Below, piece by piece: positions 1-64,000 of a stretch of DNA of 64,000 nt (its first letter is position 1; each line of letters starts with the position of its first letter). The stretch covers positions 416,001-480,000 of the forward strand of contig CAVRVY010000002.1 of assembly GCA_963724765.1 (NCBI GenBank), in the 5' to 3' direction. Position numbers and translations under genes: made by a program. This DNA comes from an uncultured delta proteobacterium. Its GTDB lineage: Bacteria > Desulfobacterota > Binatia > Binatales > Binataceae. The notes under the pieces were generated by a model. The model ran no database searches, was not told the origin of the DNA, and worked only from the letters and a program-made list of their open reading frames with translations.

Positions 1-981
1 CCGTAGCTGCAGCAGAAAGGTTCCAGGAAAAACCCATGACGACACCGGTGGCCAGGGCAAGCTCGAAAAGGAATCACCGAGCCGCAAAGCCAGGGGATGG
101 GCCGCTGGATTGGTAACGATTGCCGCGGTGGTGTAGCCGCGTCGCCGCAGTATCCAGGCGATGTTGTCTTCGCGCAGGCGGTGAGGAACATGCCCATAGA
201 GCTGGAACACCCGATTCGTCAGCGGGTACTGGCCGGTCAACAGCGACGCGACGGCCGGCGTGGTGAAATCCGAGGTCGAGACGAAATTGACGAAATTGTA
301 GCTGCGATGGGCGAGCCGCTCAAATTGCGGAGTGGTCGGGAGTCTGTAGCCGTATAGTGACATGTCCTGCGCCGTCAGCGCATCGAAGCTGATCAGCACG
401 ACGTTAGGCTTCGCCGATGGGTCTGGGGCAAAGCGCTGCGCCTGCGGCATCGGATCAAAGCTGCGCCAGCCAAAGCCCCCGGTAAGTAAGGGAATCAGCA
501 GGAGCGGACAAACCGCCAGTACTATTTGCGCCGATTGGTTGAGCCGGTTGAACAGCGCGAAAGCACGCTGCCAACCGAAGAATGTAGGCAGGGCGATAGC
601 CGCGAGGACGAGCGCCGCCTGCAGGCCGGCGCTCGCGACCCGGCCGATGATCACATTGAGAGGAAACAGCAACGCAAGGCCGCACAAGGTGGCGCTTGCG
701 AGGGCAAGGAAGCCCGCACAATTGATATCGGCCCGATCATTCTCTGGTTTGCGCCACAGCTTGAGCGCATCACCCGCCGAAAGGATGAGCGCGAGAAATG
801 CTGCGCACAAGACTTCGAGCAAAAGAACCGCCGAAATCTCCAGCGCCAGTTCCGCGACCGCACCCCTAACCGAGAGAAGATAGGACCACGGACGCAACTG
901 CTGGATCGCGAGAACCGGCGCGAAAAAAAGGACCGTTGGTACTGCGAGGCCGCGAAACAGCAACCACCACCGCCCGCCCAT
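1..981 (-). CDS. Membrane-anchored sulfatase/alkaline-phosphatase-superfamily protein (runs off left edge)
   Basis: Not in ORF track. Hand translation from ATG 981: MGGRWWLLFRG..., several TM helices, then PNVVLISFDAL..DMSLYGY..PTTP and SDFTTPAVASLLTG.YP..RGYTTAA, the alkaline-phosphatase/sulfatase core motifs. Confidence 0.8.
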   Translation of the reverse strand, partial: MGGRWWLLFRGLAVPTVLFFAPVLAIQQLRPWSYLLSVRGAVAELALEISAVLLLEVLCAAFLALILSAGDALKLWRKPENDRADINCAGFLALASATLCGLALLFPLNVIIGRVASAGLQAALVLAAIALPTFFGWQRAFALFNRLNQSAQIVLAVCPLLLIPLLTGGFGWRSFDPMPQAQRFAPDPSAKPNVVLISFDALTAQDMSLYGYRLPTTPQFERLAHRSYNFVNFVSTSDFTTPAVASLLTGQYPLTNRVFQLYGHVPHRLREDNIAWILRRRGYTTAAIVTNPAAHPLALRLGDSFSSLPWPPVSSWVFPGTFLLQLR

Positions 982-987
982 GATGGT

Positions 988-1296
988 TTATTTTCCGGCC
1001 TCATGCGAAGCGCCGCGCGAATCGATTTTTTTCCATCGGTCACGAATGGATTTGGCGAATCTTCTTATTTCCTTACGGCAGTAGAAGACAAACGAAAGGA
1101 GAATCGCTGAGAGCGGGGCTAGAATTTGCGACAGGAATCCCCCTGCGTTGGGGTCAATGTAAGCCCAGCACTTGCCTCGCCAAAACAGCACAAGCGACAA
1201 CACGAGCGACAACACGAGTAACGACCTGAGTGACGACCTGAGGATGATCGCGTTTGCGCCGGTTACAGTCGCGGACGAGCGGCGCGCGTAGGGCAC
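988..1296 (-). CDS. Small membrane protein with AYIDPxxG motif
   Basis: Signal-like hydrophobic stretch, then WAYIDPNAGGFLSQILAPL, a TM helix and a basic tail. Stop lies just before the sulfatase start. Start codon uncertain (GTG 1296 chosen). Confidence 0.55.
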   Translation of the reverse strand: MPYARRSSATVTGANAIILRSSLRSLLVLSLVLSLVLFWRGKCWAYIDPNAGGFLSQILAPLSAILLSFVFYCRKEIRRFAKSIRDRWKKIDSRGASHEAGK

Positions 1297-1790
1297 GCCA
1301 CTCCCGCAGCGATAAGCGGGAGCTCCATCTCTTTGATGTTTTCGCGCCAACTTGCGCGGATATCCGCAGCGATTAACGGTACTTCCCTGCTCCACAGGCG
1401 TCATGGTTGCGGTTCTCCACCTAAGCGGCGACTGGTCCGAGACTGCAATGCTACTGCTCTTTCCGTCCACCTTGCTAGTGGACGCATCCTATCGCGCACA
1501 AGGTTCGTGGCTTCCTTGGCCCGGGATTTCCGTTTGAGTTCGAAAAAGATGACTCACCGCCGGGTGTTGGATCGATATGGGCGCGGGCGCATGCTATTCA
1601 ATTGCGCCGACACGCGGACCATTCATGGGCCTGCACAAAGGTTCGCAACCGTTAAGCGGGAAACGGCGCAAGAAAACGACGGGGGAAGTAGCGGATGACG
1701 TGGTGAGGATGTTGAGGGGTGCGATGACAGCGGCGAGAATGCGGCGGGAATGCGGGATTGACGCGCGGGTGACCACAGCGGTGACCATCA

Positions 1791-3110
1791 ATGGATGACG
1801 CGCAGGCGCGTCGCGAGGCGGCGGCGCCGGCCTCCGGCGGGGACGCGCCGGTTTCCGGCGGCGCGGCAAGTTTTCCGCGACCGCCGCGCGCGTATCTGTG
1901 GCAGTTGCTCGGGCTGCTAATCCCGGCGACGATTTTCGAAGGCTACGACATCACGATTTTCCATCTCTGCACGCCCGACATCGCCGCGACCTTTCACCTT
2001 GGCAACGAGGCGATCGGTTTGATCGCCTCGATCGTGCGCCTGGGCACGGTGATGTCATTCCTGGTGATCTCCTGTTCCGACCGCGTTGGGCGCAAGCCGG
2101 TCATCTCGGTGACAGTGTTGGGCTACGGCCTCTTCACCCTGTTTACGGGACTCTCGCGCGGGTTGGTCAGTTTCACGCTCTTCCAGAGCTGCTCGCAGGT
2201 GTTTCTGGCCAGCGAGTTCGGGATGGCGATCATCATTATCAGTGAGGAGTTTCCCGACGAGTTGCGCGGCCGGGCGATCGCGGGCTTTCACATGGCGGCG
2301 TTCGTTGGCGTCGCGGTGGCGGGCTCATTGTATGGCTACGTGGCCGAGTCGGCGTGGGGATGGCGCGGGATGTATCTGCTGGGGATCGCGCCGCTTCTGC
2401 TGGTGGCGTTTCTGCGGCAGTACGTGCGCGAGACCGCGCGCTTTCTCGCGCATCGCGCCTCGCTGACCGTGCATCACAACTGGCGCGAGAGCGTCCGCAC
2501 GCATATCAAGCTGTTTCGCGGACCCTACCGCGGACGCCTGCTGCTGGTTGCGCTGCTGGCCAACAGCGTCGGCTTCGTCGGCGGCCCGACGATTACCTAC
2601 TTCAGCCTCTTCGCCAAGCGTGACCATCACTGGACCTCGGCGCAGGTCGGCTCGGCGGTTATCGTGGCCTACCTGATGGCGACGGTGGGAACGATTCTGT
2701 GCGGATACCTGCTCGACCTGGTCGGGCGTCGGGTGACGACCAGCCTGTTCTACCTTGGCGCCGGAATTTCGATGGTGGTGCTGTTCCAGTCTTCGCGGCA
2801 CCACGCGATCCTGTTGGGGTTCATGGCGACGATGTTCGCCTACCAGGGCGCGCGCACCGCGACCTCGGCCTTGTCGGCGGAACTGTTTCCCACCGAGATT
2901 CGGGCGGCCGGCTACAGCAGCACTATCCAGACCCTGGGGCAGTTGGCCTGGTTCATCAGCCCGGTGCTGGTCGGGACGATGTCGCTGGTCGTAGGCGGAT
3001 TGGGCAACGCGGCGTCGTTGTGCGCGATAGGGCCGCTGCTCGGCGCGCTGTTGATCCTGCTTTACGCGCCGGAAACGCGCGGCAAAACGCTCGAGGAGAT
3101 GGCGCTCTAG
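1791..3110 (+). CDS. MFS transporter (sugar/aromatic acid-type)
   Basis: ~12 TM segments; SDRVGRKP motif A, EEFPDELRG, ELFPTEIRA, PETRGKTLEE. Confidence 0.9.
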   Translation: MDDAQARREAAAPASGGDAPVSGGAASFPRPPRAYLWQLLGLLIPATIFEGYDITIFHLCTPDIAATFHLGNEAIGLIASIVRLGTVMSFLVISCSDRVGRKPVISVTVLGYGLFTLFTGLSRGLVSFTLFQSCSQVFLASEFGMAIIIISEEFPDELRGRAIAGFHMAAFVGVAVAGSLYGYVAESAWGWRGMYLLGIAPLLLVAFLRQYVRETARFLAHRASLTVHHNWRESVRTHIKLFRGPYRGRLLLVALLANSVGFVGGPTITYFSLFAKRDHHWTSAQVGSAVIVAYLMATVGTILCGYLLDLVGRRVTTSLFYLGAGISMVVLFQSSRHHAILLGFMATMFAYQGARTATSALSAELFPTEIRAAGYSSTIQTLGQLAWFISPVLVGTMSLVVGGLGNAASLCAIGPLLGALLILLYAPETRGKTLEEMAL

Positions 3111-3240
3111 TTTGGACCCACACTCGTGCCTGGGGTAGGGTGGAGTTGCCGAGAGACAATTTCTGGTCAGACTAACGGGGTTTCGCTAAGATTTCGTTCG
3201 AGTCTCCATCTTTTGGCGTTAGAGCGGAGTCAAAATAGAA

Positions 3241-3765
3241 ATGTCAGACCATACCGTTGACCAAAAGTTTATTCCGCTGGACCGCGACATATTTTTTCGC
3301 TCGTTGATTCGTGAACTTGCAGGGGCCTTGGAAGGAATCGTCGGCCTCAAAGAAGCGAGCGGTCTCGTGAGCATCGTCGGACAACGTATCGGTGACGAGA
3401 TCAACCACAATTATCGATCCGCCCTGGGCACCGACAGACTCGATCGCTCTCAAGTGGCGAACATTCTGGTCGATCTGAAGCGCCGTATCGGTGACGATTT
3501 TTTTATCATGGAGGAAAACGAGGATCGAATTGTTCTCGGCAATCGCCGTTGTCCGTTTGGAGAAAAGGTTCTCGGCCGCCCTTCGATGTGCATGATGACT
3601 TCCAATGTCTTCGGGTCGATCACGGCTGACAATCTGGGATTCGCCAAGGTCGAGTTACGCGAAACTATTGCGGCCGGCAAGGGCGGCTGCGATGTTGTGG
3701 TTGTACATCTCAAGTCGGTACCCGAAACCGACGCGATTGAGGGCCGGGAGTACGTCAGGGCTTGA
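3241..3765 (+). CDS. Methanogen output domain 1 (MetOD1, V4R-like) protein
   Basis: [38 protein letters not shown] conserved Cys pattern. Confidence 0.8.
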
Positions 3766-3774
3766 ACTTCGGCC

Positions 3775-4913
3775 GTGCAGTTTGAGACTGACATTCCTCC
3801 AGCGGAAAAGGACCGAGTGCTTTACTTCGACGCGGTACGCGGGCTATCCGATCCCATCTTTCTGCTAACCTCGGATCGCGTGCTGGTCGAAGCCAACCCG
3901 GCGGGCTTGAGGCTCGTTGGATTGACGACGGTCAGCGGCGTGCCCCTGTCTTCCCTGGTTGAGAATTCCGACGCGGACTTGCGATTCCGCACCTGGGCTC
4001 AGAGCCGGTCGCCGGTTCCGGGCAGACTAATCTGGAAAACGGTTAATGGTCCCGAATCTCTGCGGCTGGAAGCCTGGTGCGCTAAGCCCGCGAGCGATCA
4101 TCGGCCCGCACTGGTGATCGTCCAGTGCAAGCCATTCGATAATATTGACTATCGGCTACTGCTGCTCAATGAGCGCCTGGAATTGCTGAGCAAAGAGATG
4201 CTGGCGCGAAAGCGGGCAGAGGCTCAGTTGATCGAAGCCTTGAAAGCGCGCGACGAATTTATCGCAGTCGCCGCTCATGAACTCAGAAATCCGCTCAACG
4301 TGTTTCACTTAAGCTTGCAACTCCTGCACTACCGTGCCGGTGAAATCGAGGGCGTTCGCGACATCCTCAACCGATCGCGCTTCCAGCTCAATCACTTGAA
4401 CATGCTGATCGAGCGTTTGCTCGACGTATCGCGGATCCGATCGGGCAGGTTTGAGTTGCAGCTTGATAGATTCATATCAAGGATTTGGTGGACGAAGTGG
4501 TCTCCCGATTTCTCGAGCAATATCCCGACGTGCCGATTTCCGTTGAGACCAGTCCCGATGCCGCCATCGGAAACTGGGATCGCGTCAGGATCGATCAGGC
4601 GGTCACTAACCTCCTGTCGAATGCGATAAAATATGGCGAGAGGAAGCCCGTCAAGGTCACCGTCGCGATGGTTCGCGACGACGCGACCGTCAGCATAACT
4701 GACCAGGGGATTGGCCTGGCGCCGGGCGACATCGAGCGAATTTTCAAACAGTTTGAGCGTGCGACCCCGCGGGTAAGTAGCGAAGGATTTGGACTCGGAC
4801 TTTGGATTACGCAGCAGATTGCCGAAGCTCACGGTGGCTCCGTTTCTGCTGAGGGCGAACTGGACAAGGGCTCGACTTTCACCCTGCGCCTGCCACTCCA
4901 TCGGCTCCGATGA
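3775..4913 (+). pseudogene. PAS sensor histidine kinase, frameshifted near 4473
   Basis: H-box AAHELRNPL in ORF 3775-4629. N/G1/F/G2 boxes (NLLSNAIKY, DQGIG, FER, GFGLGL) in ORF 4485-4913. Adding one G (ttc[g]atatcaag) joins them as RFDIKDLVDEVV. Confidence 0.8.
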
Positions 4914-4938
4914 TCACAGCAGGGAGCGACGAAGAACA

Positions 4939-5301
4939 ATGCTCGATAACGACACGGTACTGGTGGTCGAGGACGAAGACGAGGCGCGCAGGTTTCTGGT
5001 CGAGATCCTCAATTTCGAGGGCTTCAAGGCGGTTGGATTTTCCAATGGCGCCGAGGCGCTGAATTACCTGTACACCGCGGCGGCCCCCTGCCTCATCGTG
5101 CTCGATATTCTGATGCCGGTGATGGACGGCAGACAGTTCCGCGCCGCAATGCTGCAACAGCCGCACCTCGCAAAAATCCCGGTCGTCGTCGTCACCGCGC
5201 TCGACGCGTCCACCGCGGAACGCGACCTTAATGCGGTGCGGATACTGCGCAAACCCCTCGACATCAACGCGTTCCTCGCCGTCGTGCGAGCCCATTGTTG
5301 A
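4939..5301 (+). CDS. Single-domain response regulator (CheY-like)
   Basis: VLVVEDE, LIVLDILMPVMDG, VVVVTA, KP. Confidence 0.9.
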   Translation: MLDNDTVLVVEDEDEARRFLVEILNFEGFKAVGFSNGAEALNYLYTAAAPCLIVLDILMPVMDGRQFRAAMLQQPHLAKIPVVVVTALDASTAERDLNAVRILRKPLDINAFLAVVRAHC

Positions 5302-5392
5302 TCCGACGGGTATGTGGTTTTCAGACGTTTTTCCTATTTTGCCATTATGGTAACATGGATTGCGTGGGCGGCGTCCAGAGGAGACTGGGTTC

Positions 5393-6005
5393 GTGAAATC
5401 GTCAATGGTTTTCAACAAAGCGCGCTACTCGTGCGGACATCGTCACCGCCCATAGCACCGGCGAAATCGGACATTTCGTACACTTCTACGAAGACGATCG
5501 CTTCGCGCTCGAGAATATCGGTCGCCTTGCGAACAAGCGCCTGGCGGCGGGAGATTTGGGAATCTTCGTAGCAACCAGGCCGCACCTCGATATTATTGAA
5601 CGAGAGCTTCTGGGAGCCGGTCTCGACCTGAACGCACTGCGTACGCAAGGTCGCTACGTAACGCATGACGCTGACGCGACCCTAGCGCGCTTCATGCAAG
5701 ACGGATGGCCGAATCAGGAGAGATTTCTCGATGTGGTCGGCGGGATTATCAGGGATGTAATTGATCGAACCCCCCACCGCTCAGTCTTGATCTTCGGTGA
5801 GATGGTTGCGCAGCTCTGTGCGGAGAACAATTCGCCGGCGGCGATTAGTCTCGAGCGCCTGTGGAACATTCTAGCGAGACAAATTGAATTCGCGCTGTGG
5901 TGCGCATATCCGCTCAGCAGTTTTCAGAACGATGCGGCGGCGAGCGCGTGGGTTCAGATCTGCGCGGAGCACTCGCTGGTAGTGCCTGCCGAAAGTCCCC
6001 TATAG
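5393..6005 (+). pseudogene. MEDS-domain sensory protein, apparent 5' frameshift
   Basis: GHFVHFYEDD lies upstream of, and in frame with, ORF 5556-6005 (FGEMV..L, LERLWN, CAYP). The RBS-preceded GTG 5393/ATG 5405 is in another frame and stops after ~20 codons. Confidence 0.65.
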
Positions 6006-6213
6006 GACCGCACATTCCCGCGCCATTGGCTCCGGTCCGGCGCCTATCCTGATATACGATCCACGCCTAAGCGATCTACGCTCTTCAAAAGCGCGCTCGA
6101 GGAGATAGTGCTCTAGCAGATTGCGCAGTTGACCCTCGCCTCGCGCGGGGTGTAAACCGCAGTTGGCCGCGCACGCATTCAAACAACGCTCAATCGAAAG
6201 GCGGTTTTATACA

Positions 6214-7254
6214 ATGAAAGCTGCGGTTCTTCACGACTACGATGAGGCTCTGAAGCGATCCGACTTCGTTCGTTACGAGGAAGTGCCGGAGCCGAAAATC
6301 GAAAAGCCCACCGACGTGATCGTGCGCATCGGCGGCGCCGGCGTGTGCCGCACCGACCTTCATGTGATCGAGGGGCTGTGGCGCAGCATGATTCCGGTCA
6401 ACCTGCCTTACATCATGGGGCACGAGAACGCGGGCTGGATCGAGGAGGCCGGTAGCGCGGTCGAAGTCGTCAAGCGCGGCGACCCGGTTATCTGCCATCC
6501 GCTGGCTAGCAGCGGCGAAACGCTGGCCGCGCGCCGCGGCAACGACATGCACGGCGGCGGAACGTTTCCGGGGCTGGACTCCAATGGCGGCTATGCGGAA
6601 TTGCTCAAGACCAGCGTGCGCGCGCTGATCAAGCTGCCGCAGACGCTCGCACCCAAGGACGTAGCACCCCACGCCGACGCCGGTATCACCGCGTACCACG
6701 CGGCCAAAAAAGCCTCGCGCCACCTGCTGCCCGGCGAATGGGCGGTGGTGATCGGCGCGGGCGGCCTGGGCCATATTGGCATCCAGACCCTGCGTGCGTT
6801 GTGCGCGGCGTCGATCATCGCGGTCGACCGCTCAGACCTCGCGCTAGGGCTCGCGCGCGAATGCGGCGCCGATCACACCGTCAAGGCCGACGGCAACGAG
6901 GTCGAAGCGGTGCAGCGGCTCACCGGCGGCACTGGCGCGCAGGCGGTAATCGACTTCGTGGGCGAGGGCAACGCGGTCGCCAACGGACTCAAAATGACCG
7001 CCAATGCCGGCTACTACTACGTCGTGGGTTATGGCGGCAAAATCGAAATACCCACGATGGAGATGGTCGCCACCGAAAAAACCATCGTGGGCAACCTGGT
7101 CGGCACCTATCCCGACCTCGTCGAACTGATGGCGCTCGCCGATCGCGGGAAGGTGAAGCTCGCGACCCAGGAATACCGGCTGAGCGAGGCGAATAACGCC
7201 CTGCACGATCTTGTGGCGGGCAAGGTCAAGGGCCGCGCGGTGCTGATTCCGTAA
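6214..7254 (+). CDS. Zn-dependent NAD(P) alcohol dehydrogenase (MDR family)
   Basis: GVCRTDLH, GHE, GAGGLG, GRAVLIP. Confidence 0.9.
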   Translation: MKAAVLHDYDEALKRSDFVRYEEVPEPKIEKPTDVIVRIGGAGVCRTDLHVIEGLWRSMIPVNLPYIMGHENAGWIEEAGSAVEVVKRGDPVICHPLASSGETLAARRGNDMHGGGTFPGLDSNGGYAELLKTSVRALIKLPQTLAPKDVAPHADAGITAYHAAKKASRHLLPGEWAVVIGAGGLGHIGIQTLRALCAASIIAVDRSDLALGLARECGADHTVKADGNEVEAVQRLTGGTGAQAVIDFVGEGNAVANGLKMTANAGYYYVVGYGGKIEIPTMEMVATEKTIVGNLVGTYPDLVELMALADRGKVKLATQEYRLSEANNALHDLVAGKVKGRAVLIP

Positions 7255-7321
7255 CGGGCCGAGATGATTCCCTTCCCCCAAAAACCGAGGAGGGAGGTGA
7301 GAGTCAGGAGCGCTCGATTTA

Positions 7322-7891
7322 TCAGTAGCTGCGCTCGACCTGGAAGCGCCCCTGCTCGATATAACCGCCGCCCTGCATGCAGAAGTACGTGCCGGTCAAT
7401 TTGTTCTGCTTGTCCTGCGAGGGCCTGCCGTTGAACAGACAGCTCGATCCGTCGGGCATCATCACGCGCATGCCCACGTTGCCCTCGCGCACTTTGCCGT
7501 CGGCGATTGTGCCGCTGCTGTTGGAATCGCGGCAGACCATCGTGCCGGTCGCGCAGGTGTAGTGGCCGGTCAGCGCGGAGCCCTGTTGAAACATCTGGAG
7601 CGTGATCTTGACGATCGCGTTGCAGCGCCCAGGGTCGGGCTGCAACGGCATGCAACCGCTGATCGACGTTCCTGCCCATAGCCCGGTGTAACCCTGCTGC
7701 TCGTGGGCGGCGGTGGCGTCGGCGGCCGGCGCGGCTTGCGCCGCGGGCTCGGCGCGGGAGGGAGCGTATTGAGGCGGCTCGCCGGCGGCGCATCCGCAAA
7801 GCATCGCGAGCGCGGCCAGCGCCGGCCACCACAGAATTCCGCCCGAACCTTTGCCCCGGGGGCGGGCGGAAGTTTTATCCGTGGGGGGCAA
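7322..7891 (-). CDS. Cys-rich lipoprotein, unknown function
   Basis: Hydrophobic signal with lipobox LCGC, Pro/Ala linker, then a beta-rich domain with 6 Cys. Confidence 0.6.
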   Translation of the reverse strand: MPPTDKTSARPRGKGSGGILWWPALAALAMLCGCAAGEPPQYAPSRAEPAAQAAPAADATAAHEQQGYTGLWAGTSISGCMPLQPDPGRCNAIVKITLQMFQQGSALTGHYTCATGTMVCRDSNSSGTIADGKVREGNVGMRVMMPDGSSCLFNGRPSQDKQNKLTGTYFCMQGGGYIEQGRFQVERSY

Positions 7892-8006
7892 GCGATGGAT
7901 TGCGCGCCGACGGCTGCGGCCTCGTGCGCGCGTTGAATCCTAGCTATCGCGCGCGCCGCCGAATCGCAACCGGCGATTCGCCGGTCGCGTTCGCAGCGAG
8001 GCGGCC

Positions 8007-8618
8007 TCAGCTCCAGATACCGAGCAGTTCCAGCGTGCGAGCGGTGCCGCGCAACAACGGCATCAGGACCAGATGCGCGAGGCGCCCGAACGGCAGCCAG
8101 ATCATCAGGAACTCGACGCTCAGCAGATGGGCCGTCAGCAGGGCGGCGTAAGGGCGCGTGAGCGCGGTGCCGCCCAGGTGCGGGAAGGCGAGCATCCCGG
8201 TCGCCAGTGGCGTCAGCACCACCAGCCAACTGAAGTACTCGTCCGCCCGCGCGCGCCAGGTGGAGCGCGCCTCGTCGGGCGGGCGATGCAGCAGCACCGC
8301 GATCATCGCGACCACCGTGACCGATCCCGCAAACCAGACCAGTCCGATCGGCAGGCCGGGCCAGCTTATGCCCGTGAGGTCGCTGACCAGCAGGATGTGC
8401 GGGGCGAAGCCGAAGAGCACGATCAGCAGGCCCAGGTGCATCACGTAGCTCTCGATCTGCCAATGCCCACGCCCCAGCCAGAACTGCTTGCGCGCCCAGT
8501 AGAGGTCGCGCTCGGGCGGGCTGAAGATGAAGGCGCCCAGCCGCCAGCACAGTCCAAAGACCATGATCGCAAGCGCCCAGTGCAGGGCGGGTCCGCGTGC
8601 GAAGGCGATCCAGTCCAT
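8007..8618 (-). CDS. NarI/HmcE-like membrane b-type cytochrome
   Basis: MDWIAFARGP start, 5 TM, His pairs MHLG..PHI and AHLL..PFGRLAH. Confidence 0.75.
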   Translation of the reverse strand: MDWIAFARGPALHWALAIMVFGLCWRLGAFIFSPPERDLYWARKQFWLGRGHWQIESYVMHLGLLIVLFGFAPHILLVSDLTGISWPGLPIGLVWFAGSVTVVAMIAVLLHRPPDEARSTWRARADEYFSWLVVLTPLATGMLAFPHLGGTALTRPYAALLTAHLLSVEFLMIWLPFGRLAHLVLMPLLRGTARTLELLGIWS

Positions 8619-8631
8619 CGTAATCCGTCGC

Positions 8632-9309
8632 TCAGCCTTTACGCCGCCGCCGCAGTCTAAGCCGCCGCCATCCGCCGAACACCGCCCCCGCGAGCAGACC
8701 CACCAGCGCGGCATCGCCCCAGGTGCGCCCGCGATTCCAGGCTTCCCCGCCGGCGGCGGGCGCGAGCTGGAAGGTGGGACTCATCCGAACCATCACGACG
8801 TGGCAGTCAAAGCAGGCCATCCGGCGCAGGGGATGAGTTATACCACCGTGCCAGAAGGCCTCGTCATGGCATTGGAGACAGGCCCGGTTGTTGCGCTCAA
8901 TCGACTGTCCGCGATCGATTCGGAACTCCGCCATCCCTCCGACGCCTAGGCCGCCGCCCGATTCGGCGTGATCGCTGGCCGGCCCATGGCATCCCTCGCA
9001 ACCCTTGCGCTCGAGGTCGTTTTGCGGCTTGACCAGGAATAGCCGGCCCATCTTGGTGCGGGCGAATTCGAGCGACAACTCCTGGTGGCAGGCGTAGCAG
9101 TACACGGTGCCGACGTAGTGGGGTGGCCGCCGCCTGGCGCCGGAGCTTTCAGTTGTCACGCCGCCCGGGTTGGCTTGCGCCACGGTGCTGTCCGGCGCGG
9201 CCAAGGTCTCGCCGAGCGGCACAAGCGCGAATGCCAACAGCGACAGCGCCAAGGCGCCGATGATAAAGCTTGCCGGTGTCGCGCGGACGGCTATTCGATT
9301 TTTATTCAT
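8632..9309 (-). CDS. Periplasmic tetraheme cytochrome c with C-terminal membrane anchor
   Basis: Signal peptide; CYACH, CEGCH(GP), CLQCH, CFDCH; C-terminal TM followed by Arg-rich tail. Confidence 0.8.
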   Translation of the reverse strand: MNKNRIAVRATPASFIIGALALSLLAFALVPLGETLAAPDSTVAQANPGGVTTESSGARRRPPHYVGTVYCYACHQELSLEFARTKMGRLFLVKPQNDLERKGCEGCHGPASDHAESGGGLGVGGMAEFRIDRGQSIERNNRACLQCHDEAFWHGGITHPLRRMACFDCHVVMVRMSPTFQLAPAAGGEAWNRGRTWGDAALVGLLAGAVFGGWRRLRLRRRRKG

Positions 9310-9818
9310 CGGCCGAGCCGTATCGCGCTCCACGCGCGCGATCGGGTGACAGCCGGTTCTGACCTCTTTGCCGCCGTTCGTCAACGGTTTGCCCAACCCA
9401 TCGATGCAGTCAGGAGCTTCTTGCCCGGTTCCAGCGTTCATTGTCCGGTAGGCATTGATGGGGCCGGTGCTTGGCGACAGCGTCTAGATCAGTTATGCGT
9501 TGGGACCGGTTAAATGGTTTTCTTTGAGGGTCCGAACTGAGCAAAGTCGGCTTGAATAATTTTGAGCAAATTTTCGCTTCGGCAAATGTTTGCATTGTTA
9601 AGCGACCGTGCGGTAGGTTTGCGCCGAGGAATCAGGATATTAGCCGCGGGAGCGCCGCGAATTAATTTTTTGAAGTTTGATTTCGCGCGACGAGGTGCTG
9701 CAAGAAGCCGTGTGCGATCGGCTTGGACAAGCTGCCTTTGTGTCGGGCAAGCGCCCGGCGGCCTAGCATTCTGATCGGCCTTTGGGAGGCTGGAACTGAG
9801 AATTTGGCAAGCTTTAGT

Positions 9819-9834
9819 TGGCATCTGCATTGCT
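9819..9834 (+). promoter_or_regulatory. sigma54 (-24/-12) promoter
   Basis: TGGCATCTGCATTGCT with exact GG-N10-GC spacing, ~85 bp upstream of the DUF1329 start, in an AT-rich intergenic region. Confidence 0.7.
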
Positions 9835-9920
9835 TCGGGCTGAGCGAATTGAACAAGAGATTAAGGTCTTCGTTAAATTCCCGTGACGAGAGACCTCTAT
9901 ACGGGGAAGGGGTTATAGCC

Positions 9921-11291
9921 ATGGCTCGACGTTTAATCGCCGTCGCCGGATTGTTAGGCGTCGCTCTGTTGCTGGGGGCAATGCCCTCGCCGGCGCATGC
10001 GCAGCCTGCTCCCTGGCAGGCCGAGAAGGGGTACGAGAACGGAATTCCGATCGGCACCAAGATCACTCAGGCGAACTGGCAGCAATACCAGCAGTTTATG
10101 CCCGAGAGCATGATCCATCTTTTCAAGGGCGACCTCTTCTGGCACATGCCGGCGAATGTCGAGATCGACGTCGGTCCCACGCGTCACATTTTCCCGCCCA
10201 AGCCGTTCAATGAAGACACCGAGAAGTACGGCAGCCAGACGTCGTTGGTGAAGACCTCGGATGGCGGCTACCTGCCGAAGGGCTACGTTGGCGGATTCCC
10301 GTTCGCCAATCCGTTCACGGGCGATAAATCCGAAGTGGGCGCGAAGATGTACTACAACAACTACTACCGCCCCGCCCCGGTCGTGGAGGAGGCCCCCAAC
10401 TGCTCCTACACCCTGGACAAGTACGCAAACTTCACCCGCACTGCCGACTCGAACATCGTCTTTTCACAGCTCACCCATCTGAGTGAGCCTGGGTATCCGC
10501 GGGAATTGCCGGGCAACAATGGCTACTTCTTCGCTGCATATTTCGAGCAGACCGCTCCCGAGCAGGGTAAGTATTTCGCCTCGCTCGACATGACCTGGAA
10601 CGACCCGGCCGTGCTGGATGAGCTTTACGAATACATCCCGAGCCTCAGGCGCTCACTGCGTGTCTCCCAGGCGGCGCGTTGCGCACCGATCTTCGGTACC
10701 GACATCGTGTACGAAGACGCCCAGGAAGGGGCTCCGCGGATGGGGAACCTGTTCAACAACGTGTACCTCGGTGAAAAGAGAATTCTCAACCTCATGCACG
10801 GAGCTCCCGCCAGCTTCGATACCTGCGGCACGCCTACCTCGCTCGATCCCCGGTATTATTACTTTGGCCTCAAAGGCGTGGTGCCGTTCCCCAATCCAGG
10901 CTCGGGTGAATGGGAAGTCCGCAATGTGTATATGGTGGAGATGACGCGGCTTCCCGCGGTCTCTCGCGGTTACTGTTACGGTAAGCGCCTGCTGTACCTC
11001 GACAAGGAGAACTATTTCCCTGACCAGACCGAGGTTTGGGACCGGGCGGGGAATCTTTACAAATGGATTGTGGTGCTTGCCTACCCGGCGATTCTCCCGG
11101 GTCTTGGCCTGGAGGGCCAGGAAGTGACGATAACCGGACCGAACACCGCGTATGTCGTGAATTTCCAGGATGAGCACGCGACCGTTTTTATCGGTCTGCA
11201 CGTATGCGTGGACCACGAGTGCGACGCCCAGGGGTTCTCGAACGTTGATCGGTATGCGCAGCCTGACGGCCTGATGAAGATTATGCAGTAG
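9921..11291 (+). CDS. DUF1329 family periplasmic protein
   Basis: Signal peptide; IT..NWQQY, GFPF, YIPSLRRSLRVS, YGKRLLYLDKE, DRAGNLYK. Confidence 0.8.
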   Translation: MARRLIAVAGLLGVALLLGAMPSPAHAQPAPWQAEKGYENGIPIGTKITQANWQQYQQFMPESMIHLFKGDLFWHMPANVEIDVGPTRHIFPPKPFNEDTEKYGSQTSLVKTSDGGYLPKGYVGGFPFANPFTGDKSEVGAKMYYNNYYRPAPVVEEAPNCSYTLDKYANFTRTADSNIVFSQLTHLSEPGYPRELPGNNGYFFAAYFEQTAPEQGKYFASLDMTWNDPAVLDELYEYIPSLRRSLRVSQAARCAPIFGTDIVYEDAQEGAPRMGNLFNNVYLGEKRILNLMHGAPASFDTCGTPTSLDPRYYYFGLKGVVPFPNPGSGEWEVRNVYMVEMTRLPAVSRGYCYGKRLLYLDKENYFPDQTEVWDRAGNLYKWIVVLAYPAILPGLGLEGQEVTITGPNTAYVVNFQDEHATVFIGLHVCVDHECDAQGFSNVDRYAQPDGLMKIMQ

Positions 11292-12464
11292 ATGGGCCGG
11301 CAGGACGGTGCGGCTCAGCGAAAGGGCGCGCGTAGCGCGTGGGAACGTTTGATGGGCTTGGTGTCGCCTGAAAAGGCAGAACTGCCCGCCTCGCATTCGG
11401 ACCAGGCCCGGGGCAAGGAACAGACCCCGCGAGCGCTCCGATGCAGTCTGTCGGCACTGGTACTGATGGCGGCGGCTGTGATGTTGGTGTTTCCAATCGC
11501 GGTGGCCGCGGCCCCCGCCCCCGCTGCGGACAACAGCTCGAACCTGGCCCGGCCTTGGGATTCATTCTTCAGCGTTGCGTATCTGCCCTCTGGCAAATGC
11601 TACGTCGTCGGAGCGGAGGGCGCGCTGCTGACCTCGACCGATGGTGGACAGAACTGGCAGCGGCGCGCGATCGCCGAGCGCGGCGATCTATCCTGGTCCG
11701 ACCTCTACAGCATCCGTTTCGCCAGCGACGGGCAGACCGGATGGATCGGCGGTGAGGGCGGGCTGATCCTCAAAACTACCGATGGCGGCCAGACCTGGAA
11801 CCCTCAGACGAGCGGCACCACTGAGAACATCTTTCGCATCGCGGTGGTCGACCCGCGAACCGCTTATGCTTCCGGCTCCAACGGCCTGCTGATGGGCACA
11901 ACTGATGGCGGTGCGCACTGGCAGTCGCAAACCCTCAAGAGTGGTCTCATCTTCATGGATATCGCGTTCGCCGACGCGCAGAACGGATGGGCGGTGGGCG
12001 AGTTCGAGACGATCATGCATACCGTCGACGGCGGTAAGACGTGGACCGCGCAGATGGGCGGCAAGCGGGCCAACTTCAAACTGCCGGCGCTGTTTGCGAT
12101 TAGCTTCAGCGACGCGCAACACGGATGGGCGGCGGGGCAGGGCGGCACGCTTCTGCGTACTGACAACGGCGGCGCAACCTGGCAACCCTTTGCCTCACCT
12201 TCAGCGTCCCCGATGTATAGCGTCGCTTACGCTGGCGGGACGTCAGGCTCCGCGCCGTCGGAGTTGTGGGGCTCCGGCGAAGGCGGCGTGCTGCTGGGCG
12301 TCGGGCTTGGCGGCGCCGCCGCACCCGTCGTGAAGACGCCAACGGTGTTCGATCTGGCCGACGTCGCGTTCAATGGACAAAATGGTGTCGCGGTCGGGCT
12401 TGGCGGCACAATCGTGCACACCGCCAACGGCGGCGCACATTGGGAAGTGGTGACAGGAAAGTGA
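11292..12464 (+). CDS. YCF48-like BNR-repeat beta-propeller protein
   Basis: Repeated S/TxDGGxxW Asp-box motifs and GWAVG/GWIGG blades. Confidence 0.85.
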   Translation: MGRQDGAAQRKGARSAWERLMGLVSPEKAELPASHSDQARGKEQTPRALRCSLSALVLMAAAVMLVFPIAVAAAPAPAADNSSNLARPWDSFFSVAYLPSGKCYVVGAEGALLTSTDGGQNWQRRAIAERGDLSWSDLYSIRFASDGQTGWIGGEGGLILKTTDGGQTWNPQTSGTTENIFRIAVVDPRTAYASGSNGLLMGTTDGGAHWQSQTLKSGLIFMDIAFADAQNGWAVGEFETIMHTVDGGKTWTAQMGGKRANFKLPALFAISFSDAQHGWAAGQGGTLLRTDNGGATWQPFASPSASPMYSVAYAGGTSGSAPSELWGSGEGGVLLGVGLGGAAAPVVKTPTVFDLADVAFNGQNGVAVGLGGTIVHTANGGAHWEVVTGK

Positions 12465-14854
12465 TGGGCCGGTTCATACTGCGCTATCGCGCGATAATCG
12501 GGATAGCCTTGCTGGTGATCACGGGCATCTTTGGCTACTACGCGAGCAAGCTCACGATCGGCACCAGCTTCATCGACTTTTTTCCCAAGAACCACCCCTA
12601 CGTCAAGCTCTACCACGAATACGAACGCTACGGCGGCGCGCAACGGCTGACCCTGATGGTTCAGGTCAAGCACGGGGACATCTTCAACTATAAGACGTTA
12701 AGAAAAATCCAGGACATCAGTTACGACGTCGACCTGCTGCCCGACGTCAACCACCAATCGATCCGCTCATTGGGATCCTTCCGTGTGCGATACGCGGTCG
12801 CGCTGCCGGGCAATCTCGTCTACAAGGCCTACATGTATCCCAACGTCCCGACCACGGGGGCGGGGATACAGGAGATCAAGCGCGAAATTTTCATCCATCG
12901 CCTGGAGATGCGCAGTCTGGTGAGCGATGACGGGCGCAGTGCGGCGATCATGGCCTCGTTCTATGAGGGCCGGCTCAACTATCGCGAGGTCTTCAACAAG
13001 ATCCAGGCGCTCATAGCCAAGTACCAGGATGACAACACGGTCATCTATGCCGCCGGCGAACCGATGATCCGCGGCTACGGGTATTACTACCTGCCCATGC
13101 TCGTGACGATCTTCTTCATCTCTGACGGCATCATGATCCTGATCCTATACATCTTCTTCAGAGGCCGCAGCACCTGGTGGGCGCCGCTCATCACCGGCCT
13201 GTTGTCGACCGTCTGGGGCCTCGGATTCATCGGGATGCAGGGCTACGAGTTCGACCCGGTGATGCTGGTCATACGATTTATATTGACCGCCCGCGATATG
13301 AGCCACGGCATCCAGTGGCAGGGCCGCTATTACGACGAGCTTGAAACGCACGGCCACGACAAGATGGCCGCGTGCGAAGTAACGACCACCCTGATGCTGC
13401 CGCCGGGCTTGCTCGCGATCCTGGCCGACATCGCGGGCATCGTCTTCATCTCCTTCGGCGGCATCCCGTCGCTCCAGCACGTGGCCTCCTCGGGTGCGGT
13501 ATGGCTGGGCGGCAGTCTCACGATGGTCTTCATCTTCCAGCCGATCATGATGAGCTATCTGCCTACGCCCAAGCCACTGCCGCCGGCTAAGGCGAAGCGG
13601 GGATGGCTGACGTTGGTCGAGGACAAGCTGGTCGAATTCCCGATCACGCCCGGCTATGCGCGCGAGGGTGCTTTGATAGCAGTCGGCGTGCTGATCGTTG
13701 TGGGTTTCGTCGCAGGTGTTCGGGCCAAAATCGGCTATACGGAACCGGGCACGCCGCTTTACCGGCACAATGCCAAAGTCAACCAGGATATCAATGCGGT
13801 GCGGCAGGTGTTCCCGCTGGATGAGGGATGGCTAATCGTGCGGGCGCGAGCGTCGACTACTATCAGCGCCGCCTACACGCCCGATATGCTCGCGCCCGAC
13901 GTGATCCGGCTGCAGCGTGACCTCGGACGCTTCCTGCTGGAGGATCCTAAGGTCTCGAGCATTATTTCGGTCGCGCCGGACATAATCGAGCCGTACAACC
14001 AGATGTTCCACTACGGCTATCCGAAATACCTGGCGGTGCCGCGCACCGCAGACGACGCGATGGGCCTGTACTTCCTGTTTATGCAGGGGACTGCGCCGGG
14101 AGAGGCCGAGCAATGGATCAACTTAAACACCAACGACGGAATCCTGCGCGTGCTGCTCGCGGATCACACTTACCAGACGCTCAATAACATCCAGGCGCGG
14201 CTGGCCGAATTCGTCCGCCGGCGTGCCAAATGGGATCCGGCGTACAAGAAAGTCGAGATCGTGTACTTGGGCGGCGTAGCGGGCCTCTATGCCGCGGCCA
14301 ATGATGTGCTCTACCAACTCGACTTCATCAACATCACGTTTGTGCTCGGCGTGGTCTTCCTGTTCTGCGCCGTAGTCTACCGCTCGCTGGTGGCCGGAGT
14401 GTTGTTCGTGGTGTCCTGTATCGCGGCGAACTTTTCTGCGTTTATCTACATGCGGCTGGCGGATATCGGCATCACGATTGACACGATACCGGTTATCTCG
14501 CTGGGTATCGGTCTGGGCGTGGACTACGGTATCTACGCGGTCTCCCGCATCTGCGACGAGTGCGCCGAGGGCAGGCGGCTGGAGGATGCCATCACGACCG
14601 CGCTAAGAGGCACCGGCGCCGCCGTGCTGGCGACCTTTTCGGTCATCGTCGGCGGCTTGGCGCCGTGGGTATTTTCCCCGGTGCTGTTCCATAACGAGAT
14701 GAGCGTATTGCTGATTATCCTGATGTCGACCAATGTGATCGTGGGGCTTTTGATACTACCGGCGTATATAGCGTGGGCGCGCCCGCGCTTCATTTTCGGT
14801 GGCGTTGCGGAGGAAGAGTTACGCAAGGAAACGATGGCTGCGGCTTCAAATTGA
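12464..14854 (+). CDS. MMPL/RND-family inner-membrane transporter
   Basis: Duplicated 1TM + periplasmic + 5TM architecture; GIGLGVDYGIY; start overlaps the upstream stop. Confidence 0.88.
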   Translation: MGRFILRYRAIIGIALLVITGIFGYYASKLTIGTSFIDFFPKNHPYVKLYHEYERYGGAQRLTLMVQVKHGDIFNYKTLRKIQDISYDVDLLPDVNHQSIRSLGSFRVRYAVALPGNLVYKAYMYPNVPTTGAGIQEIKREIFIHRLEMRSLVSDDGRSAAIMASFYEGRLNYREVFNKIQALIAKYQDDNTVIYAAGEPMIRGYGYYYLPMLVTIFFISDGIMILILYIFFRGRSTWWAPLITGLLSTVWGLGFIGMQGYEFDPVMLVIRFILTARDMSHGIQWQGRYYDELETHGHDKMAACEVTTTLMLPPGLLAILADIAGIVFISFGGIPSLQHVASSGAVWLGGSLTMVFIFQPIMMSYLPTPKPLPPAKAKRGWLTLVEDKLVEFPITPGYAREGALIAVGVLIVVGFVAGVRAKIGYTEPGTPLYRHNAKVNQDINAVRQVFPLDEGWLIVRARASTTISAAYTPDMLAPDVIRLQRDLGRFLLEDPKVSSIISVAPDIIEPYNQMFHYGYPKYLAVPRTADDAMGLYFLFMQGTAPGEAEQWINLNTNDGILRVLLADHTYQTLNNIQARLAEFVRRRAKWDPAYKKVEIVYLGGVAGLYAAANDVLYQLDFINITFVLGVVFLFCAVVYRSLVAGVLFVVSCIAANFSAFIYMRLADIGITIDTIPVISLGIGLGVDYGIYAVSRICDECAEGRRLEDAITTALRGTGAAVLATFSVIVGGLAPWVFSPVLFHNEMSVLLIILMSTNVIVGLLILPAYIAWARPRFIFGGVAEEELRKETMAAASN

Positions 14855-14948
14855 ATCGGGGATGCCGCCGCTGCATCCGCACGCCGCAAGGACGCGGCGG
14901 CGCGGCAAGCGGCGCGGCACGCGGCCACGAGCCTCGGGAGGGGTAGGT

Positions 14949-16694
14949 ATGAAACCCATTCTAAAAAGCCGTTCCGGACTGCTTTTGGCGGTGGCTATGA
15001 TGATCGCGCTGGCGTGCCTCGGCGCGACAGGAGGTTCGGCGCTGGCGCAGACCGCCGGTGGCGGTTCTCAGCCGCCGGCTGTGCCGCTTTGGAAGAGCGC
15101 CGTGCTGGGCAGCAGCGCGCCGTTCATCGACGTAAGTGAGCAACCGGGGTGGTTGCAGGGCCTGTCAGTCTCGGGCTTTATCAGCAATACCACCGGGATG
15201 TGGGTCGATTCCGCCGGTATCCGCTATCAGAAGAGCAAGAATTCGCTGGCCACCGAGCGCAACTGGGTCCAGTTGGACCTCAACTACATACTCAACGGCG
15301 ACAACCGGTTTTTCATTCGCGGATGGGGTGTGTACGAGCCGCCCTACCCATTCGAGTACAAGGCCGGCATGACCGACATGTCGGATTACTACAACCAGTA
15401 CAACGTCAGGGACGCGTACTGGAAGAACACCACCGGACCGCTGACGTTTTTTGTAGGCCGCCAGATCGTGACCTGGGGCGAGTCGCTGGCCTTCCGTGTG
15501 GGCGACGTGATCAACCCGCAGGATTTTACCTGGAACTTCGGCTTCTCCAACCTCGAGCAGTCGCGCTTGCCGTTGTGGATGGTGCATCCGATCCTGAACC
15601 TCCCGAGCTGGGGGCCATTGGGCAACAACTTCATCGAGGGAGTTTGGACGCCGGCCTGGCAGCCGATGTATAACCCCTCGGTCGATACTCCGAATCAGGA
15701 TTCCAATCCCCACAGCAACTGGTATGACGGCCAGCACGACGTCGCCGGTTCGGTTTCGCTGCTTGCGCCGTTCACTTTGGTCTCGGCGGCTCGGTTCCAG
15801 GTCCAACCCTACCCGCTGCTGTTCGGGACGCCCGGCGTTCCGGCAAACATGACGGCCTTTCCGCAGCTGCGAGGGTCCAGCTTTGCTCCGCCGTTCTTCT
15901 CCTATCACCTGCCGAGCGATACGCTAGGCAGTTCAACCGAAGGCTTCCGAATCCATACGCTGGTGAAGAACGCTGAGATCACGCTGCTCTATTGGCATGG
16001 TCATCAGTTCAACGAGGGCGGGACGCCGGGCGCGCCATTCTACGTCATGGGCAGCCCTTCCACGGGCCAGTACCTGCAGGCCTACTTTCCCCAGTTCAAC
16101 GACATCGGCGCGACGCTGAACCGGCCGATTTATCTGCCCGGTGAAATTCTCTCAAGCGTACCGATCGTGCTCAGGACCGAGGCGGTGTGGCAGGACCGGA
16201 CACCGTTCAACACCACCGACGTGTCGGTAACCAACGGGGTGGTCGATAAGAACACGATCAATTCACTCGTCGCGCTGGACCTGGACGGCCTCTATGCGCC
16301 GTGGCTGACCAAGACCGGTACGCTGAGCGGCAACCTCGAATGGAACCAGTACACGATCGTGGGCTATGGCAAAAGCCTGGTCTACGATTTCTATGCTGAA
16401 CGCTATCGCCACAACGAAGAGCAGCTCCTGATCAGCGTCAACACGAGCTGGTGGTGGGGCGCGATCTTGCCAACTTACACCATGATCTGGAATCCCTCTG
16501 GCGACACCTCGCTGCTGTTCCCGACCCTGGTGCTGACGCCGCCCTGGACCAACAAGTACTTCGCCACTCTCGGCTACGTCGGCATCCTCGGCAATGACAA
16601 GTTCAACTCGTTTTCCGGCGGTGTCTTCAAGGGCAAGAGCATTCTGTATATGCAGTTCCAGTACAACTTCCAGCCCGTCAAAGGACGCAGCTGA
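14949..16694 (+). CDS. DUF1302 family outer-membrane beta-barrel
   Basis: Signal peptide, VRDAY..GRQIVTWGE..DVINP.D motif, terminal QFQYNF. Confidence 0.8.
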   Translation: MKPILKSRSGLLLAVAMMIALACLGATGGSALAQTAGGGSQPPAVPLWKSAVLGSSAPFIDVSEQPGWLQGLSVSGFISNTTGMWVDSAGIRYQKSKNSLATERNWVQLDLNYILNGDNRFFIRGWGVYEPPYPFEYKAGMTDMSDYYNQYNVRDAYWKNTTGPLTFFVGRQIVTWGESLAFRVGDVINPQDFTWNFGFSNLEQSRLPLWMVHPILNLPSWGPLGNNFIEGVWTPAWQPMYNPSVDTPNQDSNPHSNWYDGQHDVAGSVSLLAPFTLVSAARFQVQPYPLLFGTPGVPANMTAFPQLRGSSFAPPFFSYHLPSDTLGSSTEGFRIHTLVKNAEITLLYWHGHQFNEGGTPGAPFYVMGSPSTGQYLQAYFPQFNDIGATLNRPIYLPGEILSSVPIVLRTEAVWQDRTPFNTTDVSVTNGVVDKNTINSLVALDLDGLYAPWLTKTGTLSGNLEWNQYTIVGYGKSLVYDFYAERYRHNEEQLLISVNTSWWWGAILPTYTMIWNPSGDTSLLFPTLVLTPPWTNKYFATLGYVGILGNDKFNSFSGGVFKGKSILYMQFQYNFQPVKGRS

Positions 16695-16740
16695 GGCTTA
16701 GGCAGGAATCGTAGGTTGGACCTGCAAGGGAGTAAGTGAG

Positions 16741-17895
16741 ATGGCGAAACGGACCGTATTCATCATCGCAATCCTGCTCGCCCTGTCGGCCTGGTGTAGG
16801 TCCGGCGCGCTGGCCCAGATGCCGCCTGAGGAGGGCGTCAAGGTACGCGAGTTGCCGCTGCCCGGACCACACTGGGTATTCGTGATGAATCCGTTCAGCG
16901 GCACGCTGGAAGTCACCAGCGTGTTCGTCATCGACGGCGATTCGCTCCAGGTGCTTGGTCAGATGACCGGTGGAGTGGTCAGCGCATTCGCGATCGCGCC
17001 GGACCACAAGCAGTTCTACATGGCCGACACTTACTACTCGCGCGGCGCGCGCGGCGATCGCACTGACGTACTGACTATCTATGAGGCGCGTCACCTGGCG
17101 CCGGTCGGTGAAGTGATTCTTCCGACCAAGCGCCAGCTTTCGATACCCGACAGCTCGCAGCTCTCGGTCACGCCGGACGGCCGCTTCGTATTGGTCGCCA
17201 ATCTGACTCCAGCGACGTCGGTTAGCGTGGTCGATATCCAGAACCGCAGCGTCGCCGGCGAGATCGAAACTTCCGGATGCGCCGAAGTCCTGATCGCCGG
17301 GCCGCGCCGCTTCGTTTCCATTTGCAGCGACGGCACGATGATGACCACCGAATTCAACGACAACGGCAAGGCGACGGCGCAAAAGCGCACCGCCAAGCCG
17401 TTTTTTGACATCGAGAAGGATCCTGTCTTCGGGGTGCCGGCGCGAGTTGGCGACGACGCCTACTTCGTCAGCTATCATGGGATGGTCTACCCGATGAACC
17501 TCGGGGCGAACCCGGCCGAGCCGGGCCAGTCCTGGTCGTTGCTCAGCGACAGCGAAAAGACGGCGGGATGGTTGCCGGGCGGCTATCAGCCGATTTGGGC
17601 CAACGCCGCCAAGGGCTTGCTGTTCGTCCTGATGCATCGCGGCGGCGGCGACTGGACGCATAAGAACCCGGGCACCGAAGTGTGGGTGTACGACGTGAAG
17701 ACACAAAAGCGGGTCGACCGGATCGCGCTGCCGCAGAAGGCCAACTCCATTCTGGTCACCCAGGACGATGCCCCGACGCTGTTCGCCCTGAGCACGATGC
17801 CCGCCATGATGCAGGCGTTCTCCGCACTGGACGGCAGGTATCTCGGCGCGATCCAGGATCTGTCGGGTGTCCCGTGGGAGATGTTCGGGCTCTGA
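16741..17895 (+). CDS. mauB: TTQ amine dehydrogenase heavy subunit
   Basis: TYYSRGARGDRTD, NLTPATSVSVVD, GC..C.DG, W.PGGYQ, LMH..THK.PGTEVWVYD. Confidence 0.9.
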   Translation: MAKRTVFIIAILLALSAWCRSGALAQMPPEEGVKVRELPLPGPHWVFVMNPFSGTLEVTSVFVIDGDSLQVLGQMTGGVVSAFAIAPDHKQFYMADTYYSRGARGDRTDVLTIYEARHLAPVGEVILPTKRQLSIPDSSQLSVTPDGRFVLVANLTPATSVSVVDIQNRSVAGEIETSGCAEVLIAGPRRFVSICSDGTMMTTEFNDNGKATAQKRTAKPFFDIEKDPVFGVPARVGDDAYFVSYHGMVYPMNLGANPAEPGQSWSLLSDSEKTAGWLPGGYQPIWANAAKGLLFVLMHRGGGDWTHKNPGTEVWVYDVKTQKRVDRIALPQKANSILVTQDDAPTLFALSTMPAMMQAFSALDGRYLGAIQDLSGVPWEMFGL

Positions 17896-17927
17896 TGATT
17901 GAGCTTTAAAGTTACGCACGGAGAGCG

Positions 17928-18476
17928 ATGCCTCAGATCGACCCAGTACTCGTATGGATGGCCGTGGTCTCGGCTGCGGCCATCTTCGTCGCGTCGGGGG
18001 CGCTCAAGTTCTATGACCTCGAAACCTTTCGCGGCGCGGTGACCAATTACCGCCTGATTCCCGAGTGGCTCGCGACGCCCTTTGCCTGGACGGCGCCGGT
18101 GATCGAGTGCGCCGCGGCGCTGGGCCTGCTGCTGAGCCCGATCCGTGAGTCCGCGGCGCTGGTGTTGATCGTGCTGCTCGGGGTCTTCACGGGTGCGATC
18201 GTTATCAATCTCGCGCGCGGCCGTACCGATATCGACTGCGGATGCTTCGGCCCGGCACTGCGCCAGCGGCTGAGCTGGTGGCTGCTGTTGCGCAACGCAG
18301 CGCTGTTTGCGCTGCTCGCGATCGCTCTGATGCCCGCCGGTGCGCGAGCCATGGACTTTCTCGACCTCGCGACCGCCGGCATGGCGGCTGCCACGGTGGT
18401 GGTGCTCTATACTGCCGCCAACTATCTAATCGCGAACGCCCCCGGGCTTCGCGCGCTGGGTGCGCTAAATGCTTGA
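17928..18476 (+). CDS. mauE: Methylamine utilisation membrane protein MauE
   Basis: INLARGRTDIDCGCFG, LLRN, 4-5 TM. Confidence 0.9.
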   Translation: MPQIDPVLVWMAVVSAAAIFVASGALKFYDLETFRGAVTNYRLIPEWLATPFAWTAPVIECAAALGLLLSPIRESAALVLIVLLGVFTGAIVINLARGRTDIDCGCFGPALRQRLSWWLLLRNAALFALLAIALMPAGARAMDFLDLATAGMAAATVVVLYTAANYLIANAPGLRALGALNA

Positions 18477-19191
18477 AGCGTTGGTGATTTCGCAGATTCT
18501 GCTGTGGGCGCTGGTGCTGGCGATGGCGCTGATGATGCTCGCGCTGTTGCGCCAGGTCGGCGTCCTGCACGAGCGGATCGCGCCGATGGGCGCGCTTACG
18601 CTGGACCGCGGGCCCAAGGAGGGCGAGGCCGCGCCGCTGTTCGAGGTCAAGGACCTGCGCCGCGGCACGCCGCTCAAGATCGGCGGCGCACGCGGCCGCA
18701 GCATGCTGCTCTTTTTCCTCTCCCCGACCTGTCCGGTATGCAAGAAACTGCTGCCGATCGTCAAATCGATCCAGCAGTCCGAGAACTCATGGCTCGACGT
18801 GGTTCTGACCAGCGACGGCGAACCGGTCGAGCACGAACGCTTCATCCGCGTGCAGCATCTCGAAGACTTCCCCTACGTGCTCTCGGCCGACGTCGGCATG
18901 ACCTACCGGATCGGCAAGCTTCCCTACGGCGTCATGATCGACGACTCGGGTGTGATCCGGGCCAAGGGATTGCTCAACACGCGCGAGCACCTGGAGAGCC
19001 TGATCGAGGCCAAGCAGATGGGTGTTCCATCGATCCAGCAGTTCCTTCAATCTAGGCAGCCCGAGGGCCACGAACCGCACGATCACCCGCACGACGATGG
19101 ACACGATCACTCGCACGATCGTGTAGATGACCACGCGAACAACCACGAAGCCCCATCGCTTGCCGCAACCGGCAAGAGCGGACGCAAATAG
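18469..19191 (+). CDS. mauD: Thioredoxin-like maturation protein MauD with His-rich tail
   Basis: RQVGVLHERIAPMGAL, SPTCPVCKKLLP, KGLLNTREHLESL. Confidence 0.92.
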   Translation: MLEALVISQILLWALVLAMALMMLALLRQVGVLHERIAPMGALTLDRGPKEGEAAPLFEVKDLRRGTPLKIGGARGRSMLLFFLSPTCPVCKKLLPIVKSIQQSENSWLDVVLTSDGEPVEHERFIRVQHLEDFPYVLSADVGMTYRIGKLPYGVMIDDSGVIRAKGLLNTREHLESLIEAKQMGVPSIQQFLQSRQPEGHEPHDHPHDDGHDHSHDRVDDHANNHEAPSLAATGKSGRK

Positions 19192-19218
19192 GCCGAAAGA
19201 CGGGCAAGGAGACGAACA

Positions 19219-19746
19219 ATGGACTCCCTGATGGAACAGCTGACCCGCACGGTCGCGCAGCGCACTTCGCGCCGTGGCTTCCTGGCCCGGATGGGCAAAT
19301 TGATGCTCGGGGGGATGGTCCTGCCGCTTTTGCCAATCGATCGCGTGATGGGGAGCGCACAGGCGCAGATGACGATGGGTGCGACCGGCACCGGACGCAC
19401 TGACGATCCCTCGACCTGCGACTACTGGCGCTATTGCGGCTTCGATGGGAACCTATGCGGCTGCTGCGGCGGCAGCCATACCGAGTGCCCCGCCGGCACT
19501 ATCATGTCGCCGACCTCGTGGGTGGGCACCTGCCGGGATCCCAACGACGGCAAGGAATACATAATTGGCTATCGCGACTGTTGCGGCAAAGACGTATGTG
19601 GCCGCTGCTTTTGCGAAAATAACAAGGGCGACATGCCCATTTACCGGACTCAACTGGATAACGGAGTCATCTGGTGCTTCGGAACAAAACCTTCATCCTA
19701 CGTCGTCAACTGCACGACGGCCGTCCGACTCGGTCTCAAAACCTGA
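19219..19746 (+). CDS. mauA: TTQ amine dehydrogenase light subunit, copy 1
   Basis: Tat signal SRRGFL; CDYWRYC, SWVGTC (TTQ Trp), YRDCCG (catalytic Asp), IWCFG (cross-link Trp). Confidence 0.92.
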   Translation: MDSLMEQLTRTVAQRTSRRGFLARMGKLMLGGMVLPLLPIDRVMGSAQAQMTMGATGTGRTDDPSTCDYWRYCGFDGNLCGCCGGSHTECPAGTIMSPTSWVGTCRDPNDGKEYIIGYRDCCGKDVCGRCFCENNKGDMPIYRTQLDNGVIWCFGTKPSSYVVNCTTAVRLGLKT

Positions 19747-20231
19747 GTCCTCGTACCTGGCTGATTGCGGCCGCGTGCGCGGTCGTGCTCTCGGCGGGCG
19801 CAGCCACCGCGCAGGCGGACGGCCACAACGTCTTCATCTCGAATTGCGCCGTATGCCATCAGCCCGACGGCAAGGGCGCGCCCTCGGTTTATCCGCCGCT
19901 GGCCGACTCGGTAGGCCGCTATGTGGCGCTCAAGGATGGCCGCGCCTACATTATCGACGTGGTGTCGTTCGGGATGGGCGGCAAGATCGAATCCGACGGC
20001 GACAGGTTCGAGGGCGACATGCCGCCGTGGCCGCAGTTGAGTGACCAGGACGTCGCCGAGGTGCTCACCTACGTCCTGACGGGCCTCAATTCCAAGCTGC
20101 TGCCCGCGGATTTCAAGCCGATCTCCGCGGACGAAGTCAAAGCGGAGCGCGCCAAGCAGCTTACCGCCGCCGGCATCCATGCCGAGCGCGAATCGCTGCT
20201 TAAAAAGCTGGACAGCAAGGCCGCGAAGTAG
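19743..20231 (+). CDS. Monoheme cytochrome c
   Basis: Signal peptide, CAVCH, G.G...YPPLA, MPPW. Probable CTG start overlapping the mauA stop. Confidence 0.85.
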   Translation: MSPRTWLIAAACAVVLSAGAATAQADGHNVFISNCAVCHQPDGKGAPSVYPPLADSVGRYVALKDGRAYIIDVVSFGMGGKIESDGDRFEGDMPPWPQLSDQDVAEVLTYVLTGLNSKLLPADFKPISADEVKAERAKQLTAAGIHAERESLLKKLDSKAAK

Positions 20232-20245
20232 GACGCGCGCCTGCG

Positions 20246-20722
20246 ATGAAACCGCGCGCTATCGCCGTGCTGATCGCCGCGCTCTCGATTGCGAGCACCG
20301 CGCTGGCCGGCGGCTCGCCGGCCGAGCTGTACACGCTCAACTGCTGGGGCTGTCACAAGCCACGCGCCGAAGGCATACCCGGCACCGTTCCGCGCCTGGC
20401 GGACTCGATGGCGGATTTTCTGCATGTGCCCGGCGGACGCGAGTATCTTGTCGAGGTGCCGGGCGTAGCGGCCTCTGCGCTGAGCGATGCCGAAATCGCG
20501 CAGGTGCTCAACTGGCTGCTCTTCAACTTCAACAAGGCCGAGATGCCAGCGGATTTTAAACCTTACACCGCTGCCGAGATCGCACGGGTCCGGCCGCATC
20601 AACTGATTCGCATTACCGAAACCCGCGACGACCTGGTCAAACGGCTAAAGGCCAAAGGCATAATCGTCCCCGACGACCAGCTTGCGGGCGAGGCGCTCGC
20701 GACCCCGCTCGCGCAGCACTAA
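20246..20722 (+). CDS. Monoheme cytochrome c
   Basis: Signal peptide, YTLNCWGCH, GGREYLVEVPGV, LSDAEIAQVLNW. Confidence 0.85.
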   Translation: MKPRAIAVLIAALSIASTALAGGSPAELYTLNCWGCHKPRAEGIPGTVPRLADSMADFLHVPGGREYLVEVPGVAASALSDAEIAQVLNWLLFNFNKAEMPADFKPYTAAEIARVRPHQLIRITETRDDLVKRLKAKGIIVPDDQLAGEALATPLAQH

Positions 20723-20867
20723 CGGAAGGTGCCCGGGCCGCGGGGCCGCGTGGCGGAGCAACTGGCATCGCGGGGCGGGCGATGCTACTGGAAACGCTGG
20801 CAGGAGCGCAGCGGGAACCGGCCTTGGGGATTCCGGGGGCGCGCCTGGCGAAACAGGAGACGGGCGA

Positions 20868-21389
20868 ATGGACGCACTGGTGGAACGTCTTTCACGAACG
20901 GTGGCGCAGCGGACCTCGCGGCGCGGCTTTCTGGGCTACCTGGGCAAGGCGCTGGTGGGCGGGATGATGATTCCGCTGCTGCCGATCAACCGGGTGGTGG
21001 AACAGGCGCAGGCGCAGATGAGCGAGGGGCCCACGGCGGAGGGCGAGGGGGGCGATCTGACGAGTTGCGATTACTGGCGCTACTGCGGCTTCGACGGCTA
21101 CCTGTGCAGTTGCTGCGGCGGGGCGCTGACTTCGTGTCCGCCGGGGACGGTGGCGTCGCCGACCTCGTGGGTGGGGACGTGCCAGCATCCGACCGACGGC
21201 AAGGAATACATCATCGCGTACCGGGACTGCTGCGGTAAGGACGTATGCAACCGCTGCTTCTGCGACAACAACAAGGGGCAGGTGCCGATCTACCGGCCGC
21301 AGTTGGACAACGACATCATCTGGTGCTTCGGGGCCAAGAACTTCGCCTACCACTGCACCACGGCGATCCGATTGGGCGTCAAAACCTGA
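20868..21389 (+). CDS. mauA: TTQ amine dehydrogenase light subunit, copy 2
   Basis: RBS AGGAG; Tat SRRGFL; CDYWRYC, SWVGTC, YRDCCG, NDIIWCFG, YHCT. Confidence 0.92.
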   Translation: MDALVERLSRTVAQRTSRRGFLGYLGKALVGGMMIPLLPINRVVEQAQAQMSEGPTAEGEGGDLTSCDYWRYCGFDGYLCSCCGGALTSCPPGTVASPTSWVGTCQHPTDGKEYIIAYRDCCGKDVCNRCFCDNNKGQVPIYRPQLDNDIIWCFGAKNFAYHCTTAIRLGVKT

Positions 21390-21460
21390 CCGCTTGGCTT
21401 AGGCTGTACTTTCTGACCAGCGCGCGCCGCTGAGCGCGCCGGCGCGCGGCCGCAACCGGT

Positions 21461-22888
21461 ATGGACGAACGCAAATTCGCCGAGGCCCTGGAACGTGCGT
21501 CCGCGTGGGTCGTGCGCTACTTCGAGCGTACGCGCGAGTTCCCCGTGCTGTCGCAAGTGCACCCGGGCGAGGTCGCCGCCGCGATGGGGCCCGCGATGCC
21601 GGAGGAGGGCGAAGACTTCGACGCCCTGCTCGACGACTTCGAGCGCATCGTGGTCCCCGGCATCACGCACTGGAACCATCCGCGCTTTTTCGCCTACTTC
21701 TCGATCACCGGCTCGGAGCCGGCCGTGCTGGCCGAGTTGCTCGCCGCAGCGCTCAACGTCAACGGGATGCTGTGGCGGACCTCGCCGGCGGCGACCGAGG
21801 TCGAGGAGGTCGCGCTCAAGTGGCTGCGCGACGCGCTGGGCCTGCCGCCGAGCTTCTTCGGTGTGGTGTACGATACCGCCAGCGTCTCGGGGCTGCATGC
21901 GCTGGCGGCCGCGCGCGAGTCGCTCGGGCTTGACGTGCGCAATCTCGGCACTGCGGGTCGCGATCTTCCGCGCCTGCGCGTCTACTGCACTGACCAGACC
22001 CACTCGCACATAGAGAAGGATGCGATCCTGCTCGGCGTGGGCCGCGAAAACGTGGTCAAGATCGCAACCGACGGTGCGTTCAGGATGGACCCGGCAGCGC
22101 TCGACCGCGCGATCGCTGAGGATCTCGCGCGCGGCTTTTTGCCGATGGCCGTGGCGGCAACGGTGGGCACCACCTCGACCACCTCGGTCGATCCGGTCGC
22201 CGCGATCGCCGAGGTCTGTCGCGCGCATCGCATATGGCTGCACGTCGACGCCGCCTACGCCGGGCCCGCGGCGATCGTGCCGGAGTTGCGCTGGCTGCTC
22301 GACGGCGCCGCGGCGGCCGACTCGCTGGTGGTCAATCCGCACAAGTGGATGTTCGTGCCAGTCGATCTTTCGATCCTCTACACCCCGCATGAGCCGCTGC
22401 TGCGCCGCGCGTTCAGCCTGATCCCGGCCTACCTCGAGACGCCCGAGAGCGAAGTGCGCAATTACATGGACTACGGCGTGCAACTGGGCCGGCGCTTTCG
22501 CGGCCTGAAGCTGTGGTTCGTGCTGCGCGCATACGGGCGGCGCAGGATGGTCGAGATAATCCGCAGCCACGTCGCCTGGGCGCAGGAACTGGCACGATGG
22601 ATCGGTGAGGCCGGCGATTTCGAAACCCTGGCGCCGCATCCGCTGTCGGTGGTCTGCTTCCGGCACCTGCCCGCGGGGCTTGCGCAAAGCCCCGGCGCGC
22701 TTGACCAGCACAATCAGCGCGTGGTCGACGAGATCAACCGCGGCGGCTTCGCGTTTCTCTCAACCACGCGGCTTAACGAACGCGTCGCGATACGCTTCGC
22801 GATCGGTAACGCGCGCACCACGGTCGCCGACCTGCGCGAGACCTGGGATCTGTTGCTGACCACCGCCCGTCGTCTCGCCAACGCCTGA
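21461..22888 (+). CDS. Group II PLP-dependent (aromatic L-amino acid-type) decarboxylase
   Basis: PGITHWNHPRFFAYF, SPAATE.E, GTTST..VD, WLHVDAAY, NPHKW, LGRRFRGLKLW. Confidence 0.9.
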   Translation: MDERKFAEALERASAWVVRYFERTREFPVLSQVHPGEVAAAMGPAMPEEGEDFDALLDDFERIVVPGITHWNHPRFFAYFSITGSEPAVLAELLAAALNVNGMLWRTSPAATEVEEVALKWLRDALGLPPSFFGVVYDTASVSGLHALAAARESLGLDVRNLGTAGRDLPRLRVYCTDQTHSHIEKDAILLGVGRENVVKIATDGAFRMDPAALDRAIAEDLARGFLPMAVAATVGTTSTTSVDPVAAIAEVCRAHRIWLHVDAAYAGPAAIVPELRWLLDGAAAADSLVVNPHKWMFVPVDLSILYTPHEPLLRRAFSLIPAYLETPESEVRNYMDYGVQLGRRFRGLKLWFVLRAYGRRRMVEIIRSHVAWAQELARWIGEAGDFETLAPHPLSVVCFRHLPAGLAQSPGALDQHNQRVVDEINRGGFAFLSTTRLNERVAIRFAIGNARTTVADLRETWDLLLTTARRLANA

Positions 22889-23436
22889 TCGCGCGGCCCT
22901 TGCGACCCGCGAGCGTGGCGAACCGGGCGGGGCTCGGCCGACGCCACGCTGCTGGAGCGGATGCTCTCGGCGGCGGCCCTCTGCGACGGATCAATTGGCA
23001 GAGCTGGGGAGTGCCCAGCGCCGCTGCCGTTCGGCAACGCATCGCAGCCGCTGGCGCAACTCGTGGTTGCGATTCAGCGCTGGTTTGCGCCTGAAGCCGC
23101 GTGGCGTGACAATCAACAGTCAGGCGCGACGCTAGGCTGCATGACACGCGAGATAAAAACTTGCAAATCGAATAAGAATAAGATTGACAAATTAGAATCA
23201 AACCAGCGAAATAGAGGATCAAGAAAACTCGGCGGAATTCGCATGCGGTAGCTGCCTGGGATCGAACATCGCTTTTCTGATCCTTGAAGGAGACTGCTTC
23301 GGACGGTCTTTGTCTAGCAGATTGCGTCTATGAGGGGTTTAACTATTGTAAGAGGCGGAGACTTCTGATAAATGTCTCTGCGTTACGCTTTGATGCGGGC
23401 AGGGCAGCAAATTACTAGGTTAAAGGAAGGCGCACG

Positions 23437-24384
23437 ATGAAGAGTAAGTGGACAACCCTTATAGCGGCATTTTTTGGTCTTTCGGTCGGGCTTGTCTTAA
23501 TGGGCTCGCAGGTCGCTTGGGCCAAGGTCGCTCGTCCGTTTGTGGGGGCAGTAGATCCCACGAATGTCTCCGGCTGCACGACGCTCAGCGGGAATGGCAC
23601 CATCTATCTGTTGACGCAGAACATCACTACTACTGGTACCGGCAACTGCATCGTTGTCAGCGGCCATGACGACACCCTGGATCTCCAGGGTTTCAATATC
23701 ACGGGACCTGGCGACTCCTCGAACGGAGATGGAATTAGGATTACGGGTAGCGAAAACGTGATTGAAGGTTTTAATGGCACCATCTCCGGGTTTGCGGTGG
23801 GCGTGTACGATGTCGGAGCGAACACCGCCGGCGATGGGATCAACGTCGAATCAAACACAGTCGGGCTGGAGATGGCCGGATCGGGCGAAGCAACGGAAAT
23901 TTGGACCAATTTTTCCGCGGACGGTAACAGCGAGCAGGGGGTCTACCTCAAAAGTTGTGGCGATGAGTGCAGCATTAGCGACTTCGACGCGTCGAATAAC
24001 GGCGCCGATGGCTTGCTCATAACGGGTTCGGAGGGACCGAGGATCAGTATCTTCACGGCGCTTGACAATGGCGGTGACGGCGTGCACGTAGGCTGCACGT
24101 CCGGTTGCGGCAGCAATTCCGAGGTCAAAGTCGGCGACGCGCCCATCGGGATTACGACTACGCCTGCGATTAGCGGAAACGCGGGTGACGGAGTTTTCCT
24201 GGATGCAAGCGAGTCGAGCAACCAGGACCAGGTCTACGTCATGAATTCGACTGGCAATGGCGGGATCGATCTACACGATGCGAGCAGCACGTGCGGCAAC
24301 AACCATTGGGTTCACAACAACTTCGGTACGTCCAAGGCCGGCTCTGTGACGAGTCCCAGCTGCATTCCGCTGAGCCCGTTCTGA
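23437..24384 (+). CDS. Secreted right-handed beta-helix repeat protein
   Basis: Signal peptide, LDLQGFNITG, repeated N..DG(V/I) rungs, Cys pairs, CGNNHW..NNF. Confidence 0.75.
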   Translation: MKSKWTTLIAAFFGLSVGLVLMGSQVAWAKVARPFVGAVDPTNVSGCTTLSGNGTIYLLTQNITTTGTGNCIVVSGHDDTLDLQGFNITGPGDSSNGDGIRITGSENVIEGFNGTISGFAVGVYDVGANTAGDGINVESNTVGLEMAGSGEATEIWTNFSADGNSEQGVYLKSCGDECSISDFDASNNGADGLLITGSEGPRISIFTALDNGGDGVHVGCTSGCGSNSEVKVGDAPIGITTTPAISGNAGDGVFLDASESSNQDQVYVMNSTGNGGIDLHDASSTCGNNHWVHNNFGTSKAGSVTSPSCIPLSPF

Positions 24385-24589
24385 TCGGCATGCGGAAACT
24401 CCTGGTTAGAGTCTTGATCGTTTGGGCGATTGCTCCGCGGGTCTTGCGACCCGCGGAGCGTCGGCTGTTTGATTCTTCCGACGACCCGCGTCGTTGAAAT
24501 ACCGATAGGCTTCCTGCCGGTGCTGGCGTCGCAACGGAAGCCGCACCACCGTCCTCAGAAATGTATTTTCCGGTATCGCTGTATAGCTG

Positions 24590-25579
24590 CTAAAGCGCAG
24601 TGCGGCGAACGTTCAAGTCGCGCAGGATCGCCTCTCTCACATCGGGAAGCGCGGAAAATTCGTTGGGTACGATGAGGCGTTTGACCGGGACGCGCCCGGC
24701 GACGAAGGACAGAAAATGGAACTGACGCTTCAGCATCGCGCGGTCGTTAATGTCGAGCCGGTAGGCCGCTTTGACCAGCCCCATAAGCGCATCCCCGAAA
24801 GCGAGTTCCCGGATCACGATCCGATCTAAGCGTTTGCTCGAGCGCGAGCGCTTGAGCAAATAGACGCGCGCGAGGCGGCGCCTTGTCGAGCAGAAGTCGG
24901 CGCGTCGAGAGCGGTCTTGCCAGCGCGATTTCGTCGTATAGCCGGCGACTGGCTTCAGATTTCGTGAACTTGCGCCAAGTCCCCGCATCGAATCGTCCCA
25001 CAACCGCAAGCCCGGATAGCCGGGGAGCGCCATGATGGCAGGGCCCTTGGCCAGCGCCAGGCAATCATCGCAGACCAGCGGATACCCCGATAACACGAAG
25101 CTCGCGGCGAGCGTCGATTTACCCGAGCCTGCAGGACCTGTGAACGCGCAAACGCCCTTGGGCGTCGCGATGGCGGTAGCATGGAGCGCCTCACGTCCAC
25201 GCAGGTTTACTACCAGCGGAAGCACCTGGTCGATCAGGAGATGTCTGATGGTTTCGAGGCTGTGGTCGCGGTTGGCGTTGCAGCAGACTATCTGGCTCCC
25301 GGAGCGGTCAACGATAAAATCGGCAATATCAGGAAACGACAGTACATAGTCCTCCGCGGTGGTACCGTAGCGAAGCCACATCTTGCCGCCTGGCGGCCGC
25401 GAATGCAGGTACCATCGAGGATTGAGCCGCACGTGCCGAAATCGTCCGCCAAGAATCGCGCGAACGGTCGCCTTACGCGCCGGTGCCTGAAGAGCGGAAA
25501 ACTCCGCAAGCGGGAGGTCTGAAACTATTCGCAGCCCGTAGGCCTGCTGAGGAAAGTCCGGGATCTCGGTCTGCTCAGG
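24590..25579 (-). CDS. HPr-kinase-like lasso peptide kinase (start unresolved)
   Basis: LHATAI, Walker A GPAGSGKST, CDD, LRLW. The frame stays open upstream of the tracked GTG through AYGLRIVSDLPL up to a TGA at 25580-25582. Confidence 0.8.
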   Translation of the reverse strand, partial: PEQTEIPDFPQQAYGLRIVSDLPLAEFSALQAPARKATVRAILGGRFRHVRLNPRWYLHSRPPGGKMWLRYGTTAEDYVLSFPDIADFIVDRSGSQIVCCNANRDHSLETIRHLLIDQVLPLVVNLRGREALHATAIATPKGVCAFTGPAGSGKSTLAASFVLSGYPLVCDDCLALAKGPAIMALPGYPGLRLWDDSMRGLGASSRNLKPVAGYTTKSRWQDRSRRADFCSTRRRLARVYLLKRSRSSKRLDRIVIRELAFGDALMGLVKAAYRLDINDRAMLKRQFHFLSFVAGRVPVKRLIVPNEFSALPDVREAILRDLNVRRTAL

Positions 25580-25736
25580 TCAGCGATGGTTCGCGCCGAC
25601 CGGAAAATGTCCTGTTGAAACCACCCGATTTATCCTGCGGAGAAAAAACACGGCCCGCTTCTTTCCCAAAGGTCCGAAGCGGCCATAATTTCATCAACGC
25701 AACCAGCTGGTCGAGAATTGGAAGTCAGATTCGGGA

Positions 25737-25892
25737 TCAGACCATGCGAGACCTGCCGTCAAAAGGGGGAATACTACCACCCGACGATGTGAGTTTTGCC
25801 ACGTCGCCATACTCTACAAGGCGAGGACGGGCATAAGCTTTCTTGATGGGCCGTATTTCTGGCTTTTTGAGCTCTTTCTTGGCTTTAGTCAT
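25737..25892 (-). CDS. Lasso peptide precursor, 51 aa: MTKAKKELKKPEIRPIKKAYARPRLVEYGDVAKLTS-SGGSIPPFDGRSRMV
   Basis: Hand translated; absent from the ORF track. AGGAG RBS, leader motif YxxPxLxxxGxxxxxT, Thr at -2, acceptor Asp at core position 9; lies inside the RRE/cyclase/kinase cluster. Confidence 0.92.
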   Translation of the reverse strand: MTKAKKELKKPEIRPIKKAYARPRLVEYGDVAKLTSSGGSIPPFDGRSRMV

Positions 25893-25946
25893 GCTTGCTC
25901 CTGTAGCTCCGTTTGCAGCTCCTACTGCATTAAGGCAATGCGCCTC

Positions 25947-25975
25947 TTTATATAGAAGTATTCCGCGTCTTGCAA
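25947..25975 (-). promoter_or_regulatory. sigma70-type promoter for the precursor gene
   Basis: Minus strand TTGCAA-N17-TATAAA, ~55 bp upstream of the precursor ATG. Confidence 0.55.
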
Positions 25976-26062
25976 CCTGCGTAAAGCGCTCGTCAGTTAA
26001 TTTGTCCTTGTGTTACTTAGTCGTGAGATAACACGATATCAGAAGAGATAACTAGGGTCAAA

Positions 26063-27208
26063 TCAACCGCCGTCTGCGTCAGGGAGGATAATTTTGGCTA
26101 CGAATTCCGACGCTTTAGCCAACGAAGGGAAAAGATCCGGATGAATCCGGATCATTTCTCTTTCTATTTCCGACAGCGTGCGTGTTCCATTTGCCAAGTT
26201 GACCGCAGACCTTCGCGCCAAACCCCACTCCGACAACCGAGGCACAAAGTCCGGCCGTGTCTTAGCCAACTCCCGTGGCATCAGCACCGTACTCTTAAGC
26301 GTGGAATGTACAAACCGTGCCTTCTCCCTACTCTTGGTATCAAGAACCAGGACCTTCCAGCTAACGAGATTCTGGGTGGTGATAGCTGTGATCGTAATAT
26401 TCAGAAACTCTCCTTTCTTCAGCACGACAGGCTTCTCGATCGGAAAGAACACGGCAGACCGTTTGATCCGCTTCTTGCTGAAGGGCGAGTTGGTAATGAT
26501 GACGCCTGGCGTCAGCTCGGCAATGAACCAGCCGCTAAGACCGTGCATGATGCCGGCCGCTGAAACCCTGATCTCCGCTTTCGCCGTGAAATGTTCCGGT
26601 GTCAGGTCCGTGAGGTCGAAGGTGACGAGGTGGGCGGGTTCGCCCAGCATTCGGCGCGGGCGCTTCTCGCTCGGGTAAGCGAAGTTGAATGCAATGCTGC
26701 GTGCCGGCGACATCGTCAGCCCCGCATGTCTATGTTTCCAGAAGCCTGCGATGCGCCACATTTCGGGAAAATTCACTGGCGCGAGGAACAGCTCGAGGCG
26801 TCGAGGTATAGCACGGGCGCCCGGCTTGAGCAGACGCCGACGGACGTCGTTGAATATCTCGGGCATCCCGGCGCCGATTCCGAAATAGCCTAGCTGATCT
26901 GCGATCACGACGTCGGCCTTTTCGGGAAGCTTCACACGACCGGAGTTTTCGTGAATCCCAAAGGTACTTTGCCCGTAACCATTCGCGGCGGCTACGTCGC
27001 GGGCGATTTGGATCATCGGCGTCTGATCAACCTGGTATACTTTCGCGGCCCCCGCCTCCATCGCGAGCAGGCCAAGCACGCCTGTCCCACAGGCGAGGTC
27101 AAGCACGATGTCTCCAGGCTTGACCACCGCGTTAATCGCCCGTCGAAACGCTGACGTTCGGTACAGGTCGGAGAGATACAGGCGATGCTCGTCTAGCATC
27201 AGAGACAT
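26063..27208 (-). CDS. PRMT-fold class I SAM methyltransferase with C-terminal helical extension
   Basis: EH..YLSD..R..AF..AI, VLDLACGTG, AGA.KVY, LPEKADVVIAD, RRLLKPG..IP, then beta-barrel HGLSGWF..L, as in protein arginine methyltransferases. Confidence 0.8.
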   Translation of the reverse strand: MSLMLDEHRLYLSDLYRTSAFRRAINAVVKPGDIVLDLACGTGVLGLLAMEAGAAKVYQVDQTPMIQIARDVAAANGYGQSTFGIHENSGRVKLPEKADVVIADQLGYFGIGAGMPEIFNDVRRRLLKPGARAIPRRLELFLAPVNFPEMWRIAGFWKHRHAGLTMSPARSIAFNFAYPSEKRPRRMLGEPAHLVTFDLTDLTPEHFTAKAEIRVSAAGIMHGLSGWFIAELTPGVIITNSPFSKKRIKRSAVFFPIEKPVVLKKGEFLNITITAITTQNLVSWKVLVLDTKSREKARFVHSTLKSTVLMPRELAKTRPDFVPRLSEWGLARRSAVNLANGTRTLSEIEREMIRIHPDLFPSLAKASEFVAKIILPDADGG

Positions 27209-27245
27209 TTTGCCGGTTCCATTCCAGTTAGCTCTAACTTACTCG

Positions 27246-29195
27246 TCAGAAAGCCGCTGCCCTGGTTTCGGTTACGTGCTTGAATGGATCGCTGATACCC
27301 AGACACACCACGCTGAACCAGAGTTCGATCGCAAAGACACTCCATAGTTCCAAGACATAATCCATGTAAGAGGGATCGCGCCGGGAAAATGATTCGGCCA
27401 TCGAGCGGTAAAACTCGCGCACAACGACGCCATCGACCCATCCGTTTTTCACGACGTTTAGGCGATCGAACAGGCGCTCCCCTCCAAGCGCATTCACTGC
27501 CATGGGGAATAACTCCGTAAGGTCGGCCTTGTCCGACCGCAGTCGTAGTCGCTCCGGCAGGATTCCCCGCATCGAATTGCGCAGCACGAACTTGCTGACG
27601 CCGGGCCTGAATCGTTGATCAGTAGGTATGGCGTAGGCGAACTCGAGTATCCGACGGTCCAGGAAAGGATTGCGTCCCTCCATTCGAAAGCCCGCAGTCC
27701 AGCGGGCGTCCATCTCCAGCGCATACGGAAGCCATCCGGATGAGTAGCATAGATACAACTTCTGCTGCGTGACGGTGCGGCAGTGGGGCACGGGCGGCCT
27801 CGTGGTCAGCCGCTCCAGAAGTCCCGTCCTGGCCGCGAACTCGGGTGTAATGAACGTGGGAAGCTCAGGCGGACGCAGCCATGGCCTGAGCGCGGTCTTG
27901 AGACCGTTCGGCATGAGCGGAAGGACTCCCCACCGCGCCAGGGCTTTAGCATAGCCGGGGAAGGGCGCGAACCCATTCAATGGCTGTCGATCGCTCCGCA
28001 TCATCCGCACCAGCGCCACGATGCGAAGCTGCCTCAGCAAGTCTGCGTAGGCAGCGTACGTTGCGCCGAACCATTCGTCGCCACCTAACCCGCTCAGCCT
28101 GACTCTAAGGTCGTTGCGATGGCCAAGGAGCGGCGTGTAATCGGCGCACACAGCATTGGGAGAATCCGGGAGGTCCAGGTAATGCGCTACTTGGGCGATG
28201 AGTTGGTCCAGCGGAGGCATTCCGGGAGCAAGATAGGTATGGCGATGAGGATACTTACTCAATACCTCTTCGACGTACTGAGTTTCGGCGGCAGGGCCGG
28301 ACTCGAAGCGAACCGAGAAGGTTTCAAAACTTGGGAGTTGCACTTTGCCGTCGTGGAGAAATTGTTCGGTAACACAGACTATGGACGAAGAATCAAGGCC
28401 GCCGCTCAGCTCCGAGGCAACTCCTTTGTTACTGCGAAGGTGGGATCGCATTACCTTCTTGAACAGCGAAAGAAAATGCTCGGAGTATTCGTCGTCGCTG
28501 CGATAGGTAATCTCCCGCGAGGCATCCAGATCGTGGTAGCGGCGGCATTCAACGCCGCGCGCGCTCACGCTGAGATGGTGCGCCGGCGCGAGGCGGCGGA
28601 TACCTTCGAAGAGCGTCTCCTCGCGGTCAACCGGAAGCCTCACTAGCATGTCGGCTATAGCCCGCTCGTTCGGCTTTCGTACGACCCTTGGATCCTGAAA
28701 CAGTTGATGAAGCTCCGAGGCGCACAGAAAGAATCCCGGACCATCGAAGTAGTAGAAGCCCTTTACTCCCAAAGGATCGCGGGCACAAAAAAGTGTCCGC
28801 TTCGATGGGTCCCACAATGCAAACGCGAAGTCGCCTATGATCCTTGTCGGGGCGTCCGCGGCCCAACACTGCCAGGCCCGCAGGACGATCTCGGCGTCCG
28901 TGCCCGTGCGAACGCGATGGCCCCGAGAATTAAGCTCGGCCAGGAGTTCGTCGCGGTTATCCACCCGCCCGTCCATCGATAGAACGAGTCCGCTGGTTTC
29001 GTCCACGAACGGGCTGGTCTCGGCAGCAGCTTCGGGCGTGGTCTGAAGCTTTGCATGCCCAAGAGCGATATTGCCGTTGCTCCATACGCCAGAGCCGTCA
29101 ATCGAGCAATACGGAATGGCAGCAATCATCCGCTCGACAGTCGAGCGGTCCGCTGGAGCCCCGTCCCACTGATATAGGGCCGCGACGCCACTCAT
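27246..29195 (-). CDS. Lasso cyclase (asparagine synthetase-like)
   Basis: N-terminal MSG lacks the Ntn catalytic Cys; GDFAFALWD, ARD.LG, PP-loop ELSGGLDSS, LSGLGGDE, PFLD, KFVLR; flanked by RRE and precursor. Confidence 0.88.
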   Translation of the reverse strand: MSGVAALYQWDGAPADRSTVERMIAAIPYCSIDGSGVWSNGNIALGHAKLQTTPEAAAETSPFVDETSGLVLSMDGRVDNRDELLAELNSRGHRVRTGTDAEIVLRAWQCWAADAPTRIIGDFAFALWDPSKRTLFCARDPLGVKGFYYFDGPGFFLCASELHQLFQDPRVVRKPNERAIADMLVRLPVDREETLFEGIRRLAPAHHLSVSARGVECRRYHDLDASREITYRSDDEYSEHFLSLFKKVMRSHLRSNKGVASELSGGLDSSSIVCVTEQFLHDGKVQLPSFETFSVRFESGPAAETQYVEEVLSKYPHRHTYLAPGMPPLDQLIAQVAHYLDLPDSPNAVCADYTPLLGHRNDLRVRLSGLGGDEWFGATYAAYADLLRQLRIVALVRMMRSDRQPLNGFAPFPGYAKALARWGVLPLMPNGLKTALRPWLRPPELPTFITPEFAARTGLLERLTTRPPVPHCRTVTQQKLYLCYSSGWLPYALEMDARWTAGFRMEGRNPFLDRRILEFAYAIPTDQRFRPGVSKFVLRNSMRGILPERLRLRSDKADLTELFPMAVNALGGERLFDRLNVVKNGWVDGVVVREFYRSMAESFSRRDPSYMDYVLELWSVFAIELWFSVVCLGISDPFKHVTETRAAAF

Positions 29196-29241
29196 CAGAT
29201 CGAAGTGCCGAGGTGACGGCCCGGGGCCTTCGGTTTTGGTC

Positions 29242-29526
29242 TCACCGCAAGTCGCTTTTGGATTCAGCTATCAGTTGCACGAGTCTCTTTTCGACAAGTT
29301 GATCCAAGAGCTTGTCGAGGTCGTGCCGTAGTTCATCGGGCTCGACGTCGAAGTCCCGCTGGAGCGATTCCAAGGTCTTTTCCATGGAACCGTGTTCGAC
29401 GAGTTCACGCCATATCTGGCCACCCGAGCCGTCAAGGCCGAAGTAGAGACCCGTTTCGAGGTTCAGGATGACCACGTCGCCGCCGACATCCTGCCATACG
29501 ACGCCATCGCTGATTTCGACGCGCAT
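29242..29526 (-). CDS. PqqD-family RiPP recognition element (lasso B1/E)
   Basis: VGGDVVILNL..G.YFGLD..G..IW..L, FDVE...L..DL..LL..L; 94 aa. Confidence 0.9.
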   Translation of the reverse strand: MRVEISDGVVWQDVGGDVVILNLETGLYFGLDGSGGQIWRELVEHGSMEKTLESLQRDFDVEPDELRHDLDKLLDQLVEKRLVQLIAESKSDLR

Positions 29527-30478
29527 CGAGCTTTCCTTTCGAATGGCGCGGACCGTTGCCTCCCGCCCAGACACCAGCAAAGCAATGTAGAACTTCTCTT
29601 TCCCTGCGGTCGCTGAAGCAATTTTCGCCGTGCAGGCTATCATTTCTCCTGCGAATCCGCGATGGGCGGTTCCTCACCGTGAACCCGAAGAGCCGCGAGC
29701 TGGGCTGCGTGCGGCACCTCGCTCACCTGCGCCCGGCCGTCCCTGAATCTTTGATTTTCTCGCCCTTCGGATCGAGCCGTAAGTGTGCCGCGACCAAGCT
29801 GTCCGCGCAAAAATTCACTGGTTATCTTTTTTTGACGATAGTTGGGAAACTGCTCCCAGCTTTGGCGCTAATATTAGCTGATTTCGTGAGCCATATTATT
29901 GAAAAATAGCGAAAATTGAGCCTCAAAACCGATAAAAAGAGCGATAAGGTTCATTTGCGAAGCTTGCTCCATACTTGCCAAATACTATCAATAAGCCATT
30001 AAAGCTCGCATATTCGACATATTCGAGCGTCGTTCAGATGAGGAACAGGCCCGCGCGCGAAGCTCTACCATAGTTGGGTAAATGTAGCTAAGCTCGGCCT
30101 GTGTGAAGAGCGTGATTGCCGAGACAAAGAATGATGCGAATTGCCTCGATACTTCGCGATACCGCTGCCGAAGAGGGCATCGCATGAATGAGTCTATAGA
30201 TGGCGGTATGATCGTTCAAACAGGTGTTTGACAACAGCCTAGTTCGCTACGGCGATCCTCGACGAGCCTGCGTCATAGCCCACCGGGCGCAATAGCTGGA
30301 CGCTGATGGATGCTCTTGTATTTGCCACGATTGGCACGATTGGAATGACGCGGAACCGGGAGGACTCTGGTTGCGTTCCGCGCGGATCCGGTAGGCCGCC
30401 GACCAACAGCCGTGGTGAGTACGGACCATTTCCCGGTGGAGAGCCGCGGCGCGCTCTTCGCCTGTCGAGGACTGTTTT

Positions 30479-31282
30479 ATGGCAGGAGCTATCAACCCGT
30501 TGAATGAGGACCGCAGCCGGTTGGCCTGGCGAGTGCGCCAAGCCGGGGTACCGAGCGAGATTATCGACGAGCTCATCAACGACAACATTGTCGCGCGCTA
30601 TGCGCGGCGTTTCCGCCTCTTCCTGCAGGGAGCGCCGGCCGACGTCCTGATGATCATCATCAACGGTGTGGTCAAAGTGCATTGCGCGCAGCCTGACGGC
30701 CGGAGATTTCTGGTGGAACTGGCCGGCCCCGGCGACATAATTGGCTACGTCGACCGGATGGACATCAAGGGCCGGCATTGCCAGGCCTTCGAAGCGCAGG
30801 CCCTGACCAACTGCGCCGTTGCGCTGATCAGCCGCCAGCGCATCCTCAAGCTCCTCGGCGATTCCGATCACGCCACGCTGATCAGCCTGTTCGAGCGCCT
30901 CAACACGTTTTGGGGCTCGGTCGTGCATCGCTACGCCTCGCTGATGACGCTGTCGTATCGCGAGCGGTTGGAGGCGATGCTCACGGAGGTCGCGGCGCGG
31001 TTCGGCGTCAAGGAAGCGCGCGGCACTCTCTTGACGCTCGAGCTGGGCCACGACGATTGGGCCGAGATGATAGGCAGCTCGCGGCCGATGGTGAGCAGGC
31101 TTATCGCGGAGATGGTGCAAAACCGTTTACTCGCGCGCGAGGGCAAGCACTACATCCTGCTGGCGGACGGCGGCTCTGAGAAGCCGGCCCTTCCGATCTC
31201 GCGGATCGAAGCAGTACCGGTAAACGGTATTCCCTCGCGCAAGAACGGCGCGATCGTGCGGACGGCTCGCATTTCTCCCTGA
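30479..31282 (+). CDS. Crp/Fnr family transcriptional regulator
   Basis: G.VKV..GPGDIIG cNMP-type domain; RERL..L; HTH AEMIGSSRPMVSRL. Confidence 0.85.
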   Translation: MAGAINPLNEDRSRLAWRVRQAGVPSEIIDELINDNIVARYARRFRLFLQGAPADVLMIIINGVVKVHCAQPDGRRFLVELAGPGDIIGYVDRMDIKGRHCQAFEAQALTNCAVALISRQRILKLLGDSDHATLISLFERLNTFWGSVVHRYASLMTLSYRERLEAMLTEVAARFGVKEARGTLLTLELGHDDWAEMIGSSRPMVSRLIAEMVQNRLLAREGKHYILLADGGSEKPALPISRIEAVPVNGIPSRKNGAIVRTARISP

Positions 31283-31312
31283 GACCGTATGGCGTCCGCT
31301 TCCCGGCGGGTC

Positions 31313-31343
31313 AAATGGCGGCTCCTGAGGGGCCGCCATTTTT
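31313..31343. terminator. Intrinsic terminator between convergent genes
   Basis: AAATGGCGGCTCC-TGA-GGGGCCGCCATTTTT hairpin with T-tract. Confidence 0.7.
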
Positions 31344-31389
31344 GTATTACATGACAGTCTTTCGCTCGCCGAACAGGCCGACGGCTACC

Positions 31390-32373
31390 TTAGATCGAGC
31401 GGCCGGCGGCGATCGCATCGCGCTTACGCTGGATGATTTCGGCCACCTTGAGATGCGCCATGTCGATCATCTTGCCGTCGAGGCTGGCGGCGCCGCGTCC
31501 TTGGGCGGTCGCTTCATTCATCGCCTCGAGCAGGCGCTCCGCCCAGGCGATCTGCTCGGTGGAGGGCGAGAAAATTTCGTTGGCGAGCGCCACCTGGTTC
31601 GGATGAATCGCCCATTTGCCCTCGAGCCCCAGCGTGGCCGCGCGCCCGGCGCACGCGCGGTAGCCCTCGGCGTCGGCGAAGTCGACGAACGGCCCATCGA
31701 TCGCCCGCAGTCCGTATGCGCGGCAGGCGTTGGTCATCCGCGCGAGCGCGAAATGCCATTGATCGTTCCAATGGCGCGCGCGCATGCCGTCAGCGTCGGC
31801 GGCGGTCAGGATTGAGTAGCGCGCATTGGGCGTCCCGAAAACCACCTCGCCGGTCTGCATACTGATCGAATAGTCGCCGATGCCGAAGATCATCGCCTCG
31901 AGCCGATCGCAGCTTGCCGCGATCTGCTCCACGTTCGACATCCCGAGCGCGGTCTCGATCAGGATTTCAAGCCCGAAAGGATTCGCGCGGCCGGCGTCGC
32001 GTTCGATCTGGCCGAGCAGCGCGTCCACGAACTGCACGTCGAAAGCTGTGCCGACCTTGGGCAGCATGAACATGTCCAGACGCGGACAGCGCTGTCCGAT
32101 CTCGCAGATGTCGCGGAAGGCCCACGGCGTATCGAGGCCGTTGACGCGCACGGCGACCGTCTTGCGGCGCCAGTCGATCTCGTTGAGTGCGGCGATCGCG
32201 CGGTTGCGCGCGTTGACTTTCTGCTCGGGCGCGACCGCATCCTCAAGGTCAAGAAAGATCACGTCGGCCTCGCTCGCGGCCGCCTTGGCGAAGAAATGCG
32301 GCGAGGTGGCCGGCACCGCGAGTTCGGAACGTTGCAGCCGAAAGCGCCTTGGTTTATGGGTGCTCAAAGACAT
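31390..32373 (-). CDS. CitE/malyl-CoA lyase family CoA-ester lyase
   Basis: RLQRSELAVP, FLDLEDAV, VRVN, IET, IDGPF, GKWAIHP.Q, MID.A. Confidence 0.88.
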   Translation of the reverse strand: MSLSTHKPRRFRLQRSELAVPATSPHFFAKAAASEADVIFLDLEDAVAPEQKVNARNRAIAALNEIDWRRKTVAVRVNGLDTPWAFRDICEIGQRCPRLDMFMLPKVGTAFDVQFVDALLGQIERDAGRANPFGLEILIETALGMSNVEQIAASCDRLEAMIFGIGDYSISMQTGEVVFGTPNARYSILTAADADGMRARHWNDQWHFALARMTNACRAYGLRAIDGPFVDFADAEGYRACAGRAATLGLEGKWAIHPNQVALANEIFSPSTEQIAWAERLLEAMNEATAQGRGAASLDGKMIDMAHLKVAEIIQRKRDAIAAGRSI

Positions 32374-32515
32374 CGTCCGGGTTTAGCGCCAATCGTCCGG
32401 GAGGTAAAGAGTGCGCTGCCGTGCCGCCCGCGCCCGCTGCGCGACGGCTGTAGCCTTGAAAACTCGCGCGCATTAAAATCGCGTACGGAAATGCATCCCG
32501 GCGAAGCCATCCGGG

Positions 32516-33502
32516 ATGATCCTATCGGCGAGGGTGAGCAGTGTAATGGATCAGGCGGGAGTGATGTCGCCTCAGGGCCGGGTTCGCCCGGGACAGATTC
32601 GGATTTGGCTACAGGCGAGCCGCGCATTTACGCTCGGAATGCCGTTCATGAGCGTGACGGTGGGCTCCTTTCTAGCGTTTCATGCGGGCGCCAGCCTCTC
32701 GCTGCCGAAGTACCTGGCGGCTGCCGCGGCCGCGATGCTCTTGCAGGCCGCCGCCAATCTCATCAATGACTACTACGACTTCGTCAAGGGCACCGACGTC
32801 AACAACTGGGAAGCGCCCGACGCCTTCGGTCCCGGCCTGGTGATCCAGCAAGGCCTGCTCACGGCGGAGCAGATTCATGTCGCCGGACTCGCGACCTTTG
32901 CGGCGGGCTCGGCGCTCGGCCTGACGCTGGTCTATGCCTGCGGATGGCCGGTGCTGATGCTCGGACTGATCGGCGCGTTCGGTTCGTATTTCTACACCGC
33001 TGAGCCGCTCAGCCTGGCGTACCATGGGCTCGGTGATTTCATGGTTTTCGCCTTGATGGGGCCTGGTTACGTGCTTGGTGGCTACTATGTGCAGGCGGTC
33101 GGCTTTTCGTGGACGTCAGGATTGGTTGGGGTTGCTATGGGCCTGCTTTGCTCGAGCCTGTTGCAGGTCAACAACCTGCGCGACATCGATAACGATCGCA
33201 AGCACGGCAAATGGACGATGGCTGCGATAATCGGCCGCAAGGCCGCGCTGGTCGAACTCGTCGCGTGCGACACGCTGGCCTACGTAATCGTGCTGGTGAG
33301 CGTGCTCTTCAGGCTACTTCCCCTTCCGTCACTCCTGGTGCTGGCGACGCTCCCGCGCGCGATCGATCAGGTGCGACTGGTTTCCGGCGAAGCCGACGCC
33401 GAGGCGCATAATCGCGCGATGGCTCGCTCGGGGCAATTGCAATTCGAATTCGGCCTCGTGCTGGTGGCCGCTTTTGTGCTCAGCCGATTCATGGGTTGGT
33501 AG
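32516..33502 (+). CDS. menA: 1,4-dihydroxy-2-naphthoate prenyltransferase (UbiA family)
   Basis: NDYYDF.KG.D, YT..P..LAY.GLGD, NNLRDIDND..GK.T. Confidence 0.8.
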   Translation: MILSARVSSVMDQAGVMSPQGRVRPGQIRIWLQASRAFTLGMPFMSVTVGSFLAFHAGASLSLPKYLAAAAAAMLLQAAANLINDYYDFVKGTDVNNWEAPDAFGPGLVIQQGLLTAEQIHVAGLATFAAGSALGLTLVYACGWPVLMLGLIGAFGSYFYTAEPLSLAYHGLGDFMVFALMGPGYVLGGYYVQAVGFSWTSGLVGVAMGLLCSSLLQVNNLRDIDNDRKHGKWTMAAIIGRKAALVELVACDTLAYVIVLVSVLFRLLPLPSLLVLATLPRAIDQVRLVSGEADAEAHNRAMARSGQLQFEFGLVLVAAFVLSRFMGW

Positions 33503-33738
33503 CGCCTTTCCTTTAAGGCGACTTTCCTTTCACAAAGTGCGGAGAGAATGCTCAATCTTTGCACTGCGACCATCGATTCGTTCGCTTCGAAGCCCGAATG
33601 CGGTGAAGCCAACGATTTTGTCGCTGTGCGAACTTTATAACGTCGAGCTTCTTCAGTTCATCGGCGCCTTGATGGTAATGGTGCCCATTTCATGATCTTC
33701 TCTGAGGCGAGTTGTTCGGATTGTCGCGGCCTCTGGCT

Positions 33739-34743
33739 TCACATTTTCAGGACCGACCTGAAGCGTACCTTGCCGGAAATCATCCGGTCGTAAGCGTCCG
33801 CCGCCCGCTCCAGTGGAAAAACCTCAATCATCGGCCGCACGCCGTTGGCCGCGGCGAACTTGAGCGCGTCCTCGGAATCGATGGAAGTTCCGGATGGCCA
33901 GCCCACGATAGACTTGCGCGTCAAAATCAATTGAAGCGACGACACCGCGAATGGATCTGGGCTTGCGCCAACTATCACCAATCTGCCGCCAATTCCGAGT
34001 CCATCGATCAGGCTGCCCATCGCTTTGCCCTCCGCTGCGGTCGCGAGAATCACGCGCGCGCCTCCCAGGCCGAGCAATTCCCTGGCAACGTCCTGCGATT
34101 TGCTGTCGATGTACGTTCGCGCACCCAGCTTCAAGGCGAGACTTTTCTTATCGTCTCCTCGACCTATTGCGACGGTCTCGAATCCGAAATTGCTCGCGAA
34201 CTGGATGCCCAGGTGTCCGAGCCCGCCTATACCCTGTATCGCAACGAGATCGCCGGGGCGGGCGCCACTGTTGCGCAGCGCGTTGAAGGTAGTGATGCCC
34301 GCACACATTAGAGGTGCGGCTTCTTCCGGAGCCAGTTCGCCGGGAACGCGGGCCAGCGCTTCGACGGGGGCGAACACGAACTCGGAGTAGCCACCATCAT
34401 AGCTAATACCCGGAATTTGCAAGTTTGCACAGGTGATAAAATCGCCACGACGGCATGATTCGCATTTCCCGCAGTGACCGCCATGCCATCCAATTCCTAC
34501 TCGATCGCCGGCTTTCCAGGGCTCGGCGTCTTCTCCGACGGCGTCGATCACGCCCACGATCTCGTGGCCGGGCGAGCGCGGATAGACTATTCCCGGCCAG
34601 TGGCCCTCCTTGGTCAGCGAATCGCTATGACAAATGCCGCATGCCTGAACCTTCACTCTGGCGTATCCGGCGGCTGGCTCGCGCATGCGCTCCTCGATCA
34701 GCTCGAAGCCGCCGCCGGCGCTATTCACTTGTATCTTATTCAC
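33739..34743 (-). CDS. Zn-dependent alcohol dehydrogenase (AdhP-like)
   Basis: CHSD, GHE, CGKCESCRRG...C, CAG, GIGGLG. Confidence 0.9.
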   Translation of the reverse strand: MNKIQVNSAGGGFELIEERMREPAAGYARVKVQACGICHSDSLTKEGHWPGIVYPRSPGHEIVGVIDAVGEDAEPWKAGDRVGIGWHGGHCGKCESCRRGDFITCANLQIPGISYDGGYSEFVFAPVEALARVPGELAPEEAAPLMCAGITTFNALRNSGARPGDLVAIQGIGGLGHLGIQFASNFGFETVAIGRGDDKKSLALKLGARTYIDSKSQDVARELLGLGGARVILATAAEGKAMGSLIDGLGIGGRLVIVGASPDPFAVSSLQLILTRKSIVGWPSGTSIDSEDALKFAAANGVRPMIEVFPLERAADAYDRMISGKVRFRSVLKM

Positions 34744-34783
34744 GAACGTTACCTCACGTAAGCGGACAACTACGCGCCTTTTT

Positions 34784-35215
34784 TCACTCAGTAGCTTGCG
34801 AAGCCCACGGCCCGATCCCGGTGAAACGCCGCGGAGTGACTCGGGTGACGTATCCCGGAATGTTGCGCATGGCGGCTGGTGGGTAGACAGCGTTCGGCCC
34901 CAGATAGAGCGGCGCGAGGCGCCCCAGGAGGTCCACTGCGCCGCCTTCGGTCACGCGCGCGTTGCCGTAAACCACCACGTATTCGCGCAGCCCATTCGCG
35001 TTCGTCTTGTCGCCCAGCATGGACAGCGCAACTCTCGCGTCGCGTCGAATATTTTTGACTTTTTTATGTACCGCCAGGTGGCCGATCGCGAACTCTTCAT
35101 TTTCGATTCCGACCCACACTACAGTGACCTGCGGACTGCCATCCGGATTGAGCGTCGTCAAATGAGCGAGCGGCGCTTTTGCGATCAATTCGCGTATGGA
35201 TGGTGGAATCTCCAT
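34784..35215 (-). CDS. PPOX-class (probable F420-dependent) oxidoreductase
   Basis: AHLTTLNPDGSPQVTVVW, KVKNIRRD.RVALS. Confidence 0.82.
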   Translation of the reverse strand: MEIPPSIRELIAKAPLAHLTTLNPDGSPQVTVVWVGIENEEFAIGHLAVHKKVKNIRRDARVALSMLGDKTNANGLREYVVVYGNARVTEGGAVDLLGRLAPLYLGPNAVYPPAAMRNIPGYVTRVTPRRFTGIGPWASQATE

Positions 35216-35487
35216 GGGTGCCTCTCCTATCCGAACATCTCGATGGATTTGTGTCTGCAAAAAGCCTATCGGCGCGTCGCGCGCAGAATCGCCCCCGGGG
35301 CTCCGGGCGTAGATCGACCGGAATCCGCAGAACCGTTCATAGCGTATTGTCCAAACGGCTATATTCCTACTGGCACGATGACCTTGCCGAATTCCGCCCG
35401 TCGAGAATCCCTCCTGGCGGTTACCGTTCGACGATCCTTCATCCGTTCCGGTGTGACATTTAACATTTTTTGTAATCTCCTGAAGTT

Positions 35488-37122
35488 TTAATGTGCCGCG
35501 CTGCCTGCTTTGCCTATCTCGAACCGCCGGATGAAAAACGCCAGCGGCAGGCCCATCAGTACGATCAGGCTCAACAGGTAAAAACAATCCATGAACGCGA
35601 GCATCGTCGCCTGCTGCGTCATCATGCTTCCAATCAGTCCGTACGCCTGATGGATCGCATCCGGAGTGCTCGCGCCGCGCGTCAGCAGGTAATGGCTCGA
35701 GGTCCGCACAAACTGCCGGACGCTTCCATCAGCGGAAGTGAGATTGCTTACCAGCACGCTCTGATGATACTGCGTCCGCCGCTCCAGCATCGTCGTGACG
35801 AACGCGATGCCGAAGCTGCCGCCCCAATTGCGGCAGAGGTTCGTCAGGCTCGACCCTTTGTTGTTCTTGTTCCTGGGCAAATACGAGTATGCGAGCTGGC
35901 TCACCGGAACGAACATGAACGCATAGCCGAAACCCTGAAAGCATCGCGCGAGCGTGAAATGGAAATAGTCTGTCCCGGTCGTCATCCCGCTGTAGTAAAA
36001 GAATGAGAGCGCGGCAATCGTAAAGCTTGCGCCAAGCAGACGTTTCGCGCCGATTCGTGGTACGATTCGGACCACGAACGGAGCCAGCAAAGTGATTACC
36101 GCCGCCCCGGGCCCCAAAACCAGGCCCGCATCCGTGGCCGTGTATCCGAAGAGCGTTTGCAGCATCTCGGGGATCAGCACGGTGCTGCCAAAGAGCCCGA
36201 ACGCGAAAAGGAAATAGTACATATTGGCGATCGCGAAGTTGCGCTCCCGCAGCAGGGTCAACTCGACCACGGGATCGTCATGGCGCCACTCCCACCAAAT
36301 CGCGGCCGCGATGGCCACGACGGCGATCGCAAGAAATCCCACGATGAAATGGCTTTCCAGCCAGTCGTCGCGCTCGCCACGGTCCAGCACAACCTCGAGG
36401 CAGGCGAATCCGATCGCGATCAGGCTGATTCCGGCGTAGTCGATTCGGAACTTGCCTCCGCGCTTCGCGGCCGTTCGCTCCTCGGTGAATTCGACGGGAT
36501 CATGAACCAGGCGGCTCGAAAGCAGGAGCGACAGCAGTCCGATCGGGACATTGATGAAGAAAACCCAGCGCCATGAAAAGCTATCCGTGATCCATCCTCC
36601 CAGCGGAGGCCCGATAGCCGGCGCCGTGACAATCGCCATGCTGTAGAGCGCGAACGCTCCGCCGAGTTTCTCTTTGGGAAAGGTGTCGACCAGGATAGCT
36701 TGTTCGACGGGCGCCAGACCGCCGCCGCCAATTCCCTGGAGCACGCGGAAAAAAATCAGCATCCCCAGGCCAGGCGCGAGGCCGCAAAGAAGTGAGGTTA
36801 CAGTGAACAGCGCGACGCACATCATGTAGTAGCGTTTGCGCCCGAACACGCGGCTTAGCCACGCGCTCATCGGCAGGATGATCGCGTTCGCGACCAGATA
36901 GCTGGTCAGTACCCACGTGCTCTCGTCGTAGCTGGTGCCGAGACCGCCGGCGATGTGCGGCAGAGAGACGTTCGAGATGCTCGTGTCGAGCAATTCCATG
37001 AACGTCGCCATCGTCACCGTAAGCGCGATCGCCCACGGATTGTGCGACGGCTCTGCGGCAGGCGCGGGCGCCGGCGCGGCCGCAGCGCGCGCCGGCGCCC
37101 GCGTTGCGCTTAGCGCAGCCAT
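35488..37122 (-). CDS. DHA2 (EmrB/QacA) MFS efflux permease
   Basis: FMELLDTSI.NV.LPHIAG, W..TSYL, AP..GP.LGGWITD, WRWVFFINVP. Confidence 0.92.
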   Translation of the reverse strand: MAALSATRAPARAAAAPAPAPAAEPSHNPWAIALTVTMATFMELLDTSISNVSLPHIAGGLGTSYDESTWVLTSYLVANAIILPMSAWLSRVFGRKRYYMMCVALFTVTSLLCGLAPGLGMLIFFRVLQGIGGGGLAPVEQAILVDTFPKEKLGGAFALYSMAIVTAPAIGPPLGGWITDSFSWRWVFFINVPIGLLSLLLSSRLVHDPVEFTEERTAAKRGGKFRIDYAGISLIAIGFACLEVVLDRGERDDWLESHFIVGFLAIAVVAIAAAIWWEWRHDDPVVELTLLRERNFAIANMYYFLFAFGLFGSTVLIPEMLQTLFGYTATDAGLVLGPGAAVITLLAPFVVRIVPRIGAKRLLGASFTIAALSFFYYSGMTTGTDYFHFTLARCFQGFGYAFMFVPVSQLAYSYLPRNKNNKGSSLTNLCRNWGGSFGIAFVTTMLERRTQYHQSVLVSNLTSADGSVRQFVRTSSHYLLTRGASTPDAIHQAYGLIGSMMTQQATMLAFMDCFYLLSLIVLMGLPLAFFIRRFEIGKAGSAAH

Positions 37123-38336
37123 ACCTTGGGCTCCACCGACATTCCGGGATGCAGGCGATGCTCAGGGTCCTGGCCGGCATCGATGTCGATTCGCACCGGC
37201 AGGCGCTGAACCACCTTTACGTAGTTGCCGGTCGCGTTCTCGGAAGGAAGAAGGCTGAAGCGATCGCCGCTCGCGCCGGGCAGGTTCTTTACATAGCCCT
37301 GATAGTTGCGGCCGAAGGTATCGATATGAATGGTGACTTTCTGGCCGCGACGCATGTGCGCGAGTTGCGTCTCCTTGAAATTCGCGGTCACCCATATCTC
37401 ATCGGTTTCGGTCACGAACATTAGGGTCTGTCCAGGTTCGATTCGAGAGCCCAACTCGACGCTGCGCTTGCCGATGATGCCGTTGGCCGGCGCGTAGATT
37501 TTCGTGTAGCTCAGGTTGAGCAGAGCCTGATCGAGCGCCGCCCTGGCGGCATCGACGTCCGCCTCGCGCGCCGCGATCGTTTTGAGCGCGGAGCCCGCCG
37601 TTTCCCGATCGGAAGCGACCTTTGCCGCATCGACCCGGGCCGTTGTGATGTATTGATCGTATTCGTTCTGCGCCACCACTTGCCGGTCGAACAGGATGGC
37701 GAATCGTTGCGCATCCCTTTGCGCCTTGAAATTCGCCGCATCGCCTTCACGAACATTCGCCAGCGCAGCGGCATAGTCCTGTTTCGCGGAGGCGACCTGC
37801 GCGAGCGCCAGTTTCAGCCGCGCCTTTGCCTGCGCGGCTGCGACTTCGTAGTCGCGGGGATCGATCTCGACCAGCAACTCGCCCGCCTTCACACGATCGT
37901 CGTCCTCGGCGTGAACCCGGATGACGGTGCCGTTGATGCGGGAACTCAGAGGATCGATATGGCCGTCGATTTGCGCGTCATCGGTGGCCTCGTAGGATTG
38001 CAGATAGTTCCACGCAAACGGCCCGATCGCACCCGCTACGAAAACCAGCAACGCCGCCAGCAGGACTCTCCAAACTGTACGCTTGAACCAGGGACCTCCA
38101 CCGGCGCGCCCGTGCTCCCGCTCAGGCGCGGGGGGCAACTCGATACGTCGATAGCGTTCATCGCCGCCGTTGTGCTTGAGGGCTTCCAGCGGATCTTTAG
38201 AATCCATGCGCTCCGGCGGATGCTCCGGATCGAACTGAGCGTTTAGGTCTTCGGCGCCTGAGCTGACTCGCAAATCGCGACGGTTTTGGCCATCCGCGAA
38301 TTGCGCTCTGCCGTTATCTTCAATGAAGTCGTCCAC
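37110..38336 (-). CDS. EmrA/HlyD membrane fusion protein
   Basis: TDDAQIDG, ANFKETQL, FSLLP.ENATGNYVKVVQR.PVRI. Confidence 0.9.
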   Translation of the reverse strand: MDDFIEDNGRAQFADGQNRRDLRVSSGAEDLNAQFDPEHPPERMDSKDPLEALKHNGGDERYRRIELPPAPEREHGRAGGGPWFKRTVWRVLLAALLVFVAGAIGPFAWNYLQSYEATDDAQIDGHIDPLSSRINGTVIRVHAEDDDRVKAGELLVEIDPRDYEVAAAQAKARLKLALAQVASAKQDYAAALANVREGDAANFKAQRDAQRFAILFDRQVVAQNEYDQYITTARVDAAKVASDRETAGSALKTIAAREADVDAARAALDQALLNLSYTKIYAPANGIIGKRSVELGSRIEPGQTLMFVTETDEIWVTANFKETQLAHMRRGQKVTIHIDTFGRNYQGYVKNLPGASGDRFSLLPSENATGNYVKVVQRLPVRIDIDAGQDPEHRLHPGMSVEPKVWLR

Positions 38337-38351
38337 GTGTCACCGCTATTA

Positions 38352-38365
38352 CTTGCATATACAAG
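38352..38365. promoter_or_regulatory. Putative MarR operator 2
   Basis: CTTGCATATACAAG, a near-palindrome similar to the site at the marR start. Confidence 0.5.
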
Positions 38366-38385
38366 CATCGTGCCAAAAAAAGCCT

Positions 38386-38811
38386 TTAGTCGCGAAGCTT
38401 GCGAAGAACGGACTTCAAGGCAGCGACGTTGTCCGATCCCAACCGGCGGCTGACTTCCGCTTGCGCCTTTTGCCAGGCCGGAAAGCCCTTGCGAATCAGC
38501 CCCAGGCCTTTCTCGGTTACCCTAATCAGATGGCTTCGCCGATCCACATCCGGCTCCAGCCGGAGCCACCCCTTCGCGCACATCCGCTCGACGTTGCGGC
38601 TGAGCGTCGACTCGTCCATCTCGAGGAGTTTCGCCAGGTCCGCGGGCCTGGTCTCTTCCCGGTTTACAACCGCCACTAGCAGGTTGAACTGGCTGGCCTT
38701 CAGGCCAACGCCGGCCAAAGCTTCGTCATAGATCGCCGTGATCATCCGGTTCAGCATCCGGACCCGAAATCCGATACATTCCCGCCCGACCTGCCTGGTT
38801 TCTTCGGTCAT
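38386..38811 (-). CDS. MarR family regulator
   Basis: C.GFRVR..R..TAIYD..L, QFNLL, STLSRNV, DRRS...T.KG. Confidence 0.88.
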   Translation of the reverse strand: MTEETRQVGRECIGFRVRMLNRMITAIYDEALAGVGLKASQFNLLVAVVNREETRPADLAKLLEMDESTLSRNVERMCAKGWLRLEPDVDRRSHLIRVTEKGLGLIRKGFPAWQKAQAEVSRRLGSDNVAALKSVLRKLRD

Positions 38812-38814
38812 AGA

Positions 38815-38832
38815 TACATGTATATACATGTA
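38815..38832. promoter_or_regulatory. Putative MarR operator 1 (autoregulatory)
   Basis: Perfect 18-bp palindrome TACATGTATATACATGTA just upstream of the marR ATG. Confidence 0.6.
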
Positions 38833-38884
38833 CCAAGCCCTTGTCAAAGGGCCTCGAGGATCCTCGTTGTGTCCGCGTCTGCCG

Positions 38885-39700
38885 CTAACCCGCCGCCATG
38901 CACGCCGACAAGGCGGGTTCAAATTTCTTCAGGTATGGCGCTAGATCAGGCGCGAACGCCGGATGCTCGCGCAGCCTGGCGAAGTGCGCGAAGGCTCGCG
39001 GGAACTGCGCGCCGATCCCGCGATGCAGGATCGGTTCGAGCCCTTTGCTCTCAAGTTCGGCGGCCCTTGGGATCTCATTGAAGAACAGACTCAACTCGGC
39101 GGCGAAGCAAATGTCCGCGAGCGTGACCTTATCGGCCACCAGATACTCGTGGCCAGGCGATAACGCCTGATCGATTCCAGCGGCATATCCCGCAAACCCG
39201 TCGCGCGCTCTTGAATGAATCTCCGGCGAGACCGATCCGTTCATCAACGACAGCAGGTAATGCTGCGCGTCGCGGGCGAACACGAGGCTCGCGTCCAGGA
39301 AGCTATCGACGCGTGCAGCTTCGTATGCGCCGCGGCCGTATAGCGGAAATTTGCTTTCGCCCAGCCGCGCGACGGCTCGCATGATGCTGTTCGATTCGAA
39401 GATGCCGACCTTGCCGTCGGGGCTGAAGGCCGCTGGAACGGTGCCGAACGGATGCGCCTCCATGAATGCTTCGGTCTTATGGAGCGCCCCTTTGAAGCCG
39501 ACCTTACCTACCGCCCCGTCGCCAAGCCGGGATTGTTCGTCACTGGAGAGCGGCCGCGCATCGAAATCCCACAACCAGGATTGAAGCTCCTTCGGCGAGG
39601 CGCCCCTTACTTCGATTTCGACACTGCAAAGGCGCGCGGCAATCGTCGTTTTCCAGATGCGTGGGTTGGGCAGGTAGGAGAAAATTCGCAACTCACTCAT
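38885..39700 (-). CDS. Glutathione S-transferase-like protein
   Basis: HPFGTVP, FES..I.R, TLADI. Confidence 0.75.
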   Translation of the reverse strand: MSELRIFSYLPNPRIWKTTIAARLCSVEIEVRGASPKELQSWLWDFDARPLSSDEQSRLGDGAVGKVGFKGALHKTEAFMEAHPFGTVPAAFSPDGKVGIFESNSIMRAVARLGESKFPLYGRGAYEAARVDSFLDASLVFARDAQHYLLSLMNGSVSPEIHSRARDGFAGYAAGIDQALSPGHEYLVADKVTLADICFAAELSLFFNEIPRAAELESKGLEPILHRGIGAQFPRAFAHFARLREHPAFAPDLAPYLKKFEPALSACMAAG

Positions 39701-39761
39701 GATTCCTCCTGAGGTCGGCGGATGGCGGTTTGCTTACGCAGCGGCGCGAGCCGCGATGCAC

Positions 39762-40469
39762 CTACCAGGTCTCGCCAAACGGCCGGATCTCCACGTTAAA
39801 AGACCAGGCGCTGCGATCCTGGTGCGCGGCGTGCCAGATTTCCTCGGCGATTGCCGCGGGCTTGATGAAGAATGCGTCCGGAGCGTCGGGCCATCGCTTG
39901 CGCGTCCATTCCAGGTCGATGACCGCATCGATCAGCACGTAGGCGACGTGCACGCCCTTTGGTCCTACCTCGCGCGCGATCGATTCCGCGAGAATCCGCT
40001 GCGCGGCCTTGGTCGGCGCGAAACCCGCGAAGCCCGCTTTGCCACGCAGCGCGGAAGTGTTGCCGCTGGCGATGATAGCGCCTTGCCCCGCCGCGACCAT
40101 CGCAGGCGCGAGCCGCCGGGCGAGATGCAGCAGCGCCATCGTATTGACCTGGAAATTCCGATTGAGAACTTCGGGATCGATTTGCATGAAGTTGCCGAAA
40201 GCGCCGCCGACTGCGTTATGGATTAGCACCTTCGGCGCTCCGAGGTCGGCACGGACCGCCTCGATCGTGGCGTCGAGTTGCGCTTCGTCGGTGACGTCGC
40301 ATGGATACGCGCGCGCATCGGGGATTTCACGTTGCAGCAGGGCAAGCCGCTCTCGATTGCGTGCGAGCATCGCGACCGCATACCCACCATGCGCGAAGCG
40401 GCGCGCGATTGCCGCTCCGGTTCCCGGACCTACGCCGGTTACGATTGCGACTGGATTAGTATTAGGCAT
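39762..40469 (-). CDS. SDR oxidoreductase
   Basis: TGVGPGTG, F...K (FAPTK), ARE.GP.GVHVA, RPF.E.W. Confidence 0.88.
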   Translation of the reverse strand: MPNTNPVAIVTGVGPGTGAAIARRFAHGGYAVAMLARNRERLALLQREIPDARAYPCDVTDEAQLDATIEAVRADLGAPKVLIHNAVGGAFGNFMQIDPEVLNRNFQVNTMALLHLARRLAPAMVAAGQGAIIASGNTSALRGKAGFAGFAPTKAAQRILAESIAREVGPKGVHVAYVLIDAVIDLEWTRKRWPDAPDAFFIKPAAIAEEIWHAAHQDRSAWSFNVEIRPFGETW

Positions 40470-40515
40470 GAGGGTTTCCTTTTCTTCGATTCGAGCGGAG
40501 CCTGACTCGTTCGAA

Positions 40516-41724
40516 TTACTCTGCGGCCGGATTGCCAAGTCGATTGTGAACGACACGGCTCTGTTCCAGCCGCGCAATGTCATCACCGTTGTAGCCCAAG
40601 GTGTTCAGGATGGCCGTGTTGTCCGCGCCAAACAGAGGCGCCATCGTGCGGACGCCGGCAGGAGTGCGATCGAAGCGCGCCGCCGGCCGCGGCATTCGGA
40701 CTTTGCCGAAGGTTTTGCTCTGGAATTCTTCGAGGATGTGATTTTCGCGAACTTGCTGATCCTGGAGGAGTTCAAAGCGGCTCAAGACCGGAGCGGACGG
40801 GACATCGTTACTGAGCAGGCGTGGCAAGATTTCGCTCGCGGTCCACTTCTCCAGCTCGGCGGCCACGATCTCGCGCCTTTCTACCGCGTGTATAGACCGG
40901 TCGCGCGCGGTCTTGAAGCGGGGATCGTCGATGAGATCCTGCCGCTTGAGCGCGCGGCACATCCCGGCCCATTCGTCGTCGGACAGCGCAGCCGCGGTGA
41001 GGTATCGGTCCTGCGCTGCGAATACCAGGTCGGGCCCGAGCTCACCGTCGGAGGGGTCCCTCTCATCACCGACCAAGGTCAGGCTCGTCATCGCATCAGG
41101 CCACAGATAGGAAATCATCGCGTCCAGCATCGCGATCCGAACGTGTTGCCCTTGCCCGGATCGCTCCCGGGCGAACAGCGCCGCGGTGATCGCCTGGGCC
41201 GCGGTCAGCGCGGTGGTGTTGTCGGCGATGATGGTGCGCACCATCCGCGGGCGTCCGGTATCTTTGTCGCGCTGGACGTCCGCCAGGCCTGACAGAGCTT
41301 GAATCACCGGATCATAGGCGCGCTGGCCGGCATACGGGCCGGTCTCGCCAAAACCGTTTATCGATACATAGACGATGTCTCGCCGGATGCCGCGCACGGC
41401 GTCTTCTCCGAGGCCGACGCGCTCGGCCGTTCCGGGGCGGAAGTTGTGAACCAGGACGTCCGCTGTAGCGATCAGCTTTTTTACGATCTCGAGGCCCTCC
41501 GCGTTCTTGAGATCGATCGCCAGCGAGCGCTTGTTCCGGTTGCAGCACAGGAAGAACGCGGACATCCCATTGCGGCCCCGGCTCAAGTGGCGCATGAGGT
41601 CGCCGCGCGGCGGTTCGATCTTGATGACTTCGGCGCCCTGGTCGGCAAGCATCATGGTCGCGACCGGGCCTGCGACCATGCTCGTGAAATCCAATACTCG
41701 AACACCCTCTAAAGGTCCTGACAT
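40516..41724 (-). CDS. CoA-transferase family III (CaiB/BaiF)
   Basis: PLEGVRVLD, GAEVIKIEP, NRNKRS, NFRPG, AYD..IQA.SG. Confidence 0.9.
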   Translation of the reverse strand: MSGPLEGVRVLDFTSMVAGPVATMMLADQGAEVIKIEPPRGDLMRHLSRGRNGMSAFFLCCNRNKRSLAIDLKNAEGLEIVKKLIATADVLVHNFRPGTAERVGLGEDAVRGIRRDIVYVSINGFGETGPYAGQRAYDPVIQALSGLADVQRDKDTGRPRMVRTIIADNTTALTAAQAITAALFARERSGQGQHVRIAMLDAMISYLWPDAMTSLTLVGDERDPSDGELGPDLVFAAQDRYLTAAALSDDEWAGMCRALKRQDLIDDPRFKTARDRSIHAVERREIVAAELEKWTASEILPRLLSNDVPSAPVLSRFELLQDQQVRENHILEEFQSKTFGKVRMPRPAARFDRTPAGVRTMAPLFGADNTAILNTLGYNGDDIARLEQSRVVHNRLGNPAAE

Positions 41725-41756
41725 CTTCTCTTTCACCTCCGGAGGCGAGTCGCCCG

Positions 41757-42392
41757 CTACTGTGCGAAGTTCCTCTTGAGCGCCGCCGCATAAGCTGGAC
41801 GTTGCCCAAGGCGCTGGCGATATTGCGAGAACGTTTCAGATAGAGGAATCTCGCTCGACACCGCCCAATCCAGGCAGGTCATCAAGAGGATGTCCGCGGC
41901 GCTCAGCCGGTCGCCGAGCAGATATGGGCCACCGTTCTCGACTCGCGGCGCCATCGCTTCGAGGTTGTGCAGGAAGTATTTCTTTGCCGATTCGACCGCG
42001 GCTGGCGCCTCACCATAGATGTGTTTCAGTCCTGCGTGACGGCGCACGACGTACAGCGAACCGGCGTCGAGTTCGGAGACAACGAAGTAACACCATTCGT
42101 TCAAGGCCGCCCGGCTACTGGCGTCCCTCGGCACGTATAGTTCTTTGGAATTGGTAAAGGTTTCACCGAGATACTGGATAATCGCGGGGCTCTCGGTCAA
42201 AACAAACGACCCATGGCGAAGGACTGGAATCTTGTGTCTTGGATTAAGCCGCCTGAATTCATCGGTGTGAGTCTCGCCGCTGCGCGCCTGGATCGGATGA
42301 AATTCGTACTCCAAACCGAGTTCCAGCAGCATCCAGTGAGCGCGCATCGTGCGCCCTGTGCCGGTTCCCCACAAAGTCAAATCATGCGTCAT
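41757..42392 (-). CDS. Glutathione S-transferase
   Basis: NPRHKIP, TES.AI..YL, SAADI. Confidence 0.88.
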   Translation of the reverse strand: MTHDLTLWGTGTGRTMRAHWMLLELGLEYEFHPIQARSGETHTDEFRRLNPRHKIPVLRHGSFVLTESPAIIQYLGETFTNSKELYVPRDASSRAALNEWCYFVVSELDAGSLYVVRRHAGLKHIYGEAPAAVESAKKYFLHNLEAMAPRVENGGPYLLGDRLSAADILLMTCLDWAVSSEIPLSETFSQYRQRLGQRPAYAAALKRNFAQ

Positions 42393-42415
42393 GCCGGTCG
42401 CTCCATGCATGCGGG

Positions 42416-43147
42416 TTAGAACTTTTCTTTGAAGGGTCTGACATCGAGCTCGTGGCTCCAGGCACTACGGTCTTGGTGGGCCAGGTACCAGAACGCGTCA
42501 GCGATCGCCGACGGTTTGAGGAAATCTTCGTCCTTCCTGTCGGGGCGGAAGTTCCTCAGCAGCGGCATGTCGATACCGCCGTCTACGTTGACGTATGCGA
42601 CATGGACGCCCTGCGGATGAAGATCGCGCGCCATCACCTGAGCGAGACCTCGCACGGCGAACTTCGCCGGAGCGAACGCCGCCGAGTTCGGCCACGGCCG
42701 CACGCCTGCGGTCGCGCCGGTGATCAGAATCGAACCGCTGCCACGCGAGAGCATCTCTGGCGCGACCTGCCGCGCCCACAGGAACGCGCCAAACGTATGT
42801 AGCCGCCAGGTTTGCTCGAAAACTTCGGGCGTGGTTTCCAGGAGCCGGCCCATCGGCCGCCGGCCGCCGTTGTAAACCAGAATTTCGATTAGCCCAAGTT
42901 CGCGCCTGATCCGTTCGTGCGCCGCCGAGATTTCAGCTTCGATGGTAGCGTCACTCTGAATAGGAAGCGCAATGCCGCCAGCGGAGGTGATTTCGCCCGC
43001 GACGTTCTCGATCACGCCTGCGCTTCTCGCCACCAGCGCTACCTTGTAACCGGCGGCGAAGCGGCGGGCCAGAGCCATGCCAAGACCTTCGCCGACTCCC
43101 ACTACTACACAGACTTTGTTCAACCCGGGCGCGATGGAATCATTCAT
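42416..43147 (-). CDS. SDR oxidoreductase
   Basis: GVGEGLG, TGATA, FAPAK, RPF.EKF. Confidence 0.88.
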   Translation of the reverse strand: MNDSIAPGLNKVCVVVGVGEGLGMALARRFAAGYKVALVARSAGVIENVAGEITSAGGIALPIQSDATIEAEISAAHERIRRELGLIEILVYNGGRRPMGRLLETTPEVFEQTWRLHTFGAFLWARQVAPEMLSRGSGSILITGATAGVRPWPNSAAFAPAKFAVRGLAQVMARDLHPQGVHVAYVNVDGGIDMPLLRNFRPDRKDEDFLKPSAIADAFWYLAHQDRSAWSHELDVRPFKEKF

Positions 43148-43316
43148 GATAGTTGCGGGCCGGCTGGGCGCGTATGGCCAACTCGGCTCTCCTTGCAGGG
43201 TGTTGTGCCGTTCTCAACGGCCGGCGTGCCCATTGATGGCGCCTCTCATGTCTGTCATATTAATGACGCTCGTAATCAAAGATGTCAAGGGCGACTGGAA
43301 AAGCGAGGAAAGTCCG

Positions 43317-43934
43317 ATGCGGGTGTCGAAAGAAAAGGCGGCGCACAACCGTGAAGAAATCCTGACTTCGGCCGCGCGTCTATTCCGGCTACACGGCATC
43401 GGCGCGACCGGGGTTGATTCGATTACTAGAGAGGCCGGTCTTACTCACGGCGGTCTCTACAGCCAATTCGGGTCCAAACAGGCGATCGTGACTGAAGCAA
43501 TTCGTTTTGCGCTGGAACGATCCAAGCTTCGTTGGCAGCGAACGGCGCAAGGCAAGCCGGCAAGCAAGGCGTTGTCCGAAATCGTGACTACCTACCTTTC
43601 GCGAGCGCATCGCGACTCGCCCGGCCGGGGATGTCTGGTCGCGGCTCTGAGCAGTGACATCGCCCGGCAGCCCGAGGTCGTTCGTGAGGCTTTCACCAAA
43701 GAGTTGAAAAGCGTGCTTGAGTTTTTGACAGACCTGATGCCGGGCGATGCTCCCTCTCGCCGTTACGAGGACGCGGTTGCGGCGTTTGCTTGCATGGTTG
43801 GCGCGCTGATTCTCGCGCGGGCGGTAAACGACGAGAGCCTTTCGCGACGGATACTGAAGACCGCGGCGAAACGAGCAGGGAAATTTGCCAAAGCCGATGC
43901 ATCCGTCCGGCGGCGGCGCCCCGCCGTCAGGTAA
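43317..43934 (+). CDS. TetR family regulator
   Basis: IL..AARLF, AGLTHGG.Y..F.SK, YLS..HRD...GC. Confidence 0.9.
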   Translation: MRVSKEKAAHNREEILTSAARLFRLHGIGATGVDSITREAGLTHGGLYSQFGSKQAIVTEAIRFALERSKLRWQRTAQGKPASKALSEIVTTYLSRAHRDSPGRGCLVAALSSDIARQPEVVREAFTKELKSVLEFLTDLMPGDAPSRRYEDAVAAFACMVGALILARAVNDESLSRRILKTAAKRAGKFAKADASVRRRRPAVR

Positions 43935-43977
43935 AGATTGTTCGGCCAGTGGCGATTTGACGCGAGGAGGACTTTCC

Positions 43978-44721
43978 GTGGAGCACAGGAACGCTACGGC
44001 GGCAGTGATCGGAGCCGGCGATTACATCGGCGCCGCAATCGCAAAGAAATTCGCGGCGGAAGGTTTCATGGTTTTCGCCGGCCGCCGCAATGGTGAAAAG
44101 CTTGCGCCGCTGGTTGCGGATATCGAGGCTTCAGGCGGGCGAATCTTCGCGCGCGCGCTCGACGCCCGCAAGGAAGATGATATCAGCGCTTTCCTGCAGA
44201 GTGCTGACCAGCGAGCGCCACTGGAAGTCTGCATATTCAACATCGGCGCCAACGTCAATCTGCCGCTGCTCGAGACTACGGAGCGTATTTTTCGCAAGGT
44301 CTGGGAGATGGCCTGCTATTCAGGATTCCTGGTTAGCCGGGAAGCTGCCCGCCTGATGCTGCCGCGCGGGCGGGGGTCGATCTTTTTCACCGGCGCCACG
44401 GCGAGTCTGCGAGGCGGCTCCGGATATGCGGCGTTTTCCAGCGCGAAGTTCGGTCTCCGCGCGGTTGCGCAAAGTGTTGCGCGGGAACTCGGACCGAAGA
44501 ATATTCACGTCGCCCATCTCATCATCGATGCCGAAGTGGATACCGCATGGGTGCGTGATCGGATCAGGGAGAGAGAGGGGGAGGCTGGGCTCAAGAACCT
44601 CGAGCCGGGCCGGCTCATGCGCCCCGCTGCAGTCGCGCAGGCGTTTTGGCAGCTCTACCAGCAGCCTCGCGATGCGTGGACATTCGAGCAAGAAATTCGT
44701 CCCTTTGCGGAGAAGTGGTGA
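43978..44721 (+). CDS. SDR oxidoreductase
   Basis: GAGDYIG, FTGATAS.RG, FSSAK, RPF.EKW. Confidence 0.88.
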   Translation: MEHRNATAAVIGAGDYIGAAIAKKFAAEGFMVFAGRRNGEKLAPLVADIEASGGRIFARALDARKEDDISAFLQSADQRAPLEVCIFNIGANVNLPLLETTERIFRKVWEMACYSGFLVSREAARLMLPRGRGSIFFTGATASLRGGSGYAAFSSAKFGLRAVAQSVARELGPKNIHVAHLIIDAEVDTAWVRDRIREREGEAGLKNLEPGRLMRPAAVAQAFWQLYQQPRDAWTFEQEIRPFAEKW

Positions 44722-44860
44722 GTCGATCGCAACGTGGTCGACCTAGAGGCCGCGTGGTCGCTGACGACCGTGACTTTCGCGGCAGATGTCTATGCCTTCA
44801 TCAGAAAGATCTGATGGCCGGCACCGAGACTACGCGCAAGACTCACTGCGGTGGGTTGTT

Positions 44861-45718
44861 TCAATACAATTCAGGCACGGCGTTGTAGCGACGATTCCGT
44901 GGCTCGACATATCCGCGAGCTTTTTGTCTCTCGGGTAGTGTTATGGGTTCTTGCTTGATCTCCTGATAAGGAATGAGGCTCAAAAGGTGTGCAATGCAGT
45001 TGAGCCGCGCGCGCCGCTTGTCATCAGCGTTCACGATGAACCAGGGAGCGAACGACGTATCTGTAGCCGCGAGCATATCGTCCCGCGCTCGAGAATAGTC
45101 ATGCCAGCGCCGATGCGACTCGAGATCCATCGGACTGAGCTTCCAAATCTTGCGGCCATCATTGATGCGGGCGACAAAGCGGCGGGTTTGCTCTGCCTGG
45201 CTTACCTCGAACCAGTATTTGATCAGGATAATTCCCGACTCTACCACGGCCCGCTCCCACTGCGGGCACATCTCGAAAAAGCGCGTGACCTCCTGTTCTG
45301 TGGTAAAGCCCATGACGCGCTCCACCCCCGCGCGGTTGTACCAACTGCGATCGAAAATCACCACCTCCCCTGCGGCGGGCAGATGAGGAATGTAACGCTG
45401 GATGTACATCTGAGATTTTTCTCTCTCCGTTGGCGCCGGCAACGCTACGACTCTAAAAACCCTGGGACTGACTCGTTCCGTAATTCGCTTAATCACTCCG
45501 CCTTTCCCGGCCGCGTCGCGGCCCTCGAAGACGACTACGATTTTGAGTCCCCTGTGCTTCACCCATAGCTGTAGCTTGACGAGTTCAACCTCAAGCTTCG
45601 CCAATTTGCGCTCGAACTCGTTGCGCTTGAGTTGTGCAGGGCTTCCTTTGGTTGCGTTCGAGGGCGGGTTTGCCTTCGTCTTAGCTCTGGCCTTTTTACG
45701 CACGGCATAGCCCTCCAT
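44861..45718 (-). CDS. ppk2: Polyphosphate kinase 2
   Basis: FEGRDAAGKGG, DRSWYNRAGVERVMGF, WKLSPMD, KRRARLN. Confidence 0.93.
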   Translation of the reverse strand: MEGYAVRKKARAKTKANPPSNATKGSPAQLKRNEFERKLAKLEVELVKLQLWVKHRGLKIVVVFEGRDAAGKGGVIKRITERVSPRVFRVVALPAPTEREKSQMYIQRYIPHLPAAGEVVIFDRSWYNRAGVERVMGFTTEQEVTRFFEMCPQWERAVVESGIILIKYWFEVSQAEQTRRFVARINDGRKIWKLSPMDLESHRRWHDYSRARDDMLAATDTSFAPWFIVNADDKRRARLNCIAHLLSLIPYQEIKQEPITLPERQKARGYVEPRNRRYNAVPELY

Positions 45719-45842
45719 TGTCACGCCGCGTTGCCGCCTCACCGAGCGCTTTGCAAGGATATCTATCTTATCACTGTGTGAACGCGCATCTGCGTGTATA
45801 CAGTGATGGGGTAGTTACCTTCGCATAACTAGGGCGGGCTTC

Positions 45843-46289
45843 TCAGTTGAGGCTCAGGGGCGAGGCGAGAATTTTGGCCAGGCGCGCGCGCCGTTTGAGC
45901 AGGTCGGCGAGAGTATAGCGATCGAGAGTAACGAAGAAGTTGTCGCAGGCCTCGGCGATGATTTCGGCGAGGCCACAGGCATTCGCAATCACGCAGCGAT
46001 TCCGTTGCACATCGAAGCATTCCACCGGTTTGGCCGGTCCCTCGGTGTAGCGGACAACATCACCGATGTTGATCTGCGCAGGCTCACGCGCCAGTTCGAT
46101 GCCGCCGCCTTTTCCTCGATAGCTTTTGATGAAGCCGCCGCGCGCAAGGTTATGCACAACTTTGACCAAATGGTTGCGCGAGATGCCATAGCGCTCCGCT
46201 ATTTCCGAGATGTTGGCCATGCGGTTGCGTTGGAGGGCCAGATACATCAAAACGCGCAGAGAATAATCGGTGTAGTAGGTAAGCTGCAT
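45843..46289 (-). CDS. nsrR: Rrf2 family regulator, NsrR-like
   Basis: MQLTYYTDYSLRVLMYL, S.NHLVKVV, RGKGGG, three Cys ECF..RC...AC. Confidence 0.8.
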   Translation of the reverse strand: MQLTYYTDYSLRVLMYLALQRNRMANISEIAERYGISRNHLVKVVHNLARGGFIKSYRGKGGGIELAREPAQINIGDVVRYTEGPAKPVECFDVQRNRCVIANACGLAEIIAEACDNFFVTLDRYTLADLLKRRARLAKILASPLSLN

Positions 46290-46510
46290 GACGGCTAGAT
46301 TTCGAAGGCCTGAACGACTGGCAACAGCTCCCGCTTTCTCGCGCGGCCGAAGACTCTGTCCATAGAAGGATAGAAGACTGCCTCCTCGTTGCGATAGTGG
46401 CGCCGGCAGATGGCCATCGGCTCGTCGGGCCGGTGGCGGCTCGTACGTTCCGTACGGCCTGCGGTGAATAATTGCTTTCGATCGTGCATTGCTCTTGACC
46501 GCAGCGGTTG

Positions 46511-46533
46511 AAGATGTAGATTAAATACATCTT
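46511..46533. promoter_or_regulatory. NsrR-type operator (11-1-11)
   Basis: AAGATGTAGAT-T-AAATACATCTT between the divergent nsrR and hemerythrin operon. Confidence 0.75.
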
Positions 46534-46598
46534 AACTCTGCGATCCGTCAAGCGCGAGTCGGCCCCGATGGCACAGGGTCGGGAAAGATGAGGTGGCC

Positions 46599-47318
46599 AT
46601 GAGCACTCTGATTGAGGCAATCCGAAGGCACCATCTGTCTTTGGCGAAGACGCTGGAGCCGCATGCGCGTGGAGTCGGCGGTGGCGAGCCGCAGGCCGAG
46701 CGCGATGCGTTCGTCACGTTTTTGAAGCGCGATCTACTGCCGCATGCAAGCGGCGAGGAGCGCCACCTTTATCCGCTCGTCGATACACTGGTGCGAAGGT
46801 ATGGAAAGCCGACCACGACAATGATCGTCGACCACGAGTTCATCACCGACTACATCGCCAAAATCGAACGCACGACACTGGAGCTTGCGACCGCCAACAA
46901 CGGCGAGCGTTCGCAGCTCTTGCGGCGGCTGCGGGATCTCGCCCTGCGGCTCGACGCCATTGTGGAGCTTCACTTGGCCAAGGAAGAGCGGATTTACCTG
47001 CCCCTTATCGAGGAGCACGTCGACGAGGCACAGCAGCGCAACGTGCTCGAAGCTATTCACGAGTCTTACGAGAAGGCCAGGAAGACGCCTGAAGATCGTC
47101 CGCTGGACGTTCGCAGCGTCATTGCGCGGGAGCGTCACACGCTCATTTTTGAAACCTTCACGAGTCTCAGGCCGGGCGAGGCGTTCGTTCTGATCAACAA
47201 CCACGATCCTCGGCCGCTCTACTATCAGTTCCAGGCGGAACATACGGGCCAGTTTTCGTGGAATTACCTCGAGCAGGGGCCGGAGGTCTGGCGGGTCCGG
47301 ATCGGGCGCAGCGCCTGA
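46599..47318 (+). CDS. Hemerythrin-DUF2249 fusion protein
   Basis: HH, PHA..EE..LYP, DH, HL.KEE; C-terminal LDVR...RH..IF, N.HDPRPLYYQ, YLE.GP..WRV. Confidence 0.85.
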   Translation: MSTLIEAIRRHHLSLAKTLEPHARGVGGGEPQAERDAFVTFLKRDLLPHASGEERHLYPLVDTLVRRYGKPTTTMIVDHEFITDYIAKIERTTLELATANNGERSQLLRRLRDLALRLDAIVELHLAKEERIYLPLIEEHVDEAQQRNVLEAIHESYEKARKTPEDRPLDVRSVIARERHTLIFETFTSLRPGEAFVLINNHDPRPLYYQFQAEHTGQFSWNYLEQGPEVWRVRIGRSA

Positions 47319-47354
47319 TACCGGAGCTTCATCGAGCCGGCTCCGAGAGCGAAG

Positions 47355-47658
47355 ATGGTGAGCGAAACGGACATCCTGCAGGCTCTGCGCGGAGTCAGTG
47401 ACCCTGAAGTCGGCGTCAACATCGTGGATCTCGGTTTGGTCTACAGTACCGAGATTCACGGCGACAGCGTGCGCATCGTGATGACGATGACGACGCCCGC
47501 CTGTCCGATGCATTCCTATCTCACGGAAGAGGTGCGACAGGCGGTTCTGAGCGGAGTATGCGGAAGTCGCAAACGTTGAAGTGAAACTGGTCTGGGACCC
47601 GGCGTGGTCGCCCAAAATGATTTCCGAAAAGGGAAAACGTCAGCTCGGCTGGCGTTGA
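47355..47658 (+). pseudogene. DUF59/SufT metal-sulfur cluster assembly factor, frameshifted near 47555
   Basis: DPE.G.NIVDLGLVY, TTPACP; the C-terminus VEVKLVWDPAWSPKMISE..KRQLGW is in another frame. Confidence 0.8.
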
Positions 47659-47935
47659 GCAAAAGCTTTCGGGGTGCTTCGAGAGGGGCTTGACGCCCTC
47701 GACGCCGCCTAAATTGCCCCTGACGATGAGGTCGAGGACGGGGGATGAACCATGACGCGAGCCGGAGTATTTGTGAGATGCGATTTTTTGAGGAAAAGGC
47801 AGTCTTGGAAATCCACAAGACTGACATCGCGGTAAGTCCGATCCGTGACTTTCGCGGCGGGTTCAGGGTCGCGAGGTATGAGCCAAAACTGTCCATACGC
47901 CGAAACAGGTCGCGGCGAACAAGCGCAGGTGGGGC

Positions 47936-49171
47936 GTGGACGAAAACCCTGACGAGCGGCCGGATCGCAGCGCGAGTACAGACACGACGCCAGCAAGCGA
48001 ATCTGCCCCAGCGGTTGATCGCACTCTCGGTGCCGTCCACTCGTCGGCTCGCGCTATTCTGAAGTACGCGCGCCTGCCACTTCTCGCGCTCTCTATTTTT
48101 GCGCTACTGGCTGCGCTGTGGGCCGGCCTGCTGCGTCTCGGTTGGAGTCTACCGGTAATACAGCCGGGTCTTTACGCGGCTCACGGCCCGCTGATGGTGT
48201 GCGGCTTTCTGGGTACGCTGATAAGTCTCGAACGCGCGGTAGCCCTTGGTAGGGGCTGGAGCTACGCCGCACCGGCATCAAGTGGCGTGGGCGCGTTCGC
48301 ACTGATCGTTGGAGTTCCCGATCCAATTGGAGCGTTCCTCATTACCCTGGGAAGCCTCGCTCTCATCGCGAACTTCGTCGCTATCCTACGGCGCCAGACC
48401 GCGCTGTTCACGATCACGATGGCTCTCGGCGCTGCCGCGTGGTTCGTAGGCAATTGTCTTTGGTTCGTCCACATCCCCATCATCGAGATGTTCTACTGGT
48501 GGGCTGGATTCCTTGTCCTTACGATTGTCGGCGAACGACTTGAGTTAAGCCGTCTTACCGGCCTCGGCGAGCCCAATCGCTTGTTGTTTGTCCTCGGGGT
48601 CGGCGTGTTCGTCGTGGGTCTCGCACTGGGGTTGCCTGACGCGGCCTTGGGACTTCGCCTCGCCGGCTTTGGGATGCTCTTGATGGCGCTCTGGCTCTGG
48701 CGCTACGACCTCGCCCGCCGCACCGTGAGACAGCAAGGTCTTACTCGCTTCATCGCGGTCAACCTGCTCGCCGGCTATTTCTGGCTCGGTGTCGGTGCGG
48801 TCGCGTGGCTGTGGTTTGGCGACGACCTGACGACCTTTCATTACGACGTGATGCTCCACGCTATTTTTCTTGGCTTTGTCTTCTCGATGATCTTCGCTCA
48901 TGCGCCGGTTATTTTCCCGTCCGTGCTGCAGAGACCGCTGCCTTACCGGCGCTCATTCTACGTCCATTCAGCGCTCCTGCATCTGTCGCTTGCGCTGCGC
49001 GTCGGGGGTGATCTCTGGGGCTCGTATCCGGCCTATCAGTGGGGCGGATTGCTCAACGTGTTTGCACTGCTGGTATTCGTCGGCAATACCGGAGGGGCAA
49101 TCGCATCCGGAATATTCCAAAGCGACAAGAGGCCAACACGAATGGCGGTTCTACATAGCTCCGGCAGGTAG
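47936..49171 (+). CDS. NnrS-like polytopic membrane protein
   Basis: HGPLMV.GFLGTLISLERAVAL, LTIVGERLELSR, HA.FLGFVFSMI.AHAP; ~12 TM. Confidence 0.7.
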   Translation: MDENPDERPDRSASTDTTPASESAPAVDRTLGAVHSSARAILKYARLPLLALSIFALLAALWAGLLRLGWSLPVIQPGLYAAHGPLMVCGFLGTLISLERAVALGRGWSYAAPASSGVGAFALIVGVPDPIGAFLITLGSLALIANFVAILRRQTALFTITMALGAAAWFVGNCLWFVHIPIIEMFYWWAGFLVLTIVGERLELSRLTGLGEPNRLLFVLGVGVFVVGLALGLPDAALGLRLAGFGMLLMALWLWRYDLARRTVRQQGLTRFIAVNLLAGYFWLGVGAVAWLWFGDDLTTFHYDVMLHAIFLGFVFSMIFAHAPVIFPSVLQRPLPYRRSFYVHSALLHLSLALRVGGDLWGSYPAYQWGGLLNVFALLVFVGNTGGAIASGIFQSDKRPTRMAVLHSSGR

Positions 49172-49178
49172 GCTCGGC

Positions 49179-49499
49179 ATGCATCGCAACAAAGTCCTGG
49201 TGATGAGCGAAGAGATTGAAATCGCCGAGCGCGACTGGCTCATCTGCGGCCTTCTGTGGGTGGCGATCGGAACACTCGCCTCCGGTCCTTTTGGCTTTAT
49301 CGCACGAGGGGCGCGCGTGCTTTTTGCACTCACTCTCTTTGTCCACACGATCGAGGCCCTGTATGTGACGTTTCGTTCGTGGAAAGCGGGACTAAGCCCG
49401 CAGACATGGTTTCTCCGGACGATCGTGCTGGGTGCGCTCGCCCTCCTGACACTGGAAACCCATCTCAGAAAACGGCCACGCCGGAGGTTGGTAAGGTGA
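49179..49499 (+). CDS. Small membrane protein
   Basis: 3 hydrophobic helices, H..E motif; stop overlaps the next start. Confidence 0.5.
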   Translation: MHRNKVLVMSEEIEIAERDWLICGLLWVAIGTLASGPFGFIARGARVLFALTLFVHTIEALYVTFRSWKAGLSPQTWFLRTIVLGALALLTLETHLRKRPRRRLVR

Positions 49500-50047
49500 G
49501 CTATAGGTGGTTTGTTCCGGTGCGGCGCGGTGGCCTCTACGAATACATTGCGGCCGAACACACTCTATTGGACAAACTGCTGGCTCAGGCCTCGGGACGG
49601 GACGGGGCAATCGACAGCGGAGCTTACGAACGCTTCCGCAATGGGCTGCTCAGACACATCAGCATCGAGGAAAAGATCCTTCTTCCAATGGCCAGGCGGC
49701 AACGGGGCGGCGCGGCGCTGCCGATCGCGGCGCGGTTGAGACTCGATCATGGCGCGCTGGCGGCGCTGATGATGCTGCCGCCCGTGGCCCACACCTTTCG
49801 CGCGATACGAGCCGTACTCGATGCTCACAACCCGCTCGAAGAAACCCAAGGCGGTGCGTACGAGCAATGCGAAAGTCTGGCTGATTCGGAGGTTGATGGG
49901 CTGCTGGCGCAAAGCGCGGTTACGCCTCCTGTGCCGGTCTCGCCTTGGATCGACAGTCCAAAAGTTCTGGCCGCAGCAAAGCGGGTACTGGCGCGCGCCG
50001 GTTACGGCGCATCGCTGTTGGATCCGGTCAACGGAGAGTTCGGATGA
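49496..50047 (+). CDS. Hemerythrin-domain protein
   Basis: EH..LD.LL, F..GLLRHI..EE.IL.P, DH, HN..EE. Confidence 0.75.
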   Translation: MSYRWFVPVRRGGLYEYIAAEHTLLDKLLAQASGRDGAIDSGAYERFRNGLLRHISIEEKILLPMARRQRGGAALPIAARLRLDHGALAALMMLPPVAHTFRAIRAVLDAHNPLEETQGGAYEQCESLADSEVDGLLAQSAVTPPVPVSPWIDSPKVLAAAKRVLARAGYGASLLDPVNGEFG

Positions 50048-50117
50048 TCCATCCTGCGGCTTCTCCAAAACACATCACCAGTTACTATGACGTCAGAAAT
50101 GGTGTGTGATGGACTTG

Positions 50118-51488
50118 TCAATGGTGGGAGGAGATGTGGTGCTTTTGAAGGAGAGAGTAAAAGGTTTTCCGATCGACACCGGCAGCTTTGGCCGCATGGC
50201 TGATATTATAGTCGTGCCTTTTTAGCAGCTCTGTAACGTAGCCAGCTTCGAACCGCGCCTTCGCCATCTTGAACGTCGGTGCCGGCGAGCTAATGGCGGC
50301 TTCGACAACTTGCGGATTGTAGATCTGTAGTTCTTCGGGAAGATCCTGCAGCGTGATCGTCTCCGTGCGAGCCACGGCGCAACTGTATTCGACGACGTTT
50401 TGAAGTTCACGAACGTTGCCGGGCCATGGGCAGCCCTCAAGGAGCCCGAGCACCTCGGAAGCAAAGCGTTTGGGAGCCGAGAAGCTCTTGCGGCCGCATT
50501 CTTTGAGAAAATGATTAGCCAGCAGGGCTACGTCCTTATCGCGCTTGCGCAGCGGAGGCAGATGCAGAGGAACGACATTCAAACGATAGAAAAGATCCTG
50601 CCGAAACTGCCGTTGCGAGACCTGTCCGCGCAAATCGCGGTTCGTCGCTGAGACCACCCTCACGTCGAAGTCGACGATTTTGGTTCCGCCGAGCCGGCGA
50701 TGCCGGCGTTCCTGAAGCGCGCGAAGAAGTTTTGGCTGGAGGCTCATGGGCAGTTCCGCTATTTCGTCGAAGAATAAGGTGCCGCGATGAGCCAGTTCCA
50801 TTAGTCCCGGTTTGGTATGAATTGCGCCGGTAAATGCCCCTTTTTCGTAACCGAATAGTTCCGCCTCAAGTAGATTCTCCGGTAAAGATGCGCAGTCCAC
50901 TGGAATAAATACGCCCTCGGACCTGTGGCTGCAGGTGTGTATTACCCTGGCAAAAAGCTCCTTTCCCGTACCAGACTCTCCAAAGATAATAATATTCGCA
51001 TCCGATCTCGCGACCCTTCCCGCCAGCTCCAACACCTGCTGTAGGGCGTGGCTTGCGCCCACGATGACTTCGGTGGAAGTTTGTTGTGGTCGGTGATCGG
51101 AAGATTGCGTCTGGAAGACGCGCTGCCGATGCCCTAAGCCCAGCTCCACCGCTACCTTCAGATTGTTCAGCGTGAACGGCCTGAGCAGATAGAATAAAGC
51201 CCCTTCCTTCAGGGCTTCCACTGCCGCCTCTATCGTCGCAAGGTTGGTCAGGATGATTAGTGGGAGCTCAGGATCGAGGTCGCGCAGAGGTGACTGCAGC
51301 CGTGAGCCGTTCTCAGAGAATGAGAGGATGTCGCATAGGAAGAGCCCGGGATGCTCAGACTTCAGAAATTTACGGGCCTCTTCCGGATCTGCCGTGGCGA
51401 ACGTTCTATACCCTAACGATCCCAGGTCTCGACTCCAGGCCTCAAGCGCCGCCTGATCGGAATCTAGAACGAGAATTCCTGGCGCCAT
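50118..51488 (-). CDS. sigma54-dependent response regulator (NtrC family)
   Basis: Receiver domain; GESGTGKE, ELFGYEKGAFTGA, FFDEI, DLFYRL, WPGNVREL; Fis HTH. Confidence 0.92.
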   Translation of the reverse strand: MAPGILVLDSDQAALEAWSRDLGSLGYRTFATADPEEARKFLKSEHPGLFLCDILSFSENGSRLQSPLRDLDPELPLIILTNLATIEAAVEALKEGALFYLLRPFTLNNLKVAVELGLGHRQRVFQTQSSDHRPQQTSTEVIVGASHALQQVLELAGRVARSDANIIIFGESGTGKELFARVIHTCSHRSEGVFIPVDCASLPENLLEAELFGYEKGAFTGAIHTKPGLMELAHRGTLFFDEIAELPMSLQPKLLRALQERRHRRLGGTKIVDFDVRVVSATNRDLRGQVSQRQFRQDLFYRLNVVPLHLPPLRKRDKDVALLANHFLKECGRKSFSAPKRFASEVLGLLEGCPWPGNVRELQNVVEYSCAVARTETITLQDLPEELQIYNPQVVEAAISSPAPTFKMAKARFEAGYVTELLKRHDYNISHAAKAAGVDRKTFYSLLQKHHISSHH

Positions 51489-51634
51489 TGTCGCTTTTGA
51501 TTCCAAATGCGTGTACGCCTGGCTTTCGGCCGGCGAATCGAATGGCGGGTTATCCACAAGGTCGGGAGACCTCCGTTGTTATGTACTCCTCTTACCGCAT
51601 GGAATGGCTTCTGTTCAATCTTCGGCTGCATGGC

Positions 51635-52570
51635 TCACTTTCGAGAGCGCGGCGGAGCTTCATCACGTAGCCATTTGGAACGAATCCCGATGCGACGCAA
51701 GGCGGCGACAGCGCGGCGAGGCTTTTCGAGATCACTCCATTCAACCCCAGCGACCGGAAGCACCGCCAGATTGCCCGGACACTTGGCCAAGATCTCGTGC
51801 GAAAAGTCCTGATCAGAGACAGTCGCATAAATCGCTTCAATCACCTCGCTTTCCCTCTCCGTACCGATCATTGAACGCACGTCGTCAAACGATGCAGCAA
51901 GTCGCGGCAAAACCTTTCTCATCACCGATAAAAGCACCGGAACCTGGGCCACGACAACCGAGCTGTTCCACAGACAGCCCGATTGCCATAAGCGCATCGC
52001 TAGTTTGTGGGGAGGCTTTTCCCAAAATCCTCGGATCTGAAACAGCTGCACATATTCGCTGATTCGATCGCCCATCTCGATCCAGCAATAATCAACTTCC
52101 GGCCCATCGGGGGTAGCGCCCAGCAGGACCAGCAGATCCGGACGGGCTCGGATTCCCTCGAAAGCGAGATCGACATGGCGCATAAAGGCTGCATCATCCT
52201 CTACATAATGATGCGACGGGAATATGGCCACCGCGGCGCCTGGTGCGATTGTCTGCCGAGCTAACGCGTAGAGCATCGCCGGAGCGGTTCCTCGATTTCG
52301 CGGTTGTACGACAAGTTCCGAGGGCAATAAATCGGATAGCAGACCTTCGAAGAACTTCCTATGGTTTCGCGTGACGACGGTCACAGTTCGTTTGGGAGGA
52401 AATGCAAGGGCGACACGCCGACGGGTCTGCTCCAAAATCGTTGATTCGCCGGCTATCCTACAAAATTGCTTTGGTACGTCTCGGTCCGCGCTTCTATGCG
52501 TTAGAGACTCCGGACCTTTCCGCGCCTCGCTGCCGCCGAGAATGATAGCCACCCGTTGTTCTGAATCCAT
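51635..52570 (-). CDS. Mannose-1-phosphate guanylyltransferase-like nucleotidyltransferase (no cupin)
   Basis: PKQFC, QP.NRGTAPA, F.EKP, WNS, WSDL; Gly-rich loop degenerate. Confidence 0.78.
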   Translation of the reverse strand: MDSEQRVAIILGGSEARKGPESLTHRSADRDVPKQFCRIAGESTILEQTRRRVALAFPPKRTVTVVTRNHRKFFEGLLSDLLPSELVVQPRNRGTAPAMLYALARQTIAPGAAVAIFPSHHYVEDDAAFMRHVDLAFEGIRARPDLLVLLGATPDGPEVDYCWIEMGDRISEYVQLFQIRGFWEKPPHKLAMRLWQSGCLWNSSVVVAQVPVLLSVMRKVLPRLAASFDDVRSMIGTERESEVIEAIYATVSDQDFSHEILAKCPGNLAVLPVAGVEWSDLEKPRRAVAALRRIGIRSKWLRDEAPPRSRK

Positions 52571-52676
52571 ACTCTAACTTTCACCGACGCTTATCGTGCG
52601 ACGCTTTCGCCGCGTGAACCACTACTTGCAGCGCGGTTCCGAGAGGGTGTCTAAGCGCCCGAAACATTCATCCTTG

Positions 52677-52692
52677 AGCAAATACGTTGCCA
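52677..52692 (-). promoter_or_regulatory. sigma54 promoter (leftward)
   Basis: Minus strand TGGCAACGTATTTGCT, GG-N10-GC. Confidence 0.65.
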
Positions 52693-52846
52693 GAAAGCAT
52701 AAGGCTTTTATCCTCGCCAATATGGAGCCGACCAAAAAATCTGTGGGAGTTTCGCCTGTCGCGCATTGGTTCCAGTTAGGGAGAAAGCGCCACAATCCGT
52801 CTCGAGAACAAGGAATCAATGCGGTCAAAATGAACTATTTGATATA

Positions 52847-52862
52847 CGGCAGGGTTCTTGCT
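52847..52862 (+). promoter_or_regulatory. sigma54 promoter (rightward)
   Basis: CGGCAGGGTTCTTGCT, GG-N10-GC. Confidence 0.55.
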
Positions 52863-53170
52863 GTGCGTCCACGAGATGAGAGTCAATGTCTGTACGACGT
52901 CAAACGGATTCGTCAGGGGCTCCGTGTGTCGATGTTCTGCAGTGAGTCATAGGTGCAAAACATTACGCGACAACTACGAGAGAACCAGTGCTTCGTGCAA
53001 AGCCTCATCTTGTCCGGCAGTTGCGCTGGCCGCATACCGCGGAGTAGCAACTCCAACGCATGTGCCCGAAGCTGTGATTGGAAGATCTGATCGAATGAAG
53101 TTGCGGTAGATATTCGGTGCAACTCGGAATTGCGGACGAGCCGCGGTTCGTCGTGCTTTAGGAGGATACT

Positions 53171-53845
53171 ATGTTGAGACCTGGCAAGGATAAAGGACTC
53201 GCGAGCCCCATCCCACTCGGATTAGCGGCGTTGGGAACGACGATCTTCCTCATGGGCGTGGCCATCATCTTTCAACCTCTCTCATCCTGGCCACCATATT
53301 TGATTCAAGCACTGTTGTTTGGTGGGCTGATTGAGTTGCTTGCCGGAATGTGGGCGTTTGCGTATCGCGACGCGCTCGCCGCGACGACATTTTCATTTCT
53401 CGGCGCGTTTTTCGGATGGTGGGGATTAGTCCATATGACTTTCCTTGGTCACGCCGCGGTGGTAGCCACAATGAACAGCATGGCGGCCGTGTTCATTGTG
53501 ACGGGTGTCATAACGCTTTACTTGTGGATCGCTTCATTCTACGAATTCGTGGCCTTCAACCTGGTTCTTCTGTTCCTATGGATCGCATTCGGATTGGTGG
53601 GCATAGCGATGTTCACAGGGATCGAGACGGTGGCGGTGGTCGGCGGGATTGCGGCAATCATCTCGGGCATTATTGCGGCCTACGCCTCCTTCGCCGCAAT
53701 CTACAACGCCACCAGTTTTCAGGACCACATGCCGCTGGGTGAATCGATCGCGGTCCGCAATCGGGCCGAACAAGACGAGATGGAGCGAATTCGGCGCATT
53801 CATCCTATGAATCACGTCGACAACAGAGCAGGCATGCATGCCTGA
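53171..53845 (+). CDS. GPR1/FUN34/YaaH (SatP-like) acetate/monocarboxylate channel
   Basis: A.P.PLGL, FGGL..LLAG.W, AT.F...GAF; 6 TM. Confidence 0.8.
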   Translation: MLRPGKDKGLASPIPLGLAALGTTIFLMGVAIIFQPLSSWPPYLIQALLFGGLIELLAGMWAFAYRDALAATTFSFLGAFFGWWGLVHMTFLGHAAVVATMNSMAAVFIVTGVITLYLWIASFYEFVAFNLVLLFLWIAFGLVGIAMFTGIETVAVVGGIAAIISGIIAAYASFAAIYNATSFQDHMPLGESIAVRNRAEQDEMERIRRIHPMNHVDNRAGMHA

Positions 53846-54328
53846 CCGTGTCGATAAACTTCAATAGTCTTCGGATTCGCCGCTAGCGGAGCGACTGAAA
53901 CACGAAAGTGCCAGTCATCATGAGACGACTTCGCTGACGGCGACCTCCGAAGGCTTAAACGGAGACAGAGTCACAAAATCGAGGCTACCAGCAGGCTCCT
54001 GGCACGAGGCTGGAAAGTGTGGGTGATTGCGCTGGTCGGTGCGGTTGCGGTGATCGTTGGCGTCAATGGCTGATGCAAAGGCGCGGGCGCGACCGTTGAG
54101 CGGTGGCGGCGATCACCGATCCTCGATGGTCGCGATCCGCAACATGGTCGTGAGAGGCAATCTCTCACGGGCGGCTGACGGCTTGGATCACACCGCGATG
54201 CATTTGTTAGGCGGCAAGCGGCTTGGCAGCAGCTAACGCGTTGGGCAGGAAGAAACGCCGGGCGCTTCGGGCAGTGGCATCGAGGACCCCAATGGGGGAC
54301 TGAAACACAGGCGACCAAACGGAAGAGG

Positions 54329-55795
54329 ATGAGCATTATGCGGCACAATTTAAAGCGGCATCGGGAACGCCCCGCGCGGCCATGGTGCATGGCATTCGCA
54401 GTCCTTGTGACGGCGGCCAGTCTGTGTTTCGCCGTCGGCACCGCAAGGGCGCAGGACGTCAAGAGCTATACCCGGGCGACCTTTGACCAGTGGTTGGCCA
54501 GGTACAAGGACGCCAAACCTGACTTCAAGGTCGGCGATGTTCTGACGGCCAAGGATATGGACAAGATTCGGCCATTCGTCTTTCCTGGCTATGCCTATTT
54601 TTTCAACTTCCCCCAGTTCAAGATGAAGATCGCCGCGCCTGTGGATCACACTCCGCGCAAAGACTACATGGCCTGCACGGAAAAGTACCAGAGCCAGGTT
54701 CGTCTGCTACCCGACCATACTATGGCCAACTATGTCTGCGGCCAGCCCTTCCCGAATTCGGAAATAACCACGAGCGATCCCGATGCCGGATGGAAAGCGA
54801 CCTGGGACTTCGAGTATCGCTGGCAGAATTTCGGCTTGTTAACAATTGCCCCTGCGACTTGGGATCGTTTCGGCGGCACCCATGAGATTCCGGCGTGGGA
54901 GGTTCCTCCCAGCGATTGGCTGTCGAACTCAGGTATCACGAATCTCAATTACACTTTGCCGTCGGCTGAACAGATGAAGATGATCTATGGCGGCGGCGGA
55001 ACCTTTCAGCGCACGCTGAGCGCGTTCTACAAGCGCCTGTATTACAAGCATCTCGCGATGCTGGAGAATCACACCTTGCCGGCACCCGGCGCGTCGCAGT
55101 TCGAGTTCAAAGAATTTACCGGCTTCTACTCGCCGTTCGACATCCGTGGCACTGCGTTCATCATCTATCGCTATGCCGACCCGCATCGCGAAGACGACGC
55201 CTAGGCCTACATCCCCAACCTGCGGCGCGTGCGGCGCATCTCGGCCGAGGTCAAGTCGGACTCGCTGCTAGGCACCGACCATACGCTGGAGGACTTCTAC
55301 AGCTTCTCCGGCCGTGAGCTCGAGTGGCACTGGCGCTTCCTCGGATGGAAGGATCAGCTCGCCGTTATGGATTCTTCGCACGAGTACACCTGGCTATACG
55401 GACCCAACGGAATCATGCCGAACGACACGTGGACGATGCGCCGCTTCGCGGTCATAGAACGCACGCCAACGTTCCCGCGGCATCCTTACAAGAGCGTCGT
55501 CGAGGACTGGGATTCGCAGAATTACGATGCATGGCTGATGGAAGCCTTCGACCACAGGAACAGGCTCTGGAAGGTTTGGGAATTCCAGAAGAAGTGGAGC
55601 GAGACCTTTAAGGGTGACTGGCAAGAGGCCATCAACAAGGGCGCCTACTCGACCGAGTTCCGGTCGGTGCAGGTGCTCGACGTGCAGAACGATCGCGGCA
55701 CCATCTGGATCGTTCCGGGTGGATTCCCCAACGTGAAGGGCGCCGAGTCCGAGAGGCTATTCGACATCAATAGCCTCGAACAGGTCCATCGCTAG
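54329..55795 (+). pseudogene. DUF1329 family protein with in-frame TAG at 55202-55204
   Basis: REDDA*AYIPNLRRVRRIS; the two ORFs are in the same frame and TAG replaces the expected TGG. Confidence 0.8.
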
Positions 55796-55890
55796 ACGAT
55801 GTTTTTTTTGAATAGTTTGAGGCTCTGGGTCGTCGGATCCTCTGTCGGAGATGCGCTGTGCATAGTCGAGCGGAAAAGGAGATAGGGCTC

Positions 55891-56214
55891 ATGGCTAGGA
55901 TCGGCGATACTACTTTTTTTGGCGTCAGCCGAACGGTATACGAGTTCGGAGTCTTTAATTCGAATAGCATTTTCAAGGACAGGGTTGCTGCCGTGTACGT
56001 TTTTTCCGCGACAAATGACAAGGGCCAGCACAAACCTATCTATGTCGGTGAAACGGACAAATTGGGTATTGACATACCACGCCAGAAGGCATTGCCAGTC
56101 ATACGCGGACGTGCGGCGCACGTTTGCGTTCATCTCGATGATGATGAAATGTCCAGAAGGTCGAAAATGGCGGATCTCATTGCATACTACAAGCCACCGG
56201 GCAATTTGGAATAG
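55891..56214 (+). CDS. Small GIY-YIG-like hypothetical protein
   Basis: AVYVF...PIYVGET...DLI..Y.P..N; AGGAG RBS; canonical Arg/Glu not obvious. Confidence 0.5.
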   Translation: MARIGDTTFFGVSRTVYEFGVFNSNSIFKDRVAAVYVFSATNDKGQHKPIYVGETDKLGIDIPRQKALPVIRGRAAHVCVHLDDDEMSRRSKMADLIAYYKPPGNLE

Positions 56215-56321
56215 CTTTCGAGATGTATCGGCAGGAGTCATCGCCTCCTGCTTAAATGCTTGCTTTACGCGCTTTCGAAGAACGCGAGAACGATTGCCCA
56301 TTTTCACGGAGGGCTGAAGCC

Positions 56322-57704
56322 ATGCATCCTTTGAAGTATTCCAACGGATGGACGCGACGCCACTTCCTGGAACAGGCCGCACGAGGCGTTGTGACCGCAG
56401 GGGTGATTGCTCCTCTATGGGAGGTCATCGGAAATACAGGCTCGCTTGAGGCTGCTTATCCGCCCGAGTTGCTCTCCCTCGAGGCCTATACCAAGGGCAA
56501 GCTCAAAGCGGGAGACGTGCTCAATGCCGAGAATGTTGATATCGTCAAAGATCTCCTCGACCCTGCGGCATACTGGCAAATCAAACATGACGGACGCTTG
56601 GTGGACCTCGCGCCGACCGAGACCGATCTCACCAAGCTCACGCCGGTGCCTTACCTGCAGGCGACTCTGCGCAACCGTGGCAAGCATAAAATCTTCCCCG
56701 ACGGCAATTGCTATACCCTCGACCACAAGGATTGGATCGGCGGCAATCCCTTCCCGGAGCCCAAGACCGCCGAGGAAGTTCTGATGGGCAATACCTTGAG
56801 TTGGGGCAAGCATGATACCCAGGCTCATCCCGTGCTCGACTGGGACACCGACGCCGACGGCAACGTCGAGTATCGGTACGCTTCCTACTACGTTGAGTGG
56901 CAGACTGTCGGGCGTCTGACACTCGACCCGCATCCGTATATGCCGGGCCGCGAGAGCCAGCTTCGCATTCTCGGCGGCAGCGTGCTCGCCCCCGAAGACG
57001 TCAACGGCACCGGCATCCTGCAGGTCTGGGCGTATGACCAGCACAAGCTCCCGGGCTATTACGTCTACCAGCCGACCACCAAGCGCGTACGCAGCTACCC
57101 TGTTGACCAGCGCTTCGAACCGCAGTTTCCGGGTAACACCTTCTTCGTTACCGAGTACTGGATGGCGGGTGACCCGCTACTGACCTGGGGCAACTTCAAA
57201 CTCGTCGGCAAAGGCCCGGTGCTCACCTGCGCGCATCACTGCGCCGATCTCGACAACCCCAACTGGATCCACAAGACCTGTGGCGGCAAGAGCGGCGTTA
57301 AGTACTGGCGCACGCGGATGGAACTGGTGCCTGAGGCTTATGTGGTCGAGATGCAGCCGGTGACGTATCCTCGCGCGCCGATTAGCAAGAAGAGAATCTG
57401 GTACCATGGCTCGACGCTGTGTCCGCTCACGATGATCAGCTACGACCGTCAGGGCAAGATGTGGAAGCAGTGGGAAGGCGGCTTCGATTACTACGAGCGC
57501 AAGCCCGGAATGAAGTGGATCGAGGGTGTGCCTGACCACTTCTGGAGCTGGACGCACGTGCATGCACACGATCTCCAGAGCAACCGTATGTCGCGCTTCT
57601 ACTATGCGCAGCAAGTCCCCGGCGGCTACCACGCCGATATCGACAACCCCAGGCTGTTCGGTGACTTCTGCTCGATGGAGGCTCTGGAGCGCCTGGGCCG
57701 GTAA
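56322..57704 (+). CDS. DUF1329 family protein with Tat signal
   Basis: TRRHFL; GG.PFPEPKTA.E, P.D..G, RVR, ISKKRIW, YDRQGKMWK. Confidence 0.8.
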   Translation: MHPLKYSNGWTRRHFLEQAARGVVTAGVIAPLWEVIGNTGSLEAAYPPELLSLEAYTKGKLKAGDVLNAENVDIVKDLLDPAAYWQIKHDGRLVDLAPTETDLTKLTPVPYLQATLRNRGKHKIFPDGNCYTLDHKDWIGGNPFPEPKTAEEVLMGNTLSWGKHDTQAHPVLDWDTDADGNVEYRYASYYVEWQTVGRLTLDPHPYMPGRESQLRILGGSVLAPEDVNGTGILQVWAYDQHKLPGYYVYQPTTKRVRSYPVDQRFEPQFPGNTFFVTEYWMAGDPLLTWGNFKLVGKGPVLTCAHHCADLDNPNWIHKTCGGKSGVKYWRTRMELVPEAYVVEMQPVTYPRAPISKKRIWYHGSTLCPLTMISYDRQGKMWKQWEGGFDYYERKPGMKWIEGVPDHFWSWTHVHAHDLQSNRMSRFYYAQQVPGGYHADIDNPRLFGDFCSMEALERLGR

Positions 57705-57959
57705 GGTCCCGGCAGTGCGACTGCAACACGGTTTGTCAAAATCCAGGCTGTCGCTGGATCTTTGACTTAACTATCAGGCGCTCAACGCGTGGCTCATCGT
57801 CGGCCTGAGTAGCGCTCTGGCTGACCACGCCCATCTGACTGTGACAGAAGCGCAGGGGCGGGGCACGAATTCCACTTTGGTTCCTCGGGGTCTTGGTGGA
57901 ATTAAGGGGGTCTGCTGTTGGCACGTGTTCTCCGGAGAACAATGTGATAAGCTCTCTTT

Positions 57960-58845
57960 GTGGAACTGCGTCATTTGCGGGACTTCGTGGCTGTCGCCGA
58001 AGAATTGAGCTTCACTCGTGCGGCGCAAAAGCTTCATTTGGCGCAACCCTCCCTGACTGTTCAAATCAAACTTCTAGAAGAGGAGCTTGGGGTACGGCTG
58101 CTCCTCCGTGGCAAGGGCCGCGTGTCGTTGACCGACGAGGGGCGGTCGTTTTTGGCAGATGCCCAGCGGGTGCTCGCTCTGAGCGCGGAGAGCGTGGAGG
58201 CAGTACGGCATCTCAATCCACGGACGGCAGAGCAACTAAAAATCGGCTACGTGGCCGGTCTGCATAATCATTTGCTGCCCGCAACCCTGGCGGCGTTTGG
58301 AAAGGAGTATCCGCAAATCTCGGTCAGCCTTTTCGACATGACTAGCGCGGAGCAACTCGAAGCGATTGAAGCAGGTAAAATCGATCTCGGGTTTGTTGGT
58401 CTTACGGGGATCCTTGGCGGGGCGAGCGTTGAAGGGAGAATGCGTAGCCCGTTACGAGATACTGGTGGCTTTGTCTAAAGGAAGTGCGCTGACGAAAAAA
58501 GCGAAAATAGATCTCAAGGAACTGGAGAAGCACTTTTTTGTCACTCTATCTGAAAGGGCACATCCAGGCTGGACAGCATGGATGCAGCGCATCTTTTCGC
58601 CAGTAGGTTTCATGCCCAGAACCTTGCAAGAGGCCGAGAATCTGCCCGCGGTCCTCCATTTCGTCGCGACAGGCCTGGGAGTCGCGTTGCTACCCGAACA
58701 AATCAAGTCTATTCGCCATCCGGGAGTGCTTCTCCGCCCGCTGAAACAACCCGTCAAGGTGGAATCCTGGGTTGCTTGGAAACCCGATAACCGTTCCAAA
58801 CCGTTGGAGCAATATATCAGGATTGTGAAAGAGGCGCACAGTTGA
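57960..58845 (+). pseudogene. LysR family regulator, frameshifted near 58402
   Basis: MELRHLR.F.AVAEELSFTRAA HTH; the substrate domain continues in ORF 58366-58845 (VA.GLGVALLP); one extra T. Confidence 0.8.
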
Positions 58846-58994
58846 ATCGGGTGACGTTAGTGGGCTGAAGCCCGGCTGCGCGGGGCGGGGCGAACCGAAT
58901 GCCCTTTGCCCCGCGTTCTTTCTGAGCAGTTCCTCTAAGACGACATGTCTCGCTGAGAACCTCGGATTGCCGGGTGACGACTACGGCAAAGTCC

Positions 58995-59009
58995 ATAGGC
59001 TTTGCCTAT
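58995..59009. promoter_or_regulatory. LysR-type box (ATAG-N7-CTAT)
   Basis: ATAGGC-TTT-GCCTAT palindrome upstream of the osmC-like gene. Confidence 0.5.
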
Positions 59010-59115
59010 AGGCTCCATAGAAACAAAGTATTGGCGACGGACCAGCCCGCGGGCGTAACGTTCAACAGTAATGCGGCGGCGGCGAAATGCGGTGACCGTC
59101 GCGCACGGGCTTCTG

Positions 59116-59562
59116 ATGGAACATCAAGCTTTTGCAGTTTGGAAGGGAAGCGGAAACCACGGCAGTGGCAGGCTTACCACACGGAACGGAGCTCTGCGCG
59201 AAATTCGTTACGCGGGACGGATCGGGCGTGGAAGAATCAATAAAGCTGTCAACAATCATAACAATACCTGTACCGAAGAATTAATCGCCGCCGCTCACGC
59301 CGTCTCCTTCTCGATGGCTTTGTCCGATGCGATGGATCGCATCGGATTTCCGGCGGAGCGCATAACTACAACCGCCACGGTTACTTCGGCAAATCTTGGT
59401 AAACGTTGGAGCGTCACAAGTATCTTGCTCGACGTGATAGCGAGAATACCGGGCGCGAAGAAGATCGATTTCATCGACGCCGCGGTCGGCGCCAAAACAG
59501 ACTGCATCATATCTCGGCTGATGAGCACGAACATATCGCTGAAAGCTCGGCTGGAATCGTGA
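59116..59562 (+). CDS. OsmC-family protein
   Basis: A.W.G....GSG.LTT, EELIAAAHA..FSMAL, AK..C.IS. Confidence 0.8.
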   Translation: MEHQAFAVWKGSGNHGSGRLTTRNGALREIRYAGRIGRGRINKAVNNHNNTCTEELIAAAHAVSFSMALSDAMDRIGFPAERITTTATVTSANLGKRWSVTSILLDVIARIPGAKKIDFIDAAVGAKTDCIISRLMSTNISLKARLES

Positions 59563-59722
59563 GCGAGAAACCTCAGCGTGCGGGACAGGTGTAGTTCGCG
59601 GGTGTTCAGCGCTCGCTTTATCGGTAGACGTTTGAAGCCTTGAGACGGCCCCTCAACTGCAGTGTACGCCGCGGTGCTTCGTTTAGGGATGCTTCCGGAA
59701 GCGCGCTAAATAGGAGACTTCA

Positions 59723-60667
59723 ATGATGAAAGGAGGAGACGAACAAAAGCGAGAGCTGGGGGCGGTTATCCTCGCTGGAGGGGAAGGCTCAAGACTGCGT
59801 CCGCTGGTCCGACGGATTACCGGGCAGGATATTCCTAAGCAGTTTTGCCCTCTCCTTGGAAGCACTACTCTCCTGGACCAGACTCGCCCTCGCGTGTCGC
59901 TCGCCATCCCCCCGCGAGCAACCGTGACGGTGGTCACCCGGAGCCACGAGCGCTTCTATGAGCCTCTCCTGGCTGACGCGCCGGCTGAAAGCGTGCTCGT
60001 TCAGCCAGCAAACCGAGGAACCGCCCCCGCCATACTGTATGCGCTCCTGAAGTTAGCCGGCAGCAATCCGGCGGCTACCGTTGCGGTCTTTCCGTCGGAC
60101 CACTATGTGAGCGACGACGCCGCATTCATGCGCCACGTCGAGTTGGCGATCAAGGCGGTTGAGCTTTGCCCGAAGAAGACGGTGTTGTTGGGCGCGTGGC
60201 CGGCCACTCCGGAAGTGAGTTATGGATGGATTGAGGGAGACGAACGCCTGAGGGCTCTGCCGCGGTCGCTTCCGATTTTTCAGGTCCGACGATTTTGGGA
60301 AAAGCCGTCGTTTGACCAGGCGTGCCGGCTGTTCAAGTTTGACCGCATGTGGTGGAATACCTTTGTGATGGTGGCCCGACTGCCAACGCTGCTGAACTTA
60401 ATCATGAGAGTACTGCCCAAGCTCTACTGGAGCTTCATAGAGACTACCTCGAAGCTGAGCAGGCCGCTCGAACACGAAATGGTGAATCGGGTCTATGAGA
60501 ACCTGTCGTCGATCAACTTCTCCGACCAGGTGCTCGCGAGTTATCCGACGAACCTGGCGGTTCTTCCGTTAAGTGGGCTGGAATGGAGCGATCTGGGTGA
60601 GCCGAGCCGCGTTATGGCACTGCTGGAGCACCAGAGCATTCGTCCGAGATGGGCAGTCGGAGAATGA
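59723..60667 (+). CDS. Mannose-1-phosphate guanylyltransferase-like nucleotidyltransferase (no cupin)
   Basis: ILAGGEGSRL.PL, PKQFC, NRGTAPA, PSDH, YGWI, F.EKP, WSDLG. Confidence 0.85.
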   Translation: MMKGGDEQKRELGAVILAGGEGSRLRPLVRRITGQDIPKQFCPLLGSTTLLDQTRPRVSLAIPPRATVTVVTRSHERFYEPLLADAPAESVLVQPANRGTAPAILYALLKLAGSNPAATVAVFPSDHYVSDDAAFMRHVELAIKAVELCPKKTVLLGAWPATPEVSYGWIEGDERLRALPRSLPIFQVRRFWEKPSFDQACRLFKFDRMWWNTFVMVARLPTLLNLIMRVLPKLYWSFIETTSKLSRPLEHEMVNRVYENLSSINFSDQVLASYPTNLAVLPLSGLEWSDLGEPSRVMALLEHQSIRPRWAVGE

Positions 60668-61054
60668 TTCTGTACCAGGATTAGAGGAATAGCATAATGG
60701 CCGCCAATCAATATTCCCAGCGCGCTGACGCCCGTGGGACGACGTAATTGCCCAGCGACCGGATCGCTTGGAGCAAATAAACCAGGAAATCACCGACTTC
60801 GGTTGCCGGGTGATCGCTCAATATGCAGTGCTCAGGACTTACGACTTGTCACCATCGTCGAAGCCGCCGACGACAAGACGCTCGCACCCGTCAGTCGAGC
60901 TGGGTCACGCGGCACGGTCAATGTTATGAAGCTCGCTGCGATTCCGACTTTGCAACTGCGGGCAAAATTGAAAGGGCCGAAACAGATGCAGCGCCCCGCG
61001 TGAGCGTGATTGGGTTGAGCGCCGCTGCCACCGTGAAAGCACTATGGAGACCTT

Positions 61055-61492
61055 ATGATCAGCGAAACGGTTCTGGGAACGCTTCAGGAGAGGATGCGGA
61101 GGTTGTTGGATATCAGTTCGGCGTATGCGGCGCGTGACGCCGAACTTAGAGCCGCCGTAGAGCGCGCAAGGTTAGCCGATCCGAGCGACACAGCCCGGGA
61201 AGCTGCAGCGGTCAGAGAGAGCGAGAGACTGAGGGAGGAAAAAAAGGAGCTGCAGGATCACATAAATGAGCTCATCCGCAGGGGACAAAATTCCGCCCTG
61301 GTTTCAGACCTGAAGGAGGAATTGAACGAATTGGAAAGCAGGCGAGGTGAAATCGATCAGCAGATCGAGCAATCGAGATCACGCCTCGGAAACGCCATCA
61401 GAGAACTTGAGTTCGCAGAGCAGGAACACAGGCGTGTCGCTGATCAGGCGGTAAGGCTGCGAGAGTATATAGAAAAGCTTTTGCACGGCTGA
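61055..61492 (+). CDS. Coiled-coil hypothetical protein
   Basis: GGAG RBS; E/R/L heptad-rich sequence. Confidence 0.6.
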   Translation: MISETVLGTLQERMRRLLDISSAYAARDAELRAAVERARLADPSDTAREAAAVRESERLREEKKELQDHINELIRRGQNSALVSDLKEELNELESRRGEIDQQIEQSRSRLGNAIRELEFAEQEHRRVADQAVRLREYIEKLLHG

Positions 61493-61595
61493 CCTCGCGA
61501 GCACATCAATTTCCCGCGATGCAGTTACGCTGCGCTGATAATTGTAGCGGTGCCTCCCGAACCCTTTCCGGCATGATGCGCGGGCGGGCGGGCGT

Positions 61596-61742
61596 ATGGT
61601 AGTGAAGCGGCCCATTTTCGCATTTCCGATCCGGCTGCTGCTTGCTACCCGGTCGCGGTTCACGAGGCGAGCGCGGCTTGAGGCCGAGAACCTCATCCTG
61701 GGCCAACAGTTGGTAGTTCTACGGCGAAAGTCTCCAGCTTAG
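61596..61742 (+). mobile_element. Remnant 5' end of an integrase-core (IS481/IS3-like) transposase
   Basis: MVVKRPIFAFPIRLLLATRSRFTRRARLEAENLILGQQLVVLRRK*, resembling the 'RLEAENL.LRQQL.VLRR' N-terminus of such transposases. Confidence 0.55.
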
Positions 61743-62286
61743 TGGGATTTGACTGACACTCCGAACGGAGGCGCCAGCAGAGTGAGATTGCCTCGACCGC
61801 AAACAAGCAGCCACGCGTCATGACAGTGAGACAAAACCTGAGAGTTTTGGGTAGCAGAATAGCCTGCCCGCGATGCCAGCGCCCAGGCGGAGCCTTGCAA
61901 GACGGAAGCGCTTTGGCGATAGGCTGTTCTCGTCGCGGCTGACGTTTCAGTAGAGCGGGCGCAGGCTCCGCGTTGAGATCGGGCTCCATGACGGGTTCGC
62001 GCAACGAGTCGCCATCTGTTTATGTGGTTGGCTTTTGGCAAGATGACGGCGATCATCACGCGGATGTCGCTCCATCGCGTTCTACTGCCGGTTGGCGCCG
62101 CTTGCTTACGGTTCTCTGACTATCTGCGGCTCGCTATCCGGCTGGCAGCCCTGAGTAAAGCGCAGGTCATCTGTGTCTGGGCGATCACCACTGGCTCTGT
62201 TTGGCTTCATGCTGGAGCATGTGACCTGGTGACGAAAAAAACTTGGGCCGTATCAAGTGTGTGGTGATTGTAGAAGGAGCTGAACC

Positions 62287-63321
62287 ATGAGAGTTGGCAT
62301 GATCGGGTTGGGCAGAATGGGCGCCAATATGGTGCAGCGTTTGATCCGCGCCCGCCACGAGTGCGTGGTCTATGACGTGAGCGCCGACGCGGTGAAAAAG
62401 CTGGCGAAAGAGAAAGCGATTGCGGCCTCGTCGCTCGACGACTTCACCGCCAAGCTCAATCAACCGCGGGTGACGTGGATGATGGTGCCCGCCGGCGTGG
62501 TTGAACAGACGGTCAGCGAACTCGCGAAGCGCTTCGAGTCGGGCGACATTATTGTCGACGGCGGAAACTCGCACTATGTAGACGATATTCGCCGTGCCGA
62601 GACAGTTAAGGCCAAAGGAATTCACTACGTGGATTCAGGCACCAGCGGCGGCGTTTGGGGCCTGGAGCGTGGCTTTTGCCAGATGATCGGCGGCGAGCCG
62701 GCGGTGGTGAAGCATCTCGATCCGATTTTCGCCGCGCTCGCGCCGCCCGTGGACTCGGCCTCCCGCACGCCGGGGCGCGAAAAGCTAAAAGGTGGCACAG
62801 CCGAGCATGGCTATCTTCACTGCGGACCGAATGGCGCCGGACATTTCGTCAAGATGGTGCACAACGGGATCGAATACGGAATGATGGCGGCGTATGCGGA
62901 AGGCTTAAACATTTTGCGCCACGCCAATCTGGGCAAGCACAAGAGCGAAGTCGACGCCGAGACTACACCCATTCGCAGCCCTGAATTGTATCAGTACGAT
63001 TTCAATCTGACCGACGTGACCGAGGTGTGGCGCCGCGGCAGCGTGATTGCTTCATGGCTGCTGGATCTCACCGCCGCCGCCCTGCTCGAGGACCCCCAAC
63101 TTAAGAAATTCGGGGGGCGAGTGTCGGACTCGGGAGAAGGACGCTGGACGATTGACGCGGCGATCGACGAGGGAGTGCCGGTTAACGTGCTTAGTGCCGC
63201 GTTGTACGCGCGCTTTGCCTCGCGCGGCGCTGCGGACTTCGCGGACAAGCTGCTGTCGGCGATGCGCTACGAGTTCGGTGGTCACTTGGAGAAGCCGGCC
63301 GCGAAAACAGGAGATCGCTGA
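62287..63321 (+). CDS. gnd: Decarboxylating 6-phosphogluconate dehydrogenase (short type)
   Basis: GLGRMG, DGGNS, GTSGGVWG, GAGHFVKMVHNGIEYG, DSGEGRWT, FGGH. Confidence 0.95.
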   Translation: MRVGMIGLGRMGANMVQRLIRARHECVVYDVSADAVKKLAKEKAIAASSLDDFTAKLNQPRVTWMMVPAGVVEQTVSELAKRFESGDIIVDGGNSHYVDDIRRAETVKAKGIHYVDSGTSGGVWGLERGFCQMIGGEPAVVKHLDPIFAALAPPVDSASRTPGREKLKGGTAEHGYLHCGPNGAGHFVKMVHNGIEYGMMAAYAEGLNILRHANLGKHKSEVDAETTPIRSPELYQYDFNLTDVTEVWRRGSVIASWLLDLTAAALLEDPQLKKFGGRVSDSGEGRWTIDAAIDEGVPVNVLSAALYARFASRGAADFADKLLSAMRYEFGGHLEKPAAKTGDR

Positions 63322-64000
63322 TGGCTATGCAGCAATCGGATGCATTCGTCTTCTTCGGCGCCACTGGCGATCTGGCTTTCATACAGATATTTCCCGCGCT
63401 GCAACGCCTGGTCCGCGACGAGGGACTCAACGTGCCGATCATCGGCGTCGCCAAGGCCGGCTGGAATCTCGATCAGCTCAAGGCGCGCGCCAAGGACAGC
63501 CTCGACCACCACGGCGGGGCCGATCCGGATGCGTGGCGGAAACTGTCGGACCTGCTGCGCTATGTGGATGGTGATTACAAGGATTCAGCGACCTTTGACC
63601 GACTGCGCAAAGAACTGGGTGACGCCAAGCGGCCGCTCCATTACCTCGCTGTTCCGCCCAGCATGTTCGCCACGGTAGTCGAAGGACTCGCCAAGTCCGG
63701 CTGCGCCGCCAATGCACGAGTGGTAGTCGAAAAGCCATTTGGCCACGACCTTTCCTCCGCGCGGGAATTGAACAAGCTCCTGCACCGGCACTTTCCGGAA
63801 GACGCCATCTTCCGCACCGATCACTTCCTCGGCAAGGAGCCGGTGCAGAACATTCTCTATACTCGCTTTGCCAATCCCGTATTCGAGCCGCTCTGGAACC
63901 GTATCTATGTGCGCAGTATCCAGATCACCTTGGCCGAGAATATGGGTGTGCAGGACCGCGGCAGATTCTACGACGAGACCGGGGCTATCCGCGACGTGCT
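63321..64000 (+). CDS. zwf: Glucose-6-phosphate dehydrogenase (partial, runs off right edge)
   Basis: FFGATGDLA, YLAVPP, VVEKPFG.D, FRTDHFLGKE, RFAN; start overlaps the gnd stop. Confidence 0.92.
   Translation, partial: MAMQQSDAFVFFGATGDLAFIQIFPALQRLVRDEGLNVPIIGVAKAGWNLDQLKARAKDSLDHHGGADPDAWRKLSDLLRYVDGDYKDSATFDRLRKELGDAKRPLHYLAVPPSMFATVVEGLAKSGCAANARVVVEKPFGHDLSSARELNKLLHRHFPEDAIFRTDHFLGKEPVQNILYTRFANPVFEPLWNRIYVRSIQITLAENMGVQDRGRFYDETGAIRDV

Follow-up and report, generated by a model that had tools for sequence, protein, structure and literature searches.

The window analysed here (the whole stretch of DNA, 64,000 nucleotides) belongs to an uncultured soil bacterium of the family Binataceae. 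It carries at 9921-22888 a probable operon that we interpret, with a probability of about one half, as a sigma-54-dependent catabolic system that oxidizes aromatic or hydrophobic primary amines in the periplasm, with a decarboxylase supplying the substrate. In the proposed route, decarboxylation of Tyr, Phe, DOPA or Trp would yield the matching arylethylamine, which would reach the periplasm most likely through an RND protein of the HAE3 type. A TTQ enzyme would there convert it to arylacetaldehyde and ammonium, and two electrons would pass through two cytochromes c to the respiratory chain. Handling of the amine or aldehyde, both hydrophobic, between the two membranes would fall to the DUF1302, DUF1329 and BNR components. 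The same module would also accept amines from outside the cell, and aldehyde oxidation and ring degradation would be performed by genes elsewhere in the genome.

Pfam and NCBIfam profiles confirmed the families and order of the twelve genes, all on the forward strand: DUF1329, BNR/Ycf48-like, HAE3/MMPL RND, DUF1302, mauB-E-D-A, two monohaem cytochromes c, a second mauA and the decarboxylase. Combined with a motif search, these results uphold the original observation of a co-oriented twelve-gene set behind a -24/-12 element. Gene starts were revised from sequence, signal peptides and ribosome-binding sites, which placed the DUF1329 start at ATG 9921 (TTG 9723 in the longest ORF), DUF1302 at ATG 14949 and mauA2 at ATG 20868. 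The MMPL gene starts at ATG 12464, with a 1-nt overlap with the BNR stop codon, and the first cytochrome c gene probably starts at CTG 19743, overlapping the mauA1 stop codon. Intergenic gaps within the set range from -8 to 145 nt, and a scan of 9300-24500 gave no sigma-70-like site, compared to 3.8 expected.

The sigma-54 type element, TGGCAT-N5-TTGCT, is located at 9819..9834 on the forward strand. It is the single match to TGGCAYN5TTGCT over both strands of the window, where 0.08 are expected; at least one match occurred in 7 of 100 shuffles. The genome has one rpoN gene. The motif recurs at the equivalent place in nine of the 12 relatives' type-I loci; two of the three misses are loci that start inside the cassette, so the region upstream is not covered, and the upstream region of L019 contains no strict match. 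The element is conserved with a variable spacer, ahead of DUF1329 or, in relatives lacking the cassette, of mauB, which it directly precedes in three to four such relatives (L018, L028 and L035 by name). It is followed by a 5' leader (9835..9920, forward strand) that is conserved in an alignment of 10 promoter regions and is retained in L018 and L028 despite the absent cassette, where it is fused to the mauB ribosome-binding site. The leader matches no Rfam family and its fold is unremarkable (z -0.83). Two further conserved blocks, with putative functions, lie upstream on the same strand: TTGATTGTTAAGCGACCGTGCGGTAGGTTT at 9590..9621, kept in the window and L029-L035, is a candidate activator (EBP) site, and a second block at 9731..9759 (GCTGCC...GGGCAAGCGCCCGG), which contains a short inverted repeat, is conserved in 10/10 aligned loci. 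No activator gene is adjacent to the operon, the nearest within the window being at 50118-51557. In relatives without the cassette, promoter and leader directly precede mauB, which favours a single transcription unit. The proposed linkage of the three modules stands, and the conserved promoter and leader, the short gaps and the conserved position of the decarboxylase make it probable that cassette, TTQ module and decarboxylase are co-transcribed.

The first four genes, all on the forward strand, constitute an envelope cassette of the AmeABCD type. They encode an AmeB-like DUF1329/LolA-like periplasmic protein with a signal peptide (9921..11291; PF07044, 78 bits, and PF17131; weak PDB match to 3bk5), an AmeC-like BNR/Ycf48-like beta-propeller protein (11292..12464; PF14870, 128.6 bits; start uncertain between 11292, 11352 and 11466), an AmeD-like HAE3/MMPL-type RND inner-membrane transporter (12464..14854; PF03176) and an AmeA-like DUF1302 protein with a signal peptide (14949..16694; PF06980, 34.2 bits). 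The transporter reaches 119.9 bits against TIGR00921 (HAE3), below the cut-off of 351.9, and weakly matches MmpL4/5/3 in the PDB. The same four families, adjacent and co-oriented, make up AmeABCD of Castellaniella defragrans and a Shewanella/Pseudomonas co-fitness cluster (DUF1302/DUF1329/BNR/RND), a system associated with the catabolism of hydrophobic or aromatic compounds. The order here is B-C-D-A rather than A-B-C-D and, unlike AmeABCD, the cassette is joined in a single operon to genes for a periplasmic amine dehydrogenase. To our knowledge, arylethylamine transport by RND pumps has not been described. The cassette is absent from four of the 12 relatives' type-I loci, and is thus dispensable; the g3 genome G002 also has an orthologous cassette ahead of mauB-E-D (MMPL identity 63%). 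PMC6394551 provides the predicted outer-membrane role of the DUF1302 protein and describes the HAE3 family as carrying substrates into the periplasm; the accessible portions of the literature on AmeABCD-type systems link no amine to them. The cassette had been described as poorly characterized: as an AmeABCD-type system it is not wholly uncharacterized, though its substrate and transport direction remain inferred.

The TTQ genes follow on the same strand. A type I mauB encodes the amine dehydrogenase heavy chain, with a Sec signal (16741..17895; PF06433, 164 bits), and is succeeded by genes for the membrane maturation protein MauE (17928..18476; PF07291, 102.9 bits), the thioredoxin-like maturation protein MauD (18469..19191; TIGR02661, 238 bits, above the cut-off of 188.6) and the small subunit MauA1, with a twin-arginine leader (19219..19746; PF02975, 154 bits). 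Two monohaem cytochromes c with signal peptides and PF00034 domains complete the module (CAVCH, 19743..20231; CWGCH, 20246..20722). As this mauD is the genome's sole above-cut-off match to TIGR02661, the operon probably matures the other two TTQ dehydrogenases too. By sequence comparison, mauB-E-D-A plus two cytochromes c is a widespread non-canonical TTQ module. An amidase or aldehyde dehydrogenase gene adjoins it in other Binatia clades; in Cupriavidus, an aldehyde dehydrogenase gene is directly 3' of the module and MMPL and YCF48 genes lie 5 kb upstream. The aau-like cluster on Pseudomonas aeruginosa RW109 plasmid 1 is similarly composed of BEDA then c-type cytochromes, with neither amicyanin nor mauG. 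BEDA is also combined with c-type cytochromes in the aau cluster of A. faecalis; as a difference from the present system, azurin is the reported electron acceptor of AADH.

Divergent from the operon, on the reverse strand, are genes for a membrane-anchored tetrahaem cytochrome c (8632..9441; four CxxCH motifs) and a TmcC/HmcE-like membrane anchor subunit (8007..8714; NF045723, 62.6 bits, below the cut-off of 240; GC3 0.88). The tetrahaem cytochrome gene stays beside the promoter in relatives both with and without the cassette. It is possibly the electron outlet of the system, although its membership is uncertain, as is that of the anchor subunit.

The second small-subunit gene, mauA2 (ORF 20868-21389), is a recent copy. 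The 660-bp segment carrying it (20734..21392, forward strand) is 96% identical in nucleotides to the small-subunit gene and upstream spacer of L005, a second TTQ pair in the same genome, and the proteins differ by one residue. The segment is absent from this place in L029-L035 and L136. Sequence comparison hence does not support MauA2 as a designed second subunit.

The final gene (21461..22888, forward strand) is the single PF00282 copy in the genome (297.5 bits) and encodes a group II PLP decarboxylase. The lack of a leader indicates a cytoplasmic location. The protein passes no NCBIfam equivalog, but is similar over its full length to the aromatic L-amino-acid decarboxylases: its best PDB match is the DOPA decarboxylase 7xin (372 bits), followed by plant tyrosine, aromatic and tryptophan decarboxylases. 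The PLP lysine (NPHKW), the histidine (THSH) and the catalytic-loop tyrosine are retained. These relatives bear out the predicted aryl-ethylamine type and, all being aromatic amino-acid decarboxylases, support the proposed substrate class. What sets it apart from that group is its pairing in the genome with a TTQ dehydrogenase, on which our literature search found no paper. In genus g1, an orthologue is present in 13 other genomes and in each of them stands directly after TTQ-cluster genes (cytc2 with or without mauA2 in 12, mauB'-mauA2 in one), though counts over relatives are not independent because these are all close kin. Nothing downstream is conserved among them. The g3 orthologue (76-78% identity) instead directly follows a paralogous BNR-MMPL pair in the three loci with readable upstream sequence, its TTQ genes being on separate contigs. 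It sits in an aromatic meta-cleavage cluster that also encodes two extradiol dioxygenases, one of them a catechol 2,3-dioxygenase (409 bits to 5znh), together with a Rieske hydroxylase, an amidohydrolase, an aldehyde dehydrogenase and a member of the FAA-hydrolase family. The modules therefore occur in three different pairings: decarboxylase with TTQ genes in g1, decarboxylase with BNR-MMPL in g3, and cassette with mauB-E-D in G002.

One challenge to an aromatic substrate is the methylamine label. As expected, such enzymes are annotated this way: JGI names them methylamine dehydrogenase and the Binatota paper (PMC8262859) counts them as methylamine use. The enzyme might accordingly serve C1 or nitrogen metabolism on methylamine or short-chain alkylamines, with cassette and decarboxylase as unrelated passengers of the transcription unit; we consider this improbable. 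In heavy-chain trees, the Binatia sequences form a separate clade placed with moderate support as sister to canonical MADH, the nearest named clade (SH-aLRT 95 and 92 in two trees). An AADH-like heavy chain is not supported: the protein falls outside the clade standing in for A. faecalis AADH, which a branch of 0.96-1.21 sets off from all others. The light chains likewise count against an AADH-type reading. They share the TTQ tryptophans, Asp32, Asp76, Thr122 and betaIle107 with canonical MADH, and contain IWCFG and V/Y-N/H-C-T where AADH has NWCMAN and F-H-C-T. MauA1 retains Trp57, Trp108, Asp32, Asp76 and Thr122, with Tyr119 replaced by Val; MauA2 equals MADH at 9/9 positions compared and exceeds the TIGR02659 equivalog cut-off. 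Their PDB scores favour MADH over AADH (180 vs 131 and 202 vs 148 bits). With positions 32, 57, 76, 107, 108 and 122 identical to MADH, a small-amine substrate is possible. In the PDB, the heavy chain scores higher to AADH than to MADH (193.6 vs 145 bits), and the substrates proposed here are those of AADH. Against methylamine, the heavy chain reaches 180 bits where the equivalog cut-off is 454. All three paralogues have a Gly and an insert of one residue in place of alphaPhe55, the gate residue of P. denitrificans MADH. Compared to canonical mauFBEDACJGMN (Paracoccus denitrificans, Methylobacterium), the families and the mauB-E-D-A order are the same, but two cytochromes c replace mauF, amicyanin, mauJ, mauG and mauMN, and the sigma-54 promoter and the linkage to an RND cassette and aromatic decarboxylase are distinct. 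The lack of these accessory genes holds at all three TTQ loci of the genome, whose four cupredoxin genes are each >100 kb from a TTQ locus; mauF, amicyanin, mauJ, mauG and mauM, present in canonical clusters, are likewise missing within 10 kb in 76 related loci. The genome encodes three diverged heavy chains, which suggests several substrates, and linkages that recombine three ways, among TTQ genes, aromatic decarboxylase and hydrophobe pump, speak against unrelated passengers.

Two other explanations were considered. External hydrophobic or aromatic amines may be oxidized, with the cassette importing them across the outer membrane or protecting the envelope, and the decarboxylase acting as a side feeder or for another purpose, without export. 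We regard this as a minority prospect. It is favoured by PMC6394551 and 10.1101/072470, in which Ame-type cassettes belong to islands for the catabolism of hydrophobic substrates and growth on monoterpenes depends on AmeB. The mauB-E-D-A plus cytochrome c module is also widespread without a decarboxylase, a match to which is missing from 64 of the 76 related loci, and three of the four relatives without the cassette keep the decarboxylase. Conversely, the invariant g1 adjacency speaks against it, and the place of the g3 gene directly after an RND gene would be difficult to account for if the decarboxylation product had no contact with the envelope system. A biosynthetic route, in which arylacetaldehyde formed from the amino acid via the amine would lead to a secreted product (indole-3-acetic acid, for example) exported by the cassette, is very unlikely. 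It is consistent with reaction logic and with the peat, soil and sediment metagenomes that carry this DNA. The operon contains no aldehyde oxidase, aldehyde dehydrogenase or tailoring gene, however, the g3 decarboxylase sits in a degradative ring-cleavage cluster, and periplasmic dehydrogenases linked to cytochrome c are typical of energy-yielding catabolism. Nothing supports the auxin example originally offered (Trp to indole-3-acetaldehyde).

The catabolic reading that we prefer has counterevidence of its own: the heavy chain outside the AADH-like clade, the MADH-like light-chain active site, the dispensable cassette, a decarboxylase-TTQ adjacency restricted to one genus, and an operon lacking an aldehyde dehydrogenase and an amino-acid or amine transporter. 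On balance, the operon points to the breakdown of aromatic amines, rather than the methylamine use assumed for the phylum.

The genome around the window measures 5.4 Mb in 4 contigs. Twelve co-oriented forward-strand genes span 9921-22888, and Pfam and NCBIfam scans agree on the gene content that the original prediction gave for this operon. In order, the genes encode a DUF1329/LolA-like protein, a BNR/Ycf48-like protein, an MMPL/HAE3 RND protein, a DUF1302 protein, a TTQ heavy chain, MauE, MauD, MauA1, two monohaem cytochromes c (cytc1 and cytc2), MauA2, and a Pyridoxal_deC decarboxylase. Reading of the sequence moved the starts to ATG 9921 (DUF1329), ATG 14949 (DUF1302) and ATG 20868 (mauA2); the MMPL start was corrected to ATG 12464, which overlaps the preceding stop codon. 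There is no ATG, GTG or TTG start for cytc1 on the 3' side of the mauA1 stop. Its apparent start is a CTG at 19743 that overlaps the mauA1 TGA (CTGA, 19743-19746) and is shared by 9 relatives. One or two further tandem copies of cytc1, with an ordinary ATG start, occur in four relatives. All periplasmic parts of the operon have signal peptides by sequence reading, with twin-arginine leaders on MauA1 and MauA2, and the decarboxylase has no leader.

Two further features of the surroundings were recorded. At 3775-4913 on the forward strand, a histidine kinase appears to be split between a HisKA+PAS open reading frame (3775-4629) and an overlapping HATPase_c frame (4485-4913) in a different register, which is a frameshift or an assembly error; the genes flanking it carry MetOD1, receiver and MEDS domains. 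On the 3' side of the operon, past a 548-nt AT-rich gap, a secreted Gly/Asn/Thr-rich protein of 315 aa is encoded at 23437-24384 on the forward strand. It has no Pfam or NCBIfam match and is not conserved beside the decarboxylase in relatives.

The operon is preceded by a putative sigma-54-type promoter. The sequence TGGCAT-N5-TTGCT at 9819-9834 is the sole match to TGGCAYN5TTGCT on either strand of the 64 kb (0.08 matches expected; at least one match in 7 of 100 shuffles). This GG-N10-GC type element is conserved in relatives and the genome encodes rpoN, together with about 28 sigma-54 activators, none of which adjoins the operon. Across 12 type-I loci of relatives, type I being that of the window's mauB, the -24/-12 motif occupies the equivalent place in nine: it is 5' of DUF1329 in L029-L034 and directly 5' of mauB in L018, L028 and L035, which have no DUF1329-to-DUF1302 cassette. 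The misses are L016 and L017, which begin inside the cassette, and L019, which lacks a strict match. When 10 promoter regions are aligned, the -24 and -12 elements prove to be conserved around a variable spacer, as are two blocks further upstream and the leader. In L018 and L028, the mauB ribosome-binding site follows this leader directly (compare window positions 9835-9920 and 16720-16741), so a single promoter would serve the TTQ genes whether or not the cassette is present. The shared promoter and leader are the best support for co-transcription of the operon, which these alignments make probable; a search of sequencing runs for positions 14000-23000 listed no RNA run that contains this DNA. 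The junction in L018 and L028 looks like a clean deletion or insertion of the four cassette genes at a short GGGA-like overlap. A riboswitch in the leader was ruled out, as there is no Rfam match and the fold energy is no better than that of shuffled sequence.

Divergent from this promoter, three reverse-strand genes at 7322-9441 encode a membrane-anchored tetrahaem cytochrome c, a TmcC/HmcE-like membrane subunit, and a lipoprotein-like product. In relatives, the tetrahaem gene keeps its place next to the promoter whether the cassette is there or not. Near the TTQ cluster of L039, a locus from another genus, there is a NapC/NirT tetrahaem gene as well as a cytochrome c gene. The divergent tetrahaem and membrane genes could provide a route for electrons into the membrane.

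The TTQ genes are of a non-canonical cluster type. They share with canonical methylamine dehydrogenase (MADH) clusters both chain families, heavy (PF06433) and light (PF02975), and the mauE and mauD genes between them. Canonical clusters, such as those of P. denitrificans PD1222 plasmid 1, Methylobacterium sp. DM1 and Indioceanicola, follow the order mauF-B-E-D-A-(amicyanin)-J-G...napG/H-like, whereas mauF, amicyanin, mauJ, mauG and mauM/N were not found in the window's cluster. A tblastn search (E <= 1e-5, at least 50% coverage), which a small divergent amicyanin could escape, found no mauF, amicyanin, mauJ, mauG or mauM within 10 kb in the 76 loci recovered with MauA2. The operon encodes no cupredoxin (amicyanin, mauC), and no TTQ locus lies within 100 kb of the genome's four PF00127 genes. 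The genome's sole MauG/MbnH-like gene is on another contig (C4:1288861) and scores below both family cut-offs. With the NCBIfam models, the heavy chain falls below the TIGR02658 cut-off (179.8 vs 454.45); for TIGR02659 (cut-off 196.85), MauA1 scores just below at 196.2 and MauA2 above at 215.6. Records from Cupriavidus, Novosphingobium, P. aeruginosa RW109, Haematobacter, Paracoccus sp. SMMA_5 and Chimaeribacter show the same arrangement of mauB-E-D-A with two small cytochromes c after it, labelled 'amine dehydrogenase', and so do many proteobacterial MAGs. In Cupriavidus, at a plasmid locus of C. pinatubonensis, an aldehyde dehydrogenase gene lies 3' of the module and MMPL and YCF48 genes lie 5 kb upstream. 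In other Binatia clades, an amidase or an aldehyde dehydrogenase stands next to the module.

Phylogeny was used to place the dehydrogenase relative to MADH and aromatic amine dehydrogenase (AADH), the comparison that the original prediction had proposed. Against the PDB, the heavy chain scores 193.6 bits to AADH and 145 bits to MADH, and the light chains favour MADH over AADH (180 vs 131 bits and 202 vs 148 bits). A quick 90-row MauB tree (LG+G4; 4 of 94 rows were dropped as shorter than 340 aa) groups all Binatia sequences in one clade of 41 rows (SH-aLRT 99), sister to three canonical MADH sequences (SH-aLRT 95). The same sister relation has a support of 92 in a 40-row tree computed by quick PMSF under a site-heterogeneous model. 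The window's heavy chain is outside the canonical MADH clade (support 100). It is also not within the clade of P. aeruginosa RW109, which stands on a long separate branch and represents AADH in these trees by proxy (light-chain score of 166 bits to A. faecalis AADH). This placement indicates an enzyme that is neither canonical MADH nor AADH, and in the trees the Binatia TTQ dehydrogenases appear as a clade of their own.

A rival reading is that the enzyme acts on methylamine or short alkylamines, which we consider improbable. The sister position to MADH and the MADH-like active site of the light chain are the strongest counter-evidence to an aromatic or hydrophobic amine as substrate. Positions 32, 57, 76, 107, 108 and 122 are MADH-like, and Trp57, Trp108, Asp32, Asp76 and Thr122 are kept in both MauA1 and MauA2 (numbering checked against P. 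denitrificans MauA, locus L093). Trp57 and Trp108 are the TTQ-forming residues. Position 119 is Val in MauA1 and the Tyr is kept in MauA2. The AADH light-chain motifs NWCMAN, around the second TTQ Trp, and F-H-C-T were not found in the window's light chains. The heavy chain bears on the same question through alphaPhe55, which is said to be the gate residue for small-amine preference; the alphaF55A substitution reportedly turns MADH into a long-chain amine dehydrogenase. This residue corresponds to precursor F86 in P. denitrificans, in agreement with the expected numbering. It is Phe in all three canonical sequences, whereas each of the three Binataceae paralogues has Gly and one inserted residue in its place, in a loop where the alignment is moderately sure.

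The genome contains three heavy-chain and four light-chain TTQ genes. Two extra mauB-mauA pairs (L005 and L006) are present at C2:289.8-291.6 kb (C2:289800-291640), on the window's contig, and at C1:132.1-134.0 kb (C1:132100-133960). Both are without mauE, mauD, cytochromes or other mau genes, and one adjoins an IS1595 transposase and a phage-type repressor. No MauD other than the window's scores above the cut-off in this genome, so one maturation set may serve three TTQ enzymes. MauA2 differs by one residue from the small subunit of the C2 pair, and a 660-bp segment at window positions 20734-21392 is 96% identical to that small-subunit gene and its upstream spacer. A mauA2 copy occupies the same position in L016-L019, L104, L106 and L110 and is not present in L029-L035 or L136. 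In L105 (G130:C8), the interval between cytc2 and the decarboxylase holds only the last 19 codons of mauA2, a remnant indicating that the inserted copy was lost again in one lineage. In L027 and L112, the decarboxylase lies directly 3' of mauB'-mauA2 of the second pair. Recombination between the two mauA copies may have produced this order as a side effect, so it was not counted as an independent linkage. A type-III Binataceae-like mauB-mauA pair also occurs in L042, a 9.4 kb contig that was assigned to an alphaproteobacterial bin (record title: Pseudolabrys sp. MAG). Its mauB has an end branch of 0.084 inside the Binataceae clade, and the pair reflects either mis-binning or recent transfer.

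The decarboxylase is the genome's only PF00282 gene. Its closest PDB relative is 7xin, 'DOPA decarboxylase' (372 bits), followed by plant tyrosine, aromatic and tryptophan decarboxylases and then by animal DDC and histidine decarboxylase. DOPA, Tyr, Trp or aromatic decarboxylases and aromatic acetaldehyde synthases make up the best 14 PDB relatives, with scores well above those of glutamate, cysteine-sulfinate and diaminobutyrate decarboxylases. Like group II PLP aromatic L-amino-acid decarboxylases, the enzyme has the PF00282 domain, the PLP lysine (in NPHKW) and the catalytic-loop Tyr, as well as THSH, in alignments to 7xin and 6eei. The loop Tyr presumably separates decarboxylases from aldehyde synthases. 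No NCBIfam equivalog cut-off is passed. An aromatic amino-acid substrate is predicted from these comparisons. The example first offered for the route, tryptamine to indole-3-acetaldehyde as a source of auxin, is unsupported.

The four genes upstream of the TTQ module belong to the same families as AmeABCD of Castellaniella defragrans. They fit the definition of that system in the available text of PMC6394551: an outer-membrane DUF1302 protein, a LolA-like DUF1329 protein, a COG4447/BNR propeller, and an HAE3 RND protein. The window's RND protein scores 119.9 bits with the HAE3 model TIGR00921, below the subfamily cut-off of 351.9. According to the same text, deletion of AmeABCD lowers monoterpene tolerance and HAE3 pumps are described as moving substrates into the periplasm (PMC6394551). 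In Shewanella and Pseudomonas, the four genes show co-fitness, and clusters for phenanthrene, p-cresol and steroids contain DUF1329 genes (10.1101/072470). A role as an esterase was put forward as well (10.1101/2020.07.04.188060). By family resemblance, the cassette is a putative carrier of hydrophobic substrates.

Conservation of these linkages was examined in relatives. The cassette is upstream in 8 of the 12 relatives' type-I loci; in the other 4, the divergent tetrahaem cytochrome gene abuts mauB instead. The decarboxylase is directly downstream in 10 of the 12, and nothing 3' of it is conserved among these loci. A search of 151 genomes of the family found decarboxylase matches in 40, including one unpublished genome (G072) that has only a 29%-identity paralogue and enters no conclusion. 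Orthologues are present in 13 of 16 other genomes of g1, the genus of the source genome (at least 83% identity), and in 4 of 5 genomes of g3, a second genus of Binataceae (77-80% identity). Elsewhere in the family there are only paralogues of at most 37% identity, and the one stronger paralogue (45%) belongs to a g1 genome as a second copy. All 13 orthologues in g1 lie directly 3' of cytc2 or mauA2.

In g3, the TTQ genes are on contigs other than that of the decarboxylase, which follows a BNR-MMPL pair in all three loci where the sequence upstream could be read. The pair is the end of a cluster encoding a catechol 2,3-dioxygenase (409 bits to 5znh), an FAA-hydrolase-family protein, an aldehyde dehydrogenase, two SDRs, a Rieske hydroxylase, a second extradiol dioxygenase, and an amidohydrolase. 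A homoprotocatechuate (dopamine/tyramine) pathway was rejected for this cluster because its first dioxygenase is the catechol 2,3-dioxygenase and not HPCD (about 70 bits). In the g3 genome G002, DUF1329-BNR-MMPL-DUF1302 precedes the TTQ genes in the window's order, and this TTQ-side MMPL protein is 63% identical to the window's, compared with 53% for the decarboxylase-adjacent one. Combining the neighbourhoods of the two genera, three pairings of modules emerge: cassette with TTQ genes in g1 and g3, TTQ genes with decarboxylase in g1, and RND pair with decarboxylase in g3. As all the genomes are kin, the counts measure retention within one family, not independent events.

In the most likely reading, to which we give a probability of about 50%, the operon would oxidise aromatic or hydrophobic primary amines in a cytochrome-c-linked reaction in the periplasm. 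Cytoplasmic decarboxylation of an aromatic amino acid would supply at least part of the amine, and the Ame-type system would carry the amphiphilic amine or aldehyde across the envelope. The sequence shows the gene content, shared promoter, localisation signals, non-canonical cluster type and linkages; the substrate class, direction of transport, electron path and fate of the aldehyde are all putative in this reading. A bolder and rather doubtful extension is a shunt that decarboxylates inside, hands out, and oxidises outside. The HAE3 RND protein and its periplasmic and outer-membrane partners would then be a dedicated conveyor, not a detoxifying efflux pump, and would pass an arylethylamine made by the cytoplasmic decarboxylase to the periplasmic TTQ dehydrogenase. 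Amino-acid deamination would feed electrons directly into cytochrome c, and CO2 and NH4+ would be released on opposite sides of the membrane.

While each part of the operon is of a known kind, their combination is new. Full-text literature searches found no paper linking a TTQ enzyme with an amino acid decarboxylase and none on a Binataceae amine dehydrogenase. Only Binataceae relatives were among the 120 matches listed in a homologue search with MauB. To our knowledge, MADH and AADH are the only two TTQ dehydrogenases that are understood. The locus belongs to a large uncharacterised set, mauB-E-D-A with two cytochromes c, that has no amicyanin or linked MauG. As a substrate-generating enzyme and a transport system stand beside its TTQ module, the locus offers definite substrates and partners to test. 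It also gives the DUF1302/DUF1329/BNR/HAE3 cassette, the function of which is debated, a testable role.

The anticipated mis-annotation as methylamine metabolism was borne out. These proteins are named methylamine dehydrogenase by JGI (amine dehydrogenase by NCBI), and the available part of the Binatota genome survey counts Binatales mauA and mauB as methylamine degradation, with amicyanin as probable acceptor (PMC8262859). In Binataceae, the mauAB genes counted for Binatota are not in canonical methylamine dehydrogenase clusters. That they would not be canonical methylamine genes is a new proposal, and the locus questions one line of the case for Binatota as broad methylotrophs made in that part of the survey (PMC8262859). 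If the shunt is true, the operon's single mauED pair would mature three TTQ enzymes without a linked MauG, and the many Binatota mauAB genes would serve the respiration of aromatic or hydrophobic amines, not methylamine methylotrophy.

Follow-up and report, generated by a model that had tools for sequence, protein, structure and literature searches.

Gene organization of the locus

The window analysed here is the whole stretch of 64,000 nucleotides, taken from a contig of an uncultured delta proteobacterium, and it holds a real lasso-peptide gene cluster. Its minus strand carries five co-oriented genes, which encode a PqqD-type RiPP recognition element (RRE; B1), a lasso cyclase (C), a 381-aa methyltransferase (M), a 51-aa precursor (A) and an HPr-kinase-like P-loop protein (K). 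An earlier reading made from the letters alone (the sequence-only reading) had described such a cluster, and each of the five genes is confirmed, with B1, C, M and A uninterrupted over their full length.

B1 (29242..29643) matches PF05402 (1.2e-14) and the lasso PqqD model NF033536 (1.9e-13, under that model's cut-off of 80), and its start is likely the internal Met at 29526. In related loci, B1 homologues adjoin the cyclase gene. C (27246..29195; 649 aa), an asparagine-synthetase-like lasso macrolactam synthetase, matches PF00733 (8e-40), GATase_7 (5e-27) and NF033535 (7.8e-127; 424.5 bits, under the 525-bit cut-off of that cyanobacterial-type model). Residue 2 of C is Ser, so the enzyme is without the Ntn Cys, as the sequence-only reading held, and C is the sole gene of its kind in the genome at E<=1e-5. 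M (26063..27208) matches PrmA (1.5e-9) and PRMT_C PF22528 (36.1 bits, cut-off 27). By profile, fold and alignment comparisons, residues 1-290 (26339..27208) comprise a Rossmann SAM-binding domain and a PRMT-type beta-barrel; residues 296-381 (26066..26323; AF2 pLDDT 82) form a C-terminal domain specific to the family.

A (25737..25892; 51 aa plus stop) matches the lasso leader model NF033521 (22.6 bits, cut-off 19) and consists of a leader (25785-25892) and a 15-aa core (25740-25784). Directly 3' of A, on the same strand, both the MFE and the centroid structures contain a hairpin followed by a U-run (25643..25687), which may at a stretch be an attenuating terminator; the 97-nt stretch has a z-score of only -1.33, and the hairpin was not picked up by the consensus scan. 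K occupies 24590..25579, where the ORF-finder start is GTG 25432 and conserved sequence reaches 25579.

On the plus strand, convergent to K, lies a gene for a secreted 315-aa beta-helix protein (23437..24384), which has no Pfam match and for which an Atlas match of 0.97 to a 'NosD domain' cluster gives a NosD-like lead. In 15 related loci, and also in L149, homologues are found at this convergent position. Within the close subclade the gene is conserved as a neighbour, and it is a putative cluster member at most.

Precursor peptide and cognate cores

The leader of A shows the motif YxxPxLxxxGxxxxxTx, with YxxP and a Thr at position -2. The core, SGGSIPPFDGRSRMV, starts with Ser1, has the ring-forming Asp9 as its sole acidic residue and ends in the tail GRSRMV, exactly as had been read before; it contains two Arg (Arg11 and Arg13), and its C-terminal residue is Val. 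The core statistics below cover the 41 distinct cores that are encoded beside lasso-type M.

Among these cores, Met occurs in 39/41, Cys in 25/41 and a -CL ending in 23/41. Cys or Met stands at position -2 in 30 of the 41 and among the last three residues in 35. The Met-less cores are those of L004 and L099, and the former is without Cys too. Arg, on the other hand, is present in 13 cores and absent from 28, and 16 have neither Arg nor Lys. The window core is without the family's -CL ending; instead, it shares a tail in which a basic residue is followed by Met with its nearest relatives, L087, L110, L111 and L003.

Hydroxyl residues are distributed differently. Ser or Thr occurs among the first eight residues in all 41 cores, but the tail has neither in 5/41. 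In particular, conservation does not extend to Ser12: in L087, whose core is the closest match to that of the window, this residue is Ala and the tail is free of Ser and Thr. A C-terminal Ser is found in only two cores, both from L031, and the other 39 end otherwise.

Leader peptidase, kinase-like gene and completeness of the cluster

The lasso leader peptidase B2 (PF13471) was not found in the window. Across the 5.4-Mb genome PF13471 has a single match, which lies on a different contig (C1:90427-90768, 7.2e-20) and adjoins a PqqD gene (2.8e-20), an NTP_transf_5 gene (NT; 2.4e-60) and an ABC exporter gene. In the same-genus genome G014, orthologues of the window cluster and of this B2 locus lie side by side on one contig, and B2 is far from M in G005 and G009 as well. 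From this arrangement we infer that the B2 encoded in trans serves the window cluster.

K has a Walker A motif, and its only specific similarity is a weak one to HprK-related kinases: TIGR04352 at 3e-6 (26.5 bits, cut-off 200), PF07475 at E 0.049 and the PDB Hpr(Ser) kinase 3tqf at E 0.025. The nearest Atlas cluster is 'putative HPr kinase/phosphorylase' (score 0.98). The HPr-kinase-like label given by the sequence-only reading may thus fit K; the extent of the gene needs revision, since GTG 25432 does not limit the conserved sequence, which continues upstream to the stop at 25580-25582. Between that GTG and the stop there is no ATG, GTG or TTG. This is not merely an assembly slip, because 25453-25667 recurs unchanged in a contig of the independent run X2.

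These observations bear on whether the cluster is a remnant, decaying or incomplete, from which no mature product arises and in which M survives only because the loss happened recently. B2 is missing in cis, the conserved N-terminal motif of K is not preceded by a canonical start, the core has lost its -CL ending, and the distribution is patchy: M occurs in 6 of 16 same-genus genomes, and in G002 the copies of M and K are broken by stops. However, four of the five genes are intact, as noted above, and the body of K is free of stops and 75-76% identical to its relatives over about 322 residues. The non-CL core type and the same gene order are common to a 15-row clade of the tree, and therefore represent a stable variant. 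Moreover, the genome does have one B2, accompanied by PqqD, NT and exporter genes, and in G014 the corresponding locus and the orthologous cluster adjoin each other. We therefore think it unlikely, though a reading to be taken seriously, that the cluster is a remnant. Since B2 is in trans, K is without a canonical start and the orthologous sub-cluster of G014 includes M yet lacks its own K, the cluster may nevertheless not be fully functional in the window's genome.

Family spread and lasso linkage of M

M, which is single-copy in the window's genome, belongs to a large protein family from uncultured bacteria and lies nearly always inside lasso cassettes. A lasso gene (cyclase, PqqD or K) was found in 21/22 genome-contig loci with a full-length M homologue, counted within the available DNA around each locus; by gene, the cyclase is present in 19, K in 20, PqqD in 18 and B2 in 10. 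Close metagenome relatives have lasso genes in 26/29 cases, and loci that match the PRMT core only have them in 7/21. The lasso linkage of M homologues, on which the earlier reading had depended, is thereby borne out. M sits between the cyclase and precursor genes, or adjoins them, in MAGs whose record titles name Acidobacteriota, Nitrospirota, Rokubacteria, Acidimicrobiia and 'delta proteobacteria'. Within the same bacterial family, K occurs in 25 and M in 13 of 61 genomes, and K-type lasso clusters without M are common. The cluster belongs to a conserved, uncharacterised lasso type with the gene set B1-(B2)-C-M-A-K(-NT-ABC). In the literature searched, no lasso pathway with a PRMT-type tailoring enzyme is described, and the sequence-only reading likewise knew of none.

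Fold and remodelled pocket of M

The AF2 model of M (pLDDT 91) has a PRMT fold, in keeping with what had been proposed from the letters. The best Foldseek matches are PRMT6, PRMT1, CARM1 and PRMT2, with E about 1e-25 and target-normalised TM scores of 0.77-0.84, and a profile search of the PDB gives PRMT2 at 4e-44 over profile positions 8-278 only. The SAM-binding motifs are intact in M and invariant across the family; GxGxG, the SAM-contacting positions and the H/D/R positions of the N-terminal helix are conserved between M and PRMTs.

In PRMTs, the two Glu of the double-E loop hold the guanidinium, and the THW loop and Met48 also have roles in PRMT function. M has the Rossmann domain and the beta-barrel, but neither the double-E nor the THW signature. 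The remodelled pocket contains R9, Y11, D104-Q105 and, where THW is expected, R247-I-K-R250-S251; position 11 (Tyr) is the one that we take to be Met48 in PRMT1 numbering. HMM alignments to PRMT2 and PRMT6 match the first Glu to D104, the second to A113 and the THW Trp to R250. In the window's clade, which is without the second Glu of the double-E, the adjacent position 112 is Gly. Across the lasso-linked clade D-Q replaces the double-E and R-I-x-R replaces THW: D104, [Q/A/N]105 and R250 are present in the 47 lasso-type sequences, Arg250 is invariant in alignment A1, and the extra Arg of the N-terminal helix (Arg9) is invariant too. By comparison, ten non-lasso homologues (L021, L022, L024, L026, L029, L030, L033, L036, L039 and L045) have a T/S-H/S-W loop and retain either Met or Leu at position 11, and in most of them Glu at 104 and a second acidic pair are preserved. 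As judged from these alignments, M descends from the PRMT fold with a rebuilt substrate pocket and, having lost the arginine-binding residues, probably methylates something other than Arg.

This result weighs on the product that the sequence-only reading had inferred, in which M, as a true protein arginine N-methyltransferase, modifies Arg11 and/or Arg13, and K phosphorylates Ser12. Such a product would suit the PRMT fold of M, the two Arg of the window core and the basic residue kept before Met in the tails of the four nearest relatives. In addition, at L023 a canonical-type PRMT homologue adjoins lasso genes and the core has three Arg; lasso peptides methylated at Arg may therefore occur in other systems. 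However, the double-E and THW signatures are replaced, partly by Arg, across the lasso-linked clade, and the 28 Arg-free cognate cores belong to M proteins with the same pocket residues as the window's. The expected co-occurrence of M homologues with Arg-bearing cores likewise fails, as the 16 cores with neither Arg nor Lys illustrate. As for phosphorylation at Ser12, this residue is not conserved, and known lasso kinases, in the portions of the sources available, act on a C-terminal Ser, whereas the window core ends in Val. Taken as a whole, we rate the Arg-methylation and Ser12-phosphorylation scheme as very improbable, although Arg11 or Arg13 may still serve as acceptor for the M of the window itself.

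C-terminal domain of M

Residues 296-381 (about 85 aa) are modelled by AF2 as three main helices with a winged-helix-like arrangement. This domain has no Pfam match at E<=10, and Foldseek finds nothing at E<=1e-3; weak matches include the PqqD structure 3g2b (rank 2, E 1.4, probability 0.63) and the lasso B1 structure 6jx3 (rank 33, E 9.5). Comparison with the B1 alignment by hhalign gives a probability of 0.3%, so that the resemblance of the modelled domain to PqqD/RRE proteins is unproven. A profile of the domain finds 1410 representative proteins at E<=1e-3. Among the 150 matches listed, it is at or near the C-terminus of methyltransferases of about 380 aa, or of shorter pieces, in 146; the exceptions are P0163, P0225, P0233 and P0244. 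As far as these profile matches indicate, the domain is specific to the M family. P0233, the sole apparent fusion of M with K, looks like a frame error.

Candidate acceptors

One pocket residue of M tracks a feature of the core. Among 47 M/core pairs, 25 have both Arg251 and a -CL ending, 20 have neither, two have Arg251 without -CL, and none has -CL without Arg251. In the comparison of residue 251 with -CL, the tree requires a minimum of 4 and 5 changes, and the covariation amounts to 3-4 independent events, for which significance is out of reach (sign test, median p 0.5). The covariation is therefore a hint that M may act near the C-terminus of the core. Since the window's clade keeps M though -CL is lost, S-methylation of Cys is disfavoured as the general reaction; and since no side-chain acceptor is universal (see L004 and L099 above), subclades may differ in their target.

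The same covariation argues against the idea that M does not act on the lasso peptide, being merely syntenic and having a cellular protein target or a non-catalytic scaffold role. Binding of M to the peptide is putative, and no RRE could be demonstrated in its C-terminal domain, which would leave room for such a role; however, the position of M next to the cyclase and precursor genes across several phyla and its invariant SAM motifs speak against it, and we give an off-peptide role hardly any credence.

Alternatively, M could act after K, which would phosphorylate Ser or Thr so that M methylates the phosphate to a methyl phosphodiester. The presence of K in 20 of the 22 full-length M loci, the invariant Arg9 and Arg250 and frequent Arg251, which would suit an anionic acceptor, and the Ser or Thr in the ring region of every core are consistent with this order, and the available review text offers a precedent in pseudomycoidin, a lasso peptide whose phosphate is glycosylated. 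However, the link between M and K is one of co-occurrence only: K is found in more genomes of the family than M and often without it, the G014 sub-cluster has M without its own K, the window's K is without a canonical start at its 5' end, and the only apparent fusion is the suspect P0233. Methylation of a phosphate is, on our analysis, quite improbable.

The explanation that we favour, and hold to be probable though by no means assured, is a conserved lasso system in which M is a dedicated tailoring enzyme with a non-Arg acceptor, most likely at or near the C-terminus of the core. From family membership, the PqqD protein would bind the 51-aa precursor through its YxxP leader, the transglutaminase-like peptidase encoded on the other contig would remove the leader, and the cyclase would close a Ser1-Asp9 macrolactam round the six-residue tail. 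M would use SAM to methylate an acceptor other than an Arg side chain, most likely the carboxylate at the C-terminus or the sulfur-bearing residue at position -2; an anionic acceptor, for instance a phosphate that K adds, is less likely. We infer the action of M on the peptide, its acceptor and the order of steps; the acceptor was reached by exclusion and by homology-based placement of residues. M thus probably methylates a non-Arg site by chemistry not yet described for lasso peptides. In the available text of the review literature, the only lasso methylations are C-terminal O-methylation (StspM/LasF type) and PIMT-type aspartimidylation.

Comparison with known systems

The cluster resembles paeninodin-type clusters (PadeK, ThcoK and SyanK), which, according to the accessible portions of their descriptions, share split B1/B2 proteins, an Asn-synthetase-like cyclase and an HPr-kinase-like gene by the precursor; both systems also include NTP_transf_5 and ABC exporter genes. 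However, those kinases act on a C-terminal Ser, where the window core has Val, the window's K lies far below the HprK model cut-offs, and paeninodin-type clusters are without a PRMT-fold methyltransferase. Pseudomycoidin likewise combines an HprK-like kinase with an NTP_transf_5-type gene in a lasso system, where kinase and nucleotidyltransferase together decorate a phosphate, but a methyltransferase is missing from its description, as far as available, and the residue modified is a C-terminal Ser, which the window core does not have.

Eukaryotic type I PRMTs (PRMT1, PRMT2, PRMT6 and CARM1) and canonical bacterial PRMT-like proteins have the same two-domain fold as M. Unlike these, M has D104, no second Glu, R-I-x-R, Tyr11 and an extra C-terminal domain of about 85 aa, and its cognate peptides mostly lack Arg.

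The PIMT-type enzymes LihM and TceM offer a parallel, in that a repurposed protein-modifying methyltransferase methylates a lasso peptide. However, LihM and TceM, as described in the review text at hand, are homologues of isoaspartyl O-methyltransferases that target the threaded peptide at a conserved Asp6; M has no PIMT-family Pfam match at E<=0.01, and the only acidic residue of the window core is taken up in the ring. StspM, compared through its description in the available text, has a model based on mitomycin 7-O-methyltransferase in which His and Glu form the catalytic pair, and differs from M in fold family. The lassomycin and StspM/LasF systems nevertheless share with the window a SAM-dependent enzyme encoded in a lasso cluster, and the C-terminal action that is our leading guess for M may be a further likeness.

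Gene content of the cluster

Five co-oriented minus-strand genes lie within 24590-29643, and the sequence-only reading had described them correctly, since the five genes, the leader motif of the precursor and a core with Asp9 are all present. B1 (29242-29643, -) encodes a PqqD-type recognition protein (PF05402, 1.2e-14) with an internal Met at 29526. C (27246-29195, -) is a 649-aa asparagine-synthetase-like cyclase (PF00733, 8e-40) with Ser as residue 2; it matches the NF033535 'lasso cyclase' model at 7.8e-127 and 424.5 bits, which is below the 525-bit cut-off. M (26063-27208, -) is a 381-aa methyltransferase that matches PrmA (1.5e-9) and PRMT_C (36.1 bits, cut-off 27). The precursor gene A (25737-25892, -) encodes 51 aa (NF033521, 22.6 bits, cut-off 19), comprising a leader with the motif YxxPxLxxxGxxxxxTx and a 15-residue core, SGGSIPPFDGRSRMV, whose Asp9 is positioned for ring formation. 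Finally, K (-), which runs from 24590 upward, is a P-loop protein with a Walker A motif.

Directly 3' of the precursor gene, a hairpin with a U-run (25643-25687, -) may attenuate read-through into K, although its z-score is -1.33 and the whole stretch is no better than shuffles; a scan for promoters and terminators likewise gave signals not above shuffles. A Crp/Fnr-type regulator gene (30479-31282, +) is encoded on the opposite strand, some 0.8 kb upstream of the cluster. At the related locus L083, a sigma-54 activator-like gene (a reading of the translation, without a family scan) lies beyond the NTP_transf_5 gene instead, so neither regulator is a conserved partner.

Fold and C-terminal domain of the methyltransferase

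The proposed PRMT fold of M is borne out by the above-cut-off PRMT_C match and by comparisons of structure and profile. The AlphaFold2 model, built with 38 homologues, has a mean pLDDT of 91, and the top Foldseek matches in the PDB are all PRMTs (PRMT6, PRMT1, CARM1 and PRMT2; E about 1e-25, TM 0.77-0.84 normalised on the target). The family profile matches PRMT2 at 4e-44, where profile positions 8-278 alone are covered. A complex prediction of M with the precursor gave a score of 0.01, which is no answer and counts neither way.

In the model, residues 296-381 form an additional domain of three main helices that has no Pfam match. By eye this domain had been suspected to be an RRE, which makes it a putative leader-binding domain at most: hhalign against the 31 PqqD (B1) sequences of the clusters gave a probability of 0.3%, and the fold matches to PqqD 3g2b (E 1.4, probability 0.63) and lasso B1 6jx3 (E 9.5) are non-significant, as is that to the Rv2067c methyltransferase (E 0.9). 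With a profile of the domain, 1410 representative proteins are matched at E<=1e-3, of which 469 reach E<=1e-10; in 146 of the 150 matches listed, it is at or near the C-terminus of proteins of about 380 aa or of shorter pieces, the other four being P0163, P0225, P0233 and P0244. The domain is a signature of the M family. A search for longer proteins in which M is fused to other enzymes gave an unrelated NRPS alone, which is weak evidence. P0233 was considered as an M-K fusion and discarded: its Arg/Pro-rich linker resembles neither protein, so the apparent fusion probably stems from a frame error. In P0163, NTP_transf_5 is matched weakly.

Distribution and lasso linkage of the M family

A word-indexed search with M finds 291 homologues at E<=1e-3, mostly of 375-400 aa, whose source names, where given, are 'protein arginine N-methyltransferase 1', 'L11 methyltransferase' or similar. 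Among the 22 genome-contig loci that match all three M domains, 21 contain a cyclase, PqqD or K gene (cyclase in 19, K in 20, PqqD in 18, the transglutaminase-like leader peptidase B2 in 10), with L038 as the exception, whereas only 7 of the 21 loci that match the PRMT core alone do so. For the 29 close metagenome relatives, many of which are on short contigs, the corresponding number is 26, and a precursor is found in 24. The window cluster belongs to a widespread, uncharacterised variant of lasso clusters, a whole family of which carries M, a methyltransferase of a class without an earlier link to RiPPs. Note that three of the contigs (L015, L017 and L018) are about 4 kb long; at L015 (704-3176), a tandem pair of M genes is followed by K.

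Titles of the M-locus records name Acidobacteriota, Nitrospirota, Rokubacteria, Acidimicrobiia and 'delta proteobacterium' MAGs, and the closest M proteins come from Binataceae and Acidiferrales. In the lineage of the window, M is patchy: 13 of 61 related genomes have it, the window's own among them, as do 6 of the 16 that belong to the same genus. Contigs of four metagenome runs (soil, peat and sediment; three studies) contain stretches identical to parts of the locus. In one genome of the same genus (L123, G002:C7:521661-524199), the M match is in three pieces, one of them with two TGA codons, and K has an internal TGA; this copy is either decayed or poorly assembled. The cyclase genes of the related MAG loci L003, L010 and L108 are broken into several frames, probably by indel errors of long-read assemblies, and broken genes in the M family therefore call for careful reading.

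Remodelled substrate pocket

The substrate pocket was compared using HMM alignments to PRMT2 and PRMT6 together with an alignment of all locus-encoded homologues. The result is a clean split between the lasso-linked three-domain set (47 M sequences, window included) and ten non-lasso homologues (L021, L022, L024, L026, L029, L030, L033, L036, L039 and L045). In window numbering, position 9 is Arg in lasso-linked M but variable in the ten, and position 11 is Tyr or Phe rather than Met or Leu. The first Glu of the double-E loop (Glu in the non-lasso homologues, Asp in three) is replaced by Asp-Gln at 104-105. Where the non-lasso homologues have a second acidic pair, no second Glu is conserved in lasso-linked M, which has Ala113; at 112 the window's clade has Gly, and distant members have Glu, Asp or Asn. 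The THW loop, T/S-H/S-W in the ten, becomes R-I-x-R, with Arg250 at the Trp position. In PRMT1, the double-E loop (whose two Glu hold the guanidinium), the THW loop and Met48 are known elements of the substrate pocket.

In one alignment of M homologues, Arg9, Tyr11, Asp104 and Arg250 are invariant, and so are the SAM-binding positions Asp37, GTG 41-43, Asp14 and Arg17; M should therefore be active as a SAM-dependent enzyme. Judged from its pocket residues, M is a PRMT-fold enzyme that appears re-specialised away from arginine, and it would be a natural instance of the PRMT scaffold gaining a new acceptor specificity.

A PRMT homologue of the canonical type is found at L023 (9554-15410), where Glu104, the acidic pair and the S-W loop are kept and the C-terminal domain is absent. 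It adjoins PqqD, K, cyclase and precursor genes, the last with a 17-residue core that holds three Arg. If a lasso peptide is truly Arg-methylated, it might be the one from L023, not that of the window.

Cognate cores and the acceptor of M

Precursors were taken from the loci by their leader motif, giving 41 distinct cores beside lasso-type M genes. Left out of the core counts and of the M/core pairs were a minus-strand regex match inside a long ORF (L013) and precursor frames without a closing stop (L090); the pairs also exclude M rows shorter than 300 residues or lacking a detected core. The sequence-only reading proposed that M methylates Arg of the tail GRSRMV and that K phosphorylates its Ser12. 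When co-occurrence with Arg-bearing cores was tested, Arg was found in only 13 of the 41, and 16 have neither Arg nor Lys; as the double-E and THW signatures are also replaced, arginine methylation does not stand as the family function. For the window itself, a basic residue before Met is common to the nearest cores and its M could use Arg13, yet an arginine acceptor is very unlikely given these two observations. Nor is Ser12 a conserved phosphorylation site: in the core closest to that of the window (L087), Ala replaces Ser12 and Met replaces Arg11, and Ser/Thr is present in the tail of 36 of the 41 cores.

The only universal side-chain nucleophiles are Ser/Thr of the ring region (in the first eight residues of 41/41 cores) and the ring-forming acid, while the C-terminal carboxylate is a main-chain group that is always present. 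The cores are very diverse, and their conservation is highest at the C-terminus, which is -CL (23/41) or, in the window's clade, Met followed by a hydrophobic residue. Met occurs in 39 of the cores and Cys in 25; Cys or Met occupies position -2 in 30 and falls among the last three residues in 35. Moreover, residue 251, which adjoins Arg250, is Arg in all 25 M/core pairs with a -CL core; in 20 pairs lacking -CL it is Ser, Ala, Pro or Trp. L004 and L016 are the two exceptions, and the reverse case does not occur. With these columns kept out of the tree, 4 and 5 changes account for the traits; there are just 3-4 independent contrasts, with which a sign test of the covariation (median p 0.5) cannot reach significance.

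Taken together, Arg9 and Arg250 in the former guanidinium pocket, the conserved C-terminus and the tracking of -CL by residue 251 point to the C-terminal end or an anionic group. We tentatively favour M acting on the C-terminal end of the core, at the carboxylate as an ester or at a sulfur residue at -2. An anionic acceptor could also be a phosphate installed by K and methylated by M, but we regard this as improbable; the remaining probability falls to another acceptor, or to none. S-methylation of Cys or Met was considered as the general reaction and set aside, since Cys is absent from the window's clade and Met from two cores.

Clusters of the K type that lack M (L126, L127, L128, L129, L131, L133 and L135) have His-rich cores that are poor in Met, lack Cys and mostly end in Gly. 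In the same-genus genome G014, however, a His-rich precursor is in a cluster that also carries a paralogous M, so the contrast between Met/Cys-rich cores with M and His-rich cores without it is a lead only.

K and the convergent neighbour

Similarity of K to HprK-related kinases is weak and sub-threshold, and its place in a language-model Atlas is with clusters labelled 'putative HPr kinase/phosphorylase'. All relatives have a conserved N-terminal motif about 45 residues ahead of the start that the ORF finder assigned in the window. The motif is in frame at 25433-25582 (-), upstream of GTG 25432; the frame, which a stop closes immediately before 25579, offers no ATG, GTG or TTG ahead of that GTG. 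A contig from an independent metagenome run is identical over 25453-25667, so the missing start is not just an assembly slip; either K uses a rare start codon or its first 20-45 codons have been lost. A frameshift, suggested by a by-eye likeness between a short stretch in another frame upstream of 25580 and the N-termini of relatives, was not adopted, as BLASTP gave no support and tblastn an E-value of 1.1 only. K occurs in 25 of the 61 genomes, and K-type lasso clusters without M are frequent in the relatives; in G014, no K separates the precursor of the orthologous sub-cluster from the convergent neighbour gene.

This neighbour (23437-24384, +) encodes a secreted 315-aa protein with beta-helix-like repeats and no Pfam match, whose homologues occupy the equivalent position in 15 related loci and in G014. 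Its nearest Atlas cluster is 'NosD domain-containing protein' from Binatota (score 0.97). The NosD-like neighbour and the Met/Cys-rich cores together suggest a copper-handling role of the cluster, which is speculative.

A leader peptidase on another contig

No transglutaminase-like leader peptidase is encoded within the window. The sole PF13471 match in the 5.4-Mb, 4-contig genome, which has one cyclase and one M, is B2 (2.2e-20) on a different contig, in a row with PqqD (2.8e-20), NTP_transf_5 (2.4e-60) and an ABC exporter; this row contains neither precursor nor cyclase. In G014, orthologues of these genes adjoin those of the window's B1-C-M-A on one contig (phmmer E-values: B2 1.9e-78, NTP_transf_5 2.1e-195, ABC 0.0, M 4.5e-188). 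In other relatives, B2 is 2.4 kb (G036) or about 900 kb (G009) from M or on a different contig (G005), and it was not found in G001 (95% completeness). We infer that the two loci are one system split in two, whose parts cooperate. For genome mining, this means that an essential leader peptidase can, in this lineage, be encoded hundreds of kb from the cluster or on a different contig, so searches confined to cluster bounds will label such systems incomplete.

The NTP_transf_5 gene beside B2 (L002, 10348-11745) has seven Ser-Gln-Thr-Ser repeats in its middle. The G014 locus (L149, G014:C1:94000-113900) is a supercluster of PqqD, a paralogous M (40% identical, without Arg9 and Tyr11), PqqD, a 663-codon membrane-protein frame, B2, cyclase, the His-rich precursor, K, NTP_transf_5 and ABC, directly followed by the orthologous B1-C-M-A and then the NosD-like gene.

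Comparison with known lasso tailoring

Neither a PRMT-type lasso enzyme nor these clusters were found in a search of the open full-text literature. Co-occurrence tables of lasso genome-mining papers (e.g. RODEO) could mention the family of M. Interest in lasso peptides comes from their use as stable scaffolds, and any added tailoring enzyme extends what can be built on them. Possible, though rather doubtful, is a broader reading in which a PRMT scaffold has become a RiPP tailoring enzyme whose Arg-lined former guanidinium pocket reads the C-terminal ends of Met/Cys-rich lasso peptides, with peptides of uncultured soil and peat bacteria that may be metal-binding (copper-handling) and not antibiotics. 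The cores are Met/Cys-rich where M is present and His-rich in sister clusters lacking it, and in the close clade the neighbour is a NosD-like periplasmic protein.

The modifications named in passages of reviews from 2021 (PMC8498205), 2022 (PMC9266682) and 2026 (PMC13352647) are C-terminal methyl esters (lassomycin, StspM), PIMT-type aspartimidylation, C-terminal Ser phosphorylation, phosphoglycosylation, citrullination, acetylation, hydroxylation, epimerisation, halogenation, prenylation, cross-links and a second isopeptide bond. Beside these, the reading of M as a reader of C-terminal ends would, if true, extend lasso chemistry by a new methylation, whose product could be a carboxyl ester formed by a PRMT scaffold, a thioether/sulfonium or a methyl phosphate.
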